DNA of 64,000 bases. Origin: an uncultured Eubacteriales bacterium (GTDB lineage: Bacteria; Acidobacteriota; Aminicenantia; Aminicenantales; Aminicenantaceae). Under the pieces are notes generated by a model. That model was not told the DNA's origin, did not search any database, and saw only the letters and a list, made by a program, of their open reading frames with translations. Made by a program: the position numbers and the translations under genes. The stretch covers positions 35,939 through 99,938 of the forward strand of contig CAYSCW010000004.1 in assembly GCA_964429795.1 (NCBI GenBank), in the 5' to 3' direction. Positions within the stretch are counted from its first letter, which is position 1; each line of letters starts with the position of its first letter. Positions 1 through 64,000 of the stretch are shown piece by piece.

Positions 1-355
1 CCTCCCTTTTGTTTTCCCGATTTGAATTCCTTCTGCCCAAATTTGGGAAAATGAGATGAACTGATCTCCTTAAAATGAATGTGGATTGAAGGAAGGGGAA
101 TGAGGCTTACGGATAGGGATCTAAGATGTTATAAGTCTGTGGCTTTCTGTTCGAAGCAAACATCCTGATTCCGTTCTTAAATTCAATCTAGCTCAAATGC
201 ATAGGAATGTCAATTTGAGCTTAACGGTCATCGAGCAATCATGGACAGAGCAGAAGGGGAGTTTTATTTTGAAAAAAATCGGTCTGTTTAAGCGCCCATC
301 ATAATGGGATATAATCATCAACGGAATGAACAGCTGAGAGTGGTCAAGGTTTGCG

Positions 356-1648
356 ATGATGGAATCTCTAAAGATTTTATTCAATGAACAGCTTGTATCT
401 CTTGTCATCTTCGTTGCCAGTTACTTGCTTTTTATCTTTTTACCAAAAAAAAGATCCCTTATCGCAGTTTCAGCAGCTGTCTTGCTCGTATCGACCCAAG
501 TGGTGTCTCTAAAGGAAGCCCTGTTTTCGATCAACTGGAATGTGATGGGGATATTTGTGGGAACACTGTTCGTTGCCGACATTTTTATGAAGAGCCGGGT
601 TCCAGCTTATTTGGCGGAGCTCATCGTTAACAGAGCTAAAAATACCGCCTGGTCCATTCTCCTTATTTGTGTGATGACCGGAGTTATCTCAGCTTTTGTC
701 GAAAATGTGGCCACTGTGCTAATCGTTGCACCCGTCGCCCTTGCCCTAGCAAGTAAGTTACATTTGAATCCCACAAAGATGATGATTGCCATCGCTGTAT
801 CAAGCAATCTTCAGGGTGCAGCCACATTGATCGGAGACCCGCCGAGTATGATTTTGGGCGGCTTTGCCCGGATGAACTTTGGAGACTTTTTCTTTTATAA
901 AGGTCGACCGAGCATTTTTTTTGCCGTGGAACTGGGTGCATTGTCCTCCTTTCTCGTCTTGTATCTTCTTTTCAGGCATTACAGGGGAAAAAAAAAGATC
1001 TTACCTGTCGAGAAAGTCAAGTCCTGGGTGCCTACTTATCTGTTGATAGCTCTTATTCTCTCTCTAGCATCATCTTCTTTTTTTGATACGGGATTTTCCC
1101 ATATGGCAGGAATGATCTGTATGGTTTTTGGCATTATTTGTGTTTTCTTGGAAAGAATCATGAATAAAGGTATGTTCCTTAAAAGCCTAAAACACCTTGA
1201 CTGGGATACAACCTTTTTTCTTATTGGAATTTTTATTCTGGTTGGGGGCATCACAGAAACTGGCTGGATCGATAAGGTTTCGATATTTCTCTCTGACTCT
1301 ATAGGACAGAACATTTTTTTAGCGTATTCAATACTTTTTCTCATTGCGGTGATCCTTTCTGCCTTTATTGACAATGTCCCGCTCCTGACCGCTATGCTTC
1401 CTGTTGCCATATCCATGTCTGAGAAACTACAGATTAATCCTTCCCTCTTTCTATTTGGCTTGCTTATCGGAGCAAGTTTGGGCGGTAACATTACGCCTAT
1501 CGGCGCTTCAGCCAACATCATAGCCTGCGGATTGCTGAAAAAAGAGGGCTATTCTGTCAGGTTCAGAGACTTCGTCGGAATTGGCCTTCCCTTTACCTTG
1601 GCTGCAGTGAGCACTGCTTATCTTTTTATTTGGATTGTTTGGAGATAG
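356..1648 (+). CDS. ArsB/NhaD/CitMHS-superfamily ion or organic-anion permease (polytopic membrane protein)
   Basis: 430-aa ORF that is hydrophobic throughout; GDPPSMILGG-type motif and two internally repeated halves typical of the ArsB/NhaD permease fold. ATG at 356. Confidence 0.55.
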   Translation: MMESLKILFNEQLVSLVIFVASYLLFIFLPKKRSLIAVSAAVLLVSTQVVSLKEALFSINWNVMGIFVGTLFVADIFMKSRVPAYLAELIVNRAKNTAWSILLICVMTGVISAFVENVATVLIVAPVALALASKLHLNPTKMMIAIAVSSNLQGAATLIGDPPSMILGGFARMNFGDFFFYKGRPSIFFAVELGALSSFLVLYLLFRHYRGKKKILPVEKVKSWVPTYLLIALILSLASSSFFDTGFSHMAGMICMVFGIICVFLERIMNKGMFLKSLKHLDWDTTFFLIGIFILVGGITETGWIDKVSIFLSDSIGQNIFLAYSILFLIAVILSAFIDNVPLLTAMLPVAISMSEKLQINPSLFLFGLLIGASLGGNITPIGASANIIACGLLKKEGYSVRFRDFVGIGLPFTLAAVSTAYLFIWIVWR

Positions 1649-1910
1649 AATAAGCCCTCTCTGAATTGGAATTCCTCCTCTTTACAATGACTCTAATAAT
1701 AATCTTCAATCACCTCAAACTGGCCTCTACAGCCGAGAACTCTCCTTCATGTTAGGCTATCCGACCGGCGCTGTGACTGGTTATATCCCTCATCTTTAAC
1801 TGTCACGGAAATGGAGATGCTCTCCTCTTTTTTTCTTTGTTTGAAATAAGGGTATGCTTTTTCTATAATAACGGGGAAAACAAGCCTGAGTCCAAACAGC
1901 AGGAGAGCGA

Positions 1911-2852
1911 ATGGGAAAATACAACATCGGCATCATCGGGGCAGGGCCAGTGGGAAGCATCATGGCCGCCTATCTTTCCCGAAGCGATGAAAATGTCTAC
2001 ATCGTGGATATTAAAAAAGAACTGATTCAAGCCATAAAAGAGAAAGGAATCACGGTCACTGGAGTGAGGGACAATTTCACCACAAAAATCAAGGGTACGG
2101 GTTACTTCGCAGCTAATCTTAATCGGTTTGACGTAGATCTTATTTTCGTGGCGGTGAAGTGCAACTATCTTGATACGCTCTTGGATGAACTAAAGCTGAT
2201 CCATAAGCCGGGCCAAAAAATAGTTCTTCTTCAAAACGGGATCGATAATGAGGACAGAGCAGCCGAGAAATTCAGTAAGATGGATATCCTGAGGTTTGTG
2301 ATCAATTATGCCGGAATGATCGTCAACCCGGGCACTGTCAGGTTCTCTTTCTTTAATCCGCCCAATTATATCGGAGTCCTGTCCTCCAAAAACAGGTCTA
2401 TTGCCAACGAAATTGCTGAAATCATAAGCGATGCGGGTCTAGAGACAGTCCACACTCCTGAAATAAAAAAGTTCGAATGGAAAAAGACCATCCTCAATGC
2501 GGCTCTGATGCCGGTCTGCGCCACCACGGGATTAACTATGAAACAGGCCATGGAAAGGGAGGAAACACGTTTCCTCTGCGAACAGATCCTCTCTGAATGC
2601 ATACAAGTGGCTAAAAAACTTGGCTTCAAATACGAGCGCAACTTCTTCGAGAATTGCCTTGCTTATCTGGACAATGCCGGCAATCACAAGCCCTCCACCT
2701 CTATCGACCTGGAAGCAGGTAATCCCATCGAATACATCTTCCAACCGATCATCGACTACGGAAAAAAAATCGGCTCTCCCACACCCTGTCTTGAATCCTT
2801 GACCAAGGTTGTCCGCACTCTGGAGCATAAGAAAAGAGAGAAAAAACTATAG
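1911..2852 (+). CDS. panE: 2-dehydropantoate 2-reductase (ketopantoate reductase) family oxidoreductase
   Basis: N-terminal Rossmann motif IGIIGAGPVGS; 313 aa, size and layout of the ApbA/PanE family; GGAGAG-like RBS upstream. Confidence 0.6.
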   Translation: MGKYNIGIIGAGPVGSIMAAYLSRSDENVYIVDIKKELIQAIKEKGITVTGVRDNFTTKIKGTGYFAANLNRFDVDLIFVAVKCNYLDTLLDELKLIHKPGQKIVLLQNGIDNEDRAAEKFSKMDILRFVINYAGMIVNPGTVRFSFFNPPNYIGVLSSKNRSIANEIAEIISDAGLETVHTPEIKKFEWKKTILNAALMPVCATTGLTMKQAMEREETRFLCEQILSECIQVAKKLGFKYERNFFENCLAYLDNAGNHKPSTSIDLEAGNPIEYIFQPIIDYGKKIGSPTPCLESLTKVVRTLEHKKREKKL

Positions 2853-2893
2853 GGTAAGGAGCAAGGCTTCTGGAAGGGACTGGCCAAAGGACA

Positions 2894-3646
2894 ATGACCA
2901 GCATCCTAAAAGACATAGCCGCTGACCTCAAAAATTCACGGTATGCGGTCGCTTTCACGGGTGCGGGTATCTCTGCTGAAAGCGGCATCCCCACCTATAG
3001 AGGAGAAGGAGGCCTGTGGACCAAATACGATCCCACTCTGTATGCCAGCATAAATTACTTCCTCCAGGATCCTTCCTATTACTGGAATTTTTTCCGCGAA
3101 GTCCGCTACCCCATGCTCAAAAAAGTCAAGCCGAACCCCGCTCATCTGGCTTTAGCCAAGATGGAGCAAGTGGGTAAGTTACGAACCGTGGTGACTCAGA
3201 ATATCGACGGACTTCATCAAGAAGCAGGCTCTTCTTCTGTCATCGAACTGCATGGAACAACCAGGGTCATTTCTTGTGTGAAATGCTCTCTTCCCTACAC
3301 AATAGACCAAGCCTTCACTTTTATGCAGGAAGAATGCCCCCCTATTTGTCCGGAATGCCGGGGTGTCCTTAGGCCGGCTGTCGTCTTCTTCGGCGAACCC
3401 TTGAATCCTCAGATCCTTCACATGGCCTACGAAGAAGCTGCCAATTGTGATTTCCTTCTAGCTGTAGGGAGTTCTCTTGTTGTCTACCCAGCAGCCGATA
3501 TCCCCTTGAGAGCCAAACAGGGAGGAGCTACCTTAGTCATCATCAATAAAGATCCAACCCCTCTGGATGATTTGGCCGACTATGTGATCCATGAGGAAGC
3601 CGGAAAGGTTCTCCCTCTAGTCGTTATGAGCCCGGAGAACATGTGA
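2894..3646 (+). CDS. cobB: NAD-dependent protein deacylase, Sir2 family (CobB-like)
   Basis: Motifs GAGISAESGIPTYRG and QNIDGLH, plus a Cys4 zinc ribbon (CVKC...CPEC); 250 aa. Confidence 0.85.
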   Translation: MTSILKDIAADLKNSRYAVAFTGAGISAESGIPTYRGEGGLWTKYDPTLYASINYFLQDPSYYWNFFREVRYPMLKKVKPNPAHLALAKMEQVGKLRTVVTQNIDGLHQEAGSSSVIELHGTTRVISCVKCSLPYTIDQAFTFMQEECPPICPECRGVLRPAVVFFGEPLNPQILHMAYEEAANCDFLLAVGSSLVVYPAADIPLRAKQGGATLVIINKDPTPLDDLADYVIHEEAGKVLPLVVMSPENM

Positions 3647-3682
3647 GGAAAAGGGAATTTTGGATCGCAGGAATGTTTTTGA

Positions 3683-6547
3683 CTAAGGTGTCTTCTTCTT
3701 AAGCGCCCTGAGGATCTTTTCTGGAGTGATGGGAAGATCTTTTATCCAGACTCCGGTGGCATGGGCGATGGCATGGGCTAATGCGGGTAAAACAGGAAGG
3801 ATGGAGCCTTCCCCGATTTCTTTAGCTCCATACGGCCCCTCTGGTTCATAGGATTCGACGATCCCGCTGAAGATCTCAGGGGCATCTTTGATGGTCATCA
3901 ACAAGTAATCATGGAGGTTGGGATTAAGAATGTTACCCTTTTCATCGTAGACAACCTCTTCCATGAGTGTCTCTCCTGCTCCCATGACCACAGCTCCCTC
4001 GGTTTGACCATGAACTGCCTGGGGATTGATGGGTGTCCCGCAGTCATGAAATCCAGTGAATTTTCTGATCTTCACCTTTCCTGTTTCTAAGTCGACCTCA
4101 CACTCACAAACAGAGCTGCCGAAGGAGTAGGCCGGGCTGGTTCCCACGGCCGCTCCTTTGAAATCTCCACCTAATCCTTCCGGGGGTTTATACCATCCTT
4201 TTCCCACAAGAGGACCATTCTGGTTAAAATATTTTCTTGCCGCCTCAGCCCATTCCATGGTCTTTGTTTGATCTTCCTTATGGTATATCCGGTTGTTCCT
4301 GGCCTCCAACTGCTCAGGGGCACAGTTCCACATCCTGGAAACTTCTAAAAAAAGCTTCCCGAGCACTTCTTTACCTGCCATGGCCACAGCATTTCCACCC
4401 ATCAGAGTGGTCCTTGAGGAATATGCTCCCAGGTCAAGGGGACTGATGTCCGAATCTTCCGAGCGGATGCGTACCCGATGCAGGCTTATCCCCAGAGTTT
4501 CGGCGCATATCTGAGAGAGGACAGTGGCTGCGCCCTGACCGATCTCTGCTGCCAGGATGAGAAGCACGGCTGCTGTGCCGTCTTCACTGATTTTGATTAT
4601 GGCATTGGAATGGGGAAAAGTGGCTTTTTTGAGGAAAGGTTCAGGCTCCTTTTCAGAAGTTCGCTGGACCTGCCCCCTGTAAATAGAATATGCTGCTCCT
4701 GAGACAAACCCTCCGCAACCGATGCCTATTCCTCTTCCTGGAGGAAGTTTACCGTATTTCTTTTTCCATTCTGACTTCTCTGCCACTTCTTTAAGAGTGG
4801 CCTTGAACTCGCAGCTTCCCACATACAGATCATTACACGTTCGCATGTTCGCTTCCATGGCATTGCGCTGGCGGATGTCGATAGGATCGATCCCAAGGTC
4901 ATCGGCAATCATGTTGAGCAGGCTCTCAAAGGCAAACCGGGGCTGAGGGGTTCCGTTTCCCCTCATGGCGCCGCAGGCCGGCTTATTGGTCACCACTCTG
5001 AATCCCTCATAACGATAGTTCGGAATACGGTAAAGAGTGGGGATCATACCTCCTGCATAGTAAGCGGTAATAATACCAAAAGAGGTGTATGCCCCTCCAT
5101 CCAGGTAGATCTGGCTCTTGACAGCAGTGATTCTCCCATCCTTCTTGACACCGATCTCAAATCTCATATATTGCTTGTGCCTTCCCCGGCCATGGAGAAA
5201 CATTTCCTGGCGGGTGTAGACCATCTTGACCGGCCGTCCTGTTCTCCTCGAGGCTATGGCTGTGACCAGGTCGAGGGGAGTGGTTTCAGCCTTTCCTCCG
5301 AATCCTCCTCCCACAGGAGGACGGATGATACGAATGTCCCCTAGAGGAATGTCCAGCACCCGAGCCAGCATGTATTGCAGGTAGTGGGGGACCTGAGTCG
5401 ATGAATACAAAACCAGGTTCGATCCGTCGTTTTCCCAATAGGCGATGGAAGCGTGGGGTTCGATCGGATTCTGGTAAGTATGATTCCCGATGAATTCCTC
5501 TTCCCGGATATAATCCGCCTCGGCGAATCCCTTTTCGATATCCCCGAAATTGTGGTCCACATGGGTGTTGATATTATTTCTATACCTCTCATGAAGCTGG
5601 GGCGCGCCTTCCCTGATCGCTTCCATGGGATCGAAGACCGCAGGAAGCTCTTCGTATTTCACCTCGATCAATTCCAAGGCTTTCTCTGCCGTTTCCTCAT
5701 CGGTGGCAATAATCGCGGCTACCTCGTCGCCCACGTAACGGACTCGATCCTTGGCCAGCACATGCTCATCGTAGCGGGCCGGAGAAACACCGTACAGAAT
5801 ATCAGGAACATCCTTGCCGGTCAGAACCAGCTTTACGCCGGGCAGCAACTCTGCTCTGGAAGTATCGATCTTTTTGATCCGGCCATGCGCGACAGGAGAA
5901 TGCAGAATCTTGCCATAGAGCATGTTTTCAAAAATAAAATCCGCTGTATACTTGGCTCTGCCTATGACCTTTTCAGCGGCATCGACACGGGGAAGGCTCC
6001 TGCCGACTGTATCAAATTCATTCCTGTCTTCAGGAGGAACAGGCGGAACTTTAGTCTTTTCATATTTCTTCCAATTTTTTACTGCCTCGATGATCCGCGT
6101 ATAGCCAGTGCACCGGCAGAGGTTTCCAGCAAGTGCCTCTTTAATCTCTTCTTCTGTAGGATGAGGATTACGGCGAATCAATGCATAAGCGCTCACCACC
6201 ATTCCCGGTGTACAGAATCCACACTGAATGGCTCCATGGTTGATGAAGGCCCGTTGGATCGGATGCAGTTCTCCATCCTGAGCTATTCCCTCGATAGTGG
6301 TGATTTCTGACCCTTCGCAGGCAGCAGCAAGGAGAAGACAACTGTTCTTTGGCTCCCCATCAACGAGTACTGTGCAGGCTCCGCATACTCCTAGGTTACA
6401 TCCTTTCTTGGTGCCAGTCAGCCTCAATTTATTCCTTAAAACATCAAGAAGAGTTTCCCCTTGCTTAACAGCAACGGAATGCAGTTCACCGTTGACCTTG
6501 AATGAGAGGATGCGGTATGCCCCTTTTTCTTTCTTCATAAACCTCAA
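3683..6547 (-). CDS. Molybdopterin aldehyde oxidoreductase, xanthine-oxidase family, with N-terminal 2x[2Fe-2S] domains fused to the Mo-binding domains (D. gigas MOP-like architecture)
   Basis: 954 aa. N-terminal region carries C-x4-C-x2-C (GCNLGVCGACTV) and CGFCTPGMV...CRCTGY FeS motifs. The remainder carries the GGGFGGK molybdopterin-dehydrogenase signature. Its stop overlaps the upstream FAD-subunit gene by 4 nt. Confidence 0.8.
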   Translation of the reverse strand: MRFMKKEKGAYRILSFKVNGELHSVAVKQGETLLDVLRNKLRLTGTKKGCNLGVCGACTVLVDGEPKNSCLLLAAACEGSEITTIEGIAQDGELHPIQRAFINHGAIQCGFCTPGMVVSAYALIRRNPHPTEEEIKEALAGNLCRCTGYTRIIEAVKNWKKYEKTKVPPVPPEDRNEFDTVGRSLPRVDAAEKVIGRAKYTADFIFENMLYGKILHSPVAHGRIKKIDTSRAELLPGVKLVLTGKDVPDILYGVSPARYDEHVLAKDRVRYVGDEVAAIIATDEETAEKALELIEVKYEELPAVFDPMEAIREGAPQLHERYRNNINTHVDHNFGDIEKGFAEADYIREEEFIGNHTYQNPIEPHASIAYWENDGSNLVLYSSTQVPHYLQYMLARVLDIPLGDIRIIRPPVGGGFGGKAETTPLDLVTAIASRRTGRPVKMVYTRQEMFLHGRGRHKQYMRFEIGVKKDGRITAVKSQIYLDGGAYTSFGIITAYYAGGMIPTLYRIPNYRYEGFRVVTNKPACGAMRGNGTPQPRFAFESLLNMIADDLGIDPIDIRQRNAMEANMRTCNDLYVGSCEFKATLKEVAEKSEWKKKYGKLPPGRGIGIGCGGFVSGAAYSIYRGQVQRTSEKEPEPFLKKATFPHSNAIIKISEDGTAAVLLILAAEIGQGAATVLSQICAETLGISLHRVRIRSEDSDISPLDLGAYSSRTTLMGGNAVAMAGKEVLGKLFLEVSRMWNCAPEQLEARNNRIYHKEDQTKTMEWAEAARKYFNQNGPLVGKGWYKPPEGLGGDFKGAAVGTSPAYSFGSSVCECEVDLETGKVKIRKFTGFHDCGTPINPQAVHGQTEGAVVMGAGETLMEEVVYDEKGNILNPNLHDYLLMTIKDAPEIFSGIVESYEPEGPYGAKEIGEGSILPVLPALAHAIAHATGVWIKDLPITPEKILRALKKKTP

Positions 6548-7428
6548 TTTCCCTTCTCAGATTTTCTCTGGGCCCTCTCTGAGGCTTCAGCAAGCGCTCT
6601 TCTGGTCAGAACCTCGACCAGTTCCTTCCTGAACCAGAGGGAGCCGCGGATATCAGAGATGGGATGACATTCTTCTTTAGCCATCTGAGCAACCCTGGCA
6701 AAGAGGCTCTCTGAAGGCTCCTTTCCGACAAGAAACCGGGAAGTTTTCATAGCCAGAACTGGAGTGGGGGCAACCGCACCAAGGACCACAGCAGCCCCGG
6801 TAATTTTTCCGTTAGCAATGGTGAGTCGAGCAGCTACAGATGCAACCGCAAGGGAGTTGGCCTCACGCAGGGCAAGTTTTTGATAGGAAACGCCTGTCTT
6901 GGGAGGAAGAAGAGGAAAATGAATAAAAGTCAACACTTCCCCTTCTCCACAAACTGTCTCTCTTGGACCGGAAAAGAAAGAAGAAAGAAGGACCTCCCGT
7001 GAAGAATCAAGACAGTGAAGCTCAACTCTGGCCTCGGCGGCCATCAGAGAGGGTGGAAGATCTGCCGAAGGCACAGCACTGGATATATTCCCCCCGATTG
7101 TGGCCATGGAACGAATCTGGTAAGAGGCCATAGAGCGAGCGGCATCAACCAGGGCCGGAAGAGATCGATTGATGAGGGGATTGCAGATGAGATCTTGTGC
7201 CGTGACCATGGCACCGATTCTTATCCTATTTTTCTCTTCTGTTATGTCCTTAAGTTCTTTTATCTCCTGAAGGGAGATAAGGTTTCTGGCTCGGACTAAG
7301 CCCTGCTTCAGGTCAACCAGGAGATCTGTTCCCCCTGCCAAGATACGAGCTTGCTCGAGTTCTGCCAGAAGCCTCAAGGCTTCATTTAATGTTTGCGGCG
7401 TGTGAAATCTCGCCTCATAGAGGGACAT
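6544..7428 (-). CDS. FAD-binding subunit of a xanthine-dehydrogenase-family enzyme (CoxM/XdhB-like)
   Basis: ILAGGTDLLVDLKQG FAD-binding motif; 294 aa; overlaps the MOP-like gene by 4 nt, consistent with co-transcription. Confidence 0.75.
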   Translation of the reverse strand: MSLYEARFHTPQTLNEALRLLAELEQARILAGGTDLLVDLKQGLVRARNLISLQEIKELKDITEEKNRIRIGAMVTAQDLICNPLINRSLPALVDAARSMASYQIRSMATIGGNISSAVPSADLPPSLMAAEARVELHCLDSSREVLLSSFFSGPRETVCGEGEVLTFIHFPLLPPKTGVSYQKLALREANSLAVASVAARLTIANGKITGAAVVLGAVAPTPVLAMKTSRFLVGKEPSESLFARVAQMAKEECHPISDIRGSLWFRKELVEVLTRRALAEASERAQRKSEKGN

Positions 7429-7649
7429 TCTTGAGTCCTTGCCTGTCTTTCTTTTTAGGAGTCATATATCATCGCAGACAGGAGTTGTCAACACGTGCAC
7501 CCGCAACGCATCATGATTTGACTTCCCGGTTTCCCTCTGATACTAGTTAGAAGCAGCAAAAACTCTGGTGCTAAAAGGATGGCAGAAAACAGAATAGATT
7601 CCTCAAGAAAAATTCCTCGCTTTTTCCCCTATAATTCCTGATTGTGGTT

Positions 7650-8495
7650 ATGAAGAAAACGAATAGTCTAGACGACCTAAGAGTCATCGACTTTCATGTT
7701 CACATCGGACGCAAAGAACACTGGCATGAATGGATTCATACCTACCAGAAAGAAGTTCGCTCCGAGTACTATGAAAAATATGAACAGATGATCGATCCTC
7801 AAAAATTTGCCCTTTATCTTAAAGAGCATAACATCGAAAAGGCGGTCATCCTTCCTGAGATAAGCCCCATCACAACAGGAATAGTTTCCAATGAGTACGT
7901 GCTGGAATTCTGTCAAGGTGAAGATATCTTCGTCCCCTTCTGTACGGTCAATCCCTCTCTGGTCAGTCATCCTGCCAAGGAAATCAAGAAATTCATCGAG
8001 ATGGGAGCAAAGGGGATAAAACTCTATCCCTCCTACAATCATTTCTACCCCAACGAAAGCTCTCTCTATCCCGTTTATGCCCTGGCTGAAGAATATGGGC
8101 TCCCCGTCCTGATTCATACAGGTTCTTCAGTTTTTAAGGGGGCGAAAATCAAATACGCTGATCCTCTTCATCTTGATGATGTGGCTGCGGATTTTCCCGA
8201 GCTGAAACTCCTCATGGCCCATAGCGGCAGGGGGCTCTGGTATGATAAGGCGTTTTTTCTCTCCCGTATTCACGAGAATTTATATCTTGAAATCTCAGGA
8301 CTTCCCCCAAAAAATTTCCTTAACTATTTTCCAGACATGGAGAAAAATATCGACAAATTCGTCTATGGATCTGATTGGCCTGGGATCGAAAGAATCGATA
8401 GCAATGTGGAAGCGATAAAGGAACTTCCTCTGGCAGAAGATTCAATAAGGAAGATTCTTTACGACAATGCAGCAAGGATACTCAATTTGAGCTAA
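7650..8495 (+). CDS. Amidohydrolase-2 family metal-dependent hydrolase/decarboxylase (TIM barrel)
   Basis: N-terminal VIDFHVHIG metal-binding motif and a later HxH/D pattern. The family includes non-oxidative aromatic-acid decarboxylases. ATG at 7650; an in-frame GTG at 7644 is an alternative start. Confidence 0.6.
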   Translation: MKKTNSLDDLRVIDFHVHIGRKEHWHEWIHTYQKEVRSEYYEKYEQMIDPQKFALYLKEHNIEKAVILPEISPITTGIVSNEYVLEFCQGEDIFVPFCTVNPSLVSHPAKEIKKFIEMGAKGIKLYPSYNHFYPNESSLYPVYALAEEYGLPVLIHTGSSVFKGAKIKYADPLHLDDVAADFPELKLLMAHSGRGLWYDKAFFLSRIHENLYLEISGLPPKNFLNYFPDMEKNIDKFVYGSDWPGIERIDSNVEAIKELPLAEDSIRKILYDNAARILNLS

Positions 8496-8496
8496 C

Positions 8497-8670
8497 ATGG
8501 AAACATACTTAACCGTCAATTTGGCCATTGCCGCTTATCTCATCGGTTCCATCTCCTTCAGTTATATCCTTGCCAAAAAAGCTGCAGGAATAGACATTCG
8601 AAAGGTGGATTCAAAAAGATTTATAGATTTAACATATGCCTTTATTCATTCAGTTTTCTTAAACACATAG
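8497..8670 (+). pseudogene. plsY: Remnant of plsY (glycerol-3-phosphate acyltransferase): N-terminal about 35 codons conserved, then divergent and stopped at codon 58
   Basis: Translation METYLTVNLAIAAYLIGSISFSYILAKKAAGIDIR... matches the PlsY N-terminus (AYLIGSIP..L...DIR) but lacks the following GSGNxGATN motif. The ORF overlaps the 3' end of the minus-strand DUF35 gene. Confidence 0.45.
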
Positions 8671-9083
8671 TTCAGTTGTCCATCGGGAAGCCTGTTAACC
8701 ACGGTCTCCATATCCATGCCCAGCTTGATCTCCTCTTCTGGAACATCGCTTGAAATCCTCCCGAAAACCTTATACTCTCCATAATCCAGAACAGCTATGC
8801 TGTATGGCAGATCCTGCTCAAACCCGACAGGAGCATACTTGAGTTGGCTGTAGGAGATGAGCCTACCCTTACCTGCGACCTCAAACCATTCTACCTCACT
8901 GGAAAAACACTTGTAGCAATCAGCTCTGGGCGGGAAGAAAACCTGGCCACATTCTTTGCAGCGGGTCCCCATGACTTTACCCTGTTCCAGGTAGTTTATA
9001 AAATCATTCACTCTAGTAACAGAAGTGAAGCTCACCGTTCCAAATTTTTTAAACCGGTCATCGATCTCTTTCTTCTGACTCAT
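8646..9083 (-). CDS. DUF35-family Zn-ribbon/OB-fold protein (acyl-CoA-associated partner of SCPx-type thiolases)
   Basis: CKECGQVFFPPRADCYKC zinc ribbon followed by an OB-fold segment; sits 3 nt downstream of a thiolase-like gene, the usual pairing. Confidence 0.7.
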   Translation of the reverse strand: MSQKKEIDDRFKKFGTVSFTSVTRVNDFINYLEQGKVMGTRCKECGQVFFPPRADCYKCFSSEVEWFEVAGKGRLISYSQLKYAPVGFEQDLPYSIAVLDYGEYKVFGRISSDVPEEEIKLGMDMETVVNRLPDGQLNYVFKKTE

Positions 9084-9086
9084 CCT

Positions 9087-10253
9087 TTACCTCCCCAGAA
9101 TTGTGACGTTTCCATAAAGGCCCACTCCGCCGATGTTGTGGACAAGTCCAATCTCTGGCTCTTTAACCTGCATCTCCCCGGCTTCGCCTCTGAGCTCGAG
9201 AACGATGGTCCTGATCTGCGACCCGCCGGTAGCCCCTATGGGATGCCCCTTGGAAAGCAAACCTCCATCCACATTGACCGGAATGCGCCCCTCTTTGTAA
9301 GTCTCTTTACTCTTTATCAGTTCCTTTCCCTCTCCCGGCTTGGCAAAGCCTAAGTCTTCATAGGCCAGTATTTCTGATATGGTGAAGCAGTCGTGAACCT
9401 CTGCCACATCGATATCCTGAGGCACGACTCCAGCCATCCTGTAGGCCTGTTCAGCAGCCTGTCGGGCTACGGTCAAACCTGTGAACAGATCCCTGCCTGC
9501 CATGTTGACACTGGCTGAGGCAGCTCCTAATCCTAGAATCCAAACCGGCCTCTGGGAAAACGTCTCAGCCCTCTCTTCGCTGGCAACAATCAGACAGGAA
9601 CTTCCATCGGCGTTGGCACAACAGTCCCCTACTCGAAGGGGGCTGGAAACCGGGCCAGACATGAAATGCTCGGGATCAGAAAACATCTCCACAGTCACCG
9701 GCTTTCGGAATAAGGCTTTTGGATTGACCTGTCCATAAGTGGCTGACTTCACCCTGACCAAAGCCAGGTCTTCCAGCATGGTTCCATATTTTTCCATATG
9801 AGCCTTGGCAAACATGGCATAATAGGCAGGCATCATGGTTCCGAATGGACTCTCCCACTGGATATCCGCACCTCGGCCCATTCTTTCTTGGGATTCTGCA
9901 GAGGAAATCTCCGACATCTTCTGGAATCCCAGAACAGCCACCACATCGTGAAGGCCGGACTTAATCAAAGAATAGGCCATTCTCAATCCCATACTTGTCG
10001 AGGAGCATAAGCTTTCTAAATAGCAGGTGGGTTGAGGAATGAGCCCAAGGTACTCGGCAAAGACGCCCGATGGAGAGCGCTGCTTGTCGTACTCAGGAGC
10101 AGAGCAGATGATAGAGGCATCGATATCCTGTGCAGAAATCTGGGCATCCTCCATGGCTTCTTTGAAGCCTTCAAAAGCCAGCTCTCTGATCGAACCGGGG
10201 TAACCCCGTACAAAAGCACTCTGTCCGACTCCGATAATTCCGACTTTTCCCAT
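9087..10253 (-). CDS. SCPx-type (non-condensing) thiolase-like protein
   Basis: Thiolase-fold motifs (GxGxS N-terminus, C-terminal GHPIGATG). The likely start is MGKVGIIGVG at 10253, which has a GGAGGTG RBS; the ORF as listed extends 15 codons further upstream. Confidence 0.7.
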   Translation of the reverse strand: MGKVGIIGVGQSAFVRGYPGSIRELAFEGFKEAMEDAQISAQDIDASIICSAPEYDKQRSPSGVFAEYLGLIPQPTCYLESLCSSTSMGLRMAYSLIKSGLHDVVAVLGFQKMSEISSAESQERMGRGADIQWESPFGTMMPAYYAMFAKAHMEKYGTMLEDLALVRVKSATYGQVNPKALFRKPVTVEMFSDPEHFMSGPVSSPLRVGDCCANADGSSCLIVASEERAETFSQRPVWILGLGAASASVNMAGRDLFTGLTVARQAAEQAYRMAGVVPQDIDVAEVHDCFTISEILAYEDLGFAKPGEGKELIKSKETYKEGRIPVNVDGGLLSKGHPIGATGGSQIRTIVLELRGEAGEMQVKEPEIGLVHNIGGVGLYGNVTILGR

Positions 10254-10309
10254 GAAACACCTCCATTCAATCAAGGATGAGGGCTGTCCGGGGAACAATC
10301 CCTATAGTT

Positions 10310-11053
10310 TCAAATGTACTGGCCGCCGTCAACCTTGATGACCTCCCCTGTGATATGAAGGGCCTTATCACTGCACAGAAAAGTCACCAGATAAGCCACA
10401 TCCTCTGGTTTTCCAAGAGATTTGAAGACAGTTTCGGAGATTGACTGCTCCTTGTATTCCTCAGGCATGTTTTTTATCATCTCCGTCTCGATTAAACCCG
10501 GTGCCACTGCATTGACGTTCACTTTGAATTTTCCCATCTCCCTAGCTACGGTCTTGCTCAGCCCGATGATGCCGGCCTTAGCCGCCGCATAATTCGCCTG
10601 TCCAAATTTCCCTCTTAAGGCATTTATGGATGTGACATTAACGATTTTTCCGGATTCCTGCTCTTTAAAAACCGGTGTCACGGCTCTGATAAAATTGAAA
10701 GCACCCTTCAGGTCCACATTGATCACAGTATCCCACTGTTCCTCGGTCATCTTCCAGACTACTCCATCCCAGTTCATTCCAGCGTTGTTGACCAGAATAT
10801 CCAGGCGGCCAAATTCATCCATAACACTATTCACGAGTTTCTGAACCGCTTCAAAATCAGAGATATCGATCTTATATGCTTGTGCTCGACGGCCCATTGT
10901 TTTGATCTTATCGACAATGGCCTTGGCTTCCTCCTCATGCCTGCGAAAGGTTAAAGCCACATCTGCTCCATTGTGGGCCAGGTCTAAAGATATGGCGGTG
11001 CCAATTCCCAGGCTTCCTCCGGTGACAAGGGCAACTTTTCCTTCCAAACCCAT
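10310..11053 (-). CDS. Short-chain dehydrogenase/reductase (FabG / 3-hydroxyacyl-CoA-dehydrogenase-like)
   Basis: VALVTGGSLGIGTAI Rossmann motif and a Yxxx(A)K catalytic motif. The likely start MGLEGK at 11053 has a perfect AGGAGG RBS 7 nt upstream; the longer listed ORF (to 11155) is probably N-terminal over-extension. Confidence 0.75.
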   Translation of the reverse strand: MGLEGKVALVTGGSLGIGTAISLDLAHNGADVALTFRRHEEEAKAIVDKIKTMGRRAQAYKIDISDFEAVQKLVNSVMDEFGRLDILVNNAGMNWDGVVWKMTEEQWDTVINVDLKGAFNFIRAVTPVFKEQESGKIVNVTSINALRGKFGQANYAAAKAGIIGLSKTVAREMGKFKVNVNAVAPGLIETEMIKNMPEEYKEQSISETVFKSLGKPEDVAYLVTFLCSDKALHITGEVIKVDGGQYI

Positions 11054-11173
11054 TTCAGTCCTCCTCTTTAATTTACTGTTTTTTCCCTTACAGCGAAAAT
11101 CATTATGAACAGCCCGTTCGGGGAACAGACCTTGCAAAAACCTCTTTTCTATCAAAAAAAATGAAACTTACTC

Positions 11174-13522
11174 TCAAAGAGGATATCTCCGGTTAAATTC
11201 GGGAACTCTCCTCTCCATAAGTGCGGTCAAGCCTTCCAAGGCATCAGGATGCTGGAAAGTTAACACCAGATGATTCTCCAGCTCCCACCGAGCTCTCTCA
11301 TCCAGGGATTTGCCTTTGAGAAAATCATCAAACCCCTTACTGATGAGACAGTTGGCGATGTAAACAGCATGCGGGGAGTTGTTGGCTATTCGCCTGGTGA
11401 TTCTCTGGACATAAGCCTTGCTCTCCTCCGATAGGAAATCTTCTGCTTGGCCTCGTCCGTAAGCATAGAGAGCAGGGATGAGATCGCTTTTAAGGAAGAG
11501 CGCCTTCATCCAGCGCAGTTCTTCCCTCTCCTCGAAGGTGAGCTCAGAAGACAGCTCTTGGATAGCCAAAGAGGCGAGCTGTTCTTCAGTTAAAGGCTTT
11601 CCGCCATTATCGATGATGGCTTGGGCCAGTTTATCTGCCACCTCGTCCCTTCGTCTTGCCTGAACCACAAAATCCACCAATCCCAGATATTTGAGGAGTC
11701 TGGGTGAGGAGGTGGTGGTTCCCCCTGACAGAATATAATAGCGGCTTAAGGCCACTGCCATCTCCGCATCCTTTGTAACCTCATAAATAAGCTGGGGAAG
11801 AGTCAAAGTCCCTCTCAGTCCGGGGTAGATTCCCAGCCGGGTTTCAGGGAAGGAATAGGAAGTACGTTCTGTAGTAATCACTATGGTATCCGGATCCAAA
11901 GCAAAGGCAAGGGCTACCTCCACTCCACCACCGAAGGCGGCTCCATCCACGATGGCGATCTTTGGTTTACCGCCACCGGTCATACGGTGGAAAATCACAT
12001 CCTGCCACATGGCTGTATCATCCCTGATCCCCTGAAAATTGCCCTCCTTTATTTTCCTTATGAAATCGGGAACGTTGGCTCCAGCGATGAAAGTCTTTAT
12101 AGGGGCAGAATCGAAGATGATGACACTAACCTTCTCATCTTCATTTGCTTTGCTGAAGGCAGATTTGAGACTCTCGATGACTTGATTATCCAAGGCGTTG
12201 GCTGCTCTGGGATTGGAGATCATGATGCGGGCCACCTTGCCCCTTTTTTCCAGGGATAAAACCACAGGCTCCAGCTTGAGAGGCCAGGGTTCATTCTTTT
12301 GAGCCTGAGAGATGAGAAGCTGTGGAATAGGGAAATTGATTTCTTTTCTATGAGAAAGCTCCATTCTTTCGGTCACGATGCGCAGAGCCTCCTGGATTCC
12401 CATCTTGTTCATCAGCACAAAAGGCCCTTCTCTCCACAGAAAAGCATTCTGGCATAATTTATCCACCTCATCCATCTCGATGACTCCTGCCTCCACAACC
12501 TCTGTGGCCGTCATGAAGGCAACAGCCAAGAATCTGCGCTTGAGGATATCCTCCACCATGGCATCTACGGCTGCCTTCTTCACATCTTCATCAGAGATCC
12601 ATCTCACCGTGGATTTATCCTCAGCCTTTTGGTATATCTCCAATAATTTTTTATAACTCTCTGGGGGAGTAAAAAAGTTTTGATAGACCTTAAACAGAGG
12701 ATCCTCTGGATTTGAAGAGTCGGAAAAGGAGCGCATGGTATAGATTCCCAGAGGAATTCCTGTTGTATCCATCAATCCCAGAAAACCCACCGGCATGTTG
12801 AAGGCCTTTTTGCCTGCGGCTTCTATAGCGGGAATGTCGAAACCTTCATCGATCATTCTGGCCGCTTCAAGGAGAAGGGAGACGAAGATGACGTCTGCAG
12901 CGCCGCCCTTGCGGCTGGAGAGTATGGGGGTGGCCATTTTCCCAGCCAGTTTCATATATTTCGCTGCCGCCTCGATGCTCTCCTTTGAGGCCTTTTCCGA
13001 GCCAGCGTATTCCCCGGCGCGGTTCTTATGGGGAAGATAAAAATAATGCATCCAGACAACCTTATCCGGTCTGCCAGTCTCTCGGGCCAGGATGTTTATA
13101 TCTAAAGATGATGTGTTGGTGGCTAAAACCACATGCGGCGCGCAGAGTTTATCCAGAATCCTGAAGATTTTCTTTTTGATCTCGATATTCTCGGTTGCAG
13201 TTTCGATGGCAAGCTTGAGGGTTTTCCCTTTACAGGCTTCCTCGTAGCTGGTTGTAGCCAGCATCCGGCTTCTGATCTCTTCTGCTTGAGAATCTGAGAA
13301 AATCCCCGTTTTTCGTGCCGCTGCCAGTTCACTCTCTACAGTCTGAAAAGCCTGCCAGATAATCTCTTCACTCACATCGATAAACCCGACATTGAATCCA
13401 CTCTGGGCATAGGCTTGAACGATGCTGGCTCCCATGGCTCCTGCCCCTACAACCAGAATTTCCACATCATCCCAGGTTATCTCTTTGCTCATCTTTTTAT
13501 CCTGTTTTTCCTTCCTTCCCAT
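11174..13522 (-). CDS. Fused 3-hydroxyacyl-CoA dehydrogenase (N-terminal) and enoyl-CoA hydratase (C-terminal) multifunctional beta-oxidation protein
   Basis: N-terminal VVGAGAMGASI NAD-binding motif and 3HCDH domain. The C-terminal half has a crotonase fold (KPKIAIVDGAAFGGGVEVALA). An alternative start MSKEIT lies at 13492. Confidence 0.75.
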   Translation of the reverse strand: MGRKEKQDKKMSKEITWDDVEILVVGAGAMGASIVQAYAQSGFNVGFIDVSEEIIWQAFQTVESELAAARKTGIFSDSQAEEIRSRMLATTSYEEACKGKTLKLAIETATENIEIKKKIFRILDKLCAPHVVLATNTSSLDINILARETGRPDKVVWMHYFYLPHKNRAGEYAGSEKASKESIEAAAKYMKLAGKMATPILSSRKGGAADVIFVSLLLEAARMIDEGFDIPAIEAAGKKAFNMPVGFLGLMDTTGIPLGIYTMRSFSDSSNPEDPLFKVYQNFFTPPESYKKLLEIYQKAEDKSTVRWISDEDVKKAAVDAMVEDILKRRFLAVAFMTATEVVEAGVIEMDEVDKLCQNAFLWREGPFVLMNKMGIQEALRIVTERMELSHRKEINFPIPQLLISQAQKNEPWPLKLEPVVLSLEKRGKVARIMISNPRAANALDNQVIESLKSAFSKANEDEKVSVIIFDSAPIKTFIAGANVPDFIRKIKEGNFQGIRDDTAMWQDVIFHRMTGGGKPKIAIVDGAAFGGGVEVALAFALDPDTIVITTERTSYSFPETRLGIYPGLRGTLTLPQLIYEVTKDAEMAVALSRYYILSGGTTTSSPRLLKYLGLVDFVVQARRRDEVADKLAQAIIDNGGKPLTEEQLASLAIQELSSELTFEEREELRWMKALFLKSDLIPALYAYGRGQAEDFLSEESKAYVQRITRRIANNSPHAVYIANCLISKGFDDFLKGKSLDERARWELENHLVLTFQHPDALEGLTALMERRVPEFNRRYPL

Positions 13523-13677
13523 CAGTCAATTCTCCCCAATCTTCTGTCTTTGATGATGTTATCTCTTTAGAAAAAGGGAAAAGGGACAGGCAACTTTTCT
13601 ATAAGATAAAGAATCCCGATGCGGCACGGCCCTTTCTTAAGAAAGCCGTCTGTCCCCATTTTATCTTTCTTATTCCT

Positions 13678-14808
13678 TTATTCTTTAGGCTTGGCGAGAA
13701 CGGCTTCCATGAAGGCTTCATCGACGGATTTTCCTTGAGCAATCAGTTGTCTGTATTTGATGAAATCGATCACATCTTGGCCGGTTATCTTTTTGGTGTT
13801 GAAAGCATGGAAGCCCATGAACGCTTCTGTGGCCATGTTGACGGCCAGCCAATGACGGTTGTAATTTTTGGCCATATCCCAGAAAAATTTCTTCTTGGTC
13901 CTGACACTGTCGATGGATTTCATCAAGCATCCAGGAAAGAGGTTGGTGAATTTCCAGATCACCTGGCGGACTGCTTTGTCCAACAGCTCAAAATCGATGT
14001 TAGCTGTCTTGAGAAATTCCCGTGCTTTCTTTCCCTCTTCTCCTTTGACGAACTCCCCATAGACGATTTCTCCATCTTCCACATATCTATCTGTGATGAC
14101 AGCGGGATTCCGGATGAATTTTCCATCCTGTTTGATGGCCGGAACGGCCTGACTGATGAGGCCGAGCCTCTTCATCTTGTAAGCACTCCACATCTCGCAG
14201 GAAACACAATTCCAGATGGCATCTTCGATGCTCAAAAACCAGGGAAGAAAATCAGAGGATCCTCCATCCGGGGCGGAGCCATGGCGGGGACCTGCTTGGC
14301 CAAAGATAGCTGTGTCTGCTGCTAAGGCGATATCACAGGCCATGCCGATCTCCTGGCCGCCAGCGATTCTCATTCCGTTCACCCGGCAGATGGTCGGCTT
14401 CTTGCACATCAGAATGGAGTCAACCATAAGGTTGAAAAGGTCCATGTATTCGCCGTATTCATTAGGCCTTCCCGCATAATATTCGGCATATTCTTTGGTG
14501 TTGCCGCCTGTACAGAAGGCTCTCTCCCCCACAGCTGTAAAGATAACAGCAACCACACTCCGATCTAAGGAAGCGTTCTGAAATCCAGCGATCACCCCTT
14601 TGACCATTTTCGTGGTGTAGGAGTTGTACTGGGCAGGATTGTTAAGCATCACCCAGGCTGTGTAAAGACCATCTGCCTCATTCCCTGAAGGATCGGTGAT
14701 CGGTCTCTTCTCATACATGGTGCAGGGAGGTTCTTCACCCCAATATTCTTTTCCAAACAGAGAATGGTCTTTGATCTCGTTATCCCTTGGAAGCCAATCT
14801 AAACCCAT
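13678..14808 (-). CDS. Crotonase-superfamily enzyme of unusual length (376 aa); candidate 6-oxocyclohex-1-ene-1-carbonyl-CoA hydrolase (BamA/Oah-like)
   Basis: Crotonase oxyanion-hole motifs (FCTGGN, GQEIGMACD). It is 376 aa where canonical hydratases are about 260 aa, which is the known size of ring-opening BamA/Oah. Genomic context includes Dch-like and Had-like genes. AGGAGG RBS upstream. Confidence 0.45.
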   Translation of the reverse strand: MGLDWLPRDNEIKDHSLFGKEYWGEEPPCTMYEKRPITDPSGNEADGLYTAWVMLNNPAQYNSYTTKMVKGVIAGFQNASLDRSVVAVIFTAVGERAFCTGGNTKEYAEYYAGRPNEYGEYMDLFNLMVDSILMCKKPTICRVNGMRIAGGQEIGMACDIALAADTAIFGQAGPRHGSAPDGGSSDFLPWFLSIEDAIWNCVSCEMWSAYKMKRLGLISQAVPAIKQDGKFIRNPAVITDRYVEDGEIVYGEFVKGEEGKKAREFLKTANIDFELLDKAVRQVIWKFTNLFPGCLMKSIDSVRTKKKFFWDMAKNYNRHWLAVNMATEAFMGFHAFNTKKITGQDVIDFIKYRQLIAQGKSVDEAFMEAVLAKPKE

Positions 14809-14821
14809 TTTTTCCTCCTTT

Positions 14822-14851
14822 TAAAAAATAGCGGCGCGTTTTTCTACGCCG
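14822..14851 (-). terminator. Rho-independent terminator candidate downstream of the SSS transporter gene
   Basis: On the minus strand, CGGCG-N10-CGCCG (GC-rich 5-bp stem) is followed by TATTTTTT, lying between the transporter stop (14878) and the next RBS and start (14808). Confidence 0.4.
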
Positions 14852-14877
14852 AATACTACTTTTCCCTCTCTGCCGTG

Positions 14878-16293
14878 TCAAGGGAGGGGCGATTTTATTT
14901 TTCTTTTATCGATGATGGCGATCAGAAAAAAGGTCAAAAGGCTCGCTATCCAGCAGAGATATATGGGATGGGGAAGGTGTAATTTTTGGAAAAAAGATGC
15001 AACTTGAGGAAAAACGAGCCAGGCCGCAAGAGACGCCATAGCCACCAGCAGAGTCCAGAAGGCATGGGCGCGCCGGCAGATTTTTGGCCAGAAAAGGGTC
15101 ATCAGGGTCACCAGAGTGTAAGCTGTGGTCAAGGAGAGCCCGATGAGTAAAGTTTTGAGGATGCCCGAGACGGAGACAGCCAGAAGATAGGTGAAGATAC
15201 TGAGAATCAAAACAGATATCCGAGAGATCGCTCTTTCACCTTTTTCTCCAAGGTCAGGAGCGACGAACCTCTTGATCAAATCGCCCACCACCAGAGTGGC
15301 GCTTCCCAACAGAAGGGCGGATGCGGTGGAAACATCAGCCGCCCACAGCCCGGCCAGCACCAGCCCCGCCACCACCGGACTCAAGCTTAAAACCGTGCGC
15401 GGCAAGGCTTCGGTGGGGATGATTCCCGGGTGGAGGATGGTGGCGGCAAGGCCGATGAGAGCACTTATAAAACCCACTGGAAGGATAATCAACCCTCCCA
15501 AAATAAATCCTCTGCTCGCAGAGGAAGGGTCTTTGGCCGCAAAACTGATTTGAACCACAGATTGGACCGAGAAGGCCATAGTGCACATCACCATAAACCA
15601 GGCGATGACGAGCCCCCATCCGATGGCGCTCAAATCAAAGCCAGGATGTTGGGCCGGAATTTTGGCGACAAACTCTCCCCACCCCCCAATCTTCACAACG
15701 GCTATCACCGCTCCCAAAACCACGCCTACATAGATCAGAATCACATTGATGATATTGGTCAGGCCAGCCGCCCAAAAGCCTCCGATCAGGGTGATTCCTA
15801 CAAAGACCACTGCAGTGACAAACATCCCTGTCTTAATGTCAAAAATATCGGGCAGTAACGAGGAGAGGATCGCTCCGCCAGCCACATACTGAAGCGAGGT
15901 GATCACAACCTGCAAGACTAGCTGTCCAACCACCCCTATGATTCGACCAGGAATGCTGTAATGCCTTTCGAAAAGCTCTGGAAGGGTAGCCACTTCCATC
16001 TGCCTGTAGCGCCGGGCAGCAATAAAGCCCACCAGGATGGCTCCTGCAGCCCAGGCCGCATTGTACCAGCCTGCTGAAAGACCTGTATTATAGGCTCTCT
16101 CTGCCACACCCACCGTGGAAGCTCCACCCACGGCCAGACCTGCCAACAGGGGGGCAACCACCCAGAACGGGAGGCCTCGGCCTGCCAGAAGATAGGCAAC
16201 CATCCCCCCGCGGCTCAGGCGTCGGGTGGCCCAAGTGATCGCATAGAGGAGAAGGATGTAAATACAAACAATGGTGAAAGGAATCCAGTTCAC
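14878..16293 (-). CDS. Sodium:solute symporter (SSS) family transporter
   Basis: 471 aa, about 13 TM segments, and a glycine-rich N-terminal region (LAGRGLPFWVVAPLLAGLAVGGAST) typical of SSS proteins such as PutP and ActP. Confidence 0.7.
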   Translation of the reverse strand: MNWIPFTIVCIYILLLYAITWATRRLSRGGMVAYLLAGRGLPFWVVAPLLAGLAVGGASTVGVAERAYNTGLSAGWYNAAWAAGAILVGFIAARRYRQMEVATLPELFERHYSIPGRIIGVVGQLVLQVVITSLQYVAGGAILSSLLPDIFDIKTGMFVTAVVFVGITLIGGFWAAGLTNIINVILIYVGVVLGAVIAVVKIGGWGEFVAKIPAQHPGFDLSAIGWGLVIAWFMVMCTMAFSVQSVVQISFAAKDPSSASRGFILGGLIILPVGFISALIGLAATILHPGIIPTEALPRTVLSLSPVVAGLVLAGLWAADVSTASALLLGSATLVVGDLIKRFVAPDLGEKGERAISRISVLILSIFTYLLAVSVSGILKTLLIGLSLTTAYTLVTLMTLFWPKICRRAHAFWTLLVAMASLAAWLVFPQVASFFQKLHLPHPIYLCWIASLLTFFLIAIIDKRKIKSPLP

Positions 16294-16364
16294 GCTTACC
16301 GCTTGTGGCTCATAGATTCGTCAATTCCCTAAAAGGTCTGTTCGGCGAACAGACCCTAAAGATC

Positions 16365-18452
16365 TTACTGTTCTTTAATCACCTTTAAGCGGGCATCCAC
16401 CACCAAGGCACCCTTTCCAGGCTCAAAAGCAAACACAGGATTGAGATCTATCTCCCCGATCTCTGGAAACTCTGAAACCAGTTGAGAGAAACGAATCATG
16501 ATCTCAACCAGCTTCTCCAAATCGACTCCTTTCTCTCCTCTTGTTCCTTCCAAGAGCGGATAACCTTTGATGGAACGGGCCATCTCCCAAGCGTCATCTT
16601 CAGAGAGAGGGGCTAACCTGAACACGACATCCTTCAAAATCTCCACAAAGATTCCTCCTAAACCAAACATGATGGTCGGCTGAAACCCCTCATTGGCCTT
16701 GGCACCCATGATCACTTCCTTTCCGTCTTTGAGATACTCCTGGAGAATGAACCCGGGCTTTTCTTTTTCAAATTTCCTGGACATTGCCTCAAAGGCTGTC
16801 TTAAGGGCCTCTCTTTCCTTGAGATCGAGCTTAACTCCCCCAACTTCTGTCTTATGAACGATCTCTTCTGAATCCACCTTCAGGGCCAGCGGGTAGCCGA
16901 CTTTGGCTGCAGCCTCTTCCAGCTCATCTTTTTTCCGGATTCTTGTGGTGATCACGGTGGGAATGCCGTAACTGCGGAGAATCTCAAAGACATCAGCCTG
17001 GGGGATGAATTTTTCCTGGCCTCTGTGTCGGCTTATGACTGATTCGGCTGTCTCTCTATCAACATCGTACTTCTTATAGAAGGGAGCCTCTTTCTGGATC
17101 ATTTGGCTGTATCGAGTCATCGAAGAAAGAACTCTTGAGGCGGTTTCAGGAAAATCATAAACAGGAATGCCGCTTTCTCTGATGAGACGAACCACTTCGG
17201 CCCATCTCTCGATGGTCATCACCACACAGACAATCGGCTTTTCAGCAGTCTTACCGATTTCAGACAGCCTGCGGGCCACACCTTCGCAGTCAACAAAGGG
17301 CGGGGTGACAAAGTTGAGCAGAAGTGAGTCGATATGGGGATCTTTAAGCAGAGTCTCCACCGTGCCTCCATACTGTTCAGGGCCTGCTGTGGCGACCACA
17401 TCCACAGGATTGGATACTATGGCCTCTGTAAAGAGGAGCTTACCCAAAGCTTCTTTGGTCTCAGGGCTTAATTCCGCTAATTTGAGTCCTGCAGAGATAG
17501 CCTCATCCACAGAGATTATGGCAGGTCCTCCTGTATTGGTGACGATAACCACGCGATCTCCTTTGGGCACAGGCTGGGTGGAAAAACCTATTGCTGCCTC
17601 CACCATCTCCTCCTGGGAGTGGAATCTGAGGACACCGCTCTTCTGGAAGATGACATCAGTGAGCGTGTCTTGTTCGATCAAGGAACCGGTGTGGGAGGCA
17701 ACAGCCACCGCCCCCTCCGATGTCTTTCCTGATTTCAAGGCCAGAATCGGCTTCTCGGGTGTGATCCGGCTGGCAACTTCAAGAAAACCAGCAGGGTCTT
17801 TCAAGGTCTCAATGTGAACCATGATGACTCTTGTCCCCTCGTCCTGGCCGTAGTACTCGATGATCTCATTCATGCTCACATCCGCCTCATTGCCAAAACT
17901 GGCGTACATCCTGATTCCCATACCCACTTCATAGAGATGAAGCTTCAGAGTTTCTCCCACTCCTCCACTCTGAGCGACGATGGAGATATTACCGGGGAAC
18001 ATGGGAACAAAGGTAAAATTGGCATAGACGGAGACATCAGGATCAGAATTCTGAATCCCTTGAGAATTGGGACCGTAAATTCGCATGCCGTACTTGTGAG
18101 CAATATCCACAATCTGCTTCTCCAGCTCCAGTCCCTCCTCTCCCACTTCCTTGAAGCCAGCCGTATGGACGATGGCGAACTTCACTCCTTTCTTCCCGCA
18201 TTCTTCGATGACATGAGGAACCAAAGTGTTTTTGATGGAAATGTTCACCAAGTCAATATCATCAGGAACTTCTGTTACAGAGGGAAAAGCTCTGAAACTC
18301 TTGATATATTTGGATTTGGGATTGATGGGATAGATGGGACCCTTGAAATTATGATTAAGCAGATTGGTGATAACGATATGACCGATGCTCAAGGGATTAT
18401 TTGAAGCACCGATGATAGCCACTGACTTCGGTTTAAATAAAGAATCAAGCAT
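16365..18452 (-). CDS. Acyl-CoA synthetase (NDP-forming), fused alpha/beta subunits (acetyl-CoA synthetase ADP-forming family)
   Basis: N-terminal CoA-binding motif KSVAIIGASNNP, a central succinyl-CoA-synthetase-like flavodoxin domain and a C-terminal ATP-grasp domain; 695 aa. Confidence 0.8.
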   Translation of the reverse strand: MLDSLFKPKSVAIIGASNNPLSIGHIVITNLLNHNFKGPIYPINPKSKYIKSFRAFPSVTEVPDDIDLVNISIKNTLVPHVIEECGKKGVKFAIVHTAGFKEVGEEGLELEKQIVDIAHKYGMRIYGPNSQGIQNSDPDVSVYANFTFVPMFPGNISIVAQSGGVGETLKLHLYEVGMGIRMYASFGNEADVSMNEIIEYYGQDEGTRVIMVHIETLKDPAGFLEVASRITPEKPILALKSGKTSEGAVAVASHTGSLIEQDTLTDVIFQKSGVLRFHSQEEMVEAAIGFSTQPVPKGDRVVIVTNTGGPAIISVDEAISAGLKLAELSPETKEALGKLLFTEAIVSNPVDVVATAGPEQYGGTVETLLKDPHIDSLLLNFVTPPFVDCEGVARRLSEIGKTAEKPIVCVVMTIERWAEVVRLIRESGIPVYDFPETASRVLSSMTRYSQMIQKEAPFYKKYDVDRETAESVISRHRGQEKFIPQADVFEILRSYGIPTVITTRIRKKDELEEAAAKVGYPLALKVDSEEIVHKTEVGGVKLDLKEREALKTAFEAMSRKFEKEKPGFILQEYLKDGKEVIMGAKANEGFQPTIMFGLGGIFVEILKDVVFRLAPLSEDDAWEMARSIKGYPLLEGTRGEKGVDLEKLVEIMIRFSQLVSEFPEIGEIDLNPVFAFEPGKGALVVDARLKVIKEQ

Positions 18453-19229
18453 TTAACCCTCCTTTATTTCCATGGCATACAATGCCGCTCCCAAGGCGCC
18501 TGTCAACTGAGGAAAGGGAGGCACAAAAATTTCTCTCCCGATTTTTTCTTCGAACATTTTAACCAAAAAGGGATTGTAAGCCACCACTCCCCCAGTCATC
18601 ACGATATTTCCTTCCAAAGGATCCATCTCCAAGGCTCTCTTTATCACAGAGCCAAAAATGCCCCTCACCAAATCTGGCACCTCCACCCCTTCTCTGATTT
18701 TGGTCAGTATTTCTGTGGCCGTAAACACTGTGCAGTAGCTTCCGATCTCGATATTTCTTTTCGACTTTTCTGCCAACCCATTGAGTTTATCAATCTTAAT
18801 GCGCAGTCTGTTGGCGATCTCCTCGAGGAATGCCCCTGTGCCGGCTGCGCATTTGCGATTCATCCTGAAACCCGTCCTTTTCCCCGAATCATCCACCCTG
18901 ATGATCTTGCTGTCCTGTCCTCCGATATCGATCAAGGTATGGGCATGGGGAAAATGGAGATAGCTTCCCTTGGCATGACAACTGATTTCTGTCTTTATCC
19001 TGTGGGCAAAGGCAACATTCCGTCTTCCATAACCCGTGGCTACGACGGCGTGACTGTCAGCGATTCGCCTTTGAGCCTTCTTCTTTGATTCCCCGAAAAC
19101 CCGCTCAGCCGCAGCTTTAAAATCAACACCCGAATGCCTGACCGCATAGCCGAGGATATCCTTATTTTCATCGAGGATGATCGCTTTTGTAGTAGAAGCT
19201 CCGACATCCACTCCCACAAAATAATTCAT
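18453..19229 (-). CDS. CoA-substrate-specific enzyme activase (BadF/BadG/BcrA/BcrD/HgdC ATPase family)
   Basis: ASKHA-fold N-terminus FVGVDVGASTTKAIIL and two Cys positioned to bridge a [4Fe-4S] cluster; 258 aa, like HgdC/BcrD. Confidence 0.8.
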   Translation of the reverse strand: MNYFVGVDVGASTTKAIILDENKDILGYAVRHSGVDFKAAAERVFGESKKKAQRRIADSHAVVATGYGRRNVAFAHRIKTEISCHAKGSYLHFPHAHTLIDIGGQDSKIIRVDDSGKRTGFRMNRKCAAGTGAFLEEIANRLRIKIDKLNGLAEKSKRNIEIGSYCTVFTATEILTKIREGVEVPDLVRGIFGSVIKRALEMDPLEGNIVMTGGVVAYNPFLVKMFEEKIGREIFVPPFPQLTGALGAALYAMEIKEG

Positions 19230-19245
19230 CAGACTGGCTTTATAT

Positions 19246-20490
19246 TTATTTCGCCTCCAACTGCTCGATAAAGGCTTCGATATTTGTCTTGGCCTGCTCT
19301 TCTGAATAACACCGGAGATCGTTCAGGTCACCGTTTATAGTCAGAGAGGGAAGATTCAATTTTTTCTCCAGTCTTTCGGGCATGCCGTAACGATTGTTGG
19401 AATTGTTCGGGCAGGTCTTTGCATCATGGAACAGAATTCCATCTATTTTGAATTTTCGCACCATATCTTCGATGTATTTCTCCTTATAATTCTCATCCCT
19501 GACTATGAATATCTCTGTATAAGCCCGAACCATACTTATGAAGGGATCTTCAGGATCGAAGGAATCAAAGATCCAGCTGTTGCAGTAGGTGGAAGCGATA
19601 ACAGCTGTCCGTAGTGCGATGAAAAACTCGGCCAGACTCCTCAATTTTCCCCAGATCGGCATCCCTTCCCAGTAAAGCCGGTATTTTTCATCCCCTACCG
19701 CTCCTTCTCTGTTAGCAATCCTTTCCTCAAGTTCCTGGAGAAGCACTTCATAATACTCCACAGCCTGGGGACTTCCTCTCAAAACCACGGCCGGCCCCAT
19801 ATGGATGGTTCCATCAAAAAAGCTCATCGGGGCGGGAAGAGCCATGTTGACTTCCAGAACTTTTTTCCACATTTCTGTGCATTTTTTGGATAAGGCTAAA
19901 ACCTCACGAAATCTATCTATATCGAATTTATTGCCAGAAATCTTTTCTAGAGATGGGATCATGTCCTTTATCTGCTGAACAATGACCTGGAGATGATAAT
20001 CTTTGATCTCTCCTATGTTTCTGTAAGTAGATATACCAATTGCAGGAACGTTCAACTCTCTGGAATACCAGGAAAACCAATCCTGGACATCCCGGCACTG
20101 GTTGGTGTTGTAAACTAACACATCGGGCTTGGGAACCCCATCAATACCCTCGTAGGCTCGTGAGAGAGGAGTTTCTTTTTTTATGAAAGCACCCACATCA
20201 CTCGTTAAATACGAGCAAATATCCGGTGAATATCCGATAGCATTGCTCACGGGAATATAATCGTTGGCTGTACGGGTAGATCCCAGCATGGCACCGTGAT
20301 TCTCAGGATAATGGACAAGAAATCCTAAACTCAATAAAAGCTCAGCAGGGCCAACACTCGTGCACCAAGCTATTTTAGGCGATCCCTCCTTAGAAGCTCT
20401 ATCCATCTCATAAAAATAATCGGCCATGATCTTTCTCATATGACCTGTGGCCTTGATTTTTTTGATGAGGGATTTCTTTTCTTCGCTCAT
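19246..20490 (-). CDS. 2-hydroxyacyl-CoA dehydratase / benzoyl-CoA reductase B/C-like subunit (HGD-D family); single copy
   Basis: HGD-D family features, including a conserved C-terminal CPNNSNNRYG cysteine region. The likely start MSEEKK at 20490 has an AAGGAGG RBS 5 nt upstream. Only one such subunit is present where two are usual. Confidence 0.7.
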   Translation of the reverse strand: MSEEKKSLIKKIKATGHMRKIMADYFYEMDRASKEGSPKIAWCTSVGPAELLLSLGFLVHYPENHGAMLGSTRTANDYIPVSNAIGYSPDICSYLTSDVGAFIKKETPLSRAYEGIDGVPKPDVLVYNTNQCRDVQDWFSWYSRELNVPAIGISTYRNIGEIKDYHLQVIVQQIKDMIPSLEKISGNKFDIDRFREVLALSKKCTEMWKKVLEVNMALPAPMSFFDGTIHMGPAVVLRGSPQAVEYYEVLLQELEERIANREGAVGDEKYRLYWEGMPIWGKLRSLAEFFIALRTAVIASTYCNSWIFDSFDPEDPFISMVRAYTEIFIVRDENYKEKYIEDMVRKFKIDGILFHDAKTCPNNSNNRYGMPERLEKKLNLPSLTINGDLNDLRCYSEEQAKTNIEAFIEQLEAK

Positions 20491-20716
20491 TTTACCTCCT
20501 TCAAATAAAGACAATACTCTCTTTTGAGTTGCTGTGGTTTAACTTTTTAGGTGGGGAACAAGCAAAATCTCTTCCTTTTGAAAATATCAAAATATCAATA
20601 TTGCCATTTCAAGTCAACTGTTTCAAGCGAAATCATCTCTTTTTCCGTAATGAGGAAAGACATTTGATAGAATGAGGAATGGCGGCGCGGGTTTCCGTCC
20701 ATCCCCGACTGAATGG

Positions 20717-20745
20717 TTGACAGCGGGGAAATCAGGTGATATGTA
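20717..20745 (+). promoter_or_regulatory. Sigma70-like promoter candidate for the downstream hydratase/ADH operon
   Basis: TTGACA (20717-20722), 17 nt, TATGTA (20740-20745), about 60 nt upstream of the ATG at 20806. It lies in a 290-bp divergent intergenic region that also holds an AAAATATCAA direct repeat. Confidence 0.3.
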
Positions 20746-20805
20746 TTACATCTCAACTCCCATCAATCGACATTGATGAAAATCATCCTTTAAAAGAGGA
20801 ACATC

Positions 20806-21585
20806 ATGACTCAAAAAAATTATGAAAACGTCCTCTTTGAAATCAAAGAAGAAAAGGCGCTCTTAACCATCAACCGCCCCCCTTTAAACATACTGAATAT
20901 CGCGACAATGGAAGAAATGAATGAGGCTCTGCGTTCTTTAATGGAGAATATAGAAGTCAAAGTTGTGATTATATCCGGGAGCGGGGACAAGGCTTTCTCT
21001 GCAGGAGTGGATGTGGCTGACCATACAGAAGAAAAGGTAGAAAAGATGCTTCATGTCTTTCATGATATCTTCCGCAACCTCGCCAAACTCGATCAGGTCA
21101 CTGTGGCTGCCTTGAAGGGATTGACTTTAGGAGGAGGATGTGAAATCGCTCTTTTCTGTGATTTGATCATCGCCGCTGACAATCTGAAAATCGGACAGCC
21201 GGAGATAAAACTCTCAGTCCTTCCTCCCATAGCCCTATTGATCATGCCCCGCCTTGTGGGACTGAAAAAAGCAGCCGAGCTCCTGTTAACAGGAAAAACC
21301 ATCGATGCCCATGAAGCCGAGCGAATAGGTCTGATTAACAAAGTCACACCTCTTGACTCATTCGATTCTGAATTGGAGACCTTTATTCAACCCCTGACTG
21401 AGCTGAGCTTGGTGGGATTGAAGTATTCCAAAAAAGGAATCACCCTGGGATTAGAAACGGCTTTCTCGGAAGGACTGCAGAGGATTGAAGAGATTTATCT
21501 TGGAGAATTGATGTCCTCAGAAGATGCCCATGAGGGTCTCCGAGCCTTTATGGAGAAAAGAAAGCCTCTCTGGAAAAATAAATAA
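20806..21585 (+). CDS. Enoyl-CoA hydratase/isomerase (crotonase); candidate cyclohexa-1,5-diene-1-carbonyl-CoA hydratase (Dch-like)
   Basis: 259-aa crotonase fold (SGSGDKAFSAGVD, GGGCEIALFCD); immediately followed by a Zn-ADH, as in dch-had pairs. Confidence 0.65.
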   Translation: MTQKNYENVLFEIKEEKALLTINRPPLNILNIATMEEMNEALRSLMENIEVKVVIISGSGDKAFSAGVDVADHTEEKVEKMLHVFHDIFRNLAKLDQVTVAALKGLTLGGGCEIALFCDLIIAADNLKIGQPEIKLSVLPPIALLIMPRLVGLKKAAELLLTGKTIDAHEAERIGLINKVTPLDSFDSELETFIQPLTELSLVGLKYSKKGITLGLETAFSEGLQRIEEIYLGELMSSEDAHEGLRAFMEKRKPLWKNK

Positions 21586-21596
21586 AGGAGGAAGAA

Positions 21597-22625
21597 ATGA
21601 AAGCGGCTGTGTTTTATGAGCCTAACCAACCCCTCAAAATAGAGGACGTGGAAAAGCCGGAAATCAGCCTTCATGAGATCCTGGTGAAGGTCGCCGCATG
21701 CGGCGTCTGCAATACGGATCTGCATTATATCGATCATGGGGTTCCCACGTTCAAAAAACCACCCATGATCCTGGGCCATGAACCATCGGGGATTGTGGAG
21801 GAAGTCGGTGAAGAGGTCAAAAACTTTAAGGTCGGCGATCGTGTGCTCATCCCTCCTGTTTTTTCCTGCGGTTATTGTCCCAATTGCCGATTGGGTCGGG
21901 AGAATATTTGCTTCAACATGCTGATGTTAGGAAATCACATCGATGGGGCTTATGCAGAATACACCAAGGTGCCGGCCAAAGACTGCCAGCACCTTCCCGA
22001 GGAGCTTCCCCTTGAAGAATCGAGCATCATCGCTGACGCTATATCCACACCTTATCATGCGGTCAAAAACAGAGCTCAGGTCAAGCTGGGAGACTCGGTG
22101 GTGGTGTTTGGCTGCGGCGGAGTAGGTATAAACGTTGTCCAGATGGCAGCCGCTTCTGGCGGATCGGTCATTGCTGTGGATCTCGTGGATAAAAAATTGG
22201 AAATCGCAAAACAGCTGGGGGCACTGCACACCATCAACGCTTCAGGAAAAGAAGACAAGGAACTCCTCAAGGAGATACGCAAATTGACGGATGGAGGAGC
22301 GGATATCGCCATTGAAGCTATCGGCAATCCCAAGACCATAGAGCTGGCTTTCGGTGCGGTCAAGGCAGGTGGCCTACACTGTCAAGTGGGATACACTCAT
22401 CACAGCGTGTCTTTAAACGCAGCAAGATTGATGTTCCGAGAGATCGAAATCAAAGGCTCCCTGGGTTGCCGTCCTGTGGATTATCCCAAGATCATCGAGA
22501 TGGCAAAGACGGGGAAGATTCAACTCAAGCCTGTGGTCACCAACAAGTTCAAGCTGGAAGAGATAAACGATGCGTTCGACCTGCTAAGGAAGGGTGAAGC
22601 CCTGAGATCCATCATCGTCCTCTAA
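21597..22625 (+). CDS. Zn-dependent medium-chain alcohol dehydrogenase; candidate 6-hydroxycyclohex-1-ene-1-carbonyl-CoA dehydrogenase (Had-like)
   Basis: CGVCNTDLHY and GHEPSGIVEEVG zinc motifs plus a GxGxxG NAD site; its start lies 11 nt after the upstream hydratase stop. Confidence 0.7.
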   Translation: MKAAVFYEPNQPLKIEDVEKPEISLHEILVKVAACGVCNTDLHYIDHGVPTFKKPPMILGHEPSGIVEEVGEEVKNFKVGDRVLIPPVFSCGYCPNCRLGRENICFNMLMLGNHIDGAYAEYTKVPAKDCQHLPEELPLEESSIIADAISTPYHAVKNRAQVKLGDSVVVFGCGGVGINVVQMAAASGGSVIAVDLVDKKLEIAKQLGALHTINASGKEDKELLKEIRKLTDGGADIAIEAIGNPKTIELAFGAVKAGGLHCQVGYTHHSVSLNAARLMFREIEIKGSLGCRPVDYPKIIEMAKTGKIQLKPVVTNKFKLEEINDAFDLLRKGEALRSIIVL

Positions 22626-22695
22626 GGGATAGGCTTTTTTACCTTCGCGGGAAAAGGCCTCCTGGTTACAGGATCAGATTTCGAAACTTTGGCGA

Positions 22696-24381
22696 TCAGG
22701 AGACTCTCTTAATGACCACCAGAGTCATGTCGTCCATCTGATCGGTCCCAGAAGTGAATTGCCGCACCTCATCGTGGATTTTATCCAGGAGCTTCTGAGC
22801 GCTTAATTTCGGTTTCTTTTTGATAAGACTGATCAGCCTCTCCTCGCTGAACTCTTCATTCTTTTTATTCCGGCTTTCGGTGATTCCATCTGTAAAGAGA
22901 AGAGCCATATCGCCAGGCTCTATGGTCATTGCATTGATTTCATAGGTGGATAAAGGAAACATTCCCAGGCAGAGGCCACTGCTTTCCAGACGTTCTATCT
23001 TCTCATTCTTCTTCAAGATCAGCGGGGGGTTGTGTCCGGCATTGATAAATCGCATTTCTCCATTCTTCCTGTTCAGTTCACAGAAGAAAAAGGTGATAAA
23101 ATTATTGGGGGCGGAGCTGCGATGGACAAAATTATTGAGCTTTCCGGCCATCTCCTCTAATTTATACAATGGGTGGAGCTCTGAATGGAGGGCTGCTCTC
23201 AGAGAAGCCATGAGGAGGGAAGCACTCACCCCCTTTCCTGAAACATCGGCGATCACAATTCCCAAACGGCAAGGGTCGATATCTATAAAGTCATAATAAT
23301 CCCCTCCCACTTGATAACAGGGGATATTGGAGCCTGCAATCTCAAAATTATCGCAGGAAGGATTCTCTTTGGGCAGAAAGTCTTTCTGGATTTGAGAAGC
23401 CAGGGCGAGTTCTTTCTCCATCTTTTCCTGCTCGATGGCCTTCTCGATAAGCTCAGCATTTTCGATTTTAACAGCAGCCAGATTGGAGAGAAGAGTCAAC
23501 AGCCGCAAATCCTCATCGCTGAATCTCTCAAGACTCATTATCCTGTCTGAATAGATGATTCCGATGATCTCTTTGTTGTTCCAGAGGGGAATACACATCG
23601 CTGAATGGATGTTGGATTTGATGATGCTGTCCATGGCTCTAAAACGGGTGTCTGCTTGAGCGTCAGAAGTGAGTATAGAGGAATGCTTGTCCATGGCCAT
23701 GTCGACAATGCTCTTGCTGACCTGGATTTTCTGGCCCATGAGGCGATCATTATTGATACGAACCACCTTTGGAATCAATTGAGGGGGATTGCCTTCCTTC
23801 AACATTAAAATCCCCCTGTCCATGGGAAGATGCTCACTGATAAGATCCATGATATACTCGAGCAGCTCGGTCAGGGGTTTGTGGAGGATGAGGGCTTGGC
23901 TGACTTTGCTCAAGATGGAATAAGCCTTATTTTCTGACTTGATCCTTTCCAAGTCAAAAGGTGTAGCTGTAGCAGCTTTTATGGTTGTCTCTATATCAGT
24001 TTTTTTCAGGATTTCTTTAACATTGACGATGGTGTTGACATTGACCGAAGAGGAAGGATCGTCCATGACTTCCACATTGGTTGAAATCTCCTTATCGAAG
24101 AAAATCCTGGTGGAGCCGATGAGGATTTCGTCACCCTTATTGATTCGGGTCTCAGCCTGTATTTTTTTTCCGTTGAGAAAGGTCCCATTTTTGCTGGAAT
24201 TGTCCCGAATCGCATATCCAGATTCTATCGTATAGATAAAGACATGATAACCTGAACAGAAGGGATCAGGAATATAGATATCGTTATCGGCAGAACGACC
24301 GATAGAGATCTTCTTTTTTTTCAACGGGAAACGGATGATGTCCCCTTTTTTCGGATAGACGAACAATCGAGGCATGACCAA
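22696..24381 (-). CDS. FHA-GAF-PP2C (SpoIIE/RsbU-type) serine phosphatase
   Basis: N-terminal FHA signature (ISIGRSADNDIYI...SGYH), a central GAF-like region, and C-terminal PP2C motifs (GIVIADVSGKGVSASLLMA, FTDGITE). Confidence 0.75.
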   Translation of the reverse strand: MVMPRLFVYPKKGDIIRFPLKKKKISIGRSADNDIYIPDPFCSGYHVFIYTIESGYAIRDNSSKNGTFLNGKKIQAETRINKGDEILIGSTRIFFDKEISTNVEVMDDPSSSVNVNTIVNVKEILKKTDIETTIKAATATPFDLERIKSENKAYSILSKVSQALILHKPLTELLEYIMDLISEHLPMDRGILMLKEGNPPQLIPKVVRINNDRLMGQKIQVSKSIVDMAMDKHSSILTSDAQADTRFRAMDSIIKSNIHSAMCIPLWNNKEIIGIIYSDRIMSLERFSDEDLRLLTLLSNLAAVKIENAELIEKAIEQEKMEKELALASQIQKDFLPKENPSCDNFEIAGSNIPCYQVGGDYYDFIDIDPCRLGIVIADVSGKGVSASLLMASLRAALHSELHPLYKLEEMAGKLNNFVHRSSAPNNFITFFFCELNRKNGEMRFINAGHNPPLILKKNEKIERLESSGLCLGMFPLSTYEINAMTIEPGDMALLFTDGITESRNKKNEEFSEERLISLIKKKPKLSAQKLLDKIHDEVRQFTSGTDQMDDMTLVVIKRVS

Positions 24382-24419
24382 CCTTCATTTTTAATTATAC
24401 TCTTATAGGAAAAAAGATT

Positions 24420-26942
24420 TCAAGATACTCCTGATCTTTCTAGAGTCCTCATATTCTTTTTGCACTTCCTAACTTTATCCTCAAAGGGAATATCGTCGAT
24501 CAAGGGCAAGAGAAATTCCATCATTTCTTTCTTCAGCATGTTATCCAGAAGTTCGATGGAATAGTCGATGGATTTTTTTGTCCCTGCAGTGATGTTCTGG
24601 TACGCCTTGATGACATCTTCTTTAGCATAGACCAGACTCAGAAGTTCAAAAATATGCTTAAGGCAACGCGCTAAATTTTTTTCTAGCTCCTTAGCTAGAG
24701 ACACTTTTTTCTCATCCCCTTTCAAGCCGTCGATTTCTATCAAGATCAGATAGCTTTTCTTTATCATCCGCAGAGTTTCAGGAAGAACAATCTCATCTCG
24801 AAAATGGATATGGGGGTGTTTTGATTTCATCTTGAACATGGCCTCGATAATCTCCGACTCTACATCACCGTCTCTTCTTTTCAGCCCTAAGGAAAGGAGA
24901 TAGGCAGCTTTTTGAGTCCCTGTGTTGGCTAAGATATCAGGGATGGCCTTTCGGACTCGGATGTCTTCATCCTGGTCTCCCAGATAATCTTTTAGTGTCC
25001 CCACGATTTTGTTTCCATATTCAGCCAGAGCCTCACTGGCTATCCTTTGGGTAGAAGGCCTGCGAAGATGAGGAATGATGAGAGGAACAAAATCTCTTGT
25101 CTTCAGTTTTCCAGCGCTCTCCACAGCATATTTGATGACTTCTGGCGATTTATCTCGAAGAAGCTTGTTGAGATTATGAGTAAGAGAGGAGGTTGGTTTC
25201 ATCATACCCAGAACCTTGGCTGCTTCCATCTTGGACACTTCCGCATCCTTGCTTTCCTCATCGGCGATTTTATCGATGTGCTCTTTCATCAACTCCTGGT
25301 AGACATCGAGGGACATGATTTCCTTAACCTGGGCATCGAGATCTTCCTCCTCCAGAACATCATCCATTTCAGGAAGCAAGGCCTCGCCATCCAATTCCAG
25401 AAGGGAATCCATAGAGCCGGCTTTTATTTCATCAGATTTGCCGGAGATTATTCCTTTTAATGCAGGACTTAATTTATCTCTTTTGACTAGGTCAAAAAGA
25501 TTCATAGCATAAAGGACTGAACTCCTTTTTTTGCTTTCCAGAGTGTCAAAAACAAGTTTTGTCATATCGATATCAATCTTTTCTCCGATAAATTTATCCG
25601 CGTCTTCCCATTTTATTCTTAAGTTTCTCTTGACAATACCCACATACTCCTTGGTAATCATGAGATTAAGGCCAATCCATACAATGAGAAAAATTATGGT
25701 GACCAAACTGATTCGGACGACAGATAAATGAAAAACGAAAAGGAACAATAGGATAATGAGAGCTCCAAGACCTTTTGCAAATTTGTTGACAAACATATCG
25801 ATGAAGACCTTGGCTTTATATTTGATGTCAGGAGAAATGGGGATGTAAAGAAGCTCTCTCACTGACTGATTGAGGGAATAGGCCAGACTTTTATCCGCCC
25901 CTTTAATCAAGACTCCCCAGTAAATCAAATAGAGCATGGGGATGAAGAAGATGGCCACAGAACCCACCAATAAGAGAAAAGGGGCAACTAAAAGCGCCGC
26001 GCGGATTCCGAAGTTCTTCAGGATACGGCTGGTGAGAAGGACATGTAGCAAATAGGAAAATACAAGCATTCCAGTAAAAAAAATCCCCAGAAAAGAAGTC
26101 ATAGCATCTTTCTTGACCAAAACCTCCCCATCTACGGCCTCTGTGAAATGCTTTTCAACCACAGAATTGAACTGAAAATCGATCAAAGTGGTCACCACAA
26201 AAGTCGCAATCATGATCCCGCAGAGAAGCAGCAAATAACGATTTTTCCTGATCAACTGTAGGCTTTTGCCGTATCCTACCCTGGTTTTTTTCTTATCTCT
26301 AGTGGGCTGAGTCTCTTCCTCTTTTTCTCCTGGTATGCATTTTGAGATGAAAGTGATAATAACCAGACAAAAGATAAGCATCAGAGGACAAATCAAAAGG
26401 AGGTTTTCTGTTCCGAATTGCATGGCCAACAACGAGGCCAAAAGGGCTCCTGCTACTCCTCCCAAAAGTCCTCCGCTTACCAGAAAGCCAATCAGTCTTT
26501 TTGCCTGCCTTGGGTTATAGATATCGTTAACCAATATCCAGAATTGAGTGACAGATGTGGCTATGAAAATATCTGCCCAAAACCAATAAATTATGGAAAG
26601 CCAATCCCAGTTATATCTGAAAAACATCCAGAACAGCAAAAGACAGACTATAAAAAAAACCAGGCTCAAAGAGATGTAAACACGTCTCTTCATCACATGC
26701 AACAACCTGGAATTTAAAGAAACCACAAAACCGATCAAGACGGCTGTCAAAAGGTAGGCATAAGGGAGTCTGGTGAAAGACAGGCTTTCCAGGAAGAGCG
26801 AAATCTTGACGGGTTTGATGATGTAAACCGAGGAAGTGATGAGGAAAAAATAAATGAACAAGAGAATAGAGGAAGAAACTTCCCCTGCTCTTATGTCAGC
26901 AAAGTAGGATAAAAGCTTTTGGACTCGGTTCTTAGCCATCAA
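24420..26942 (-). CDS. TLC-family (ATP/ADP-translocase-like, TC 2.A.12) transporter fused to a C-terminal HEAT-repeat domain
   Basis: 840 aa. The N-terminal ~430 aa are polytopic and carry the TLC signature block FWILVNDIYNPRQAKRLIGF (compare Tlc FWQFANQITKIAEAKRFY). The C-terminal ~400 aa are soluble with repeated helical HEAT/PBS-lyase-like units. The gene overlaps its paralog by 11 nt. Confidence 0.6.
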   Translation of the reverse strand: MMAKNRVQKLLSYFADIRAGEVSSSILLFIYFFLITSSVYIIKPVKISLFLESLSFTRLPYAYLLTAVLIGFVVSLNSRLLHVMKRRVYISLSLVFFIVCLLLFWMFFRYNWDWLSIIYWFWADIFIATSVTQFWILVNDIYNPRQAKRLIGFLVSGGLLGGVAGALLASLLAMQFGTENLLLICPLMLIFCLVIITFISKCIPGEKEEETQPTRDKKKTRVGYGKSLQLIRKNRYLLLLCGIMIATFVVTTLIDFQFNSVVEKHFTEAVDGEVLVKKDAMTSFLGIFFTGMLVFSYLLHVLLTSRILKNFGIRAALLVAPFLLLVGSVAIFFIPMLYLIYWGVLIKGADKSLAYSLNQSVRELLYIPISPDIKYKAKVFIDMFVNKFAKGLGALIILLFLFVFHLSVVRISLVTIIFLIVWIGLNLMITKEYVGIVKRNLRIKWEDADKFIGEKIDIDMTKLVFDTLESKKRSSVLYAMNLFDLVKRDKLSPALKGIISGKSDEIKAGSMDSLLELDGEALLPEMDDVLEEEDLDAQVKEIMSLDVYQELMKEHIDKIADEESKDAEVSKMEAAKVLGMMKPTSSLTHNLNKLLRDKSPEVIKYAVESAGKLKTRDFVPLIIPHLRRPSTQRIASEALAEYGNKIVGTLKDYLGDQDEDIRVRKAIPDILANTGTQKAAYLLSLGLKRRDGDVESEIIEAMFKMKSKHPHIHFRDEIVLPETLRMIKKSYLILIEIDGLKGDEKKVSLAKELEKNLARCLKHIFELLSLVYAKEDVIKAYQNITAGTKKSIDYSIELLDNMLKKEMMEFLLPLIDDIPFEDKVRKCKKNMRTLERSGVS

Positions 26943-29439
26943 TTTTTTTTAAAAGCGAAGAGGTCTTGAGCAGGCCTCGGCACCTTTTCACTCTTTGTGC
27001 AAAAGGAATATTTTCGATGAGGGGAAGGAGGATGTCTCTAATTTCCTTTTCCAGAGTATTGTCAAGAAGTTCAACAGCATAAGCAGTCGAATCCTTGGTC
27101 CCTTCCTTGATGTTTTGATAGGCCCTGAAAATATCTTCATGCGTGTAGATGAGTCCCAGCAGCTTGAAAATATTGGCCAGAGACTGAGTAAGATCCTGAC
27201 GAGCGGGCTTTTCCGCTTGTTCTTTCTTTTCCTTAGTCAACGCTCGATAAAAATCAATGAGATTTGTACAGTAATTCTTGACTTCTTTGGCAATTTTTCG
27301 CTTGACGATCTCTTTCTGGAATAGAAAATCAGGATTATCCGAGCGGATTCTATCTAAGGCATCGATCAGTTCTGGATCCAGATCATCCTTTTCCTCTGCA
27401 AGTTCCCAGGTGAGGAAGTCGAGCGCTTCCTGGCCTCCAATGCGTGCTACGACTTTGACCAATTCTTTTCTCAACTCTATATCCACCTCAGAATCTCCTA
27501 TATAATCAGAAAGAGTGCCGACGATTTTTTGGCCGTATTTTTCAAGAGCTGTACTGGCATCTTCACGGGTAAGACGGCTGGATAACTTCTGGACTATAGA
27601 AGGAACATAATCTCTCTGCTTTAGCCTGGCTGCACTCTCCACAGCATACTTGCTCACCTCAGGTGATTCTTCATGGAGAAGGTCTTCAAGCGTATGGGTA
27701 AGAGGAGAATGAGAGTCCATCATTCCCAGAGCTTTGGCTACTTCCATTTTGGCGATTTCTGTCTCCTTGCCTTCTCTAGACATGACTTTCTCCACATAAT
27801 CCTTCATGACTTCCTGATAAACATCCAAAGACATGATCTCTTTTATCTCTTTCTTCAAGAATTCTTCACTGATATCATCCTCTGTTTCAGGTATCAGAGT
27901 GGTCTCTTCGGTCTCTAAAAGCACTCCCAATGAGGAGACTCTTATCTCATCAGATTTGTAAGAAATTACTTTTTTCAGCTCAGGAGTCAGTTTGTCCTGT
28001 TTGATCAAGTCGAACAAATGCATGGCATATAAGACAGAACTCCGATTCTTGCTCTCGATGGTGTCAAACACCAATTTCGTGTAATCCACATCCATTCTTT
28101 CTGTTATGAGCTTATCTGCTCGATCCCATCTCTTCTCCAACTTGTTTTTGACTGTACTCACATATTCCCGACTGACCTTAAGGTTGAGGAGAATCCAGAC
28201 AAGAATAAAAAGAACCGAAACAAGGCTAGTAAATCGGATGCCGATGGGCACCAGAACAAGGATCATGAGAATTAAAGCCCCAATGCCCTTGGCAAATCTG
28301 TTGATAAATATATCGATGAATATCTTTGCCTTAGTCTTGAGCTCTGGAGAGACAGGAATGTAGAGTAGCTCCCTAACGGATTGATTGATGGAATAAGAAA
28401 GGCTTTTATCACTCCCCTTAAGAAAGATGGCAAAAACGATACTGGCAAAGACAGCAATCCCTAAGGAGCCGAGAAGTAATAGAAGAGGAAAAAGCAGAAG
28501 AGTCAAACGAATACCATAGCGCTTGATGATGTTGCTAGTCATGAGTAGCTGAAGGAAGAACGCGAAAACCATCAACGCAGCATAAAAATGCCCAAAAAAG
28601 AATGTCAGATTATCCTTTCCAGAGATATTGATATCAATAACTCCTTTGAACTGAAAATCGATAAAAGTAGATACAATCCATGTGATGGTCACCATGGCTG
28701 CCAGCAATTTTAGATAAGAGTCTCGCCTCACTGTATTGAAACAATCCTTAAAACCCACTTTAAGTGGTTCTCCCCCTTTGCTTATATCTCTATTTTTGCC
28801 CGCTTTCACCTTATCAAATGTAGATTGTCGTTTCCTGTGCAACACAAAGATATAATGAACGATGAAAATACAGACAAAAAACATTCCGCAAGCTATGAGA
28901 AGAAGATGATTGGAAACTTTTGACTTAGCTAAAAGTCCAGCCGTTTCATATCCGACGATGCCTCCTAAAATTCCCCCACTCCCCATGAATCCGATCATCC
29001 GCTTAACCTCTCTTGGATTAAACACATCGTTAACAGTGATCCAAAATTGAGTCATCAGAACCACCAACATATTGACCCAGATCCAAAAAGCAAGAGGTAT
29101 CCATTCCCATTCCTTAGGGAAAATCCACCAAAAGAGCAGGGAGGTCAGGATGAAAAAGACAAGGCTGAGGGTAAGTAAAAGATGTCTTTGGATTTTGGCC
29201 TGGAGTTTAGAATGAAAAGCAACCACAAAACCTATGATTATAGCTGTAAGCAAGTAGGCAACAGGTAATTTTTTATAGGACAAAACATCCAAATAGAAGG
29301 CATCTCTCAAGGGTTTGACAATGGAGAAAGGAGCTGCGATAAGAAAAAAATAAAGAAAAAGAAGAAGAGCTATAAGCTCTTCACCAGGATTCAAATCGAC
29401 GATACGCGATAAAACTTTATACAGGCGATTTTTGGCCAT
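26932..29439 (-). CDS. TLC-family transporter fused to a C-terminal HEAT-repeat domain (paralog of 24420-26942)
   Basis: 835 aa with the same architecture; TLC block FWITVNDVFNPREVKRMIGF. The two genes are tandem and translationally coupled. Confidence 0.6.
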   Translation of the reverse strand: MAKNRLYKVLSRIVDLNPGEELIALLLFLYFFLIAAPFSIVKPLRDAFYLDVLSYKKLPVAYLLTAIIIGFVVAFHSKLQAKIQRHLLLTLSLVFFILTSLLFWWIFPKEWEWIPLAFWIWVNMLVVLMTQFWITVNDVFNPREVKRMIGFMGSGGILGGIVGYETAGLLAKSKVSNHLLLIACGMFFVCIFIVHYIFVLHRKRQSTFDKVKAGKNRDISKGGEPLKVGFKDCFNTVRRDSYLKLLAAMVTITWIVSTFIDFQFKGVIDINISGKDNLTFFFGHFYAALMVFAFFLQLLMTSNIIKRYGIRLTLLLFPLLLLLGSLGIAVFASIVFAIFLKGSDKSLSYSINQSVRELLYIPVSPELKTKAKIFIDIFINRFAKGIGALILMILVLVPIGIRFTSLVSVLFILVWILLNLKVSREYVSTVKNKLEKRWDRADKLITERMDVDYTKLVFDTIESKNRSSVLYAMHLFDLIKQDKLTPELKKVISYKSDEIRVSSLGVLLETEETTLIPETEDDISEEFLKKEIKEIMSLDVYQEVMKDYVEKVMSREGKETEIAKMEVAKALGMMDSHSPLTHTLEDLLHEESPEVSKYAVESAARLKQRDYVPSIVQKLSSRLTREDASTALEKYGQKIVGTLSDYIGDSEVDIELRKELVKVVARIGGQEALDFLTWELAEEKDDLDPELIDALDRIRSDNPDFLFQKEIVKRKIAKEVKNYCTNLIDFYRALTKEKKEQAEKPARQDLTQSLANIFKLLGLIYTHEDIFRAYQNIKEGTKDSTAYAVELLDNTLEKEIRDILLPLIENIPFAQRVKRCRGLLKTSSLLKKIDG

Positions 29440-29469
29440 GGAAGGCTCTAAAGGAGAAAAGCCTGATCT

Positions 29470-29817
29470 TTACTCTTTAAAAAAGCTCTCCAAAGCCATC
29501 TTTTCATCATCGAATATTTCTAAGACTTTGGTGAGCATGGTGACTTGGAAAACAAGATAGAGTTTCTTGGATATCTTGGCGATTTTCAGTTTCCCTCCCA
29601 AGTTATGCGTGGATATATAACTGGCTAAGATCTCTCCTACGCCAAAACTATCGATGAAATCAACATTCTGAAAATTGAGAAGGATGTTGCGCTTTCCAGA
29701 ATCCAATTGATCTTTGACTAGCTGATGGAGTGTGATATCAGTGATATCAGACCTTCGGATTTCTCCTTCGATGTCAAAAATGACGATATCATTCTTTTCT
29801 CTTGTGTTTATGACCAT
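29470..29817 (-). CDS. STAS-domain anti-sigma-factor antagonist (SpoIIAA/RsbV-like)
   Basis: 115 aa; the STAS fold has a conserved phosphorylatable Ser region (FIDSFGVGEI). It lies 30 nt upstream of the TLC-HEAT genes on the same strand. Confidence 0.7.
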   Translation of the reverse strand: MVINTREKNDIVIFDIEGEIRRSDITDITLHQLVKDQLDSGKRNILLNFQNVDFIDSFGVGEILASYISTHNLGGKLKIAKISKKLYLVFQVTMLTKVLEIFDDEKMALESFFKE

Positions 29818-30069
29818 CTTTTCCCGTCCCCTTTAAAAGGCTTGAATCATAAGCAGGTGGCCTTTTTTGACTGACGTAAGTCCATGATTTTTGAAAGCTT
29901 CCCTCTGAATCGTTTACGCTTTCCTCTCTTATGTCTCTTTCTAAGCTTTTATCAAAAGAAAAATTGAAAGTCAAATATGAACTCTCCCCTGTTGCAGGGG
30001 CAAGCGCTAGGGAAAGGTATAGACCTAACTCCCTGATTTTGATATTAGTATAAGTGAAGAGGAACATAA

Positions 30070-31215
30070 ATGAGGGCTCAGGAATCGTTAAAAAAAGGAA
30101 ACAAGGTTTCCATGAAAAACATCACAGGAAAGAATCCGACGAGAAAAATTAAATCCTCTCTTATCTTTACCCTGCTCATCTTCCTCCTTTTTTCCTGCCT
30201 GTACGCAGGCAAAATCCAATGTGTTTGGACGGGAGTCGAAAAAATCATTGCTGTGGGAGATATCCATGGCGATTACAGCAATTTCCTGAAAATCTTAAAG
30301 GGAGTGGGACTCATCGATGAAGCTCTTCATTGGTCAGGCGGCAAAACCCATTTTGTCCAAACTGGAGATATTATGGACAGAGGCCCTGACGCTCGAAAAG
30401 TCTTTGACTTGCTGATAAAACTGGAGAAGGACGCTGAAAAAGCGGGAGGCAAGGTCCACGTTCTTCTTGGCAACCATGAGGAGATGAATATCACTGGCAT
30501 ATCCTTCGATTATCCCGGATATGTCACGGTGGAGCAATTTGTCTCTTTCTTGCCTGGCAGTTATAAAAAAAAGGAAGAAAAAGAATTCCAAGAACAGTCA
30601 GGCAAAGAGAATCTTAGTGGCTCGCATTCGGATCTTTCCTCGAATAATTCCTTAAGAGCGAAATGGGAAAATCTCCTCAAGACCGACTTGAGTGCTCGGA
30701 AGGAATATATCATTTTTTTCAACAAAAATTATGGTAAGTGGTTGCTTAAACACAATGCGGTCATCAAAATCAACGATGTCATATTCGTCCATGGAGGGAT
30801 CAGCAAAAAATTCTCAAAATGGAAACTGGAGGATATAAACGAGCAGTTGCGGATAGAGCTCTCCTTTCTGCGCAGGGCAGCCATCAATTCATCGCCTTCA
30901 AAAATTACCTTCACTCCCCAAATTGTTTACAAAAGCGAAGGGCCTCTCTGGTATCGAGGTTTAGCCACCATGAATGAGGCAATTTTCGAGGCAGAGGTTG
31001 ATAAAACCTTGACTAATCTGGGAGCAAAATACATGGTTATTGCTCATACACCGCGAATGGGCAGCCCAGTTATGGCAGAGGAGTATTTAAGACGTTTTCA
31101 CGGAAAAGTCTGGATTATCGACACGGGAATTTCAGAATTTTATGGAGGATTTTTGAGTGCTTTAATAATCAAGAATGGAGAATTTTCTCTTTGGGCGGTG
31201 GGTCATGAACGATAA
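30070..31215 (+). CDS. PPP-family metallophosphatase (PP1/PP2A/ApaH-like) with an N-terminal signal anchor
   Basis: All PPP signature motifs are present: GDIHGD, GDIMDRGPD, GNHE, HGG and a GH motif. The N-terminus has a basic stretch followed by one hydrophobic helix (KIKSSLIFTLLIFLLFSCLYA), implying extracytoplasmic or membrane-anchored topology. Confidence 0.75.
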   Translation: MRAQESLKKGNKVSMKNITGKNPTRKIKSSLIFTLLIFLLFSCLYAGKIQCVWTGVEKIIAVGDIHGDYSNFLKILKGVGLIDEALHWSGGKTHFVQTGDIMDRGPDARKVFDLLIKLEKDAEKAGGKVHVLLGNHEEMNITGISFDYPGYVTVEQFVSFLPGSYKKKEEKEFQEQSGKENLSGSHSDLSSNNSLRAKWENLLKTDLSARKEYIIFFNKNYGKWLLKHNAVIKINDVIFVHGGISKKFSKWKLEDINEQLRIELSFLRRAAINSSPSKITFTPQIVYKSEGPLWYRGLATMNEAIFEAEVDKTLTNLGAKYMVIAHTPRMGSPVMAEEYLRRFHGKVWIIDTGISEFYGGFLSALIIKNGEFSLWAVGHER

Positions 31216-32005
31216 AAATTATGTCCTTCTCATTTTCATCTGCCTCACTCTAGCCAATTGGTGCCTGAGCTTATCTCAATCGCCAGATCGAGGGAATTGG
31301 GACCAAGATAAACTGGAGAATTATCTGAGAACAGCTGAGATCATTTCTGTGGAAAAAGACACAGAAGCGGGAAGGACCGCACCGTGGAGAATCACACTCA
31401 ACGACGGAATAACTCAACGCCAAGGCCTCTTCAAGTACATCAATCGCTCCCGACCTTCCCTTCTTCCTGATAGTTATAAATACGAGATTGCCGCTTATGA
31501 ACTGGACAAACTCCTCGAGCTCAAAATCGTACCTCCCGTTGTGGAAAGAGAAATTGAAGGGACAACAGGTTCTCTTCAACTTTATCTAGAAGGCTGCATA
31601 AGAGAAGCCGAGAGAAAAAGGAAAAAAATAGATCCACCAGATCCTGTATCCTTTCAGAACATGCTGGAAGTGATCAATGTTTTTGAGAATTTGGTCCTTG
31701 AAGAGGATTGTTTTGATGCCAATGACATCCTGGTTGATCTTGATGAGTGGAAAGCGTATCGAGTCGACTTTTCCATGGCCTTCTCCCCTCTGCCTGAGAT
31801 CATTTCTGGATGCAAAATCAACAAGTGTTCTCGTAAATTCTACAACAACCTCCTCCAATTGGATGACCTTCAAGTCAAGAATAAACTCAAGCCATTTCTC
31901 AATGACCCAGAGATTGAAGCTCTGCTTCAACGCAAAAAAATCATCATCGAAAAGATCGGGCAATTGATTAAAGAAAAGGGACAAGATGCTGTCCTCTTCA
32001 ACTGA
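31205..32005 (+). CDS. Secreted minimal kinase-like protein, paralog 1 (RIO/Kdo/WaaP-like fold; catalytic motifs degenerate)
   Basis: Signal peptide MNDKNYVLLIFICLTLANWCLSLSQS. It keeps the paralog-family blocks K...YEIAAYELDKLLELKIVPPVVE, but has EEDCFDAND in place of the DRHxxN loop and VDFS in place of IDHS. Its ATG overlaps the phosphatase stop by 11 nt. Confidence 0.4.
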   Translation: MNDKNYVLLIFICLTLANWCLSLSQSPDRGNWDQDKLENYLRTAEIISVEKDTEAGRTAPWRITLNDGITQRQGLFKYINRSRPSLLPDSYKYEIAAYELDKLLELKIVPPVVEREIEGTTGSLQLYLEGCIREAERKRKKIDPPDPVSFQNMLEVINVFENLVLEEDCFDANDILVDLDEWKAYRVDFSMAFSPLPEIISGCKINKCSRKFYNNLLQLDDLQVKNKLKPFLNDPEIEALLQRKKIIIEKIGQLIKEKGQDAVLFN

Positions 32006-32173
32006 AAAGATTGAAATATCAAAGCTTCAGCAATAAATTGGGGAAATCAGTTAAAATCAAATTTCAAGGTTGTTTAGACCTGTTACAGCCAAATCTGCCA
32101 ATCGAACCCAGATAATAAAAGCAGAAAAAAGCCAAGAAGGAGGGATTCGGTAAAAACCGAAAACAATGAGAAA

Positions 32174-33547
32174 ATGAGAGGAAACGAAAAAGAATCTTCT
32201 GGCCTAGTCTATCGCTTTTTCCGGCTCTTTACAGTAGTCCATCCTGGTGAAGGGCTGACAGTTTTTCTCTTGACTCTTAATATTTTTTTGATCCTGACGG
32301 CTTATTCGATATTAAAACCAGTCAGAAAAGCTTTAATCTTAACAGGACAAACCGCCGAAATCGAAGCCTATCTTTTTGGAGTTATGGCTATAGTACTTAT
32401 CTTCGTCATAAAAATATTCAGCTACCTTTCTGCTAAAGTCCCCCGTCAATTATTGATCACCTGGGTTACCCTCTTTTTTATCTTGAATCTAGCCATTTTT
32501 TATGTCTTACATCTTGCGGGAACCCCTCTAGGTACGTTGAGTGTCATCTTTTACATATGGGTTGGGATATACAACGTTTTTCTCATTGCTCAATTCTGGG
32601 GCTTTTCCAACGATATCTACACAGAGGAAGAAGGAAAAAGACTATTCGTATTGATCATGCTTGGACAAAACCTGGGAGCTGTCATCGGCAGCAAGATCCC
32701 TTCCTTACTGGTAAAACCAAAAGGACCATTAAGCCCCTTTCATTTTCTACTCCTCACTGGAGCCATCCTGGTCGCCTGCATTGTATTAACCCTTATTATC
32801 CACAAAAGAGAGATGGAAAGTGTAAAAAATAAACAGGCCCATCAAAAGGCAAAAGAAAAACATAAGAAAAAATTGAAGGAGAAGCCTTTGCCAAGGGGAG
32901 GCGGTTTTCGTTTGGTGTTTAAAAGTAGATATCTTCTCTTCATCGCCTTGGTTATCTTGGTGCTGAATTACGTCAATACAAATGGTGAATACATCAAATC
33001 CAAAGTATGGGATCGCACCGCTGAGCAGGCTAAGGAAACCGAAAAGATTAAAGGTTCAGAGGCGGCAGAGGCTGAATTTCTGACCAAATTAGATTCTGAC
33101 TTCAATTTTTTGGTTAATCTCTTTGCCCTGTTCATTCAACTCTTTCTGGTCTCGCGTATATTCAAGTGGTTCGGAGTTAAAGGAGCACTCCTCTTCCTCC
33201 CATTCATTTCCATTGGAGGTTATTTTTTCATTGCTTTAGGAGCCTCATTTATCCGGGTTAAATGGGCTAAGATCTTTGAAAACAGCACAGATTACTCCCT
33301 AATGAACACAACTCGAGGCGCCCTCTTCCTCATAACATCAAGAGAAGCAAAATACAAAGCCAAGGCAGCCATCGATACTTTTTTCGTGAGAACAGGGGAT
33401 TTATTACATAGCCTGACCGTTCTCCTTGGCACCACCTACCTCGCTTTTAGCCTGGAAAGTTTCGCCAAACTCAATGTGGGCATAGCTGTAGTCTGGATAA
33501 TCCTCTGTTTATTGGTTATAAGAGAACACAAGAGGTTATCAGCTTAA
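32174..33547 (+). CDS. TLC-family (ATP/ADP-translocase-like) transporter without a HEAT extension
   Basis: 457 aa, about 12 TM; the signature block IAQFWGFSNDIYTEEEGKRLFVLIMLGQNLG matches Rickettsia/Chlamydia Tlc ([28 protein letters not shown]). Confidence 0.7.
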   Translation: MRGNEKESSGLVYRFFRLFTVVHPGEGLTVFLLTLNIFLILTAYSILKPVRKALILTGQTAEIEAYLFGVMAIVLIFVIKIFSYLSAKVPRQLLITWVTLFFILNLAIFYVLHLAGTPLGTLSVIFYIWVGIYNVFLIAQFWGFSNDIYTEEEGKRLFVLIMLGQNLGAVIGSKIPSLLVKPKGPLSPFHFLLLTGAILVACIVLTLIIHKREMESVKNKQAHQKAKEKHKKKLKEKPLPRGGGFRLVFKSRYLLFIALVILVLNYVNTNGEYIKSKVWDRTAEQAKETEKIKGSEAAEAEFLTKLDSDFNFLVNLFALFIQLFLVSRIFKWFGVKGALLFLPFISIGGYFFIALGASFIRVKWAKIFENSTDYSLMNTTRGALFLITSREAKYKAKAAIDTFFVRTGDLLHSLTVLLGTTYLAFSLESFAKLNVGIAVVWIILCLLVIREHKRLSA

Positions 33548-33708
33548 AGAACAGAATACCAAGGGGGATAACTTATTATACTAATAGATCTTCGATCTTT
33601 ATCAAAGAATAATGATGGATGATAAGGAATTTTTAATCAGAAAAATCAAGAGTTAACTCGACTTTTATTCTCCTTAGCGTTTCCCTGAATGTCAAACGAA
33701 GAGCGAGA

Positions 33709-34542
33709 TCATCGCAAGTCTTTCACTTTGATTATTCCTCCTGAATCCTGGGCAATATACAGATAGCCTTCTTCATCCTTGGTGATCCCCTCCTGATTAT
33801 CTCCGAGAAATGCATACTCCTTAACTAACTTTCCCTCAAGGGTGATTTCCACCAGGATATTATCCGCATCACTGACAATATTCAACAGGCCTGTCTTCTG
33901 ATCATAGTACATGGCTGAAGGATCATCCATAGCAAATGGTAAAACCCGGATAATTCTTGCTTCTGCGATCTCAGATTCGCTTGTCCTGAGAGGAACCAGA
34001 ACCTCAATTATGCACGGAGGATCCCACTGATTGCCCATGTAGAATGTTCCACCTTCAGGATGGTTCTCATCGGGAACAAAAGCAACGGACTCAATCCCGT
34101 TATCATGACCTTCTTTCTGTTTTTGAAGAAAATTGGGATCGTTCCCAAATGTTCTATTAATAGGGAATCGCCGGGTAACTTTTTTTTCCTCTGGATCAAA
34201 CTCAAGGAGAACATCTTCTCCTTCAATGATTATGTAAAGAAGACCAGATTGAGGAGCGACTGTAATGCCTTCCAAATCACCGGGAATTTTTACTCGCGAC
34301 ACAGGACTTCCATCTGTCTCTATTTCGAAGATCTCCCCTTCATCACTGACCACAAAGAGAGTTTTCCTGAGAGGGTGGAAACAAATATCAGAAGGTTCAA
34401 CAATACTTTGTTGATCTATATTTCCTCCAAATCCAACGGGTCCCAACCATTCGTAGGGGAACCGGATAGTTGGTGAATGTTTTTCCGAGGAACAGAAAAG
34501 TGTGAATATCATGATGCTCAATACAAAGACTTTTATTCTCAT
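33709..34542 (-). CDS. Secreted beta-propeller protein (SdiA-regulated/YjiK-like or phytase-like)
   Basis: Signal peptide, then repeated D/EGI(T/A) blade motifs (DLEGITVAP, NGIESVAFVPDE, QEGITKDEEGYLYIAQDSGG). Confidence 0.35.
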   Translation of the reverse strand: MRIKVFVLSIMIFTLFCSSEKHSPTIRFPYEWLGPVGFGGNIDQQSIVEPSDICFHPLRKTLFVVSDEGEIFEIETDGSPVSRVKIPGDLEGITVAPQSGLLYIIIEGEDVLLEFDPEEKKVTRRFPINRTFGNDPNFLQKQKEGHDNGIESVAFVPDENHPEGGTFYMGNQWDPPCIIEVLVPLRTSESEIAEARIIRVLPFAMDDPSAMYYDQKTGLLNIVSDADNILVEITLEGKLVKEYAFLGDNQEGITKDEEGYLYIAQDSGGIIKVKDLR

Positions 34543-34723
34543 TCCTCTGACTCCTTCTTACTTACATATTCTATAGAGAATCAAAACCTGGAACACAGCC
34601 ACAGCTATAGTCTTCATTTTCTCATCAACCTAATCTATTTTATTTTATACAAAAAAGCGCATATATGATAATACTCTCTCCACGGCTCTAAAAGAATCTC
34701 CGCGATAGGAGTGAGGGCGGGGG

Positions 34724-34859
34724 ATCGTCAGCACGCAGATTTTTCCCAGCGAGGAAAATCAGCTCTCGTTCGGGCTTCGGAGGGACAGGAACCGCCGCCT
34801 CATAACCTAACTGGACGAAATATCTTCACTTTTCACGGAGATGGAGATGTTATCCACGG
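34724..34859 (+). repeat. Mosaic leader repeat, copy D (modules M1, M2, M3 in direct order) upstream of kinase-like paralog 2
   Basis: M1 at 34724-34755 (ATCGTCAGCACGCAGATTTTTCCCAGCGAGGA), M2 at 34772-34799 (GGGCTTCGGAGGGACAGGAACCGCCGCC), M3 at 34833-34859 (TCACGGAGATGGAGATGTTATCCACGG). Modules recur at 37176-37271, 38352-38490, 48365-48489, 58227-58323 and 1803-1825. Confidence 0.7.
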
Positions 34860-34940
34860 GTGTTTTTGATTTGCCTTTCAAGGTAAGTGTCAATATAATA
34901 ACTGCGACAAAACTCGGGTTTTTCGAACGGGAAGAAAAAA

Positions 34941-35768
34941 ATGAGAAGAAAAATCATCTTCATCGCTGTTCTCATCCTTTTCCTTGCCCAAAACTATAAC
35001 ATAATCGCCCAATTTACCCCAGAAGAACTGGGAGAAAGAGCCAACTGGGAAGAATTTCTCAAGACGGCAGAAATCATCAAGTACCAAGAGATAGGCGAAG
35101 GAGTAACTAAGCCCATAAGACTCTACTTGAAAAAAGGAGATACAGAAGCCAGCGGGGTCTGGAAAAACCCAAAGGGCATCCAGGAAGGCTTCCTTGAGGG
35201 CTGGGAGTATGAGATCGCCGCTTATCAAATGGATAAGATTCTGGAGCTGAATATGGTTCCCCCCACAGTGGAGAGAGAATTCGAGGGAAAAAAGGGTTCT
35301 CTTCAGCTTTGGGTTGAGGCTGAATTCAGTCTCCTCGATATCATGGAAGAAAAAATTGCAATGCCCGCTTCTGGATCAGAATCCGACAATATCCAGAAGA
35401 CCAAATATCTAACCAGAGCTTTCGACAGTCTGATCGCCAACGAAGACAGAACCCAGCAGAATATTTTTTACACAAAGGACTGGCGGGTGATTCTCATCGA
35501 TCATTCCCGTTCCTTTCGTTCTTCCAAGAAATTCACCAAACAGCTTATGTTCGGGAGAACTGGCATCGAAGGGAACAAACCTTTCAGACAGCTGCCGTGC
35601 GCATTCGTAGAAAAAATAAAGGCACTGGATTTTGAAATCATCAGAGAAGCTGTTGGCCCTTATCTCCAAGATAAAGAGATAAAAGCCATCCTTGCTCGCA
35701 AAAAGCTTATATTGGCAGAAATTGATGAAATGATAAGAGAAAAAGGCGAAGAAAATGTTTTGTATTGA
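34941..35768 (+). CDS. Secreted minimal kinase-like protein, paralog 2 (RIO/Kdo/WaaP-like motifs intact)
   Basis: Signal peptide MRRKIIFIAVLILFLAQNYNIIAQ; a putative beta3 Lys (VWK) and alphaC Glu in EYEIAAYQMDKILELNMVPPTVE (RIO-like E..F..L..L...GI.VP.P block); catalytic-loop-like LIANEDRTQQN; DFG-like ILIDHSRSF 18 residues later. Confidence 0.45.
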   Translation: MRRKIIFIAVLILFLAQNYNIIAQFTPEELGERANWEEFLKTAEIIKYQEIGEGVTKPIRLYLKKGDTEASGVWKNPKGIQEGFLEGWEYEIAAYQMDKILELNMVPPTVEREFEGKKGSLQLWVEAEFSLLDIMEEKIAMPASGSESDNIQKTKYLTRAFDSLIANEDRTQQNIFYTKDWRVILIDHSRSFRSSKKFTKQLMFGRTGIEGNKPFRQLPCAFVEKIKALDFEIIREAVGPYLQDKEIKAILARKKLILAEIDEMIREKGEENVLY

Positions 35769-35828
35769 TCATTCACATTATCTACATTTGATGGAAATAA
35801 AGTTTATCAATAATAAGGAAGGTAAAGG

Positions 35829-36641
35829 GTGAAAAGAAAAATTACTTCTCTTTTCTTTCTTGTTATCTTTTTGGGTTTCCTTTTTCAGTTGTTAGCCCAA
35901 TTCACTGCAGAAGAAATAGAAGAGAGAGCAAAATGGGAAGAGTTCCTGGAGACGGCAGAAATCACAGGCTCCGATCAGCCATGGGTAGAACGGGAGGCCG
36001 TGACCAATCCCTGGAGGTTGACCATTGAAAAAGATGGGATTGTGAAACAGGCAATATGGAAGAACGTGGAAGGCAGGGTGAAGGGGTATCTCGATAACTG
36101 GAGATGGGAGATCGCAGCTTACCGCTTGGACAAATATTTGGGCTTACACATGGTTCCTCCCACTGTAGAAAAAAGATTTCGAGGGGATCGTGGATCCTGT
36201 CAATTACTGGTCGATTACTGGATCAGCCTTAAGGATAAATATGAACAAAACATAAAAACTCCCTCTTATAAAATTTTCAACTGGAATAGAGCTCTCTACC
36301 TGCAGCGGGCTTTCGACAATCTGATCGCCAATGAAGACCGTCATCAGAATCAGTACCTCATAACCGAAGATTGGCGGATGATTCTTATTGATCATTCTCG
36401 GTCTTTCCGCACATCCAAAAAATTCACCAAAGATCTCATCTATGATGCAAACTACAAAGAAGGTCCGAGGTTGATGAAGGAGCTCCCCAGTTCTCTTGTA
36501 GAGAAGCTGAAAAGCCTCAATCATGAGGTGATAAGAGAAGTTGCAGGAGAATATTTGACAGAAAAGGAAATCGAGGCTATCCTTATCAGAAGAGATTTGA
36601 TACTCAAGGAAATCGACAAGATCAAAACGGTTCTCTACTGA
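35829..36641 (+). CDS. Secreted minimal kinase-like protein, paralog 3 (tandem to paralog 2)
   Basis: GTG start with an AGGAAGG RBS; signal peptide MKRKITSLFFLVIFLGFLFQLLAQ; blocks WEIAAYRLDKYLGLHMVPPTVE, LIANEDRHQNQYLI and ILIDHSRSFRTSKKFTK shared with paralog 2. Confidence 0.45.
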   Translation: MKRKITSLFFLVIFLGFLFQLLAQFTAEEIEERAKWEEFLETAEITGSDQPWVEREAVTNPWRLTIEKDGIVKQAIWKNVEGRVKGYLDNWRWEIAAYRLDKYLGLHMVPPTVEKRFRGDRGSCQLLVDYWISLKDKYEQNIKTPSYKIFNWNRALYLQRAFDNLIANEDRHQNQYLITEDWRMILIDHSRSFRTSKKFTKDLIYDANYKEGPRLMKELPSSLVEKLKSLNHEVIREVAGEYLTEKEIEAILIRRDLILKEIDKIKTVLY

Positions 36642-36644
36642 TTC

Positions 36645-37130
36645 CTAAATTTCAGTCTTCTTGATGGTCTTATACATGATCAGCACGTTCTGATTGTCTT
36701 CGCGTCTGTAATCAAATCCGTCCATAAGTTTTCGAACAAGAAAGATACCCAAGCCGCCTGTTTTTGCATCCTTGATCATTTCTTCTATGTCGGGGGCCTT
36801 CGACTGGGTTGGATCAAAGGGAACTCCATTATCCCTGATTTCAAAGAAGATCCTTCCCTCTTCCTGCCATATCTTGAGGAAGATAGTGCCCCTCTTCCTG
36901 CGATAGGCATATCTTACGATATTGGAACATATCTCTAAGAGGGAAAGCTCAATGATGTAATAGGCCTTTTCAGAAAGATTTAAATCCTGGAGGGCATCTC
37001 GAAGAAAGGTTCTAGCTTTATCCAGTTCTGCAAAGTCGCTCAGAATCTTAAACTTTTTCATTTCCGTTCTGTATGGTTTCTTTTTTCCCTTTCTGCTTTC
37101 CTTGATTGAAGAGCCTCCCAATTTTCTCAT
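36645..37130 (-). CDS. Anti-sigma-factor serine kinase (RsbW/SpoIIAB-like, GHKL ATPase)
   Basis: GHKL motifs EIRDNGVPFDP and GGLGIFLVRKLMD; 161 aa as listed. A second in-frame start MKKFKILSDF at 37061 would give the canonical ~138-aa size. Confidence 0.65.
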   Translation of the reverse strand: MRKLGGSSIKESRKGKKKPYRTEMKKFKILSDFAELDKARTFLRDALQDLNLSEKAYYIIELSLLEICSNIVRYAYRRKRGTIFLKIWQEEGRIFFEIRDNGVPFDPTQSKAPDIEEMIKDAKTGGLGIFLVRKLMDGFDYRREDNQNVLIMYKTIKKTEI

Positions 37131-37175
37131 CTAAATTTATAACAATATGAAAAATCATGTCAAATTGACGGTCAA

Positions 37176-37271
37176 GGATGTAAGCATTTTCATTTCCATA
37201 ATGATTGAAGATATTTCATCCAATCAGGTAGTGAGGCGGCGGTTCCTGTCATTTGACATCCTGATTTTCTC
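37176..37271 (-). repeat. Mosaic leader repeat, copy E (M2 and M3, minus orientation) upstream of the RsbW-like kinase
   Basis: The reverse complement reads GAGAAAATCAG...GACAGGAACCGCCGCCTCACTACCTGATTGGATGAAATATCTTCA...ATGGAAATGAAAATGCTTACATCC, which is more than 80% identical to copy D over about 60 nt. Confidence 0.65.
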
Positions 37272-37425
37272 TATGCTATAAGTAGCGGCAACTCTAAGGG
37301 AAATAACACACTTGATCATCCTGTCGAGTTTTACGAATAGAATGGAAGAAGTTGATTTTCCTGAAGTAATCTCATAAGAAAATGTCTATAATGAAAGTCT
37401 AATCAAACACGAAAGGAAAACCCTC

Positions 37426-38118
37426 ATGCACCACATACATGAAGAGACAATCATCCAAGAGTGCGTAGCAAAGTTAAAAAGCGGAAAACTCGCACCCTGG
37501 AAAGTGGAAGAGGAAATCCAGAAAGAGTATGAAATCCCTTCTCCAAATAATTTCAAGATCGCCGCAGCATGCAGGCAGAAATTTATCGAAGAAGAGACAG
37601 GCGAAAAATTCGTCTTTATCTCCATCTCCTCCCAGCCTTACAAAGAACGGTACATCTGTGAGAATGACCATCTTGCCTGGGAACTCGACATTTCAGACAC
37701 GGATCTTACCTGTTCGCTATGCGGAACCGAACTGAAGCCTTTAGGACAATATGCTCCGCTGCTTGCCAACTATGTGGGAGGAGTAGAAGATTACTATTCT
37801 TATGGAGGGCGATTAAAGGTCAACGGCGACTTGGAGACAGAGTTGACAAGCCTTCTTGTCTATGGAACAGGAATGGGCCCGATGGGTGTGACCAGAGGAT
37901 GTTATATCATCAATAAATTTGGCGGGGCTGAGGTCAAGGTTTCACAGTTCGGCAGAGCAGCTCGTTCGCTTGGCTTGATCTTCAAGAACGAAGAGATGCG
38001 AAGGAAAGCCATATCGACAATCCAACTCTTCTTTCCCGAAGCCAAAGCCCGAATGCAGGAGAGAACAAGGAAGATATTATCTATAGGGTGGAGCTGCCTA
38101 ATATTGAAGCGGGAGTGA
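37426..38118 (+). CDS. Hypothetical protein; possible frameshift with a 63-codon ORF continuing in another frame at 38088-38279
   Basis: 230-aa ORF with a CxxC pair. It overlaps by 31 nt a short ORF whose translation (GREALRIMGIKTAKEFAASVASQVLAGEFNLALEI) looks like a conserved C-terminal helix rather than an independent gene. Confidence 0.3.
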   Translation: MHHIHEETIIQECVAKLKSGKLAPWKVEEEIQKEYEIPSPNNFKIAAACRQKFIEEETGEKFVFISISSQPYKERYICENDHLAWELDISDTDLTCSLCGTELKPLGQYAPLLANYVGGVEDYYSYGGRLKVNGDLETELTSLLVYGTGMGPMGVTRGCYIINKFGGAEVKVSQFGRAARSLGLIFKNEEMRRKAISTIQLFFPEAKARMQERTRKILSIGWSCLILKRE

Positions 38119-38351
38119 TCTCCTCCAGCGAAGGACTCATCCCTCCTACAGGACGTGAAGCATTGAGAATCATGGGAATTAAAACAGCAAAGGAATTCGC
38201 AGCTTCTGTAGCCTCCCAGGTTCTTGCCGGGGAATTCAACCTGGCCTTAGAGATATCCCGGGAAAAACTTTACAGTTGATTCATCTAGAATCTATAAATG
38301 AAAGATGTCCTTGTAGAAGATTGGAAGCATCCCCAAAACCGTGATGCAGTA

Positions 38352-38490
38352 ACAGTCAGGTAAGCTGATTCGTCAGCCCGCGGATTTTCCCCCAGCGAGG
38401 ATGGAGAGGAACCATGCCCGCTCGCCTCCGGATGACTTCCTCCCCAGCTTACCTGACTGCTGTTGAAATTGTCACAGAAATAAGGATGCT
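38352..38490 (+). repeat. Mosaic leader repeat, copy A: M1 and partial M2 enclosed by 15/16-bp inverted repeats, then a degenerate M3
   Basis: IR-L ACAGTCAGGTAAGCTG at 38352-38367 and IR-R CAGCTTACCTGACTG at 38445-38459 flank CGTCAGCCCGCGGATTTTCCCCCAGCGAGGATGGAGAGGAACC. The M3-like TCACAGAAATAAGGATGCT lies at 38472-38490. Confidence 0.7.
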
Positions 38491-38620
38491 TTTATGAAGA
38501 TTTGATATTTTCAAAAAAATATCATATAAATGAAATTCACATCATCGAATTTGCGTATTATCATACGAATTCACTATAAAATTAAATGCTTATTCAGACC
38601 CAGAAAAGAGGAGAGACAAA

Positions 38621-39019
38621 ATGAAAAAAATTATCTTCACTTTGACTTTCATGGTTTTTCTTCTGACACTTTTCAGCGCCACCTCTTTCTCTCAAGATGT
38701 CGACCTGAGTGGAAAATGGGTAGGAACGACAGAGGTTCCCGAACAAGGAGCGGATGAAGTCACCCTTACACTCCAGAAAGACAACGGAGAATACTTGGGA
38801 ACAATTTCCGATTCATTGGGAATGGCCCAAGACGAGGAATGTAAGGATATTGAATTTAAAGAGGGAACTCTTACTTTCTATTTCACTATTTTCGACGGAA
38901 ACGAATATATGACAGTTTACATGAGCCTGACTGTTGAAGAGGGTAAGATGAGCGGATACTGGGAAATCGAAGATGGGGCCTCTGGTTCTATTGAGCTGGA
39001 AAAGAAAGGAAACAGGTAA
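38621..39019 (+). CDS. Small secreted hypothetical protein
   Basis: 132 aa; signal peptide MKKIIFTLTFMVFLLTLFSATSFSQ; GAGAGACAAAATG RBS region. No recognisable catalytic motif. Confidence 0.45.
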   Translation: MKKIIFTLTFMVFLLTLFSATSFSQDVDLSGKWVGTTEVPEQGADEVTLTLQKDNGEYLGTISDSLGMAQDEECKDIEFKEGTLTFYFTIFDGNEYMTVYMSLTVEEGKMSGYWEIEDGASGSIELEKKGNR

Positions 39020-39137
39020 TTCTCTTAAAATAAAAAAAATCAATTGTCATCAATAGAGCAGGCGGTAAGATCTATGGATGCAGCATGCCATAGACAGCGC
39101 AAACACTTGCAATAGGCTAATAAGGGAAGGAATCATC

Positions 39138-39920
39138 TCAACCCTCTAATCTCCGGAATTGCTCGATGACGAACCCAGAAATCAAATCCAGCATCTTTTC
39201 AAAGCCATCTAAATTTGTATACCTGTGATCAGCCCCCTGGATAATTTCTAACCGGCAATTCTTTATGAGAGCAGATGCTCTCTGGCTTTGGCGAAGGGGA
39301 ACCGTTTCATCTTCACTCCCGTGAACGATCAAGGTAGGGACCTTGATTTTCTTACAACAGGCGTAGCCGTTGACTCTCTCTGCATCCTCGAAAAAGGAAT
39401 AACTCAATCCGAGTTCTTCTCCATCTGGAGTGAATACAGATAGAACCCCCTTATCCTTCCAGCTTTTTATGATTTTTTCATCGTGGCCAGCCACCAGTTT
39501 TCCCATGTAATCGGAAACAGGAGATTTCAAGGCTAAGAAAAGAATATCTCTCGTCTTGGAAACAGCTATCAGGCTGGCCATTCCCCCAAAGCTCGAACCA
39601 ACCAGGCCTATTTCGACATACCTTAACCCCTTCAAGAATTTGAGGGCACTGAGAACATCGTCGGCCGCTTCAGAGATGGTTATCTCCTCAAACTTGCCCT
39701 CACTTTCCCCGTGGCCAAAGAAATCAAACCGGAAGGTGGAGATTTGACTATTGTTTAAAATTTCCTCTAGCCGGACGTTTGTCCTGCTCTCTTTGCTTGA
39801 GGAAAATCCATGACACAAAATAGTCACGCGTCCTTTATTGCGAGCACTGGGCTCTGAGAGAATTCCGCTAAGCCTGTGACCTCTGCTGCTTTTAAAGAAG
39901 ACCTTATTTTCCATGTCCAA
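39138..39920 (-). CDS. Alpha/beta hydrolase (dienelactone-hydrolase / S9 peptidase-like)
   Basis: GxSxG nucleophile elbow (GSSFGG) and HGxxD regions; 260 aa. Confidence 0.65.
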   Translation of the reverse strand: MDMENKVFFKSSRGHRLSGILSEPSARNKGRVTILCHGFSSSKESRTNVRLEEILNNSQISTFRFDFFGHGESEGKFEEITISEAADDVLSALKFLKGLRYVEIGLVGSSFGGMASLIAVSKTRDILFLALKSPVSDYMGKLVAGHDEKIIKSWKDKGVLSVFTPDGEELGLSYSFFEDAERVNGYACCKKIKVPTLIVHGSEDETVPLRQSQRASALIKNCRLEIIQGADHRYTNLDGFEKMLDLISGFVIEQFRRLEG

Positions 39921-39955
39921 GGATAAGAAAGAAAATATTAGGGTTATTCTTTTGA

Positions 39956-40750
39956 CTACTTCCCTCTGAACTTGCCCTTTCTTTTCTCCAGGAAAGCAGA
40001 AACACCTTCCTTTTTATCCTCAGTTGTACAAGAGAGAGCATGCAGATAAGATTCAAGAGTATAGCCTGAAGTGGTTCCTCCTTCCTGACTTCTATTCACC
40101 GCATCCTTGGCAAATCTCACGGCCAAGGGTGGTCTGGAGGCGATTCTACGGGCAAGCTCTATCGCTTTCTCCTGTAACTGATCATGGGGATAAACTTTAT
40201 TCACCAGCCCAATCCGATAGGCTTCCTCAGCGTCGATGAAATCTCCGGTGAGAATCATCTCCATAGCCCGACCCGAACCTACCAGCCGGGGCAAACGCTG
40301 AGTTCCTCCATCTCCTGGAATGATGCCCAGTTTAACTTCCGGTGCACCAAACTGAGCCTTCTCTGATGCGATGCGAATGGAACAGGCCAAAGCCAGCTCC
40401 AGCCCTCCTCCTAATGCGTATCCATTAACAGCGGCGATAACCGGGATATGCAAATTCTCGATGAACGAAAAAATCTCCTGTCTTTCCCGAGAGACTCTCC
40501 TCCCCATTCGCGCATCCCTGTCCACCAACTCACTTATATCCGCTCCGGCCACAAAAGCCTTGTCCCCTGCTCCGGTGATAATCAGCACTCTGATTTCTTC
40601 ATCATTTTCCAAATCTTCAAGAAACTTTTTCAACTCTTTTGTCAACTCATTGGAGATAGCGTTCAGCTTCTCGGGACGGTTGATGGTCAAAATTCCGATG
40701 TTTTCTTTTTTTTCATAAGCGAGTGTTTTATACATAATTTCACTCCTCAC
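39956..40750 (-). CDS. Enoyl-CoA hydratase (crotonase)
   Basis: ILTINRPEKLNAI, AGADI and ALGGGLELALACS crotonase motifs; 264 aa; 3 nt from the ACAD gene. Confidence 0.8.
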   Translation of the reverse strand: MRSEIMYKTLAYEKKENIGILTINRPEKLNAISNELTKELKKFLEDLENDEEIRVLIITGAGDKAFVAGADISELVDRDARMGRRVSRERQEIFSFIENLHIPVIAAVNGYALGGGLELALACSIRIASEKAQFGAPEVKLGIIPGDGGTQRLPRLVGSGRAMEMILTGDFIDAEEAYRIGLVNKVYPHDQLQEKAIELARRIASRPPLAVRFAKDAVNRSQEGGTTSGYTLESYLHALSCTTEDKKEGVSAFLEKRKGKFRGK

Positions 40751-40752
40751 TG

Positions 40753-41907
40753 TCAGGTGAAGGCTTTGATTCCAAGCTCAAAGGCACCGATTATCAGTTG
40801 TTGGATTTGAGATGTCCCTTCATAAAGGGTGTTGATTCGGGCATCCCGGTAGAAGCGTTCAACATCATATTCCCCTGAAAAACCATATCCCCCATGGATC
40901 TGAGTGGCTTTGTAAGCCACTCGGTTTGCCATCTCACTGCAATAATATTTAGCAATAGATGTCTCCCTTGTGTTGCGCACTCCTTTATTCTTCAAATCTC
41001 CAGCGCGGTAAACGAGAAGACGTCCAGCCTCGCATTCAACCACCATGTCAGCAATCAGCTGCTGAATGAGCTGAAAGCTGGCTATGGGTTTGCCGAACTG
41101 AATTCTCTGCTGGGCATATTCTTTGCAGATATCTATACAGCCTTGGGCCAATCCTACACAACCTGCAGCCACGGTATAACGGCCGAAATCAAGCGTGCCC
41201 AGAGCAACCTTAAAACCTTTATTGACCTCGCCCAAAACATTTTCTTTGGGGACTTTGCAGTTCTCCAAGAAAATTTCGCCTGTGTTGGAGGCCCGAAGAC
41301 CCAGCTTATCATGGAGGTCCCTTGTGGAATACCCCTCAAATTCTCTTTCCACCAGAAATCCAGTGATCCCCCTTGCTCCTGCTTCCTTATCCGTCTTGGC
41401 GTAGACAATGGCCAAATCCGCGATCCCTGCATTGGTGATCCATGTCTTCTGGCCATTAAGAAGGAAATGATCTCCTTTATCCTCGGCTGTGGAGATCATG
41501 CTAGCAGGATCACTTCCTGCATTGGGCTCTGTCAGACCATAACAGCCAATCCATTCTCCACTGGCCAGCTTGGGAAGGCACTTCTTCTTCTGTTCCTCTG
41601 TTCCGTATTTAAATATGGGAAGCTCCACCAGGGAAACCTGAACGGAATAGGTTCCCCGCATGGATGAATCCACTCTGCCTATCTCCTCTGCCACTATAGC
41701 ATGACTAATGTAATCAAATCCTGCCCCGCCGTATTCTTCAGGAATGGGAGTCCCCATAAAACCCAAATCTGCAAGTTTTTTAAACAACTCACGAGGAAAA
41801 TGGCCCTTTTTGTCATTCTCAGAAGCGACCGGGGCGATTTCTTCTTTGGCAAACTTGCGGATGGTCTCCTGGATCATCCTTTGTTCTTCGTTTAAATCAA
41901 AATCCAT
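40753..41907 (-). CDS. Acyl-CoA dehydrogenase (short/medium-chain type)
   Basis: ACAD N-terminus DFDLNEEQRMIQETIRKFAKEEIAP and a C-terminal QIHGGYGF(S)GEY motif; 384 aa. Confidence 0.85.
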   Translation of the reverse strand: MDFDLNEEQRMIQETIRKFAKEEIAPVASENDKKGHFPRELFKKLADLGFMGTPIPEEYGGAGFDYISHAIVAEEIGRVDSSMRGTYSVQVSLVELPIFKYGTEEQKKKCLPKLASGEWIGCYGLTEPNAGSDPASMISTAEDKGDHFLLNGQKTWITNAGIADLAIVYAKTDKEAGARGITGFLVEREFEGYSTRDLHDKLGLRASNTGEIFLENCKVPKENVLGEVNKGFKVALGTLDFGRYTVAAGCVGLAQGCIDICKEYAQQRIQFGKPIASFQLIQQLIADMVVECEAGRLLVYRAGDLKNKGVRNTRETSIAKYYCSEMANRVAYKATQIHGGYGFSGEYDVERFYRDARINTLYEGTSQIQQLIIGAFELGIKAFT

Positions 41908-42000
41908 GGCTTACTCCTTTCCAGAACAAAACACCTCATCGGGACGAGATGTCTTGTGTGCATATTCCCTAAAATCTCAGGATAACTGACGAGGTATGTG

Positions 42001-42852
42001 TTAATATTTATAAAATCCTTCGCCTGTTTTCTTCCCTAACTTACCTTCTTCGACCATTTTCTTGATGATCTCTGGAGGCTTGTAGCGCTCGTCCTTGAGT
42101 TTGGCAAAGAGCGTTTCCATTTTAGAGAGGTGAATATCCAAGCCAATCATATCGATTAGAGCCAGAGGACCCATAGGAAGGCCTGCTCCTAACTTCATGG
42201 CCTCATCGATATCCTGGGCGCTGGCCACCCCATTTTCATAAACAATGGCCGCCTCATTCAAAAGGGAAGCCAGAATGCGGCTGACAATCCCAGCAGGAGC
42301 CTCTTTGAAAGTTGCGACAGGAATTTTACCCAACTTCTCGGCAAACTTTTTCGTAGTTTCTACGGTTTCATCAGAAGTCTTCTCCCCGCGAATGATTTCC
42401 ACCAGTTTCATGATCACCGCAGGATTGAAAAAATGCATGCCTATGATTTTCTCGGGTCTGGAAGTGGCTGAGGCAATTTCACTCACGGAAAGAGCTGTAG
42501 TGTTTGTGGCCAGTATGGTTTCCGGTTGACAGATGGCATCCAGTTTCCCGAAAATATCCTTCTTGATACCAATCTCTTCAGAGACTGCCTCTACAACAAA
42601 GTCACTATCGCCGGCAAGATTCAAATCCGTGGACCACTTTATTCTTGAGAAAACCAAGTCCATTTCTTCTTGAGTAATCTTTCCTTTCTCCACTCTTCTG
42701 CTGAGTCCAGCACTGACTTTTGATCGTGCCCTGCCGATGATATCTTCTGAAATGTCGACCACAGTTACTTCATACGCTTGCTGGGAACAGAGCTGTCCGA
42801 TGCCAGACCCCATGATCCCTGCTCCCACGACGAACGGTTTTTTAATGTCCAT
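42001..42852 (-). CDS. hbd: 3-hydroxybutyryl-CoA dehydrogenase
   Basis: VVGAGIMGSGIGQ NAD-binding motif and the 3HCDH catalytic region; 283 aa. Confidence 0.85.
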   Translation of the reverse strand: MDIKKPFVVGAGIMGSGIGQLCSQQAYEVTVVDISEDIIGRARSKVSAGLSRRVEKGKITQEEMDLVFSRIKWSTDLNLAGDSDFVVEAVSEEIGIKKDIFGKLDAICQPETILATNTTALSVSEIASATSRPEKIIGMHFFNPAVIMKLVEIIRGEKTSDETVETTKKFAEKLGKIPVATFKEAPAGIVSRILASLLNEAAIVYENGVASAQDIDEAMKLGAGLPMGPLALIDMIGLDIHLSKMETLFAKLKDERYKPPEIIKKMVEEGKLGKKTGEGFYKY

Positions 42853-42967
42853 TTTACTTCCTCCCTATTTATAAAATTGAGGACAAAAAATTTGCTTGCA
42901 TCTTTTGTGCATCAATTGGATTGAACTGACTCTCCAGAAAAAAGGACGAAAAAGCTCTCCCTGTGCT

Positions 42968-44152
42968 CTAATTGAGCCTTTCTACCACCATGGCCACGCC
43001 CTGGCCTCCACCGATGCAAAGGCTGACCAGTCCAAGGTTCTTTTTCCTGTCCTCTAAGGCATAAATCAAGGTGGTTAAAATTTTTGCTCCTGTGGCTCCG
43101 ACCGGATGGCCCAAGGCTATGGCTCCTCCGTGGACGTTGACCTTGGCCCGGTCCCACTTAAGCTCTCTCTCCACGGCCAGAATCTGAGCAGCAAAGGCCT
43201 CATTGAGCTCTATCAGGTCAATATCCTCAAGATTAAGGTCTGCTCGTTTCAAGGCTTTGTTAACGGCTGGCACTGGTCCCATTCCCATGATGGCTGGATC
43301 GACACCAGCATGGGCGTAAGAAATCACCCGGGCTAAAGGTTTAACCCCTAGTTCAGAGGCTTTCTCCTCCTTCATCACCAAAACCGCTGCAGCAGCATCA
43401 CAGAGAGCACAGCTATTCCCGGCTGTGACTGAGCCGTCTTTTTTAAACACAGGGGGGAGTTTGGCCAATTTATCCAAGGTGACTCCCTCCCTGGGAATCT
43501 CTTCGGTATCGAAAATCTCTGTCTTTCCCCTGCCCACAGGAACTTCAACAGGAAGGGTTTCTTCCTTAAACTTTCCTTCCTTTACGGCTTGAACTGCTTT
43601 GTTTTGACTCTCCACGGCAAATGTGTCCTGTTCTTCGCGGTTTAGGTTATACTTCCCCACCAGTGTCTCCGCTGTTACTCCCATCAGGTGGCCAGCTAAA
43701 GGACACATGAATCCATCGTGGTGCATGACATCAATGAGCTTGCTGTCTCCTATACGATTCCCCCACCGCGCTCCTGCAGCGATGTAAGGAATCTGGGATG
43801 TGTTTTCAGCACCGCCTGCAAGGACAATCTCAGCATCACCAGCCTTGATCATTTGAACCGCAAGCGACACCGCACGCAAGGAAGAACCACACCGTTTGTT
43901 CACCGTGAAAGCCGGGACCTCATGAGGTAATCCTCCTTTGACAGTAGCTAACCGACCGATGTTCGGCCCCAACCCTGCCTGCCATCCTGTTCCAAAGACC
44001 ACTTCTTCCACCTGGGAAGGTTCAATCCCTGCTCTGCGAACAGCCGCTTTAAGAATCAAAGCTCCTAACTCGACGGCCGAAACTTCCATGAATGATCCTC
44101 CGAACTTTCCGCCTGCGGTTCGAACAGCACTGGCAATGACGATTTTACTCAT
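42968..44152 (-). CDS. Acetyl-CoA C-acetyltransferase (thiolase II)
   Basis: N-terminus VIASAVRTAGGKFGGS and a C-terminal GGGQG active-site region; 394 aa; AAGAAGGGAGG RBS. Confidence 0.85.
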   Translation of the reverse strand: MSKIVIASAVRTAGGKFGGSFMEVSAVELGALILKAAVRRAGIEPSQVEEVVFGTGWQAGLGPNIGRLATVKGGLPHEVPAFTVNKRCGSSLRAVSLAVQMIKAGDAEIVLAGGAENTSQIPYIAAGARWGNRIGDSKLIDVMHHDGFMCPLAGHLMGVTAETLVGKYNLNREEQDTFAVESQNKAVQAVKEGKFKEETLPVEVPVGRGKTEIFDTEEIPREGVTLDKLAKLPPVFKKDGSVTAGNSCALCDAAAAVLVMKEEKASELGVKPLARVISYAHAGVDPAIMGMGPVPAVNKALKRADLNLEDIDLIELNEAFAAQILAVERELKWDRAKVNVHGGAIALGHPVGATGAKILTTLIYALEDRKKNLGLVSLCIGGGQGVAMVVERLN

Positions 44153-44260
44153 ATAAACCTCCCTTCTTTAGTAGGACAGTCCTTTTTTTGTAAAAGGGGC
44201 AGTCCTCTTTTTAACAAAGGCCTACAATTATATTTATGCTTCATAACCTCTGTCAACAAA

Positions 44261-45790
44261 TTAGTCTTTTTGTCCCTCCTCTTTTTCTCTCTTTGTGGGG
44301 CGAAAGAGACGAAGGAGATCGGATAATTTGCCTTTGATGTATCCTTCTCGCACAAAATATGGTCCTTCTTCAGGCTTGATCCATTTGATGTATTTACCTC
44401 TTTTAAGATCATGAGGGCCTTTTGCTATCCCGATCCTGAAATCACCATCTTTTGTCTGGACAATGGCCACATTGACTTTCTCATCCTCTGGCGAAGTGTA
44501 TTGGGTGGCCGCAATAATCTTGTCTTTCCGAGGGGACTTGCGGAGGGTAAGATCTCTAGGAATAGATTGTGGTAGATAATCTTCTTTGAGACCTTCCTTC
44601 TGTCTTGTGGGTTCACTCCTTTCCACAATTCCTACAACACAGGTGTTCCCGTATCCACTCATGTTGAACCAGAGTCCATAATTCAGACCGTAAGGATCAT
44701 CCTTAAACATCTCTCTGTATTGTTTATGACCTCTCAGTTGCCAGACGAGCTCCACAAGTTGCGCACCTCCTGAAGCCCCCAAAGGGTGAGTCCTGGCCAA
44801 AAAACCGCCAGAACGATTGACGAAGGTCCTTCTGCCCATCCTGTTTTTTTCATCTAGAACTACTTTGTACCCTCCTCCTCTATCTGCCAAGCCCAAATCT
44901 TCCGCAACCACCCAGGGGACAGGCTTGAAGGCATCGTGAAGTTCGCAGGTGTCGATCTCATGAGGATTAAGACGAGCCTCCCGGAAGGCAGCTCTTCCTG
45001 CCAACACTGCCGCTTCCATAGAAATCAGAGTATTCCTTTCAGCAATCCTGATATTATCGAAGGCAGATTTGACGGATGAGACTTTTATGTCGGTGGGGGA
45101 AGGAATAAGATAGGCAGCTCCAGCTCCGTTGTAGGAACCGCTACAATCAAATTTTGTCAGAGGCTTGGCAATTACTCTGTTAAGATCAGGATCATTATAC
45201 TCTTTGCGGGTGATGGGATTTCTGAAATAAGCGATGTCGTTTAGGGATCCAAACTCGAGGCTGCAAACGCTCATCTGGAAGCAGATATTTTTAAATTTCT
45301 TTTCCGAAATTTTATAGGCATCCATGTATTCGTAGGAAGCGAGGGCTGCCACAGCTGGCATCTCTCCCAAACCCCGTTCCCTTTCTTCCTCTGCAATCAC
45401 CGTGGAAATCTGGCCAGGGATCTCCTCGTTCTTGAGCTTTCCCTTCATCTTCTCCCCAAAACAGACTAAGACCTTTAATCCAGAGGAGACCAGCCTTCTC
45501 CCCAACTCCACAGCCCCGGCCCCAGTGGCTGAACCCAGCTCCACATGGTAGATCTCTGTGTCTTTTGCCAATTCCAGCTCCATTCCGACCAGCGAATCCA
45601 GCCCTGTCTGTCTGGCAAAACCGATCGGATCCATACAGCCGATGACCAAACAGTCAGGAACGATATCAGAAGTAAAGCGCTTCGAATCCTGAAGCGCTTT
45701 CCGGCAGGCATCAGCCAGCATCCCTCCGATGGGTCTGAAATCTTTTCCGAAAGGAGTCAAACAGACTCCTGCGACATAGACGTCACTCAA
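44261..45790 (-). CDS. SCPx-type thiolase-like domain fused to a C-terminal DUF35-like OB-fold domain
   Basis: The N-terminal ~390 aa are thiolase-like (VAGVCLTPFG...). The C-terminal ~110 aa (NVAIVQTKDGDFRIGIAKGPHDLKRGKYIKWIKPEEG) resemble the DUF35 OB-fold half, without a zinc ribbon. Confidence 0.55.
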   Translation of the reverse strand: MSDVYVAGVCLTPFGKDFRPIGGMLADACRKALQDSKRFTSDIVPDCLVIGCMDPIGFARQTGLDSLVGMELELAKDTEIYHVELGSATGAGAVELGRRLVSSGLKVLVCFGEKMKGKLKNEEIPGQISTVIAEEERERGLGEMPAVAALASYEYMDAYKISEKKFKNICFQMSVCSLEFGSLNDIAYFRNPITRKEYNDPDLNRVIAKPLTKFDCSGSYNGAGAAYLIPSPTDIKVSSVKSAFDNIRIAERNTLISMEAAVLAGRAAFREARLNPHEIDTCELHDAFKPVPWVVAEDLGLADRGGGYKVVLDEKNRMGRRTFVNRSGGFLARTHPLGASGGAQLVELVWQLRGHKQYREMFKDDPYGLNYGLWFNMSGYGNTCVVGIVERSEPTRQKEGLKEDYLPQSIPRDLTLRKSPRKDKIIAATQYTSPEDEKVNVAIVQTKDGDFRIGIAKGPHDLKRGKYIKWIKPEEGPYFVREGYIKGKLSDLLRLFRPTKREKEEGQKD

Positions 45791-45826
45791 CAGCGTGTCC
45801 CTTTGAAAAAGCTCGATTTGTTTTCC

Positions 45827-46021
45827 TTAATATTTTTTTCCTTTTTTGCCGATAAGAAAGCCGATGAGCAAACCGACGATCATGGATAAAGAAATCAGTA
45901 TAATTCGGGACATACTCAGCTTCCAGAAGAACAGCTGCACAATCACCACCTGTGTGTTCTGAATGAGTATGATCGCCAATAAAACAATCAGGATTAAAAT
46001 GATGATAGTTTTGGCCTTCAT
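45827..46021 (-). CDS. Small inner-membrane protein, LapA/YciS (DUF1049)-like
   Basis: 64 aa; two TM helices with the QN..V.V.F.F pattern between them. Confidence 0.4.
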   Translation of the reverse strand: MKAKTIIILILIVLLAIILIQNTQVVIVQLFFWKLSMSRIILISLSMIVGLLIGFLIGKKGKKY

Positions 46022-46336
46022 GTTTATATCCCCTCCTTAAATTTACATGTGAATGAAGGAAATTGATCCCTCATCAGATCTTTTTATTTTGACCTTTTGG
46101 AAGGATAACCCGAACAGCAAATTTATTCAATCTTTATTAGTCCTTCTGAGAGAAAACTCGAGATTCTATAAGATTATGCCTGCCTTTAAAGTTTTCTCTA
46201 TTTTCACTCGCCTTTGGATATTGATGCTCCTCTTGGAGCATGATTTACGTGTCTGTGAACTTTTAAGACAACTCCCTTCTTCTTCCCCCACTATACTTCG
46301 CCGACAAAAAATGGATAATAGAGAAGAAGATCATGG

Positions 46337-48244
46337 ATGACAATGACTAAAAGATCGCTAAAAAAAGATATTCTCTTATTCCCTCTTCTTATTTTCTTGC
46401 TCTGCTCCTCTTTTCTTTCTCCCCAAGAAAAAAAAGAGGAAAAAAAACAAAGAACAATCACAGAAGAAATCATCGTGGAAGCAGAACGCCCAAAAGATGT
46501 TCTTCTGGCCACAACCAGCTTAATCAAAAGAGAAAAAATCGATCTCATCATTCCAAGAGATCTCTCTGAAGTTCTCTCCTATGCCTCAGGAACATTTATC
46601 TCCTGCGGGACAAAAAATGAATTCCTGCTTAAAATCAGAGGGTTTGAAAACCAAGACATCGCTCTCCTCTATGATGGAATACCCATTTACGAGCCTTTCT
46701 TCAATTCCTTTGATCTCAAGACCATCACTGCCGAAGAAGTGGAGAGCATCAAAGTGGTCAAAGGAGCCTCCTCTGTTCTTTATGGACCCAACACCCTTGG
46801 CGGGATTGTCAACATCATCACCCGCAGACCTAGCCCTGCTTCATTCTCCTTGAAAACTTCCTATGACAGCAACAGCACATCTTATCTCTCCTCCACAGGA
46901 GCCTTGAGATGGAGAAATCTCTTTTTCACAGGCTTTGCCTCCTTGGAAAGATCAGACGGATTCCGATGGAAAAAAAACGGAGAAAATGTTTTCAGGGCTA
47001 ACAGCGATTATGAAAGAAAAAATTTCACCGGAAAAATATATTTTTATCCAACCGAAAAAAGTGAAATTCTCCTGGAAGCCGCCTATTATTCTTCAGCATA
47101 TGGAATTCCTTATGCGCTCGAATTCTACTTTCCCCGATATTGGAGATTTAAGAATTGGGATCGCTATCAGTTCCATCTTGGAGGAACCTTCTCTTTTCTC
47201 CGGGAAGGCCATCTAAAGCTCAGAAGCTACTATGTGAGGCACGAGAATGTCCTCGATTCCTATTCCAATGAAGACATGAAAGATCTCCAGTGGGAATCCA
47301 CATATGCAAACGACTCCTATGGAATTTTTATCCTCGGTTCTCTTCCTTATTCATCTCAAAACCAATGGAAGTGGAGCCTCAATTTCCGCAATGACAAGGC
47401 TCGAACTCAAGACGATATAGGAGAAGAATGGAACACATTCCAACATCAAACTTTCTCTTTCGGCGCAGAAAATCATCTCAGTCTGAATTCAAGGTGGAAG
47501 GCGATCACAGGAATGAGTCTCGACCATCTGAGAAAGCAATCGGGCGATAGCAAATGGACACTCAACCCGATTATAGGAGTAAAATTCCATCCCCACGACT
47601 ATATCGATTTCCATCTGAGTATTGCTCAAAAGTCTCGGTTTCCCTCCATGAAATCCCTCTACAGCTCCCAGGGAGGAAATCCCGAACTTAAAGACGAGAG
47701 AGGGACAAGCTATGAGTGGGGCTTTTCCTATAATAAAGACATTTCCTTACAAGGGGCTATATTCTTCAATCAGATAAAGGATCTCATCAGGGTCATCCGT
47801 CTCCCCAACGGGGATAAAATAAGCCTGAACATCGGAAAAATAGAAATATCGGGCTTTGAATTGGAATTCAAGAAAGCTTGGTCCAGAATGGATTTCTCTT
47901 TTAATTACACCTATCTGGATGGAAAAAACAAAGTCGATAATCTTCCTCTGGATTTGCTGTCCAAATCTCAGTTGAATTTTACAGCTACCTTGATGATCAT
48001 GAAGACTGTAAGATTGAGTCTATGGGGATTGGGTGTTTCCCGCTCTGAGGTAAATGCAGGAGCCGATTCGTTCAGGATTCCTGGCTATTTTATCCTTAAT
48101 GCCATCCTTTCCAAAAGCTTCTCACATTGGACCGTATTCCTCAAGGCCGAGAACCTGTTCAATAAATACTACATCACAGAACCCGGCTTTCCCATGAAAG
48201 CCAGAACCCTTATTATCGGGATAAAATTCCTCACAGAAAGATAA
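46337..48244 (+). CDS. TonB-dependent outer-membrane receptor
   Basis: Signal peptide; plug-domain motif VVKGASSVLYGPNTLGGIVNIITRR; long beta-barrel region rich in alternating aromatic residues; 635 aa. Confidence 0.7.
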   Translation: MTMTKRSLKKDILLFPLLIFLLCSSFLSPQEKKEEKKQRTITEEIIVEAERPKDVLLATTSLIKREKIDLIIPRDLSEVLSYASGTFISCGTKNEFLLKIRGFENQDIALLYDGIPIYEPFFNSFDLKTITAEEVESIKVVKGASSVLYGPNTLGGIVNIITRRPSPASFSLKTSYDSNSTSYLSSTGALRWRNLFFTGFASLERSDGFRWKKNGENVFRANSDYERKNFTGKIYFYPTEKSEILLEAAYYSSAYGIPYALEFYFPRYWRFKNWDRYQFHLGGTFSFLREGHLKLRSYYVRHENVLDSYSNEDMKDLQWESTYANDSYGIFILGSLPYSSQNQWKWSLNFRNDKARTQDDIGEEWNTFQHQTFSFGAENHLSLNSRWKAITGMSLDHLRKQSGDSKWTLNPIIGVKFHPHDYIDFHLSIAQKSRFPSMKSLYSSQGGNPELKDERGTSYEWGFSYNKDISLQGAIFFNQIKDLIRVIRLPNGDKISLNIGKIEISGFELEFKKAWSRMDFSFNYTYLDGKNKVDNLPLDLLSKSQLNFTATLMIMKTVRLSLWGLGVSRSEVNAGADSFRIPGYFILNAILSKSFSHWTVFLKAENLFNKYYITEPGFPMKARTLIIGIKFLTER

Positions 48245-48364
48245 ATCAGTATTTCCACGAGGAAGAATTCCCATTTCCATGATAGCTAATGATGAGGGAT
48301 ATAATCAGTCACAGCGCCGGGGTTCCCCTTCATCCTCGCCAAAAACCCTCCCACCCTTATCTAT

Positions 48365-48489
48365 GGGCTTCGGTTGGACAGAAACCGCCGCCTCTCCTAC
48401 TTTCCTCGCTGGGGAAAATCCGCGGGCTGACGATTCAGCTTGCCTGACTGTTCCCAAAATCATCACGGAAATGGAAATGCTATCCCACG
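48365..48489 (+). repeat. Mosaic leader repeat, copy C: M2(+), M1 with its inverted-repeat arm in inverted orientation, M3(+)
   Basis: M2 GGGCTTCGGTTGGACAGAAACCGCCGCC at 48365-48392. The reverse complement of M1 and of the IR arm lies at 48401-48451. M3 TCACGGAAATGGAAATGCTATCCCACG at 48463-48489 is 83 nt upstream of the 48572 start. Confidence 0.7.
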
Positions 48490-48571
48490 AAAAAAAGTTG
48501 CCAAAAGGAGAAGGGAGAATTATAATCCAGAAATAAAGATAATATTGAAACAAACCAAAAAGGAGGAAAGC

Positions 48572-49243
48572 ATGATGAGAAAAATTCCTAAATCTTATTT
48601 GGGTTTTGTCATCATCCTGGGAGCTGTTTGGGGCTTTTCCGAAGCTGCTCTGGGAATGTGGCTCCGAAGCTGTGCTTCCTTATACTCTGGTGCCATCATG
48701 ACAGGGGTAGCCTTGTTCTTTATGGCTTCCGGTTGGTACCTTACCAGGAACCTCCTCTGTATGGGATTCCTGATACTCATCACCAGCCTCTTCAAGATGT
48801 TCGACGCACTCCTCCTTTCGCTCCCCATCCAGCACGGAGCCATAGGAAATCCCATTTTTGCCTTTTTCACAGAAGGAATCGCCTTCCTGATCTTGATCGC
48901 TGTTTTCAACCAAAAACTGAAACAGAAAAGCGGAGGCCAAGCCTTAATGGGGGGAATGACTGCCATCCTGGCCGTGAATCTTTTCCCTTTGGTGAAGTAT
49001 GTCACGGGAGTACCAGCCTGTGTTGTCCCTGGAACAGGATATCCCCTCTCCCTTTACTATGCCCCATTAGCTGTTTTTCTATCTTTCCTGACTGTTCCTT
49101 TGGGTGCATGGGTCGGAGTGAAAAGCCAATCTCTTGAAACTATACTCCAATCATCTCGAATAGCAAGAAAGCTGAGTTTTATTTTTTCTCCCGGAACCTT
49201 GCTCTTGTGTTTGGCCCTCACAGCTCTCATCAGGCTGGGCTAA
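48572..49243 (+). CDS. Hypothetical polytopic membrane protein
   Basis: About 224 aa with 5-6 TM segments. AGGAGG RBS 5 nt upstream of the ATG at 48572. The longer listed ORF (from 48440) runs through the repeat element and is unlikely to be real. Confidence 0.4.
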   Translation: MMRKIPKSYLGFVIILGAVWGFSEAALGMWLRSCASLYSGAIMTGVALFFMASGWYLTRNLLCMGFLILITSLFKMFDALLLSLPIQHGAIGNPIFAFFTEGIAFLILIAVFNQKLKQKSGGQALMGGMTAILAVNLFPLVKYVTGVPACVVPGTGYPLSLYYAPLAVFLSFLTVPLGAWVGVKSQSLETILQSSRIARKLSFIFSPGTLLLCLALTALIRLG

Positions 49244-49273
49244 GGGGAAAAATCCCTGGAGAGAGGTGTAAAA

Positions 49274-49903
49274 ATGGAAGAAGGAAGAAAGAAAAGGGGG
49301 AAAGCAATAACCAGAAGGGACTTCATAAAAGGATTTAGCGGCGGTGCTATAGGAGCAGCTGTGGCCCCTCGACTTCTCGCCCAGGAGGCTGAATCCCTTC
49401 AACCGGAAGCAGGGAAAGTTCCTCTTTATTCCAAGAAACCCATCACTCTTACAGTCAATGAAAAGAAATACTCAGTTGTGGTTGAGCCAAGGGAAACCCT
49501 TCTCCATCTCTTGAGAGAAAGACTGAACCTGACAGGGACAAAAATGACCTGCGACCGTGGTGAATGCGGAGGATGCACGGTCATCCTGGATGGAGTTACA
49601 GTCTATTCATGCATGTATCCTGCCATCAGGGCGGACGGCAAAAAAATCACTACAGTGGAAGGATTAGCCGTCGATGAGAACCTTCATCCTGTTCAAAAGG
49701 CCTTCATCGAAAAAGACGGTTACCAATGCGGCTTCTGTACGCCGGGATTCATCATGTCCTCTGTCGTTTTCCTCGAGAAAAACAATAACCCAAAAAGAGA
49801 AGAGATCAAGGCAGCTCTTTCAGGAAACATCTGCCGATGCGGTAACTATTTCAAGATTTATGAGGCCGTTGAAGCGGCAGCAAAAAACATGAGGAGGCCT
49901 TGA
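49274..49903 (+). CDS. 2x[2Fe-2S] small subunit of a xanthine-oxidase-family molybdoenzyme, Tat-exported
   Basis: Twin-arginine motif ITRRDFIKG plus a hydrophobic region; FeS motifs CDRGECGGCTV and CGFCTPG...CRCGNY. Confidence 0.8.
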   Translation: MEEGRKKRGKAITRRDFIKGFSGGAIGAAVAPRLLAQEAESLQPEAGKVPLYSKKPITLTVNEKKYSVVVEPRETLLHLLRERLNLTGTKMTCDRGECGGCTVILDGVTVYSCMYPAIRADGKKITTVEGLAVDENLHPVQKAFIEKDGYQCGFCTPGFIMSSVVFLEKNNNPKREEIKAALSGNICRCGNYFKIYEAVEAAAKNMRRP

Positions 49904-49904
49904 A

Positions 49905-52163
49905 ATGAAGAAAAAGGAATATTTATCAGAGCCAGAAGACTCTACCCTCCTCTATTATGAAGAGTTCAGAGACAAGGAAACAGAGGAACCCGAACAAATT
50001 CCTTCTCCTGAAAAAGAGAAATTCAAAATCATCGGCGCCTACACGCCAAGGATTGACGGGGAGAAAATAGTCACCGGCCAAGCGCCTTACACCCATGACA
50101 TTAAACTCAGAGGATTGCTCTATGGCAAGATTCTGAGATGCCCTCATGCTTGCGCAGAAATTGTTTCTGTGGACTTAAGCAAAGCTAAAAACCTGCCTGG
50201 AGTGAAGGCAGCCATTCAACTCAAAGAAGGACGAGTCAAATATGCCGGTGAACAGGTGGCTGCTGTGGCAGCTGTAGAGGAAAAAACAGCAGAGGAAGCT
50301 CTAGAATTGATCGAGGTGGTCTACAAAACCCTCCCTTTTGTGGTCACTGAAGAAAAAGCTATGGAGGAAGGCGCTCCACAGGTCCATGATGAACCCAACA
50401 TCCAAAAATTTAACGACTACTCCCGAGGAGACATCGAAAAGGGATTCAAGGAAGCCGATGTTGTCCTGGAGAGAACGTATAAAACAGCCGTGGAAATCCA
50501 TCATCCTGCAGAGACTCATGGCAGTGTGGCCAAATGGGCAGGGGATAGATTGACAGTGTGGGATTCCACTCAAGCCATCTTTGGCGTCAGGGATACTCTG
50601 GCCCGTGTCTTGGGAATTCCGGCAAGTCGAATCACAGTCATTAAGAAATATATGGGTGGAGGATTCGGAAGCAAATTGGGGTTGAATGATTACACTGTTG
50701 TTGCCGCCTTGCTGGCTAAAGAAGCCAAAAAACCGATAAAGATCATTCTTTCCCGTAAAGAAAATTCGCTCTGTGTGGGCAACCGCCCTTCCAGCCTCCA
50801 AACCATCAAAGGCGGAGTTAAAAAGGATGGCACTCTGACCGCCCTTTATCTGAAAAATTACACATCCGGCGGAATTCAAAGAGGCGACAGATGCTCAGAA
50901 CCTATCATCGATGTTTACAGATGCCCTCATTTAAAAGTGGAAGAATACAGTGTTTTCACCAATACGGGTGCGTCGCGACCAACCAGAGCTCCCGGGCATG
51001 TCCAGGGAACTTTTGCGCTGGAAGGCTTCCTGGAAGAGCTGGCCAATGAAATTGGTATAGATCCCTTAGAACTGAGGCAGAAAAATTACTCGACAAAAAA
51101 CGAAGGAGACACGGGTATACCTTATTCTTCTAAAGGACTGGATCAATGCTACAAGATCGGCGCAAAGAAGATCGGCTGGCAAAGAAGGAATAAGAACCCT
51201 GGAGATGGAAACGGTAAGATTCGTCGCGGTTTAGGAATGGCCAGCCAGATATGGTGGGGCGTGGGCCGGCCAGAGACGCTGGCCGATATTAAACTCCACC
51301 AGGACGGAAGTGTCGAGGTTATCTGCGGAACCCAGGACATCGGTTGTGGAACCAGAACCTATATGGCAACTATCACAGCAGAAACTCTCGGCCTTTTGCC
51401 AAAAGATGTGACGGTAAAAATCGGAAACACTATGTATCCCTGGTGCGGTTCATCGGGAGGAAGCACGACCACGCCATCAGTCGCTCCCGCTGTAAGGGAC
51501 GCCGCTCTTAAAGCAGCTGATTATCTTAGAAAGCTTGCTGCCAGTAAACTTGAAATCAGCGCAGATACTGTCGTCATCGCCGATGGGAAATTTTTCAGCA
51601 AGGGCGACCCTCCAAAATCCATCGCCTTTAAGGAGCTTCTCAGCGAGCTACGCCGCGAAAAAGTCTTTCATGGAGAGTATACAGGCCGGCCTTCAGGCTA
51701 TGCATACAACACTTTCGGAGCCCATTTTGCCGAAGTCGAAGTGGACACAGAGACAGGTCAAATCAAGGTCCTCAAGGTAGCTGCGGTCCACGAAATCGGA
51801 AGAGTCATGAACAGACAGACAGCAGAAAGTCAAGTTATAGGCGGTATCACACAGGGAGTGAGCACAGCCCTTTTCGAGCAGAGGATCATGGATAACACCA
51901 CAGGAAATCTGGCGAATCCCAACTTGCGGGATTACAAACTTGCAACCTCCATGGATATCCCTGAGGTAGAGATCGATTTTGTGGATATGGTCGACCCCAG
52001 GATCAACAATCTAGGAACCAAAGGGCTTGGAGAACCCCCTCGGATTCCAAGCTCAGCAGCTGTGGCCAATGCCGTCTATAACGCTCTAGGAGTGCATGTG
52101 CAAGAATTACCAATGACTCCAGACAAAGTCCTTCAAGCCCTGAGAAGAAAGGAGGTCGGCTGA
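49905..52163 (+). CDS. Molybdopterin-binding large subunit (CoxL/PaoC/HcrA-like)
   Basis: 752 aa; GGGFGSK Moco signature; its start lies 2 nt after the small-subunit stop. Confidence 0.85.
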   Translation: MKKKEYLSEPEDSTLLYYEEFRDKETEEPEQIPSPEKEKFKIIGAYTPRIDGEKIVTGQAPYTHDIKLRGLLYGKILRCPHACAEIVSVDLSKAKNLPGVKAAIQLKEGRVKYAGEQVAAVAAVEEKTAEEALELIEVVYKTLPFVVTEEKAMEEGAPQVHDEPNIQKFNDYSRGDIEKGFKEADVVLERTYKTAVEIHHPAETHGSVAKWAGDRLTVWDSTQAIFGVRDTLARVLGIPASRITVIKKYMGGGFGSKLGLNDYTVVAALLAKEAKKPIKIILSRKENSLCVGNRPSSLQTIKGGVKKDGTLTALYLKNYTSGGIQRGDRCSEPIIDVYRCPHLKVEEYSVFTNTGASRPTRAPGHVQGTFALEGFLEELANEIGIDPLELRQKNYSTKNEGDTGIPYSSKGLDQCYKIGAKKIGWQRRNKNPGDGNGKIRRGLGMASQIWWGVGRPETLADIKLHQDGSVEVICGTQDIGCGTRTYMATITAETLGLLPKDVTVKIGNTMYPWCGSSGGSTTTPSVAPAVRDAALKAADYLRKLAASKLEISADTVVIADGKFFSKGDPPKSIAFKELLSELRREKVFHGEYTGRPSGYAYNTFGAHFAEVEVDTETGQIKVLKVAAVHEIGRVMNRQTAESQVIGGITQGVSTALFEQRIMDNTTGNLANPNLRDYKLATSMDIPEVEIDFVDMVDPRINNLGTKGLGEPPRIPSSAAVANAVYNALGVHVQELPMTPDKVLQALRRKEVG

Positions 52164-53137
52164 TGAAAAATTTTATGATCGCCCAACCTCAATCAATCGA
52201 AGAGGCCGTTTCTTTGTTATCGGCAAAAAAAGAGAGCTATTACTTGATGGCTGGAGGAACAGATCTCATTGGAGAAATCAAGGATAATATAGTGGAACCA
52301 GATGTTGTTGTTGACCTAAGCTCTCTTCCCAATCTGTCCTCCATCAAAAAAGAGAAAAATGGAGTGAGGATCGGAGCCTTGACCACAGTGGCCGAACTGG
52401 CTGAAGACCGGATGATCAAGGAGGAATATCCAGGCCTTCATCAAGCCGCCAATTCTCTGGCCTCACCGCAGTTACGTAACGTTGGCACAGTGGGTGGCAA
52501 CCTCTGTCAGAGACCCCGCTGCTGGTATTACCGTGACTCTGAAGTCAAGTGTCGCAAAAAGGGGGGAAGCCGGTGTTACGCATACAGAGGAAGGAACAGA
52601 TATCATGCCATTTTAGGTGGAGGGCTCTGTTATATTGTCCATCCCTCTGACTTGGCTCCTATGCTTATCGCCCTGGAGGCAGAAATATCTATACATTCGG
52701 ATAAAGGAGAAAAAATTGTCCCGCTTGAGGATTTCTTCGTTCTTCCCAAGACAAACGTCCATAAAGAAAATGTTCTGGAGCCTGGAGAAATCCTCACGGA
52801 AGTAAGAATACCGGCATCTCAAACAGGAGATAAAAGCACCTACCTGAAGCTCAAGGAGAGAGGGACATGGGACTTCGCCGTGGTTTCTGCTGCGGTCAAA
52901 GGGACTCTATCAAAAGGTGCTTTTCAAAATATCAAGATTGTCCTGGGAGGAGTGGCTCCTGTCCCTTGGAGGATGAAGAAAGCCGAAGATATGATCAAGG
53001 GGAAAAAAGCAGCGGAAGATCTTCTCAGGGAAGCGGCAAGGGAAGAATTGAAAGAGGCTAACCCATTAGAGGAAAACGGATACAAGAAGGATCTTGTGGA
53101 AACTGTTCTCTACAGAGCTGTCCTTTCTTTGATGTAG
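52163..53137 (+). CDS. FAD-binding medium subunit carrying a Cys-rich insert (PaoB/HcrB-like, putative [4Fe-4S])
   Basis: LMAGGTDLIGEIKD FAD motif. The insert NLCQRPRCWYYRDSEVKCRKKGGSRCYA has C-x4-C-x9-C-x7-C spacing, which is absent from CoxM-type subunits. Its start overlaps the large-subunit stop. Confidence 0.75.
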   Translation: MKNFMIAQPQSIEEAVSLLSAKKESYYLMAGGTDLIGEIKDNIVEPDVVVDLSSLPNLSSIKKEKNGVRIGALTTVAELAEDRMIKEEYPGLHQAANSLASPQLRNVGTVGGNLCQRPRCWYYRDSEVKCRKKGGSRCYAYRGRNRYHAILGGGLCYIVHPSDLAPMLIALEAEISIHSDKGEKIVPLEDFFVLPKTNVHKENVLEPGEILTEVRIPASQTGDKSTYLKLKERGTWDFAVVSAAVKGTLSKGAFQNIKIVLGGVAPVPWRMKKAEDMIKGKKAAEDLLREAAREELKEANPLEENGYKKDLVETVLYRAVLSLM

Positions 53138-53212
53138 ATCTTCCTTCCAAAAATCTTTTGCGTTCGGAACAAACTGCAGATCGAGTACCGAAAAAAATTT
53201 AAGGGAAACAAC

Positions 53213-53695
53213 ATGAAAGAAAACATCCAATTTAAACTCAATGGCAAATCCGTTCGCTTGAGTATGGACGGGGAGCGCATGCTTTTATGGATTCTGCGCA
53301 CAGATTTTGGCCTGACAGGAGCTAAATACGGGTGCGGAGAGGGCTTTTGTGGAGCCTGCACCGTGCTTGTTAACAGGGAAGCCGTACGATCATGCCAGTT
53401 GCCTGTAAAGGATGTCAAAGGAAAAGAAGTGATGACTATCGAGGGCCTGTCTAAAAACGGGGAGCTTCATCCCCTGCAGAAAGCATTCATAAAACATGAT
53501 GCACTTCAGTGCGGTTTTTGTACTCCTGGGATGATCCTGAATGCCTACAGCATGATCCTCAAAAATCCCCAATCCTCTCCAGATGAGATTATTCAGGGGA
53601 TGGATGGAAATCTCTGTCGCTGCGGGTCTCATATCAGAATTGTCCAGGCTATCCAGACCGCAGCTAAAGAGATGAAAGGGATGAAAAAAAGATGA
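53213..53695 (+). CDS. 2x[2Fe-2S] small subunit of an IorAB-type two-subunit molybdenum hydroxylase
   Basis: 160 aa; CGEGFCGACTV and CGFCTPGMI...CRCGSH motifs; no signal peptide; overlaps the downstream large-subunit gene by 4 nt. Confidence 0.8.
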   Translation: MKENIQFKLNGKSVRLSMDGERMLLWILRTDFGLTGAKYGCGEGFCGACTVLVNREAVRSCQLPVKDVKGKEVMTIEGLSKNGELHPLQKAFIKHDALQCGFCTPGMILNAYSMILKNPQSSPDEIIQGMDGNLCRCGSHIRIVQAIQTAAKEMKGMKKR

Positions 53696-55848
53696 AAAAA
53701 GAAGACAATCCAGACCTAGATTTCAAAGATATCATGGTTCCCCCTTCTCTGAGTCGGCGAGAATTCCTCAAACTAGCAGGCGGAGGGATTTTCATCCTTT
53801 TTTCTGTGGGAGATTCTTGGCCTTTCCAGGAACAAAGAGGGCAAGCAAGATCTCGTTTTAACTATCCTGAAGATTTTAATGCCTACCTCAGAATCGGTGA
53901 AGACGGAAGGATCAGCTGTTTTACAGGGAAAATCGAGATGGGCCAGGGAGTGATTACTTCTCTGGCTCAGACATTAGCCGAGGAACTCGATGTTCGCTTG
54001 AATACAGTGGATATGGTTATGGGCGATACAGACCTCTGCCCCTGGGATATGGGAACTTTTGGGTCCATGACCACCCGCTTCTTCGGGCCTGCTCTCAGGG
54101 ATGCAGCAGCAGAAGCCAGGGCCGTCTTAGTGGAGTTAGCCGCCGAACATCTTGATGTACCTGTAAGCCAACTGGCAACAAAAGAGGGAATCATATTCGA
54201 TAAAAGACAGAAGAAAAATCAGGTCTCCTATGCCCAACTGGCCAAAGGGAAAAAAATCGCAAGACATCTCAAAACAAAACCTTCTCTCAAAAGCCCCGCG
54301 GAATTTTCTGTCATGGGCAAGCCTGCTTCACGAATAGACAGCTTGGAGAAGGTTACTGGCAAGGCTCAGTTTGCGGGAGATATTCGACTGCCCGACATGC
54401 TTTATGCGAGAATCTTGAGGCCTCCTGCCCATGGAGCAAAACTCAATAGTGTGGACACCTCAGTTGCCAAAAAAATGAGCGGCGTACATGTTGTTCAGGA
54501 TGGCGACCTGATCGCAGTCCTTCACAAGGATCCAGATGAGGCAGAAAAAGCCTTAGCCAAGATAAAGGCCCGGTTTGAGCCTCAGGAAGCGAAAGTAGAC
54601 GACAAGACCATATTTGATCATCTGCTCAATGTCGCTCCAGAAGGGGAAATCGTCGCCCAGGGAGGAGACATCAAATCAGGAGAAAAACTGGCTTCCACAA
54701 TTTTTGAGGAAACCTATTTAAATAGCTATGTGGCTCACGCTCCCATAGAAACACACACAGCTGTGACTCAAGTCGAAGGAAACAAGGTCTCAGTATGGGC
54801 ATCCACACAAACTCCTTTCAGCGCTAAAGAAGAGATATCTGAAGCCCTGGGTTTTCCTCCCGAAAACGTCCGTATCATTACCCCATTTGTAGGAGGAGGA
54901 TTCGGAGGAAAAACTCGAAACCAACAAGCTACAGAAGCCGCTCGGCTGGCAAAGCTGATCGGGAAACCTGTTCAGGTTGCCTGGACCCGTAAAGAAGAAT
55001 TCTTCTATGATACCTTCCGTCCTGCGGCTGTGGTCAAGATAAGATCGGGAATCACCCCCGAGGCTGAAATCATCTTCTGGGATTACACTGTCTATTTTGC
55101 GGGCGAAAGAGGCGCTCCGCAGTTTTATGATATACCTCATCACCGCACAGCCTCCACAGGAGGAGGCTGGCGTGGCACTCCCGGTTCCCATCCCTTCAGC
55201 ACAGGAGCCTGGAGAGCTCCTTCCAACAACACAAACACCTTTGCCAGAGAGTCTCATATCGATATCATGGGCTGCAAGGCAGGTGTCGATCCTCTGGAAT
55301 TTAGGCTAAAAAATTTGAAGGATAAAAGGATGCGCGGGGTTCTCAAGGCTGCAGCAGAGAAATTCGGCTGGACCCCGATAAAATCCCCCAGTGGGCGCGG
55401 CTGCGGGATCTCCTGTGGTATCGATGCAGGAACTTATGTTGCTGCCATGGCTGAGGTGGAAGTGGATAAGAAAAGAGGCCATGTGCAGGTTAAGAGAGTG
55501 GTGTGTGCTCAAGATATGGGCCTGGTGGTAAATCCCGAAGGGGCAAGAATGCAGATGGAAGGATGCATCACCATGGGATTGGGCTACGTCCTAGCTGAGG
55601 AGATTCACTTCAGAGGCGGAGAGATTTTCGACCTCAATTTCGATACCTACGAAATACCTCGTTTTTCATGGCTACCCAAAATCGAGACCGTGCTGATGGA
55701 GACAGGAGATTCCACTCCCCAGGGAGGCGGGGAACCAGCCATCATAAACATGGGTGGCGTGGTGGCTAACGCTATCTTTGATGCAGTAGGCGCCAGACTC
55801 TTCCAACTCCCTATGAATGCAAAACGAATAAAGGAAGCGTTACAGTAA
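53692..55848 (+). CDS. Molybdopterin large subunit of the IorB / membrane-bound aldehyde-dehydrogenase type, with a Tat signal
   Basis: 718 aa; Tat-like N-terminus SRREFLKLAGGGIF; GGGFGGK Moco motif. No FAD subunit is encoded with it. Confidence 0.8.
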   Translation: MKKEDNPDLDFKDIMVPPSLSRREFLKLAGGGIFILFSVGDSWPFQEQRGQARSRFNYPEDFNAYLRIGEDGRISCFTGKIEMGQGVITSLAQTLAEELDVRLNTVDMVMGDTDLCPWDMGTFGSMTTRFFGPALRDAAAEARAVLVELAAEHLDVPVSQLATKEGIIFDKRQKKNQVSYAQLAKGKKIARHLKTKPSLKSPAEFSVMGKPASRIDSLEKVTGKAQFAGDIRLPDMLYARILRPPAHGAKLNSVDTSVAKKMSGVHVVQDGDLIAVLHKDPDEAEKALAKIKARFEPQEAKVDDKTIFDHLLNVAPEGEIVAQGGDIKSGEKLASTIFEETYLNSYVAHAPIETHTAVTQVEGNKVSVWASTQTPFSAKEEISEALGFPPENVRIITPFVGGGFGGKTRNQQATEAARLAKLIGKPVQVAWTRKEEFFYDTFRPAAVVKIRSGITPEAEIIFWDYTVYFAGERGAPQFYDIPHHRTASTGGGWRGTPGSHPFSTGAWRAPSNNTNTFARESHIDIMGCKAGVDPLEFRLKNLKDKRMRGVLKAAAEKFGWTPIKSPSGRGCGISCGIDAGTYVAAMAEVEVDKKRGHVQVKRVVCAQDMGLVVNPEGARMQMEGCITMGLGYVLAEEIHFRGGEIFDLNFDTYEIPRFSWLPKIETVLMETGDSTPQGGGEPAIINMGGVVANAIFDAVGARLFQLPMNAKRIKEALQ

Positions 55849-55878
55849 AGAAAATAAACTCACAGGATATAATCTGAT

Positions 55879-56466
55879 TTACTTATTCTCTGTCTCTTTC
55901 TTGTAATCGTTCGGATTGTCGATATCCCGGAGAACTGCGGGAGTGTCTACCTCCACCTCCAGGGTATCCCCCGGATGATTGTAGACAATGCCTCGCAGGC
56001 CCACATCAGGGCTCAGATCTTCGATTTCTTTCCGGTATTTGACATCGATAAGGACCGGGTGACCTCGATTCTTTTTAAAGGCAGGAACGACGATTCCCTT
56101 TTTTGAGCTTTTGAAAGCCTCAATGACTTTATCCATGACAGAAGGAGGAATCGATGGTTGGTCACCCAAGCAGACCAAAACGCCTCGAATATTTTCCGGG
56201 ATGGCGTTAAGTCCCCATTGCACAGAAGAGAGCATCCCCTTTTTGTAATGAGGATTTACAGTGATGGTAACAGGAAGATCTTCTATTTTTTCTTCTATCT
56301 TTTCAGGATCTGCTCCCAGAACAACCAAGGCCTCATCTGCTTTCGACTGAATGACGTTGGTGACTACGGTTTCGACGATTGTCTTATCCCCAAAAGGAAG
56401 AAGAAGCTTGGGCTTCCCCATCCTTTTGGATTCTCCGGCCGCAAGAATGATTGCTCCTATCAACAT
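55879..56466 (-). CDS. mocA: Molybdenum cofactor cytidylyltransferase (MocA/MobA-like nucleotidyltransferase)
   Basis: N-terminus MLIGAIILAAGESKRMGKPKLLLPF, typical of MobA-like nucleotidyltransferases; 195 aa; adjacent to xdhC. Confidence 0.65.
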   Translation of the reverse strand: MLIGAIILAAGESKRMGKPKLLLPFGDKTIVETVVTNVIQSKADEALVVLGADPEKIEEKIEDLPVTITVNPHYKKGMLSSVQWGLNAIPENIRGVLVCLGDQPSIPPSVMDKVIEAFKSSKKGIVVPAFKKNRGHPVLIDVKYRKEIEDLSPDVGLRGIVYNHPGDTLEVEVDTPAVLRDIDNPNDYKKETENK

Positions 56467-57542
56467 CTTCCCTTCCTTCTTTCACGGATTTGGCTCCGGA
56501 CCCGTACGAGCTGGGCGGCGATGCTCAAAGCGATCTCTTCAACAGTCTTGGAGCCAATATCGAGGCCGATGGGGGAATGAACGCGGTCAAATTGTTCCTC
56601 TCTCGCCCAACCTCGCTCGAGGAATTTCTCCCTCATCATTTTCACTTTCCGAGCACTGCCGATCATGCCGATATAGGCAGCATCCGAAGCGATACACTCT
56701 CGAAGGGCTTCGGCGTCATAGTGATGTCCTCGAGTAGCGATCACCAAATAGGTATCTGGGCCTATAGGAAATTTTGTGATGGCCCTACTGATCTCATCGA
56801 TGATAAAATGATCCGCATCCGGAATGTTTTCTCTGTTGGCAAATTCTGGGCGATCATCGATGACCGTCACTTCAAAATCCAGAAAATTTCCCAGGTGAGC
56901 CACGGCACGGCCGACGTGTCCGGCGCCGGCAATTACCAATCGGGGCAATGGAATAACTGGCTCTAAGAAGAGAAGACTCTCCTTCACTCCCCTCTGCCTT
57001 TCCTGCATCTTTACCAGTGTGGGCCTTTCCTCCGCTAATGCCTTGGCAATATGGTCTTTTAATATCGATAGTGATTTTCCCAGGTTGGCCAGAGACTTCT
57101 CATTGCCTTTTATCCAATTTCGGAAGATGGAGATACTTCCGCCTGAAAATTCTTTTATCCATGTGGACAAAAGGCCATGCTTCCGGCGAAGGAAGGATTG
57201 CTGGAGATCTTTGAAGGCATTTTCGTGTTTCGTCGGTGAGACATCGAGAAGGATTCTTACTTGGCCTCCGCATATAGACTCTTCATCTGAAGAAATGTCG
57301 GCATTGAGGTCAAATTGATAAAGAAGAGAGCTTCCTCTTTTTAAGGCATCCTGGGCTCTCTTCAGGGCATCACCTTCCAACAGCCCGCCACCCAGAGTTC
57401 CGGCGAGGAGTCTTTCCGAAGAAAATACGGCTGATGCTCCTGGTACTTGAGGCGTAGAGCCCTTGGCCTCGATGATTGTGGCCAATACTACTTGCTTTTT
57501 CTCTTTTAATATCTCGGAGAGATGAACATAGATATTTTTCAT
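56460..57542 (-). CDS. xdhC: XdhC/CoxI-family molybdoenzyme maturation (Moco insertion) factor
   Basis: N-terminal XdhC_CoxI domain and a C-terminal Rossmann-like domain (LVIAGAGHVGRAVAHL); 360 aa; overlaps mocA by 7 nt. Confidence 0.75.
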   Translation of the reverse strand: MKNIYVHLSEILKEKKQVVLATIIEAKGSTPQVPGASAVFSSERLLAGTLGGGLLEGDALKRAQDALKRGSSLLYQFDLNADISSDEESICGGQVRILLDVSPTKHENAFKDLQQSFLRRKHGLLSTWIKEFSGGSISIFRNWIKGNEKSLANLGKSLSILKDHIAKALAEERPTLVKMQERQRGVKESLLFLEPVIPLPRLVIAGAGHVGRAVAHLGNFLDFEVTVIDDRPEFANRENIPDADHFIIDEISRAITKFPIGPDTYLVIATRGHHYDAEALRECIASDAAYIGMIGSARKVKMMREKFLERGWAREEQFDRVHSPIGLDIGSKTVEEIALSIAAQLVRVRSQIRERRKGRC

Positions 57543-57596
57543 TCTATCGCCTTCGCTTTCCTCAGCTCACTCACAGAATACTAAATAAGAAAATTT

Positions 57597-58172
57597 TCAA
57601 CAAGGATCGCAGACATCTCCAAACCCGTGATGAGTGAAGATAGCCTTTCTCATCTGAGAAAAAGCATCTTTCTCTTCTATATCAAATACTCTTACTTCTT
57701 TGTCTCTAAGCAGGCGGAGAAAATCTTTGAGGATACTTTTTCTGATGACAAGAATAAGGCCCTTTGGAGGAGATGAGAGAGCCTGTCTCAAAGCTGACCA
57801 TAACCCTTCTCCCTTGATCTCCAGAGGACCGATTTCATCGACCACCAGAATATTGACTCCTCTGCTTCGCAAGATCTGATCTCTTGCGTGGGCCAAGGCT
57901 TCAGGAATAAAAAAATACGACCCGATTCTTTCCCATCCCTCTTCTCCCTCCCTGCGGATGTAAGGAATGTATTGCTCATCTTTTAGATCATATAAATCAT
58001 ATCCAAGAATTTCCTTGTTTCTAATAATAGCCACACTCAGAAAACCGGCTGTCTTAAGGTTTTCCCTCCTCAAACTATCAACAAGCCTCTTTAAAAAAGT
58101 GGTCTTTCCCGAATGAACAGGACCAGTAAGCACAAAAATCATGGATAAAAGATAATAAATAAGCGCAGCCAA
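57597..58172 (-). CDS. P-loop NTPase, THEP1/NTPase_1-like
   Basis: Walker A motif GPVHSGKTT and Walker B motif LVVDEIGPLE; about 180 aa; heads the xdhC-mocA operon. An alternative start MIFVLTG lies at 58142. Confidence 0.45.
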   Translation of the reverse strand: MAALIYYLLSMIFVLTGPVHSGKTTFLKRLVDSLRRENLKTAGFLSVAIIRNKEILGYDLYDLKDEQYIPYIRREGEEGWERIGSYFFIPEALAHARDQILRSRGVNILVVDEIGPLEIKGEGLWSALRQALSSPPKGLILVIRKSILKDFLRLLRDKEVRVFDIEEKDAFSQMRKAIFTHHGFGDVCDPC

Positions 58173-58226
58173 GTCAAAATCTAACTGGGAATCAAGATCA
58201 TATCCATTTCTGGGATGAGTTTGAGG

Positions 58227-58323
58227 ACAGTCAGGTAAGCTAATTCGTCAGCCCGCGAATTTTCCCCAGCGAGGATGGAGGGGAACCGACGCTTTTATCA
58301 GCTATCACGAAAATGGAACTGCC
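58227..58323 (+). repeat. Mosaic leader repeat, copy B: IR-L arm, M1, degenerate M3 upstream of the ArsA-like gene
   Basis: ACAGTCAGGTAAGCT at 58227-58241, then AATTCGTCAGCCCGCGAATTTTCCCCAGCGAGGATGGAGGGGAACC, then TCACGAAAATGGAACTGCC at 58305-58323, which is 80 nt before the 58402 start. Confidence 0.65.
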
Positions 58324-58401
58324 AGCAAAGAAAAAGGAGTGATATTGACTTACTCCTTGGGCATGATACAATAGTTTTACTCTCTAAAACAGAGAAAGAA
58401 G

Positions 58402-59565
58402 ATGCGGATTATTCTTTTTACAGGAAAAGGAGGCGTGGGGAAGACGACTCTCGCGGCAGCAACAGCGCTTCTTTCTGCCCAAAAAGGTCACAAGACCCTT
58501 ATCATCTCAGCTGACGCAGCACATAGCCTCTCTGATTCATTGGAGACTCAACTTTCCAACCAACCCCGCAATATAGCACCTAACCTTTACGGTCAGGAGG
58601 TCAATGCTCTTGAGGAAATCGAGAAGAAATGGGGAGAAATCAAAAACTATCTCGTCGCTTTTTTCTCCAGCCAGGGTATCGATACCATCGAGGCAGAAGA
58701 GATGAGTGTTTTCCCTGGTATGGAGGAACTCTTCAGCCTGATGGAAATCCGTCAATACCATAAAGACGAAGAATACGATGTTACCATCGTCGACTGTGCC
58801 CCCACTGGCGACACCCTCAGATTCTTGAGCGCCCCTGAAATTACCGGCTGGTATCTCAAACATATCTTTCCCCTCCAGAGAACCGCGGCGAAAGCGGTAA
58901 GGCCCGTAGCCAGTCGAGTCCTTCCTTTCCCTTTTCCAGAAGACAAGGTCTTTGAAGCCATGAAAAGCCTGACCACACAGCTGGCAGAGATGAAAGAAAT
59001 CCTTATCGATCCCCAAAAAACCTCCATCCGCCTCATCATCAACCCTGAAAAAATGGTGATCAAAGAAGCCCAGCGGGCTTATACTTTCTTCAACCTCTTC
59101 GGATATTCTGTCGATCTTGTCATCGTCAATCGCATCATTCCCGCTGAAGTCCGTGATGCCTATTTTATAAAATGGAAATCCATTCAGAAGGAATATCTGC
59201 AAATGATCAAAGAGATTTTTTCTCCTCTTCCCATTTTTTTCTCAAATCTCTTCTCCCAGGAAGTTCTGGGAAAAGAACTCCTCACCAAGATGGCTGGGAA
59301 AGTCTACGGGAAAGAGGATCCCACAAAATTGTTCTTCACCCAGAAACCAATATCCATCGAGAAAGCTGACGGAGGCTTTGATATTTTTTTGTATCTTCCT
59401 TTTGTCAAAAAGCGGGACTTGGACCTTTTCCAAAAGGGAGAAGAACTCTTCATCAAGGTTGGACATTACAAAAGAAATATACTTCTTCCTCAAACCCTTC
59501 TCAACTACTCTATTAAAGAAGCAAAGTTTGATAAGGAAATGCTGAAAATATGCTTTCGCCAATAA
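58402..59565 (+). CDS. ArsA/Get3-family anion-transporting-type ATPase (single-domain form)
   Basis: Deviant Walker A motif FTGKGGVGKTT; 387 aa. Confidence 0.75.
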   Translation: MRIILFTGKGGVGKTTLAAATALLSAQKGHKTLIISADAAHSLSDSLETQLSNQPRNIAPNLYGQEVNALEEIEKKWGEIKNYLVAFFSSQGIDTIEAEEMSVFPGMEELFSLMEIRQYHKDEEYDVTIVDCAPTGDTLRFLSAPEITGWYLKHIFPLQRTAAKAVRPVASRVLPFPFPEDKVFEAMKSLTTQLAEMKEILIDPQKTSIRLIINPEKMVIKEAQRAYTFFNLFGYSVDLVIVNRIIPAEVRDAYFIKWKSIQKEYLQMIKEIFSPLPIFFSNLFSQEVLGKELLTKMAGKVYGKEDPTKLFFTQKPISIEKADGGFDIFLYLPFVKKRDLDLFQKGEELFIKVGHYKRNILLPQTLLNYSIKEAKFDKEMLKICFRQ

Positions 59566-59610
59566 ATCATTAGAGATGATCTCATTTTCCTCTGGAAAGG
59601 AGGTGAGACG

Positions 59611-59820
59611 ATGAACGAAGCAAAAACAAGAGAGATAAGAATCTCGATTCCAGAAGAGCTGTTTTCCTTCTTTCTCCCAGAAAAAACGCTCCATCATTTT
59701 TTCAATGCTCGCAAAGAAATGTTGCTTGCTCTGCGTTCCCTGATCGATGCAAAAATTGAAGCACTGGAGAAAAAGGAAGAAAAGACAGCGACAAAAAAGA
59801 AGAAAATCAAAATCGACTGA
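59611..59820 (+). CDS. Small hypothetical protein (possible ribbon-helix-helix-like fold, lysine-rich tail)
   Basis: 69 aa; strong RBS AGGAGGTGA 6 nt upstream; a predicted beta-strand (REIRISIPEE) followed by two helices. Confidence 0.4.
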   Translation: MNEAKTREIRISIPEELFSFFLPEKTLHHFFNARKEMLLALRSLIDAKIEALEKKEEKTATKKKKIKID

Positions 59821-60024
59821 TTCACCGGGCAAGACTTTAATAACCTTGATGGTCTGCGGGAAAAACCTTAGACCTGCCTTCATTCTCTTCATAGTGATGG
59901 CAACGATGGTCTGACCCTATAATTTTCACAAATTTCACAAATTTCAGGTTGACTTGAATCTTGTTTAATATTAGAGTATTTATGCTTTAAAATCGCTACA
60001 TAAACCAACTAACAGAAAGTTCTG

Positions 60025-60681
60025 ATGAGCATCCAGATACAGCAGACCTCAAGGATTCTGCCGCGAAAATTGATTACCTCCTTTCCCCATCATCTAAGCC
60101 GGTTGGCTTCCCTGCTGATTAGCCTCCGAGTTAATCCCAACACCATAAGTGTTTTTGCTCTTCTGGCAGGATTGGGAGCTGGGCTGCTTTTTTTCTTCCA
60201 AAAAACTTTCTGGGCTGGCATAGTCATCATCATCTGCGGTCTCCTGGATATTCTCGATGGAAAGGTTGCTGTCGGCTCCGACAGGAAAAGTCTGTTTGGA
60301 GCCATATTCGATTCCACTCTCGATAGATACTCTGAATTTTTCATCTATCTTGGCCTTGCTGTCTATTTCAGGAATCACTGGGCTCTCTGGGTGGCAATCC
60401 TCGCATTCCTTGGCTCTGCGATGGTTAGTTATACCCGTGCCCGTGCCGAGGGATTAGGAGTCGAGTGCAAAGTAGGTATCATGCAGAGAGCCGAGAGGAT
60501 TGTTTTTCTCTCTTTAGGGTCCATCCTTGGTTCTCTTTTTAAAGTCTTTGATCCCTCCATTATCGGGGTCCTGATTCTGATCGCCACCTTTTCTAACTTC
60601 ACAGCTCTTCAAAGAACTTTCTACGTCAGAAAAGTGGAAAAACAAAAGAAATCAAAAAAGGAGGTCCTCACGAATGGATAA
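60025..60681 (+). CDS. CDP-alcohol phosphatidyltransferase (candidate phosphatidylinositol-phosphate synthase)
   Basis: CDP-OH_P_transf signature D-G-x2-A-x8-G-x3-D-x3-D in [31 protein letters not shown]; 218 aa, multi-TM; overlaps the MIPS gene by 8 nt. Confidence 0.7.
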
Positions 60682-61789
60682 AATTAGAGTCGCTATCATC
60701 GGAGCCGGCAACTGTGCTTCTTCTTTGCTTCAGGGAGTAGAATATTACAAAAATGCCAAGGAAACAGATTACATTCCTGGTGTGATGCATGTCAGCCTTG
60801 GTGGCTATCATATCCGCGATATAGAATTCGTCGCGGCCTTTGACATCGATAGAAACAAAGTCGGAAAGGACCTGAGCGAGGCAATATTTACTCGGCCCAA
60901 CAACACCACAAGATTTGCTGAGGTCCCTCGTCTCAACGTCAAAGTCGAGCGAGGCATGACCCACGACGGTCTGGGAAAGTACCTATCTGAAATCATCAAG
61001 AAAGCTCCAGGCTCCACAACCGATGTGGTCGGTATACTTAAAGAAGTCAAAACAGATGTGGTTATCAATTATCTTCCAGTAGGGAGTGAAGAAGCCACCA
61101 AATGGTACGTGGAACAAATCCTTGAGGCAGGCTGTGCTTTTGTCAATTGCATTCCCGTCTTCATCGCCAGCGAGAAATATTGGCAGAGAAGGTTCGAAAA
61201 GAAGAATCTTCCTATCATCGGCGACGACATCAAATCTCAAGTTGGGGCAACCATTCTCCACAGGACTCTGGTGAATTTGTATCTTGACCGGGGTATGCCC
61301 ATCGAAAGAACCTACCAGCTGAACACTGGAGGAAATACAGACTTCCTGAATATGCTGGAGAGGGAAAGGCTGGCGTCCAAGAAAAAATCAAAGACAAACG
61401 CTGTCACTTCTCAAATAAAAGCCAGAGGACTGGAAATTCATCCGGACAATGTCCATGTCGGCCCCAGTGACTATGTCCCTTGGCAGAAAGACAACAAGAT
61501 CTGCTTCTTGCGGATAGAGAGCCGCCATTTCGGCGATGTTCCCACCTACCTCGATTGCCGCCTGTCTGTGGAAGATTCTCCAAACTCTGCTGGTGTGGTG
61601 ATCGACGCTATTCGTTGCTGTAAATTGGCACTCAACAACAAATTGTCCGGAACTCTTTATGCTCCTTCCTCCTACTTCATGAAGACCCCTCCCAGACAGT
61701 ATACTGACACGGAGGCCAAGGAACAGACAGAGAAATTCATCAAAAAATACGGAAAAAAAGAAGCCAAACCAGCCACAAAAAAAATTTAA
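60674..61789 (+). CDS. myo-inositol-1-phosphate (inositol-3-phosphate) synthase, short archaeal/bacterial type
   Basis: N-terminus [26 protein letters not shown] with the NAD-binding and catalytic layout of about 370-aa MIPS enzymes; AAGGAGG RBS. Confidence 0.75.
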
Positions 61790-61932
61790 GCGTACTTCCT
61801 TCTTCATTTTCTGGAGAGACTTATCCGGTCGAGGATGAGCCGAGGAGAGTACGATTCCCTGAGGGTGGGATACCCACTAAAAAAAAGAGTGAAGCGCGAA
61901 ATCATTATCTCACTAGAAAAAAATAGAATAAC

Positions 61933-64000
61933 ATGGTTATAAAAAGGTTCTTCTTTTCAGTTTTTGCTGTCTTTCTTCTTTTTTCTTTCCCCATTTTGGC
62001 CATAGAAACCGGGAAAATCCAGGGTAAGGTCACAGACGAGAGCGGTATAGGACTGCCTGGAGTTCAAATAACGGTGAAAAGCCCAAACCTGCAAGGAGTG
62101 AGGGCTGTCATCTCCTCAAAAAGTGGCGAATTTAACTTCCCTCTCCTCCCCGTTGGCAATTACACCTTGCGCTTTTTGCAGGAAGGATTTACTCCTCTTG
62201 TCCAGGAAAACATAATTGTTCGTCTCGGACAGGTGACTGATCTGAGAATCATTATGCAGCTCTCCGAGATAAAAGAGGAAATCGTAGTCACGGCCAAAAC
62301 TCCTCTCATCGATAAGACTTCCACCAACACCAGTTTTCACATCACTTCTGATGAGCTGGAAAAGATTCCTGCTCAGAATCGCACGGTGGTCGATGTGATC
62401 AAATTCACTCCTGGAGTAACCGGTGTTAGGGTAAACACCCGAAGAGGCATAGCCATGGAAGGGCAGCCGAGTTTCCGGGGGGAAGGAGAAGAAGGAAACA
62501 ACTGGATTGTGGATGGCCTTTCCATCAGCGGAGTGAGACTGAGAAATTCTGGAATGCGGCTTAATTTCGATTCAATCGATGAAATACAGATCATTTCCGA
62601 CCCTTTTAGCCCTGAATTCGGATCGGCCTATGGCGGAATCATTAACATGGTGACAAAAAGCGGGAGCAACCAAATAGAGGGAGAATTTTCTCTGGTCTTC
62701 AGCGATAAAAGGCTTCAATCCTCACGAAAAGAGCAACTTGCTGTGATCAGTGAACCTGAGCGTTTCTCCAATTACAACTGGTACTTCAACCTGGGCGGCC
62801 CTCTGATCAAAGACAGACTGTGGTTCTTTATATCAAACAATTTTTTTTCAGACACGGAACAGACAAGGGACGCCACGATGGATTACTTTTTTATCCCGGG
62901 TGGTGATAAGACCGTCCGCAGCGATAATCTCTTCGCTAAGCTCTCCTATGCCATAAACAGCAATCACAATCTCTCCTTAACCACGATCTTCCATAAATCT
63001 TTGGGACAGAAGGGAGGAACAGGAATACTTGATATGTTTGAGGAGAAACACTTCTCCGACTTCATCTTCCGCATAAACTATAAAGGGATATTGAACGCTT
63101 CTACCTTTATCGAAGCTGGTTTAGGACAAGTGGTGAGAGACTCCCTCATAGAACCGACCGACCAAGACTTAGGGCCAGGTCAGTACTATATCGAAGATTT
63201 GGCCCGCAATGTCCATAACTCCTACGGTAATGTCACAGATAATCAGAAAAGGCTCGATTTCAACTTTAAACTCAACAAATACCAGGAAACAGAGAATTTC
63301 GGACGCCATGAATTAAGCCTTGGCCTCGAATACTATGCCTTCTCCTCTGAATTTGCAGTAGATTTCACCGGAAAGGAGGAGGATCTATTCCCTGGAAATG
63401 GCTTTGACAGTGGGACTAAATATTACTTCGGCTCCTGGAAAGAAGGGAAAAGAACACCCACCTTTTTCTATGAATATGCGGATTTCAACTTCGTCAATTC
63501 TTCCCTAGGCATAGGATTGTATTTTAAGGATAAGATCTCCTGGGGAAGATTCACTCTCATGGTAGGAGTCCGGAGCCAGACTCAGGTTTGTCGCAATAAT
63601 AATAAAGATAAACTCTGGTCCTGGAATCTGAACGATTTCCTCTCGCCTCGGCTTTCTCTGGCTATCGACATCACCGGCGATGGAAATAATATACTGAAAC
63701 TCGGTTGGGGAAGATTTTCGGATCTGATAACCACCATGCCGTTGGGCCTGTTCAACAGTGGTGCAGGACTCAATTTCCGCACATACAGGTGGATAGGACT
63801 GTCGGAGCCGACAGAAGATGAAACACATGATCCCTCCAACTGGGAATTCGAAAACGAGCAAAAAACGCAGCCTTTTGAAGTGGCTGAGGGTTTAAAGCCC
63901 AATTTCCTCACCCGTTACCTTGTCGAATTCGACCGGAGGCTGGGAAGCGATTGGGCTCTCAAGGTTCGCTATGTCCGCTCCAGGGCCAAAGGTTTGCTGG
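61933..64000 (+). CDS. Outer-membrane receptor (carboxypeptidase-regulatory-like domain plus TonB-dependent-receptor-like plug and barrel); 3' end truncated by the window edge
   Basis: Signal peptide MVIKRFFFSVFAVFLLFSFPILA; CarbopepD_reg-like segment GKIQGKVTDESGIGLPGVQITVKSP; plug motif FGSAYGGIINMVTKSG. The ORF stays open to position 64000. Confidence 0.5.
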   Translation, partial: MVIKRFFFSVFAVFLLFSFPILAIETGKIQGKVTDESGIGLPGVQITVKSPNLQGVRAVISSKSGEFNFPLLPVGNYTLRFLQEGFTPLVQENIIVRLGQVTDLRIIMQLSEIKEEIVVTAKTPLIDKTSTNTSFHITSDELEKIPAQNRTVVDVIKFTPGVTGVRVNTRRGIAMEGQPSFRGEGEEGNNWIVDGLSISGVRLRNSGMRLNFDSIDEIQIISDPFSPEFGSAYGGIINMVTKSGSNQIEGEFSLVFSDKRLQSSRKEQLAVISEPERFSNYNWYFNLGGPLIKDRLWFFISNNFFSDTEQTRDATMDYFFIPGGDKTVRSDNLFAKLSYAINSNHNLSLTTIFHKSLGQKGGTGILDMFEEKHFSDFIFRINYKGILNASTFIEAGLGQVVRDSLIEPTDQDLGPGQYYIEDLARNVHNSYGNVTDNQKRLDFNFKLNKYQETENFGRHELSLGLEYYAFSSEFAVDFTGKEEDLFPGNGFDSGTKYYFGSWKEGKRTPTFFYEYADFNFVNSSLGIGLYFKDKISWGRFTLMVGVRSQTQVCRNNNKDKLWSWNLNDFLSPRLSLAIDITGDGNNILKLGWGRFSDLITTMPLGLFNSGAGLNFRTYRWIGLSEPTEDETHDPSNWEFENEQKTQPFEVAEGLKPNFLTRYLVEFDRRLGSDWALKVRYVRSRAKGLL

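Follow-up and report, generated by a model that had tools for sequence, protein, structure and literature searches.

Three kinase-like genes lie in a conserved cluster

The window, a stretch of 64,000 nucleotides from an uncultured Aminicenantaceae bacterium, carries three genes for minimal kinase-fold proteins, here called KinA, KinB and KinC, together with phosphatase, transporter and regulatory genes (Table 1). All three open reading frames lie where the original prediction had placed them. KinA and KinB share 51% identity, while KinA and KinC share 35%. The start codon of KinB is GTG, preceded by a AAGGAAGG ribosome-binding site. The ATG of KinC and the stop of the phosphatase gene overlap by 11 nt; a second open ATG lies upstream at 31175, and the orthologues begin at MNDK.

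Table 1 Features of the cluster in the window, with the number of long Aminicenantes loci (of 37) that carry each gene
Feature	Position	Strand	Basis or length	Loci of 37
FHA-GAF-PP2C (SpoIIE-type) phosphatase, at the end of the transporter operon	22696..24381	-	Pfam FHA, GAF, SpoIIE	at least 11 (usually beyond the 10 kb flank)
NTT-HEAT fusion transporter, second copy, 840 aa	24420..26942	-	Pfam MFS_1, TLC 57.8 bits, HEAT_2	at least 17 (often outside the 10 kb flank)
NTT-HEAT fusion transporter, 835 aa	26932..29439	-	Pfam MFS_1, TLC 54.9 bits, HEAT_2	26
STAS-domain protein of the anti-sigma antagonist type, at the head of the transporter operon	29470..29817	-	Pfam STAS	28
Shelph-type PPP-family protein phosphatase (metallophosphoesterase), predicted exported	30070..31215	+	motifs and nearest relative	
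KinC, a conserved paralog resembling a pseudokinase, in translational coupling with the phosphatase gene	31205..32005	+	266 aa	
TLC/NTT-family nucleotide transporter, 457 aa	32174..33547	+	Pfam TLC 69.6 bits (cutoff 21)	23
SdiA-regulated / phytase-like beta-propeller, predicted exported, facultative cluster member	33709..34542	-	Pfam SdiA-regulated 59.9 bits, Phytase-like	19
KinA, minimal Fam20-like kinase-fold protein, predicted exported, catalytically intact type	34941..35768	+	275 aa	
KinB, second paralog of the catalytically intact type, in tandem with KinA	35829..36641	+	270 aa	
RsbW-like GHKL serine kinase / anti-sigma factor	36645..37130	-	Pfam HATPase_c_2 98.7 bits	30

We compared this arrangement with other genomes, all of them MAGs. 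Across 37 long Aminicenantes loci, with flanks limited to 10 kb, a cluster recurs that is made up of the phosphatase, KinC, the TLC transporter, KinA, KinB, two TLC-HEAT transporters and a partner-switching set, for which STAS, HATPase_c_2 and SpoIIE domain types are co-encoded. KinB follows KinA on the same strand in 62 of 64 loci, and KinC follows the phosphatase gene in 45 of 48. The beta-propeller protein has a hydrophobic N-terminal segment. A promoter scan was uninformative, with 26 sites against 26.0 expected. Terminator-like sites numbered 31, against 13.7 expected from shuffles.

KinA and KinB retain the kinase motifs, and KinC is a conserved paralog

Three motif blocks had been noticed in these proteins, and they are real and spaced as described, with 16 residues from K75 to E91 and 18 from D169 to D187 in KinA. 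They do not arise by chance, since KinA has 5,697 database relatives (E<=1e-3) and KinC 603, and the motif residues are kept in 45-46 of 46 A-type and 65 of 65 B-type orthologues. In KinB, the residues K78, E94, D163, N168, D170-R-H and D188-H-S are present in every one of the 65. At 50% identity the family as a whole falls into about 5,000 clusters, and its β3 position is occupied by Lys, Arg, His or Gln. The signal peptides of the original prediction also held up: applying sequence rules rather than a trained predictor, we found a signal-like N-terminus (basic start, hydrophobic core, A/G/S-Q junction and no further membrane segment) in 88 of 93 homologues. KinA and KinB are probably Sec-exported and, judging from sequence, would carry a complete active site in a mature protein of ~250 aa.

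KinC had been taken for a degenerate copy that lost its DRH and IDHS residues. The window copy, however, keeps an Asp at both the catalytic-loop (EEDC) and the DFG-equivalent (VDFS) positions. Among the C-type orthologues the loss is borne out for the catalytic loop, whose Asp is retained in only 11 of 46 and whose Asn is replaced by Ile, but not for the second site, as D187 is found in 46 of 46; K75 is kept in 44 of 46. Given the number of its relatives and the persistence of K75 and D187 beside a lost loop, the residue pattern marks KinC as a conserved subfamily with an impaired catalytic loop. Its relatives and distinct conserved pattern rule out a decaying copy.

The proteins are related to animal Fam20 kinases

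Of the animal proteins in Pfam PF06702, Fam20C is a Golgi casein kinase, Fam20B a xylosylkinase and Fam20A a pseudokinase. A profile built from 126 representatives matched FAM20A with an E-value of 7.9e-16, DrFam20C with 9.2e-11, Fam20B with 2.5e-10, hFam20C with 9.6e-10 and ceFam20 with 6e-7, indicative of statistically significant homology to Fam20A/B/C; a narrower profile gave 4e-5 to 6e-3 against Fam20 chains. The proteins also have the Fam20 kinase-core fold. These profile and fold comparisons identify the three predicted exported proteins as small bacterial homologues of the Fam20 secretory-pathway kinases. Against PF06702 itself, KinA and KinB score 17.6 and 16.9 bits, under the gathering score of 26.8, and only 19 of 126 representatives (the shorter ones of 150) match at E<=0.01, while a single tandem-domain relative reaches 29.4 bits summed over its domains.

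We aligned the active sites with HMMER. K75 corresponds to Lys133 of hydra Fam20, D/E86 falls gaplessly on Gln258 of FAM20A, D169 on Asp299 and D187 on the LDN Asp. The aligned site appears to contain the β3 Lys, an acidic residue five before the αC Glu (the position of Gln in FAM20A), the DRH Asp and the metal-binding Asp. The narrower-profile alignment puts E86 three residues off relative to Fam20B, and the alignments do not agree on where E86 lies with respect to the catalytic Glu of Fam20.

The two groups also differ. Fam20 has been described as an animal family (PMC7948968), whereas KinA, KinB and KinC are bacterial. The mature KinA and KinB of ~250 aa are smaller than the Fam20 core of 350-420 aa, only 228 of 351-418 Fam20 residues are aligned, and the Fam20-specific N-terminal segment, N-lobe insertion domain and conserved disulfides are absent from the mature protein; KinA and KinB each have a single Cys. 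The bacterial genes are linked to those of a PPP phosphatase and NTT transporters, a coupling that Fam20 lacks.

The original prediction had the kinase-like fold and the signal-like N-termini right but not the family, as it proposed exported RIO/Kdo/WaaP-type minimal kinases acting on LPS sugars. Both the fold comparison and the 126-representative profile matched Fam20 instead, and the closest sequence and structure relatives rule the RIO/Kdo/WaaP assignment out; those families are cytoplasmic and carry no export signal, in contrast to the signal-like N-termini found here. With its family assignment refuted, that proposal is hardly tenable, and its LPS-sugar substrate becomes a case of the glycan alternative weighed below.

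Other kinase-like families were more distant. The gathering score of PF00454 (PI3/PI4-kinase) was not passed, nor was this family the closest relative: the PI4K chain gave 2e-3 against 8e-16 for FAM20A, some 12-13 orders weaker, and was about 4 orders weaker than the weakest Fam20 chain, ceFam20 (6e-7). The type II phosphatidylinositol 4-kinases (PI4KII) are palmitoylated lipid kinases of the cytoplasm and have no export signal, unlike the KinA/KinB family with its signal-like N-termini. Among curated bacterial families, the top match was NCBIfam TIGR03843 (the SCO1664 family; E 3.5e-12 over KinA residues 89-259), yet scores of 46.2, 41.9 and 24.9 bits fall below its cutoff of 172.4. This family comprises actinobacterial PI3/4K-like proteins of uncharacterised function, and we found no functional characterisation of SCO1664 in the literature searched. 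The secreted proinflammatory kinase CtkA (JHP0940) of Helicobacter pylori is less similar than Fam20, and we know of no phosphatase or NTT partners of CtkA.

A predicted exported phosphatase is coupled or fused to the kinase-like domain

The phosphatase contains the motifs GDxHG, GDxxDRG, GNHE, HGG and (I/L/V)D(S/T)G. Its nearest relative is Shewanella PPI, a cold-active protein-tyrosine phosphatase, and PP5, PP1 and calcineurin are also among its closest relatives. In other phyla, phosphatase and kinase-like domain form a single, apparently exported fusion protein, whose kinase-like domain scores best against KinC. The fused subfamily carries Arg in place of the β3 Lys, and the catalytic loop is missing from the C-type proteins; the ancestral fused domain may therefore not have been a kinase. 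The published account of the Shewanella-like PPP phosphatases (Shelphs/SLPs; PMC535813) does not contain this architecture, in which the phosphatase carries a predicted export signal and is overlapped by, or fused to, a Fam20-like domain.

These findings bear on what the fold does. It might serve another ATP-dependent chemistry, such as the AMPylation carried out by SelO or the glutamylation carried out by SidJ, or the proteins might be purely structural pseudoenzymes. Non-kinase reactions are indeed known for atypical kinase folds (PMC7948968), and the variable β3 residue of the family would fit them. Yet the active site of KinA and KinB aligns residue for residue with the Fam20 phosphotransferases, and these proteins co-evolve with a phosphatase, as expected if phosphate is the group transferred; we regard such chemistry as very unlikely.

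A second alternative retains the exported module and its ATP supply and differs in the target, which would be an envelope glycan or lipid instead of a protein. Precedents exist, as Fam20B phosphorylates xylose, POMK phosphorylates mannose and PI4KII a lipid head group. The protein-phosphatase affinities of the linked and often fused enzyme speak against such a target, as does the lack of any conserved glycosyltransferase or lipid-biosynthesis gene in the cluster across the 37 long loci. We consider a glycan or lipid target possible but rather unlikely.

Transporters of the TLC/NTT family accompany the cluster

All three transporters of the window exceed the gathering score (21) of Pfam PF03219, and the nearest solved structure to the 457 aa protein is ADP,ATP carrier protein 1 (E 5e-5). 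Their substrate is uncertain, because they are distant from characterised NTTs, scoring 52-68 bits on NCBIfam TIGR00769 against a cutoff of 387. The HEAT-tailed proteins share their TLC plus HEAT architecture with the NTT-HEAT proteins of Major et al. 2017 (PMC5381601), who left the function of these proteins in free-living bacteria open and do not mention adjacency to exported Fam20-like or phosphatase genes. The cNMP-binding protein reported there as a neighbour also occurs in one of our outgroup loci.

In 8 of 11 contexts a TLC or TLC-HEAT gene is an immediate neighbour of the fusion gene, and the 835 aa protein belongs to a subfamily common to the transporters adjoining fusion genes in other phyla. 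Of the TLC-less outgroup loci L081, L088 and L092, the first two were scanned with phmmer and showed no hidden transporter; an unannotated 652 aa neighbour in L081 has a hydrophobic segment at its N-terminus only. Among the lone A-type paralogs, there are four loci at which the gene follows nuoG-H-I, an MBL-fold gene and a methyltransferase gene; these four neighbourhoods gave no clue to the substrate.

Every NTT of characterised function belongs to a parasite, a symbiont or an organelle and imports nucleotides or related metabolites (PMC5381601). The cluster could likewise be read as a nucleotide-scavenging system, with import by the NTTs, trimming of extracellular nucleotides or dinucleoside polyphosphates by the exported phosphoesterase, and kinase-like domains that mainly bind or present nucleotides; this we hold to be improbable.

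Discussion

The conserved cluster, with its predicted exported phosphatase and ATP/ADP-type transporters, suggests an extracytoplasmic phosphorylation system. At a probability of roughly 55%, we favour a reading in which substrates are reversibly phosphorylated outside the cytoplasm and the transporters supply the ATP. KinA and KinB, KinC with the phosphatase, and the inner-membrane TLC/NTT transporters would form one conserved module, in which NTT antiporters trade ATP from the cytoplasm against ADP from the periplasm and thereby feed the exported kinases. The substrate of KinA and KinB would lie in the envelope or the periplasm and would most likely be a protein, from which the phosphatase would remove the phosphate again. 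KinC may partner the phosphatase, or KinA and KinB, without being catalytic itself, by analogy with FAM20A and FAM20C. For the Aminicenantes, the co-encoded STAS, RsbW-like and PP2C proteins may control gating of the HEAT-tailed transporters from the cytoplasmic side. Against this model, ATP export by NTTs is only thermodynamically plausible, ATP could be lost through outer-membrane porins, and a transporter is missing from 3 of the 11 contexts in the outgroups and from the surroundings of several lone A-type paralogs.

The periplasm is conventionally regarded as ATP-free, and the kinase domains of bacteria are therefore assigned to the cytoplasm (e.g. PMC11032199). In the literature searched we found no prior description of bacterial Fam20 homologues, alone or with a metallophosphoesterase, and none of such a system among periplasmic kinases; a 2026 preprint surveying bacterial kinase-like domains mentions neither Fam20 nor nucleotide transporters. 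The new part is the genomic context, namely the cluster, the fusions and the transporter adjacency.

More tentatively, and with some doubt, the picture may extend to diderms of several phyla, in which NTT or NTT-HEAT antiporters would export ATP to the periplasm, controlled from the cytoplasm through partner-switching or cNMP-binding proteins, and feed exported Fam20-like kinases, whose marks an exported and physically coupled Shelph phosphatase would erase; the family would then be the prokaryotic sister or ancestor of animal Fam20/Fam198.

A large family with predicted export and apparently intact kinase active sites challenges the view of an ATP-free periplasm, and gene order and gene fusion tie it to the exported phosphatase and the ATP/ADP-type transporters. 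Such a system would offer a concrete hypothesis for the NTT-HEAT transporters of free-living bacteria, and the extended picture, if true, would give these transporters their function. The Fam20 lineage, described as animal-specific, would reach bacteria, and the pairing of a pseudokinase with an active kinase would have arisen in a bacterial branch outside animals too. Thousands of entries now named 'metallophosphoesterase' or 'hypothetical protein' would receive a domain assignment.

Three paralogs with a Fam20-like fold

The three ORFs KinA, KinB and KinC (A, B and C below; residue numbers are those of A) sit where the original prediction had put them, and the motif blocks, spacing included, match its description (K75 to E91, 16 residues; D169 to D187, 18 residues). 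A is 51% identical to B and 35% to C. With 5,697 relatives for A and 603 for C at E<=1e-3, the motif blocks are not a product of chance. The named relatives come almost entirely from Aminicenantes MAGs (all genomes compared here are MAGs), are all labelled 'hypothetical' and contain no Pfam domain. Searched exhaustively, 1.84 billion cluster representatives yielded 5,034 matches at E<=1e-3, including 843 at E<=1e-30.

The family assignment first suggested, RIO/Kdo/WaaP-type kinases, is refuted. Pfam gave A, B and C only sub-threshold matches, to HipA_2, Fam20C and PI3_PI4_kinase, which form one branch of the kinase-like superfamily, and NCBIfam gave a significant but sub-cutoff match to the uncharacterised SCO1664 family. 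Compared with PDB sequences, A by itself retrieved FAM20A and Fam20B through near-identical motifs, including FDFLIGNxDRH, and a 93-sequence profile strengthened the Fam20 match to E 4e-5. A profile of 126 diverse representatives matched FAM20A at 7.9e-16, DrFam20C at 9e-11, Fam20B at 2.5e-10, human Fam20C at 1e-9 and ceFam20 at 6e-7, the first family after Fam20 being PI4KIIb at 2e-3. We put the probability of Fam20 fold and homology at about 95%. Reviews of Fam20 confine the family to animals, and bacterial relatives are absent from their account (PMC7948968, PMC5865150); neither this family nor this module turned up in our literature searches for homologues of Fam20 in bacteria, for Fam20 together with metallophosphoesterases and for kinases of the periplasm. 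New here is a minimal bacterial form of the Fam20-like fold, predicted to be exported, with new partners.

Active sites of A and B and the impaired site of C

In HMMER alignments, K75 coincides with Lys133 of hydra Fam20, which binds ATP (numbering verified in PMC5865150), E91 with the αC Glu, D169 with Asp299, the catalytic base, inside N-x-D-R-H, and D187 with the metal-binding Asp of LDN. In the predicted structure, K75 ends a strand and E91 lies in the next helix, while D169 falls in the loop that follows the long helix 145-164 and D187 comes right after strand 183-185, so that the model has all four where a kinase expects them. The 126-representative profile aligns the conserved acidic residue 86 on FAM20A Gln258, where Fam20C has its catalytic, Mn-binding Glu; FAM20A is a pseudokinase because Gln stands in for that Glu (PMC5865150, PMC7948968). 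This mapping is less secure, since a narrower HMMER profile places residue 86 three positions off against Fam20B.

All 46 A-type orthologues keep K75, E91, D162, N167, D169, R170, N174, D187, H188 and S189, and the equivalent set is kept in 65/65 B-type orthologues; by residue conservation, the active sites of A and B are intact. C-type orthologues retain K75 in 44/46 and D187 in 46/46, E91 in 28/46 and D169 in 11/46, with Ile in place of N174. C had been taken for a degenerate copy, yet a residue pattern conserved across 46 orthologues is not that of a dying gene. Judged by these residues, C represents a conserved, catalytically impaired subfamily, a putative pseudokinase in the sense of FAM20A.

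Export signals

Signal peptides were read by sequence rules, not by a trained predictor. In 88 of 93 family members, a basic N-terminus is followed by a hydrophobic core of 12-15 residues and a small residue plus Gln at the junction (…IIA↓QF, …LLA↓QF), without a further membrane segment. Signal-like N-termini are also found on the phosphatase and on the fusions described below (11 of the 12 long representatives with inspected N-termini; the exception, P0290, has no Metallophos match). Export of the kinase-like proteins is, on these features, highly likely.

In the C-type signal regions (window 31205-31290 and orthologues), a conserved Cys late in the hydrophobic core (…NWC…, …SWC…) does not fit the canonical lipobox; candidate fates of C are a lipoprotein, a signal-anchored protein or cleavage by signal peptidase I. 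In A- and B-type proteins, a conserved Gln is the predicted mature N-terminus (A/G/S↓QF). Two fusion loci, L085 (11260-12045) and L091 (8408-9190), have a glutaminyl-cyclase-like gene (PF05096) immediately after the TLC gene, and a third outgroup locus, L081 (17327-18289), has one nearby; this gene and the N-terminal Gln may together reflect pyroglutamate capping of exported proteins.

A conserved gene cluster in Aminicenantes

Features of the cluster and its surroundings (positions in the window)
Feature	Position	Remarks
Acyl-CoA metabolism genes, one side	16365-22625	ADP-forming acetyl-CoA synthetase-like gene; BcrAD/BadFG activator with 2-hydroxyacyl-CoA dehydratase; enoyl-CoA hydratase; Zn-dependent alcohol dehydrogenase
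TLC-HEAT fusion transporters	24420-26942, 26932-29439	opposite-strand operon with STAS and FHA-GAF-PP2C phosphatase
Shelph-type metallophosphoesterase	30070-31215	signal peptide; stop overlaps C start by 11 nt
C	31205-32005	266 aa
TLC-family nucleotide transporter (TLC-457)	32174-33547	
A	34941-35768	275 aa
B	35829-36641	270 aa, GTG start
SdiA-regulated-like propeller		predicted exported; beside A/B/C genes
RsbW-like GHKL kinase		beside A/B/C genes
Cys-rich ORF	37426-38118	230 aa (…CENDHLAWELDISDTDLTCSLCG…); no Pfam or NCBIfam match
Small ORF	38621-39019	132 aa, looks exported; no Pfam match
Acyl-CoA metabolism genes, other side	39138-44152	alpha/beta hydrolase, enoyl-CoA hydratase, acyl-CoA dehydrogenase, 3-hydroxyacyl-CoA dehydrogenase, thiolase

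Across 37 Aminicenantes loci, each 18 kb or longer (A-type identity 56-89%), the phosphatase recurs in 31, C in 28, B in 27, TLC-457 in 23, TLC-HEAT in 26, STAS in 28, the RsbW-like gene in 30 and the propeller in 19, while genes flanking the window's cluster recur in 0-3. The phosphatase gene is followed by C in 45/48 cases and A by B in 62/64, and a TLC gene is present in 47/48 loci with the phosphatase. Shared ancestry could be a partial source of most of this synteny, an account weakened by the turnover of flanking genes and by adjacency across phyla.

Acyl-CoA metabolism genes lie on both sides of the cluster; of two such genes tested, the Zn-dependent alcohol dehydrogenase recurs in none of the 37 loci and the alpha/beta hydrolase in 3. 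The Cys-rich and small ORFs are each conserved only in the closest relative, L001. In four loci (L020, L025, L038, L060; about 4500-10820 per locus), an extra A-type paralog ends a same-strand run of nuoG-like, nuoH, nuoI, metallo-beta-lactamase-fold and SAM methyltransferase genes; neither a phosphatase nor a transporter lies near it, and in L025 and L038 it is followed by two sulfatase genes.

Fusion to the phosphatase in other phyla

Many of the 150 best representatives are 600-900 aa long. In eight of ten long representatives scanned, a Metallophos domain at the N-terminus precedes a kinase-like domain at the C-terminus; another consists of two kinase-like domains in tandem. A fusion query from a Myxococcota MAG returned 3,951 proteins at E<=1e-10, annotated only as 'metallophosphoesterase', from Myxococcota, 'Deltaproteobacteria', Terriglobia, Thermoanaerobaculia and other Acidobacteriota. 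C gives the best score with the fused kinase-like domain (99-130 bits), ahead of A and then B, and therefore looks like the split counterpart of that domain. The catalytic loop (DRNxGN … IDH[ST]R) is retained in most fused domains, with Arg in place of the β3 Lys; a few resemble C.

The representative P0241 (671 aa) has tandem kinase-like domains at 58-314 and 382-623. Its catalytic loop is intact, but His replaces the β3 Lys and Gln the αC Glu (SQIAAY); when summed, its Pfam Fam20C score is 29.4, above the gathering cutoff.

Nucleotide transporters of the TLC family adjoin the kinase-like and phosphatase genes

Eleven genomic contexts of fusion genes were fetched. In eight, the directly adjoining same-strand gene, sometimes overlapping, is TLC (L083, L085, L091) or TLC-HEAT (L084, L086, L087, L089, L090); neither is present near the fusion gene in L081, L088 and L092, two of them Myxococcota. 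Wider synteny is common to L089/L090 and to L085/L091, which leaves roughly 6/9 independent neighbourhoods, with flanks otherwise unrelated. The transporters of L083-L087 belong to the subfamily of the window TLC-HEAT genes (phmmer 1e-37 to 1e-105), and those of L089-L091 were assigned by Pfam TLC annotation. TLC genes being rare among free-living bacteria, the adjacency together with the fusion makes a strong case that the phosphatase, the kinase-like domain and the transporter cooperate, and we consider a functional linkage of the three very probable. Several lone A-type paralogs likewise have no transporter nearby. Directly upstream of the fusion gene, two Myxococcota loci (L081 7930-9888, L092 2616-4610) have an unannotated 652-664-aa protein in place of the TLC gene; the L081 protein carries a hydrophobic segment at its N-terminus and is apparently exported.

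The window transporters score comfortably above the Pfam TLC threshold, yet lie far from characterised NTTs. A widespread clade of NTT-HEAT fusions, of unassigned function, is already known from free-living bacteria, sometimes with a cNMP-binding protein next to it (PMC5381601). The arrangement in L086 (4675-8001, Thermoanaerobaculia MAG) matches this association next to a fusion gene, with a small cNMP-binding protein between the TLC-HEAT and fusion genes and overlapping boundaries.

A proposed phosphorylation system of the envelope

The mechanism is proposed from computational evidence. The exported proteins would work in the periplasm or on the cell surface, where the NTTs would feed ATP as ATP(out)/ADP(in) exchangers. 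We give ATP export even odds; ATP could be lost via porins. Functionally characterised NTTs take up nucleotides, and this direction, like the Arg at the β3 Lys position of fused domains, would suit nucleotide scavenging with the kinase-like domains as binders; retention of every catalytic residue in A and B and a phosphatase that is not of nucleotidase type argue against it. Non-kinase ATP chemistry by the kinase-like fold is a further alternative. As kinases, A and B would phosphorylate an envelope substrate, and the phosphatase would reverse this modification. The phosphatase type suggests a protein substrate, a choice we make tentatively and at slightly less than an even chance, as Fam20B and PI4KII match nearly as well and would favour a glycan or lipid. 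By analogy with FAM20A-FAM20C, C would partner the phosphatase non-catalytically and/or activate A and B, and the HEAT tails and the partner-switching set would gate transport from the cytoplasm. A periplasm devoid of ATP has been restated as the reason for cytoplasmic kinase domains (PMC11032199); if the ATP-supply model holds, the whole system would be categorically new.

Follow-up and report, generated by a model that had tools for sequence, protein, structure and literature searches.

The recurrent sequence modules M1, M2 and M3 and the 15-bp inverted repeat (IR) in a 64,000-nucleotide stretch of DNA (hereafter the window) are fragments of one transposable unit. Other Candidatus Aminicenantes genomes contain this unit intact, and it represents a single family of MITEs, miniature DNA transposons without coding capacity, of this group. 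One end of the unit, which begins with GTAAGC, shows a statistical pattern: the -35 hexamer of a predicted promoter lies 16 nt downstream of it, a distance made up of the 9-bp target duplication and a further 7 nt. We consider a MITE family that transposes in trans and whose GTAAGC end sits at promoters to be the best explanation of the data as a whole (probability about 0.8).

The complete unit is 190–380 bp long. M3 is its terminal inverted repeat of ~23 bp, which is present once at each end and occurs in two forms with the endings GTAAGCAT... and GGAAGCAT...; the termini are GTAAGCATTTCTTTTTCCGTGAT at one end and GGAAGCATTTCCAAAACCGTGAT at the other, and conservation across copies breaks off exactly past GCTTAC and GCTTCC. 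Between the terminal repeats lies a structured core of ~140 nt. This core is closed by an outer stem of 16–18 bp, to which the 15-bp IR corresponds; the inverted arms are perfect over 15–18 bp. M1 is the 5' part of the core, containing a conserved unpaired string (TCGTCAGCMC) followed by a hairpin (P2). The core also holds a two-part helix (P4) around a variable hairpin (P3), and two conserved strings, GAACCATGCCCGCTC and GCTTCCTC, are found within the core stem. M2 is one arm of a separate hairpin module of ~75 nt, which is either inserted into the core or replaces it.

An earlier note, made from the window alone, had described the recurrence of these modules, and we found all of them at the places described and far above chance. 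The M1 pattern matched four times (34725+, 38370+, 48411- and 58245+) and M2 twice (34772+ and 48365+), each against a chance expectation of 0.00, and a partial M2 copy was present at 37233-37250 on the minus strand. M3 with no more than three mismatches occurred at 1803, 34833 and 48463 (chance expectation 0.05), with weaker copies at 37183(-), 38470 and 58305. The IR arm CAGTCAGGTAAGCT was found at 38353+, 38446-, 48437- and 58228+. The near-perfect IR reported to enclose M1 matched at 15 of 15 positions (38353-38367 and 38445-38459), and the inverted M1 with one IR arm in the 48.4-kb copy was also seen in sequence comparison; this region is a single element running from repeat to repeat (48261-48484). 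The reported similarity of the leaders of paralog 2 and the RsbW-like gene (34784-34849 and 37185-37250) amounted to 80% across 66 nt, or 88.9% in a 45-nt stretch. Four truncated matches to the core were detected in the window. Several copies had been overlooked. They include an M2-M3 fragment at 20629-20706(-), between the divergent genes that border the intergenic region 20514-20806, and a 57-nt match that links copies F and D (1765-1821 and 48264-48320, 86% complementary). All features are listed in Table 1.

Table 1. Element copies and predicted promoter-like sites in the window
Feature	Position	Strand	Parts or context
Copy F, terminal fragment	1765..1824	+	variant 3' interior; arm remnant ATCCCTCATC; M3 terminal repeat 1803-1824
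Promoter-like site TTGAAA-17-TATAAT	1841..1869	+	19 nt past M3 GCT; PanE/ApbA-like gene (1911)
M2-M3 copy	20629..20706	-	M2-like 20681-20706; spacer; M3-like terminal repeat 20632-20650
Copy A, hybrid	34692..34854	+	decayed left terminal repeat 34692-34709; GGGTGAGGG-type arm 34710-34724; M1 + P2 hairpin 34725-34770; M2 hairpin-module arm 34772-34801; spacer; M3 terminal repeat 34833-34854; core HMM positions 5-72, 58 bits
Promoter-like site TTGCCT-17-TATAAT	34871..34899	+	19 nt past M3 GTT/GCT; 275-aa HipA-like paralog (34941)
Promoter-like site TTGACA-18-TAAATT	37134..37163	-	HATPase_c_2 (RsbW-like) gene
Copy B	37180..37251	-	partial M2; spacer; M3 terminal repeat; outer end GTAAGC at 37180
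Copy C, complete out to both terminal repeats	38323..38493	+	GGAAGCAT... repeat 38323-38346; P1 arms 38353-38367 and 38445-38459; M1 38370-38400; M3 repeat 38470-38493
Copy D, rearranged	48261..48484	-	between inverted M3 repeats 48261-48285 and 48463-48484; variant 3' part 48286-48320; M2 hairpin module 48321-48394; arm + M1 (minus strand) 48401-48452
Promoter-like site TTGCCA-17-TATAAT (11/12)	48498..48526	+	16 nt past M3 GCT; membrane-protein gene (48572)
Solo M3-like sequence, weak (low confidence)	57612..57642	-	within NTPase gene 3' end
Copy E	58197..58326	+	decayed left terminal repeat 58197-58219; arm 58228-58241; M1 58245-58275; large internal deletion; end module GGATGGAGGGGAACCGACGCTTTTATCAGC; M3 58305-58326
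Promoter-like site TTGACT-16-TACAAT	58345..58372	+	ArsA-family gene

All copies in the window are old: each is truncated, carries internal deletions or has recombined with another copy, and because of this decay they appear as a mosaic of modules. For example, copy C has lost 46 nt internally, including the 3' side of P2 and the 5' side of P4, and is flanked by the duplication TAGAAGATT (38314-38322) / ATGAAGATT (38494-38502). Copy D, which matched the full model at 48274-48450 on the minus strand, is flanked by TTTCCACGA / ATCCCACGA. Copy C was identical in two further assemblies and copy E across five, three of which break inside M1.

In species-representative genomes the M1 pattern identified 75 stretches, mostly in Aminicenantes MAGs (~48 in one MAG) and many of them at contig ends, and metagenomes yielded 98 further stretches. 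Whole units are flanked by a 9-bp target-site duplication: the abutting 9-mers shared on average 5.5 of 9 bases, compared with 2.5 in the null (sd 0.34, maximum 3.8; 5000 shuffles), and perfect 9/9 pairs were present at L053, L006, L074, L056, L085, L092, L145, L154 and L155. Ahead of the ArsA gene, at one orthologous locus, the element was present in the window and in L182 (ArsA 97% identical) and absent from L183 (88% identical), which kept homologous flanks and the same promoter. On the basis of the target duplications and this empty orthologous site, the unit is an insertion; together with the terminal inverted repeats and hundreds of dispersed copies, they bear out the earlier suggestion of a small mobile MITE-like element.

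The same evidence makes it scarcely credible that the modules constitute a shared cis-regulatory leader or riboswitch-like element of a regulon that includes the signalling genes, as had also been proposed. Their position upstream of at least six genes at similar distances and the 80–89% similarity of two leaders would fit such a role, but the genes served are functionally unrelated, and a predicted sigma-70-like promoter separates M3 from every start codon, placing M3 upstream of the promoter and outside the transcript. Moreover, in other genomes the unit occurs at unrelated loci, in any intergenic context and in either orientation, next to genes that are not homologous to those of the window, and an Rfam search matched no family, even at E<=10.

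Promoters were predicted by consensus match throughout, and those of the window were backed by a promoter scan. A TTGACA-like hexamer is found 16 nt from the GTAAGC end, and a TATAAT-like hexamer another 16–18 nt on; in copy B, for instance, the GTAAGC end at 37180 is followed leftwards by 9 nt, 7 nt and TTGACA. The coupling is specific for this end, being present at 15 of 37 TAC (GTAAGC) ends (41%) versus 1 of 46 TCC (GGAAGC) ends (2%; Fisher p=8.6e-6). Among 170 unique M3 ends, 63 had a promoter-like site within 50 nt, and 31 of these sites started 18–20 nt past GCT (best bin of the rotation null: mean 5.3, maximum 11). TTG was present at +19 of 37 of the 170 ends, compared with a background of 2% per position, and the unconditioned consensus of 41 flanks had TTGa at +19 and TAtAAT at +42. 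The position of the GTAAGC end 16 nt from the -35 hexamer accounts for the earlier observation that M3 always lies about 80 nt upstream of start codons: the distances are 90, 90, 53, 133, 91 and 78 nt, for which 80 is a fair rounding, but "always" applies only to the copies then listed, since M3 copies at 38323-38346, 48261-48285 and ~58197-58219 are left terminal repeats that point away from gene starts. The claim that the element distributes a promoter did not hold, as the promoters pre-exist outside it at a fixed distance; that at 58345..58372 is conserved among relatives whether the element is present or not.

How the coupling arises is less certain. There are roughly even odds that integration itself is directed: the transposition machinery would insert the element, always the same way round, at the upstream border of promoters (~position -52), possibly while RNA polymerase occupies the DNA. 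Alternatively, insertion could be nearly random among intergenic regions and GTAAGC ends at ~-52 selectively retained, with M3 (centre ~-63) as a candidate upstream promoter element or regulator binding site; the element would then indeed be spreading an operator. Several observations are consistent with such co-option: all promoter-proximal M3 repeats in the window are intact, whereas the rest of each element was deleted or rearranged differently every time and the distal repeats are decayed in three of four cases; solo M3 remnants are kept at the same offset (L184: M3, 16 nt, TTGACT); and coupling is scarce in the genome where the latest burst took place. We regard co-option as rather unlikely, however. 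Under strict criteria, coupling is already seen in young copies whose 9-bp duplications are perfect (L085, L092 and L145) and in copies with 8/9 duplications (L140 and L088), and near-miss promoters occur at the same offset in L155 and L171; an integration mechanism would yield single-nucleotide precision and strict end specificity more readily than retention would, and M3 as read from its sequence lacks the dyad symmetry typical of regulator sites. Coupling is strong in CAGTCAGG-arm lineages, including the window, and weak in the GGGTGAGGG-arm genome that has the most copies of all (0 of 5 young copies); therefore, the promoter rule is not universal for the family. By analogy only, docking at promoters would work like the insertion of Tn7 at attTn7 or of the yeast element Ty3 at start sites of RNA polymerase III, in that one defined end is oriented towards a functional landmark at a fixed distance. 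However, these are unrelated transposon classes, in Aminicenantes any promoter of the sigma-70 type, and not a single locus, would serve as the landmark, and any targeting protein of the Aminicenantes element is hypothetical.

The arrangement of the modules had also been described as invertible-looking. Both core orientations relative to the terminal repeats indeed occur across copies of the family, but each site examined had one orientation: among assemblies spanning the sites, copy C was single in 3 of 3 and copy E in 2 of 2. In the history of the family the core has probably been inverted between its arms, which are perfect inverted repeats, by recombination or by replication template switching, and we infer that this is not a working switch. 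A phase-variable segment that flips between the arms within a population and alters expression of the downstream gene is highly improbable, even though perfect 15–18-bp inverted arms surround the core, copies carry it both ways round and one contig ends exactly at an arm, because any multi-copy repeat is expected to break contigs, no recombinase gene adjoins any copy in the window, no promoter-like site is present inside 38353-38459, and the downstream promoters lie outside the element.

Pairing in the core is strongly maintained: 89.5% of cells were paired, compared with 79.1% after shuffling and 40–65% with partners slid, and 26 of 32 pairs had changes on both sides. The outer arms are wholly different among lineages with complementarity kept, and in some copies P3 was swapped for unrelated hairpins. 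A plain MITE model leaves the upkeep of such a complex covarying core, with its conserved unpaired strings, unexplained. Covariation in five helices, these strings, the hairpin swaps with preserved pairing, a multi-hairpin insertion of ~165 nt within the P2 loop and folding z-scores of -3.1 to -7.6 could suggest that the core encodes a functional structured RNA (a ribozyme, small RNA or guide-like RNA) that is transcribed at many loci and that the terminal repeats merely spread as cargo. This appears improbable: besides the negative Rfam search, opposite strands fold equally well or better, core orientation relative to flanking genes is mixed, no predicted promoter in the window reads into the core, and most window copies tolerate internal deletions. 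G-U versus A-C counts conflict from helix to helix and, as they carry no consistent strand signal, do not distinguish RNA from DNA structure. Hairpins can also arise and be repaired at the DNA level by replication template switching, as reportedly found by Loytynoja and co-workers.

A DDE transposase acting in trans, most probably one from the IS66 family, would mobilize the elements. IS66 elements have inverted repeats of 20–30 bp starting with GTAAGCG and generate 8-bp direct repeats (PMC11946415); an example terminal repeat is given in PMC12888890. The Aminicenantes element is similar in that one terminus starts with GTAAGC, the terminal repeat is ~23 bp and the duplication falls within 8–9 bp (PMC11946415, PMC12888890), and differs in that its other terminus starts with GGAAGC and its duplication is 9 bp rather than 8 bp (PMC11946415). 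The ~1.4 Mb of sequence examined yielded no tnpA/tnpB/tnpC partner, no autonomous element and no transposase present in multiple copies. In a large IS survey, promoter-precise targeting was not reported for IS66 (PMC9208149).

Among known repeats, the family resembles the Correia elements of Neisseria (CREE/NEMIS), which are also non-coding units of ~100–200 bp with terminal inverted repeats, hundreds of copies located chiefly in intergenic regions near gene starts, and internal deletion variants. Correia elements influence neighbouring transcription. However, their target duplication is TA, and promoter hexamers and an IHF site lie inside them, whereas the Aminicenantes element duplicates 9 bp, has its promoter outside, at a fixed 16 nt from one specific end, and has an interior that is branched and covarying, not a simple hairpin. 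BIME/REP and pneumococcal BOX sequences are likewise intergenic and combine a few modules in varied arrangements and orientations, as the first reading of the window had seen. REPs are linked to RAYT transposases, and to our knowledge neither BIME/REP nor BOX families have terminal inverted repeats or target duplications. In contrast, the Aminicenantes mosaic is secondary, produced by deletion and recombination among copies of a target-duplicating transposon with terminal repeats.

The modules M1, M2 and M3 and the 15-bp inverted repeat described in the earlier note were seen as described when each of the six places was read. Pattern searches of the window gave four copies of M1, two full copies of M2, three close copies of M3 and four of the inverted-repeat arm, compared with a chance expectation of 0.00-0.29. 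Comparison of the window with itself recovered the inverted repeat enclosing M1 (15/15 at 38353-38367 and 38445-38459), the inversion of M1 and its arm in the 48.4-kb copy (48401-48452) and the likeness of two leaders (80-89% identity, 34784-34849 versus 37185-37250). Some pieces had been overlooked (see the table), including M3 copies that point away from genes, so the rule that M3 precedes gene starts holds for the copies listed originally and not for these. The genes thought to be served as a regulon were unrelated (PanE/ApbA-like, weakly HipA-like, HATPase_c_2, a domain-less small protein, a membrane protein and an ArsA-family protein); for the product of the gene at 48572, an exact-protein look-up gave no recorded match. 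Two groups of paralogs were also present: neighbouring ORFs of ~835-840 aa at 24420-29439 (71-74% DNA identity in blocks), and three genes for a ~270-aa protein with a weak HipA_2 match only (31175-32005, 34941-35768, 35829-36641), the second of which lies downstream of copy A.

Copies of the element in the window, pieces overlooked at first, and partial matches to the core profile
Feature	Position	Strand	Remark
Copy A	34692-34854		
Copy B	37180-37251	-	
Copy C	38323-38493		
Copy D	48261-48484	-	
Copy E	58197-58326		
Copy F	1765-1824		
M3 pointing away from genes	38323-38346		overlooked
M3 pointing away from genes	48261-48285		overlooked
M3 pointing away from genes	~58197-58219		overlooked
M2-M3 fragment	20629-20706	-	overlooked
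57-nt match	1765-1821 with 48264-48320		overlooked
Core profile partial match	34712-34779		
Core profile partial match	38355-38458		46-nt internal deletion
Core profile partial match	48400-48448	-	
Core profile partial match	58230-58275		
Terminal sequence of element			GTAAGCAT...CCGTGAT

The modules are parts of one MITE family. The proposed search for them in other genomes found the M1 pattern in 75 stretches (one genome per species scanned), mostly from Candidatus Aminicenantes MAGs, with ~48 in a single MAG and many at contig ends; metagenomes contributed 98 further stretches. Aligning M1-pattern stretches from other genomes side by side revealed intact units. Units of the family measure 120-380 bp from repeat to repeat and leave no room for an ORF. 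M3 is the terminal inverted repeat of ~23 bp (consensus ...ATCACGGAAAAAGAAATGCTTAC and ...ATCACGGTTTTGGAAATGCTTCC), and conservation of its two forms stops at the final base, exactly after GCTTAC or GCTTCC (the GTAAGC and GGAAGC ends, respectively). The inverted repeat of the earlier note corresponds to an outer stem, P1, of 16-18 bp. M1 comprises the unpaired string TCGTCAGCMC and, after it, hairpin P2; 3' of M1, a two-part helix, P4, surrounds a variable hairpin, P3, and the conserved strings GAACCATGCCCGCTC and GCTTCCTC lie 3' of P4. In a long variant, the P2 loop holds a multi-hairpin insertion of ~165 nt. M2 belongs to a hairpin module of ~75 nt (...CGGTTCCTGTCCATCC...loop...GGATGGACAGRAACC...), of which it is the 3' arm; the module sits inside the core in some metagenomic copies and forms the entire interior in others, such as that of the close relative L182. 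Other interior variants (L054 4395-4590; L074 ~7700; L060 ~2560-2830) had nothing in common except terminal repeats, arm and GCTGACGA, with one recurrent segment including GTGACAGGACCC. The family has modules beyond those analysed. A profile of intact cores matched the window only partially, and a covariance model agreed with it and also united 48274-48450 (minus strand) into one rearranged element. The window copies are decayed and mutually recombined.

That the repeats are small mobile MITE-like elements, one of the two readings offered originally, is backed by the terminal repeats, 9-bp target duplications, dispersed copies and an empty orthologous site. The 9-mers abutting the termini share on average 5.5 of 9 positions (null 2.5, sd 0.34), and nine pairs are perfect; the duplication of copy C is TAGAAGATT / ATGAAGATT. 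At the site preceding the ArsA gene, the element is present in the window and in L182 (ArsA 97% identical); in L183 (88%), the left flank is homologous and the promoter is shared but the element is missing, and L184 (81%) has only an M3 remnant. Protein matches also identified the source organism as Candidatus Aminicenantes/Aminicenantales. No synteny of the window with other type-W loci was found, and this absence, together with the differing flanking genes between loci, marks the insertions as independent events. REP/BIME repeats are short palindromes that lack terminal repeats and target duplications; this family has both, which rules out membership. A literature search turned up no publication about repeats or MITEs of Aminicenantes, and no description of this family.

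Several additional observations were made at the ArsA locus and elsewhere. In L184 (1385-1420), a palindrome, AAGCATATGCTT, resembling two joined element termini, precedes the solo M3 remnant and could be the footprint of an excision or internal deletion. A cyclase gene (PF04199) that lies between the NTPase and ArsA genes in L182 and L183 is missing from the window (57597-58402), where the chimeric copy E occupies its place, suggesting that two copies of the element recombined and deleted it; the L182 contig stops shortly past the cyclase gene. At the same locus, the element of this 97%-identical relative (L182 1035-1190, versus window 58197-58326) has an interior of the M2-hairpin type and carries the end module GCGAGGATGGAnAGGAACCGACGCTTTTATCAGC in inverted orientation at the end opposite to that in copy E. 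Either another copy could have replaced the original one, or the interior could have flipped as a whole. At six loci (L084, L088, L093, L095, L103, L180), a second, head-to-head element of the M2-hairpin type was located ~130-260 nt past M1, a few bases off the GTAAGC end of its neighbour; insertion seems to occur beside the ends of existing elements. Bona fide copies were also detected in MAGs titled 'uncultured Eubacteriales' (L182, L059, L010, L014, L030, L038, L044, L069, L072; CAYVAT01, CAZPBN01 and others). These copies, and the ArsA 97% identical to that of the window in one such MAG, make the titles look wrong.

The target duplication of IS66 elements is reportedly listed as 8-9 bp in ISfinder. 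In this family, one end starts with GTAAGCA (~23 bp), the other with GGAAGCA, and the duplication is 9 bp, whereas the published criterion for IS66 is a terminal repeat of 20-30 bp starting with GTAAGCG, with direct repeats of 8 bp (PMC11946415). The IS66 family is indicated by the GTAAGC terminus, the repeat of ~23 bp and a duplication of 8-9 bp (PMC11946415, PMC12888890), and mobility is probably supplied by a DDE transposase of this type. The assignment is tentative because, in ~1.4 Mb of loci, a search for M3 pairs separated by 0.7-4.5 kb revealed no autonomous element bearing these termini, tnpA-tnpB-tnpC were not found, and the only multi-copy ORFs were orthologous housekeeping genes.

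One terminus of the element is positionally coupled to promoter-like sites. In five of six window copies, M3 is followed by a strong σ70-like site whose -35 hexamer starts 16-20 nt past the GCT. Among 170 unique M3 ends, pooled across the window, genome loci and the 98 metagenome stretches, 63 had a promoter-like site within 50 nt; 31 of these sites start at 18-20 nt, 22 at exactly 19, compared with a rotation null whose best bin averaged 5.3 and never exceeded 11. TTG was present at +19 in 37/170 ends (background, 2% per position), and the unconditioned consensus of 41 flanks showed TTGa at +19 and TAtAAT at +42. Coupling was specific for the GTAAGC terminus (GCT-TAC, 15/37, versus GCT-TCC, 1/46; Fisher p=8.6e-6), and GCT-ATC, the end form of the window lineage, was coupled in 6/10. 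The 16 nt between the GTAAGC end and the -35 hexamer are unconserved, and since the first nine are the target duplication, the promoter lies outside the element. The earlier suggestion that the element distributes a promoter therefore fails. The distance of about 80 nt between M3 and start codons stands, and is explained by the 16-nt offset, 29 nt of -35, spacer and -10, ~7 nt to the transcription start and a short leader (~80-90 nt together); a first classification of M3 ends by gene starts was discarded as too noisy. In L086 (~4029-4110), an M3 end is followed, after a 12-nt offset, by TTGACA-17-TAAACT and an apparent tRNA gene (GGCGCGTAGCTCAGTGGTAGAG...), so that docking reaches beyond protein-gene promoters.

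As the origin of this coupling we favour integration that is directed, always in one orientation, to promoter DNA at its upstream edge (about -52), near where the footprint of RNA polymerase ends on that side. We consider it possible, with a probability of roughly 0.3, that the family belongs to a cut-and-paste system recognising σ70-type promoters, which integrates at about -52 with single-nucleotide precision and the same end facing the promoter, and whose core may assist recognition or insulation. Recognition might proceed via RNA-polymerase-bound or bent upstream DNA, and the branched core, as RNA or extruded DNA, might aid it or shield the promoter against transcription coming from upstream. 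Retention, in which copies are kept where M3 has turned into an upstream promoter element, is the main rival. The best preserved part of the window copies is the promoter-proximal M3, as retention would have it, but coupled copies include young ones: coupling is already present in copies with perfect (L085, L092, L145) or 8/9 (L140, L088) duplications. Near-miss promoters lie at the same offset in L155 and L171, and the young copies of the genome with the GGGTGAGGG arm did not show coupling. Directed integration and retention are compatible with each other. In a large survey of insertion sequences, promoter-precise targeting was not reported for IS66 elements (PMC9208149).

The anatomy is that of an ordinary MITE, and since MITEs are common, finding one more family in a phylum without cultures is by itself routine; what is unusual is the structured interior and the relation to promoters. 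Apparently undescribed for bacterial transposons is the combination of a complex, conserved and covarying interior with the end-specific position of one terminus, which lies 16 nt upstream of -35 hexamers, to within a few nucleotides (22 of the 31 coupled ends share a single offset), at dozens of independent promoters from several species. If integration is promoter-directed, the family would be a bacterial counterpart to the promoter-targeting retrotransposons of yeast, a natural tool to mark or perturb promoters, and a promoter map for a phylum without a cultured model. If retention is true, the family would be a clear case of a transposon rewiring genome-wide transcription, with its terminal repeat serving as a mobile upstream promoter element.

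In an alignment of 58 distinct cores, which was model-fitted and hence leans towards the model, 89.5% of cells were paired (shuffled, 79.1%; partners slid, 40-65%), and 26/32 pairs showed two-sided changes. Independently of any alignment, outer arms wholly unlike between lineages (CAGTCAGGTMAGCTGA, GGGGTGAGGGATGGGGGG, CAGGCAGGGAAGCTAAT, GGCTCGGATTTGGGAT) are still complementary; in some copies, P3 is swapped for unrelated hairpins. Folding z-scores ranged from -3.1 to -7.6 and were good on both strands. Counts of G-U versus A-C mismatches gave contradictory results between helices and no consistent strand signal (in one count the search pattern held the left arm constant, which biases P1), so that the structure may matter either as RNA or as DNA. 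Replication template switching could create and maintain such hairpins without selection. Rfam 15 covariance models had no match at gathering score in the window or 12 loci, and at E<=10 an intact copy was unmatched and the long variant had only chance-level matches; the core thus belongs to no structured RNA family described there. The reverse complement of TCGTCAG is the hammerhead box CTGACGA, and the helix order there resembles a type II hammerhead; a hammerhead ribozyme was rejected in the absence of a GAAA/NUH core and of any Rfam match even at E<=10. A riboswitch or leader was likewise rejected, given the unrelated genes, the predicted promoters downstream of M3, the evidence for insertion and the unmatched Rfam models. 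Core orientation relative to flanking genes is not fixed (divergent 19, tandem 19, convergent 6; these counts rest on crude ORF calling, in which GC-rich repeats gave some spurious ORFs).

The invertible-looking arrangement is real in the history of the family, since the core occurs in both orientations within an asymmetric frame of terminal repeats (GTAAGC end ~5 nt from one arm, GGAAGC end ~25 nt from the other). Ongoing flipping was not seen in the window copies: copy C was identical and in one orientation in three spanning assemblies, and copy E in one orientation in two, although a minority orientation could escape such consensus assemblies. Copy C has flanking inverted repeats (15/15 arms), as does a fimS/hin-type invertible promoter switch; however, such switches have a nearby recombinase and an internal promoter, whereas no recombinase domains were found in genes neighbouring the window copies and no promoter-like site within the arms (38353-38459). 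Template switching during replication could also invert a segment between inverted arms without selection. Other contigs at copies C and E end inside M1 or at the arm, as a repeat would predict. Separate assemblies break inside M1 (after TCGTCA) or precisely at the inverted arm at position 1 of L076, L078, L080 and L082, as well as in many loci of the species-representative M1 scan, and the family fragments metagenome assemblies of Aminicenantes at these points.

Follow-up and report, generated by a model that had tools for sequence, protein, structure and literature searches.

E. coli PaoABC, a periplasmic aldehyde oxidoreductase of the xanthine oxidase family, binds the MCD form of the molybdenum cofactor (Moco) and prefers aromatic aldehydes, and its electron acceptor is still unknown (PMC3958847). 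Its export by hitchhiking, driven by PaoA, has been experimentally established (PMC4273604). A four-Cys [4Fe-4S] motif has been treated as a hallmark of PaoABC, and Flavobacteriaceae are reported to have a PaoABC-like system that lacks a Tat signal (PMC13404670).

The stretch of DNA analyzed here (64,000 nucleotides; hereafter, the window) belongs to a Candidatus Aminicenantes bacterium. A first-pass annotation had placed two xanthine-oxidase-family Mo enzymes side by side at 49274-55848, and both the open reading frames and their Pfam domains bear this out. All five ORFs lie where it had put them, as a small/large/FAD-subunit set (S1-L1-M1, set 1) and a small/large pair (S2-L2, set 2), and the Moco maturation genes mocA and xdhC do follow. 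We consider it likely that this operon, headed by a membrane protein gene (MP-S1-L1-M1-S2-L2) and accompanied by divergent maturation genes, codes for two separate Tat-exported Mo hydroxylases. The features of the locus are as follows.

48498..48526 (+): sigma-70-like promoter, best match TTGCCA-17-TATAAT (11/12), directly 5' of the MP gene
48572..49243 (+): MP, orphan polytopic membrane protein, 223 aa, about 7 predicted TM helices, directly 5' of S1
49274..49903 (+): S1, 2x[2Fe-2S] small subunit, 209 aa, N-terminal twin-arginine signal; Pfam Fer2 + Fer2_2
49274..49378 (+): Tat signal of S1, approximately residues 1-35: basic n-region, TRRDFIK, GFSGGAIGAAVAP, then RLLA|Q as the putative cleavage site
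49905..52163 (+): L1, molybdopterin-binding large subunit, 752 aa; Pfam hammerhead + MoCoBD_1 + MoCoBD_2
52163..53137 (+): M1, FAD subunit with putative [4Fe-4S] insert, 324 aa; Pfam FAD_binding_5 + CO_deh_flav_C
52505..52630 (+): Cys-rich insert of M1, residues 115-156; ligand candidates C120, C130, C138 and C156
53213..53695 (+): S2, 2x[2Fe-2S] small subunit, 160 aa, no signal peptide; Pfam Fer2 + Fer2_2
53692..55848 (+): L2, IorB/NicB-type permuted molybdopterin-binding large subunit, 718 aa; RR motif SRREFLK + LAGGGIFILFSVG
55879..56466 (-): MocA-like cytidylyltransferase for the molybdenum cofactor (produces Moco in its MCD form); Pfam NTP_transf_3, TIGR03310
56460..57542 (-): XdhC-family Moco insertion/sulfuration chaperone; Pfam XdhC_CoxI + XdhC_C
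57597..58172 (-): NTPase_1 (PF03266) P-loop protein, recurrent neighbor of the maturation genes; Pfam

According to Pfam, both enzymes have the large-subunit domains of the xanthine oxidase family (hammerhead and two Moco-binding domains), and S1 and S2 the two [2Fe-2S] motifs of its small subunits. The eight Cys ligand motifs of S1 and S2 recur in their orthologs (68/68 in the case of S1). In a search of curated HMMs, no subunit of either set reached an equivalog cutoff; hence, they are members of the family and not named orthologs. The stop and start codons of neighboring genes overlap or abut, indicating co-translation, and the promoter-like sequence is a possible operon start, judging by its consensus match. 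The small-large-medium order described for set 1 was confirmed and is invariant in all of the 80+ loci examined; paoABC of E. coli is arranged small-medium-large and hcrCAB, we assume, small-large-medium.

The MocA-like protein falls slightly short of the TIGR03310 cutoff (183.8 versus 186.45 bits), and XdhC scores 295 bits, with a cutoff of 350, on NF045664, "XdhC family aldehyde oxidoreductase maturation factor". Both genes adjoin the operon and recur with S-L-M, mocA in both phylogenetic groups, and the adjoining mocA-like gene suggests MCD as the cofactor form of set 1. The NTPase_1 gene is present in 12 Aminicenantes loci and, in an Eisenbacteria genome, directly 3' of an S2-L2 pair that stands alone. 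A TonB-dependent receptor gene (Pfam) also adjoins the locus, which implies an outer membrane and, hence, a periplasm. The window codes for oxygen-sensitive enzyme types as well (acyl-CoA dehydratase activase, HGD-D); the organism thus looks anaerobic, making an O2-type acceptor implausible. No electron-acceptor gene was identified.

RRDFIKG had been read as a twin-arginine signal on the 2Fe-2S subunit of set 1. The motif is present (TRRDFIKG, residues 13-20), a 13-residue uncharged stretch follows TRRDFIK, and [ST]RRxF[LIM] is found in 69/69 S1 orthologs from Aminicenantes, Ignavibacteria, Calditrichota, KSB1 and Acidobacteriota, with identity down to 41%. The PaoA model aligns to S1 from residue 9, signal included. 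A TATFIND-like rule, for which the experimentally verified signal of E. coli PaoA served as positive control, accepted S1, L2 and the control but no other subunit; L1 and M1 carry no signal, and the [2Fe-2S] subunit is the only one in set 1 that does. Throughout the window, RR-type motifs occur only in S1, L2 and one spurious 116-aa ORF.

The top PDB matches of L1 are PaoC (318 bits) and HcrA (316 bits), with identities of 31% to PaoC, 33% to HcrA and 33% to E. coli XdhA, while its highest NCBIfam matches are XdhA models (474 bits). Residues E710, Q223, L258 and R361 (the last belonging to the R-A-P-G loop) show no variation across 71/71 orthologs, and E710 and Q223 align with the catalytic Glu (E692) and Mo-site Gln (Q211) of PaoC. 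L1 and PaoC have the E, Q, K-L and R-A-P-G signatures in common: the residue following GGGFGxK is Leu in both and Gln or Glu in XDH-type references, and the R-A-P-G loop is shared with PaoC alone among the references. PaoC R440, whose position was confirmed from the 5g5g/5g5h difference, aligns in a gappy region with the invariant Trp451 of L1 (71 sequences; one Gly). Since this Arg is not kept, substrate specificity may differ. Two checks suggested by the first-pass annotation concerned large-subunit phylogeny and the active-site loop. In a distance-based neighbor-joining tree with four reference sequences only, PaoC was the nearest reference to L1 (99% support), and the L1 clade stood apart from all characterized enzymes. 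The active-site loop is ASRPTRAPGH in L1 and VAYRCSFR, which includes the Cys that binds Cu, in CoxL of form I CO dehydrogenase. The latter was discarded as a candidate, as L1, L2 and the third Mo enzyme of the window have no C[ST]FR motif.

The best PDB matches of M1 are the three solved FAD subunits that bear a [4Fe-4S] cluster, 5y6q_B (1.8e-56), PaoB (2e-40) and HcrB (4e-33). All three contain the insert, a real insertion of about 45 residues that is absent from the other FAD subunit of the window (6544-7428). C120, C130, C138 and C156 are invariant in 73/73 orthologs, so that the insert is not missing from any of them, and align with C119, C129, C138 and C157, the sole four Cys of PaoB; its assignment to the PaoB/HcrB [4Fe-4S] type therefore holds. 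The ligand motif proposed for it, C-x4-C-x9-C-x7-C, holds in part. The literal string exists (C115-x4-C120-x9-C130-x7-C138), but the motif is off by one: C115 is variable (65/73 orthologs) and has no equivalent in the aligned PaoB and 5y6q_B, and C156 had been omitted. The cluster ligands are most likely C120-x9-C130-x7-C138-x17-C156, and C115 is probably not one of them. The ligands of HcrB are reportedly spaced C122-x15-C138-x7-C146-x8-C155, as attributed to Unciuleac and colleagues in 2004, a numbering that agrees with that of the 1rm6 chain in the M1 search. M1 has His at the position of HcrB C146, and C130 where HcrB has Trp.

Set 2 had been assigned to the IorB or membrane-aldehyde-dehydrogenase type, with SRREFLK carried by the large subunit and without an FAD subunit, and our results agree. 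The domain order of L2 is permuted (MoCoBD_2 fragment, hammerhead, MoCoBD_1, MoCoBD_2; Pfam), and its residues 65-189 align with HcrA 463-587, a segment that therefore lies N-terminal in L2. Residues 20-718 are colinear with 8gy3_C residues 16-767, RR motif included, although the relationship is distant (E = 2.6e-51). SRREFLK spans residues 21-27, and the RR motif is found in 8/8 L2 loci and 119/119 database homologs. GxGE[PAS] is present in 117/119 of the latter, the GGGEP of L2 aligning with GLGEP of 8gy3_C. Relatives of L2 bear the automated source names isoquinoline 1-oxidoreductase or nicotinate dehydrogenase subunit B (IorB/NicB). The N-termini of 8 S2 orthologs have no signal. S2-L2 also occurs by itself, unaccompanied by FAD or cytochrome genes: there is no FAD gene in the stand-alone modules of L086 and L088 and no cytochrome c gene adjoining the homologs in L086, L087 and L088. 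The window itself contains no genuine CxxCH gene, the sole match being a 60-aa ORF (9676-9858) inside another gene. Without a cytochrome c subunit, set 2 fits the two-subunit IorAB subtype and not the three-subunit ALDH.

We propose that the cofactors of both enzymes would be assembled in the cytoplasm and the folded enzymes exported by the Tat pathway. Enzyme 1 would be a PaoABC-like heterotrimer for which MocA makes the cytidine-dinucleotide Moco and XdhC inserts it, L1 and M1 crossing the membrane as hitchhikers on the signal of S1, in the way demonstrated with PaoA of E. coli. Its Mo center, now periplasmic, would hydroxylate an activated C-H, most likely of an aldehyde, with oxygen from water and Glu710 of L1 as the base; the substrate class is the weakest step of this proposal. 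Electrons may then pass from Mo to the two [2Fe-2S] clusters of S1, FAD, the [4Fe-4S] cluster of M1 (C120, C130, C138, C156) and an acceptor. Enzyme 2 would be a heterodimer of the IorAB/NicAB/membrane-aldehyde-dehydrogenase type without FAD, in which L2 bears the Tat signal and S2 hitchhikes; no cytochrome c subunit being present, electrons would leave the [2Fe-2S] clusters for an acceptor.

Other readings of set 1 have to be considered. It could resemble 4-hydroxybenzoyl-CoA reductase, run in reverse, with ferredoxin electrons entering via the [4Fe-4S] cluster to dehydroxylate a phenolic CoA thioester. The near tie between HcrA and PaoC on L1, the insert that HcrB shares with M1, the small-large-medium order and the benzoyl-CoA-pathway-like genes in the window would all fit. 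However, CoA thioesters are cytoplasmic, whereas the Tat signal is conserved in every S1 ortholog; the Cys spacing of M1 is PaoB-type, HcrB having no C130 equivalent and using a C146 that M1 does not have; and TIGR03193/03194/03195 give 165.8/453.2/195.7, far below their cutoffs of 257.8/994.55/404.55. Moreover, the tree places HcrA not with L1 but with the third Mo enzyme of the window (3683-7428). The latter had been described as a MOP-like FeS-Mo fusion, but it comprises a fusion (3683-6547) and a separate FAD subunit (6544-7428) and is thus not MOP-like; with 919 bits on TIGR03194 (HcrA; cutoff, 994.55) and its grouping with HcrA, it is the HcrA-like protein of the window in sequence terms. 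We therefore regard the reductase reading as extremely improbable, in line with the first-pass annotation, which had thought it unlikely. An exported set 1 acting on something other than an aldehyde (a nicotinate-, quinoline- or purine-like N-heterocycle or other activated carbon), its likeness to PaoABC being architectural only, is unlikely but deserves more weight. The XdhA models at the top of the NCBIfam list, the low identity to PaoC, the invariant Trp in place of Arg440 and the isolated L1 clade all point that way. Against it stand the Leu after GGGFGxK, the R-A-P-G loop shared with PaoC alone and the aldehyde oxidoreductases 5y6q and PaoABC as best structural matches of S1 and M1; purines, besides, are unusual periplasmic substrates.

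The location of both enzymes is likewise open to other interpretations. The RR motifs could be relics or chance matches in cytoplasmic enzymes, as the Tat-less system of Flavobacteriaceae (PMC13404670) might suggest, but this is very improbable, given that motif and hydrophobic stretch are kept across S1 orthologs as divergent as 41% identity and all 119 L2 relatives, and that the motif is otherwise confined to one spurious ORF in the window. For set 2, an A-x-A cleavage site is not evident in the L2 signal, which may stay as a membrane anchor. The uncleaved N-terminus would then tether S2-L2 on the periplasmic side of the cytoplasmic membrane and electrons would go to a membrane component, possibly MP or quinone, instead of a soluble carrier. 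No A-x-A follows the 13-residue hydrophobic stretch (LAGGGIFILFSVG|DSWPF), the closest solved relative (8gy3) is a membrane-bound enzyme, and in L090 MP lies directly 5' of the S2-L2 pair alone. However, a stable anchor would normally be longer than 13 residues, L086 and L088 have S2-L2 but no MP, and the solved acetic-acid-bacterial ALDH is presumably anchored by its cytochrome subunit, which is missing here. On balance, we consider such a tether somewhat unlikely.

MP did not figure in the first-pass annotation. It has no Pfam match even at E<=10, and its 1163 homologs are all named "hypothetical". All Aminicenantes loci for which upstream sequence exists (about 30) have its gene directly 5' of S-L-M, and, as it heads S2-L2 in L090, it can accompany either enzyme type in Aminicenantes. 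Cys34, Cys150, Glu24 and Asp78 are invariant and His88 near-invariant; the AF2 model (pLDDT 54) is unusable. A comparison with E. coli YagU showed that the two are unrelated. MP might serve the Tat-exported xanthine-oxidase-family enzymes of Aminicenantes as their dedicated partner in the membrane, acting as a docking site or electron outlet to the quinone pool or as a substrate/product channel, an idea that we put forward as speculative and rather doubtful. If MP were the electron acceptor, it would be a first physiological one for PaoABC-type enzymes.

Compared with known systems, S2-L2 shares with IorAB, NicAB and the membrane-bound aldehyde dehydrogenase of Gluconobacter (PDB 8gy3) the small 2x[2Fe-2S] subunit, the permuted large subunit, N-terminal RR motif included, and the lack of an FAD subunit, but the membrane ALDH and NicB subtypes pass their electrons out through a cytochrome c subunit or domain, which S2-L2 does not have. 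Thauera aromatica HcrCAB (PDB 1rm6) resembles set 1 in its three subunits, in the [4Fe-4S] insert at the equivalent place of the FAD subunit and in the score of HcrA with L1, about level with PaoC. It differs in that HcrC has no Tat signal, the HcrB Cys are at C122, C138, C146 and C155, HcrA groups with the third enzyme (3683-6547) and, unlike set 1 as proposed, it reduces a CoA thioester in the cytoplasm. The Methylobacillus sp. aldehyde oxidase (PDB 5y6q) is the best solved match of S1 (3e-47) and M1 (about 2e-56) and has the four-Cys insert of M1, without a C115 equivalent, although its large subunit is a weaker match to L1 (289 bits, residues 111-743 only). By its sequence, set 1 is PaoABC-like but not a PaoABC ortholog. 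It misses the HMM cutoffs for PaoA (NF008514; 186.9 versus 322) and PaoC (NF041671; 445.5 versus 1180), the three PaoABC models all scoring well below cutoff, and it differs from PaoABC (YagTSR, PDB 5g5g) in gene order (S-L-M versus S-M-L), the 31% identity of L1 to PaoC, the Trp that replaces Arg440, the extra variable Cys (C115), the orphan membrane-protein gene upstream and a host that looks anaerobic. Nevertheless, both have three subunits with 2x[2Fe-2S], FAD and Mo, a Tat signal on the small subunit only, a [4Fe-4S] insert of equal four-Cys spacing in the FAD subunit, the catalytic Glu, Mo-site Gln, Leu after GGGFGxK and R-A-P-G loop, and an XdhC-type chaperone gene close by, with MCD implied for set 1 by mocA.

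All five genes that the first-pass annotation had assigned to two neighboring Mo hydroxylases were recovered with the same boundaries: set 1 (S1, L1 and M1, for the small [2Fe-2S], large Mo and FAD subunits; order S-L-M) and set 2 (the small/large pair S2-L2). The Moco maturation genes it had placed after S2-L2 are also there, on the minus strand, and a membrane-protein gene (MP) precedes S1.

Features of the locus and of the third Mo enzyme (window positions)
3683-6547, minus strand: third enzyme, FeS-Mo fusion, 954 aa
6544-7428, minus strand: third enzyme, separate FAD subunit, 294 aa
46337-48244, plus strand: TonB-dependent receptor, just upstream of the operon
48498-48526: best promoter-like site (11/12 consensus match), ahead of the MP gene
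48572-49243, plus strand: MP, polytopic, about 7 TM segments, 223 aa, 30 bp ahead of S1
49274-49903, plus strand: S1, 209 aa; Pfam Fer2 + Fer2_2
49905-52163, plus strand: L1, 752 aa; Pfam hammerhead + MoCoBD_1 + MoCoBD_2
52163-53137, plus strand: M1, 324 aa; Pfam FAD_binding_5 + CO_deh_flav_C
53213-53695, plus strand: S2, 160 aa; Pfam Fer2 + Fer2_2
53692-55848, plus strand: L2, 718 aa; Pfam order MoCoBD_2 fragment, hammerhead, MoCoBD_1, rest of MoCoBD_2
55879-56466, minus strand: MocA-like cytidylyltransferase; TIGR03310 183.8 bits (cutoff 186.45)
56460-57542, minus strand: XdhC-family chaperone; NF045664 295 bits (cutoff 350)
57597-58172, minus strand: PF03266 NTPase (NTPase_1, weak DUF2478; P-loop)

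Stop and start codons overlap or abut at S1/L1, L1/M1 and S2/L2. None of the five structural proteins reached an NCBIfam equivalog cutoff (0/5); hence, they are family members rather than named orthologs. The nearest database relatives all come from Candidatus Aminicenantes or Acidobacteriota MAGs. One database protein matches L1 at 100% identity; exact-sequence look-ups of the two yielded no contig. Terminator-like sites occur in the window at chance level (13 versus 12.6 expected) and are thus uninformative about operon ends, and neither the window nor, at E<=1, the region ahead of the operon gave a hit to an Rfam element, Moco riboswitches included. Also on the plus strand are an ArsA/Get3-like ATPase with a C-terminal HSP20-like domain (58402-59565) and, beyond it, a CDP-alcohol phosphatidyltransferase and a myo-inositol-1-phosphate synthase (60025-61789), which suggest inositol-phospholipid synthesis.

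The N terminus of S1 (MEEGRKKRGKAITRRDFIKGFSGGAIGAAVAPRLLAQE) agrees with the twin-arginine signal predicted for the [2Fe-2S] subunit of set 1. It passes a TATFIND-like rule that asks for the RR context and 13 or more uncharged residues, as do L2 and the experimentally verified signal of Escherichia coli PaoA, used as a control, while no other subunit in the window passes; the rule-based check thus accepts both signals proposed at first pass. The pattern [ST/N/P]-R-R-x-F-[LIM], with a hydrophobic stretch rich in Gly and Ala after it, was found in all full-length small subunits (69/69), two seeming exceptions being artefacts of ORF calling or pattern search. The PaoA signal takes PaoB and PaoC across the membrane by a three-component hitchhiker mechanism (PMC4273604). 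The TonB-dependent receptor gene adjoining the operon implies an outer membrane and, hence, a periplasm.

The best solved matches of M1 are 5y6q_B (1.8e-56), PaoB (2e-40) and HcrB (4e-33), the three FAD subunits known to have an extra [4Fe-4S] cluster. Five cysteines lie in the insert region (115, 120, 130, 138 and 156). The C-x4-C-x9-C-x7-C string noted at first pass is literally present, but its register is off: C115 is variable (8 of 73 orthologs have Asn or Thr, PaoB has Leu and 5y6q_B has Arg), and C156 is invariant instead. When the 73 orthologs are aligned with E. coli PaoB, C120, C130, C138 and C156 are invariant and match PaoB C119, C129, C138 and C157, its only cysteines. The insert, whose possible absence from orthologs had been a concern, thus keeps its four cysteines in 73/73. 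The ligand set is probably C-x9-C-x7-C-x17-C, a PaoB-type spacing, whereas HcrB has a Trp at the C130 position and uses a Cys (146) where M1 has His. This four-Cys motif is regarded as a PaoABC hallmark (PMC13404670). The other FAD subunit of the window (6544-7428) lacks the whole insert. In database loci L042-L083 (Ignavibacteria, Calditrichota and KSB1, 44 to 52% identity), the FAD subunits have a fifth conserved Cys (Y-H-C). It falls at the position of the HcrB ligand Cys146 and, added to the four PaoB-type cysteines, unites the PaoB and HcrB patterns.

L1 shares 31 to 35% identity with PaoC, HcrA, E. coli XdhA and the third enzyme, and its bit scores for PaoC (318) and HcrA (316) are nearly equal. 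A phylogeny of the large subunits, envisaged at first pass, was built by neighbor joining (Kimura distances, 744 columns, 300 bootstraps, four references); the L1 clade is monophyletic (100% bootstrap), and PaoC plus the L1 clade are split from XdhA, HcrA and the third enzyme with 99% support, a grouping that, with four references only, is indicative rather than conclusive. Invariant in 71 L1 orthologs are E710 (equivalent to PaoC E692, the catalytic Glu), Q223 (the Mo-site Gln), the Leu after GGGFGxK and an R-A-P-G loop, the last two shared with L1 by PaoC alone among the references. PaoC Arg440 is replaced by an invariant Trp in the L1 orthologs, in a gappy part of the alignment.

The CSFR loop of CoxL, suggested at first pass as a marker, is absent from all three Mo enzymes of the window (L1, L2 and the third enzyme), and a CoxL-type CO dehydrogenase was rejected for set 1 on this ground. 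Xanthine dehydrogenase was rejected from the tree and the active-site residues. As for 4-hydroxybenzoyl-CoA reductase, already considered unlikely at first pass, the HMM scores, the Cys spacing (PaoB type, not HcrB type) and the position of HcrA across the 99% split all led to its rejection. From the parallel with PaoABC and 5y6q and from the shared Leu and R-A-P-G signatures, our best guess for the set 1 substrate would be an aldehyde, the weakest of our inferences.

A genome scan for set 1 relatives retrieved 80 loci, about 40 from Aminicenantes (65 to 93% identity to L1) and about 40 from Ignavibacteria, Calditrichota, KSB1, Melioribacteraceae and other Acidobacteriota (44 to 52%). The small-large-medium order described at first pass is invariant in every one. 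MocA-like and XdhC-like genes recur beside S-L-M in both groups, and neighbor clustering over about 80 loci found no conserved cytochrome or ferredoxin gene there. Since S2-L2 is present in only about eight Aminicenantes S-L-M loci, the two sets are neighbors rather than one system. In 13 Aminicenantes loci (including L002, 13273-14436, and L089, 9604-10672), the place of S2-L2 right after the FAD subunit is taken by a Peptidase_C26/GATase-like gene, whose product (about 385 aa) seems to have a signal or TM segment at its N terminus. The NTPase_1 gene (PF03266) recurs beside xdhC and mocA in 12 Aminicenantes loci and, in an Eisenbacteria genome, comes right after a stand-alone S2-L2 (L086, 8271-8849); it may be an uncharacterised maturation factor of Moco enzymes. 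The TonB-dependent receptor is also found in locus L014 (67% identity), and unrelated ones lie upstream in five Ignavibacteria-group loci (L072 and L074 among them); they may hint at outer-membrane substrate uptake, an association that is not general. Many TPA MAG records named "uncultured Eubacteriales bacterium" (L005, L006, L008-L010, L013, etc.) have loci that are 76 to 93% identical to this cluster and share its synteny, and such labels on Aminicenantes-like clusters look wrong.

Set 2 fits the IorAB-type pair proposed for it, with a permuted L2, an RR motif on the large subunit and no FAD gene accompanying the pair. L2 65-189 matches HcrA 463-587 yet lies before the hammerhead domain, and the predicted domain order is the IorB-type permutation. 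Residues 20-718 are colinear with the large subunit of a solved membrane-bound aldehyde dehydrogenase (8gy3_C), in an alignment that takes in LSRREFLK versus LSRRNFL. S2 has no signal. The RR motif is present in 8/8 L2 proteins of the synteny set (that of the window among them) and in 119/119 full-length database homologs, 117 of which have the catalytic motif G-x-G-E-[PAS]; JGI names for these relatives are isoquinoline 1-oxidoreductase or nicotinate dehydrogenase subunit B. The hydrophobic stretch of L2 leads into DSWPF with no A-x-A site, and the signal possibly stays as an uncleaved anchor. S2-L2 occurs alone (L088), followed only by NTPase_1 (L086) or beside MP-S-L-M (L087), with no adjoining FAD or cytochrome gene in these three loci; it is a self-contained module. 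The window has no genuine CxxCH gene, the single match being a 60-aa ORF inside another gene.

MP matched no Pfam family, even at E<=10, and, compared directly, is unrelated to E. coli YagU, encoded beside paoABC. All of its 1163 homologs are labelled hypothetical, and an AlphaFold2 model (46-sequence alignment) reached a mean pLDDT of only 54 and a pTM of 0.43, a confidence too low for use. Its invariant residues are C34, C150, E24, D78, N93-P94, Y162-Y163 and R221, with H88 and C213 near-invariant. Wherever an Aminicenantes locus includes upstream sequence, MP is the gene immediately before S-L-M; the 44 to 52% identity group lacks it. On long contigs, one homolog precedes S-L-M (L089), a second precedes S2-L2 alone (L090, as BLASTP confirmed), and another (L091) has no direct coupling to either enzyme. 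Being found upstream of S-L-M or S2-L2, MP tracks Tat-exported enzymes of both types and is a candidate partner for them.

The "MOP-like fusion" assigned to 3683-7428 does not hold, as this enzyme has its own FAD subunit and an Hcr-like Mo part, which aligns end to end with the HcrA model (919 bits, cutoff 994.55) and pairs with HcrA at 100% in the tree. Unlike HcrB, its FAD subunit lacks the [4Fe-4S] insert. The window does contain three Mo hydroxylase architectures, as claimed: set 1, set 2 and this Hcr-like enzyme. The latter lies near benzoyl-CoA-pathway-like genes (16365-22625), a region with an acyl-CoA dehydratase activase, an HGD-D/BcrB-like protein, enoyl-CoA hydratases, an ADP-forming CoA ligase and an ADH resembling 6-hydroxycyclohex-1-ene-1-carbonyl-CoA dehydrogenase. 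Together they could make up an anaerobic CoA pathway, aromatic or alicyclic, whose Hcr variant is unusual.

In the mechanism that we consider the most likely, MocA would make the cytosine dinucleotide form of Moco and XdhC would insert it into both enzymes, which would fold in the cytoplasm with their cofactors (FeS, and FAD in set 1) before Tat export, S1 carrying L1 and M1 across and L2 carrying S2. The periplasmic Mo center would hydroxylate an activated carbon with water as the oxygen source. Electrons of set 1 would pass from two [2Fe-2S] clusters to FAD, [4Fe-4S] and an acceptor; those of set 2 would exit from the [2Fe-2S] clusters. Oxygen is an unlikely acceptor, since acyl-CoA dehydratase activase and HGD-D, both oxygen-sensitive enzyme types, are encoded in the window. 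The hosts of the set 1 clade look anaerobic, which sharpens the question of the electron acceptor of PaoABC-type enzymes without O2.

Both architectures are well described and relatives are already auto-labelled YagR or IorB/NicB; therefore, these results mostly refine annotation, and MP is the only lead to anything new at this locus. To our knowledge, no PaoABC-like enzyme of this kind has been studied in Aminicenantes, Ignavibacteria, Calditrichota, KSB1 or Acidobacteriota. Across these groups we define a coherent, widespread PaoABC-like clade, marked by a universal Tat signal, a PaoB-type putative [4Fe-4S] site and a fixed small-large-FAD order, unlike the small-FAD-large order of E. coli paoABC.
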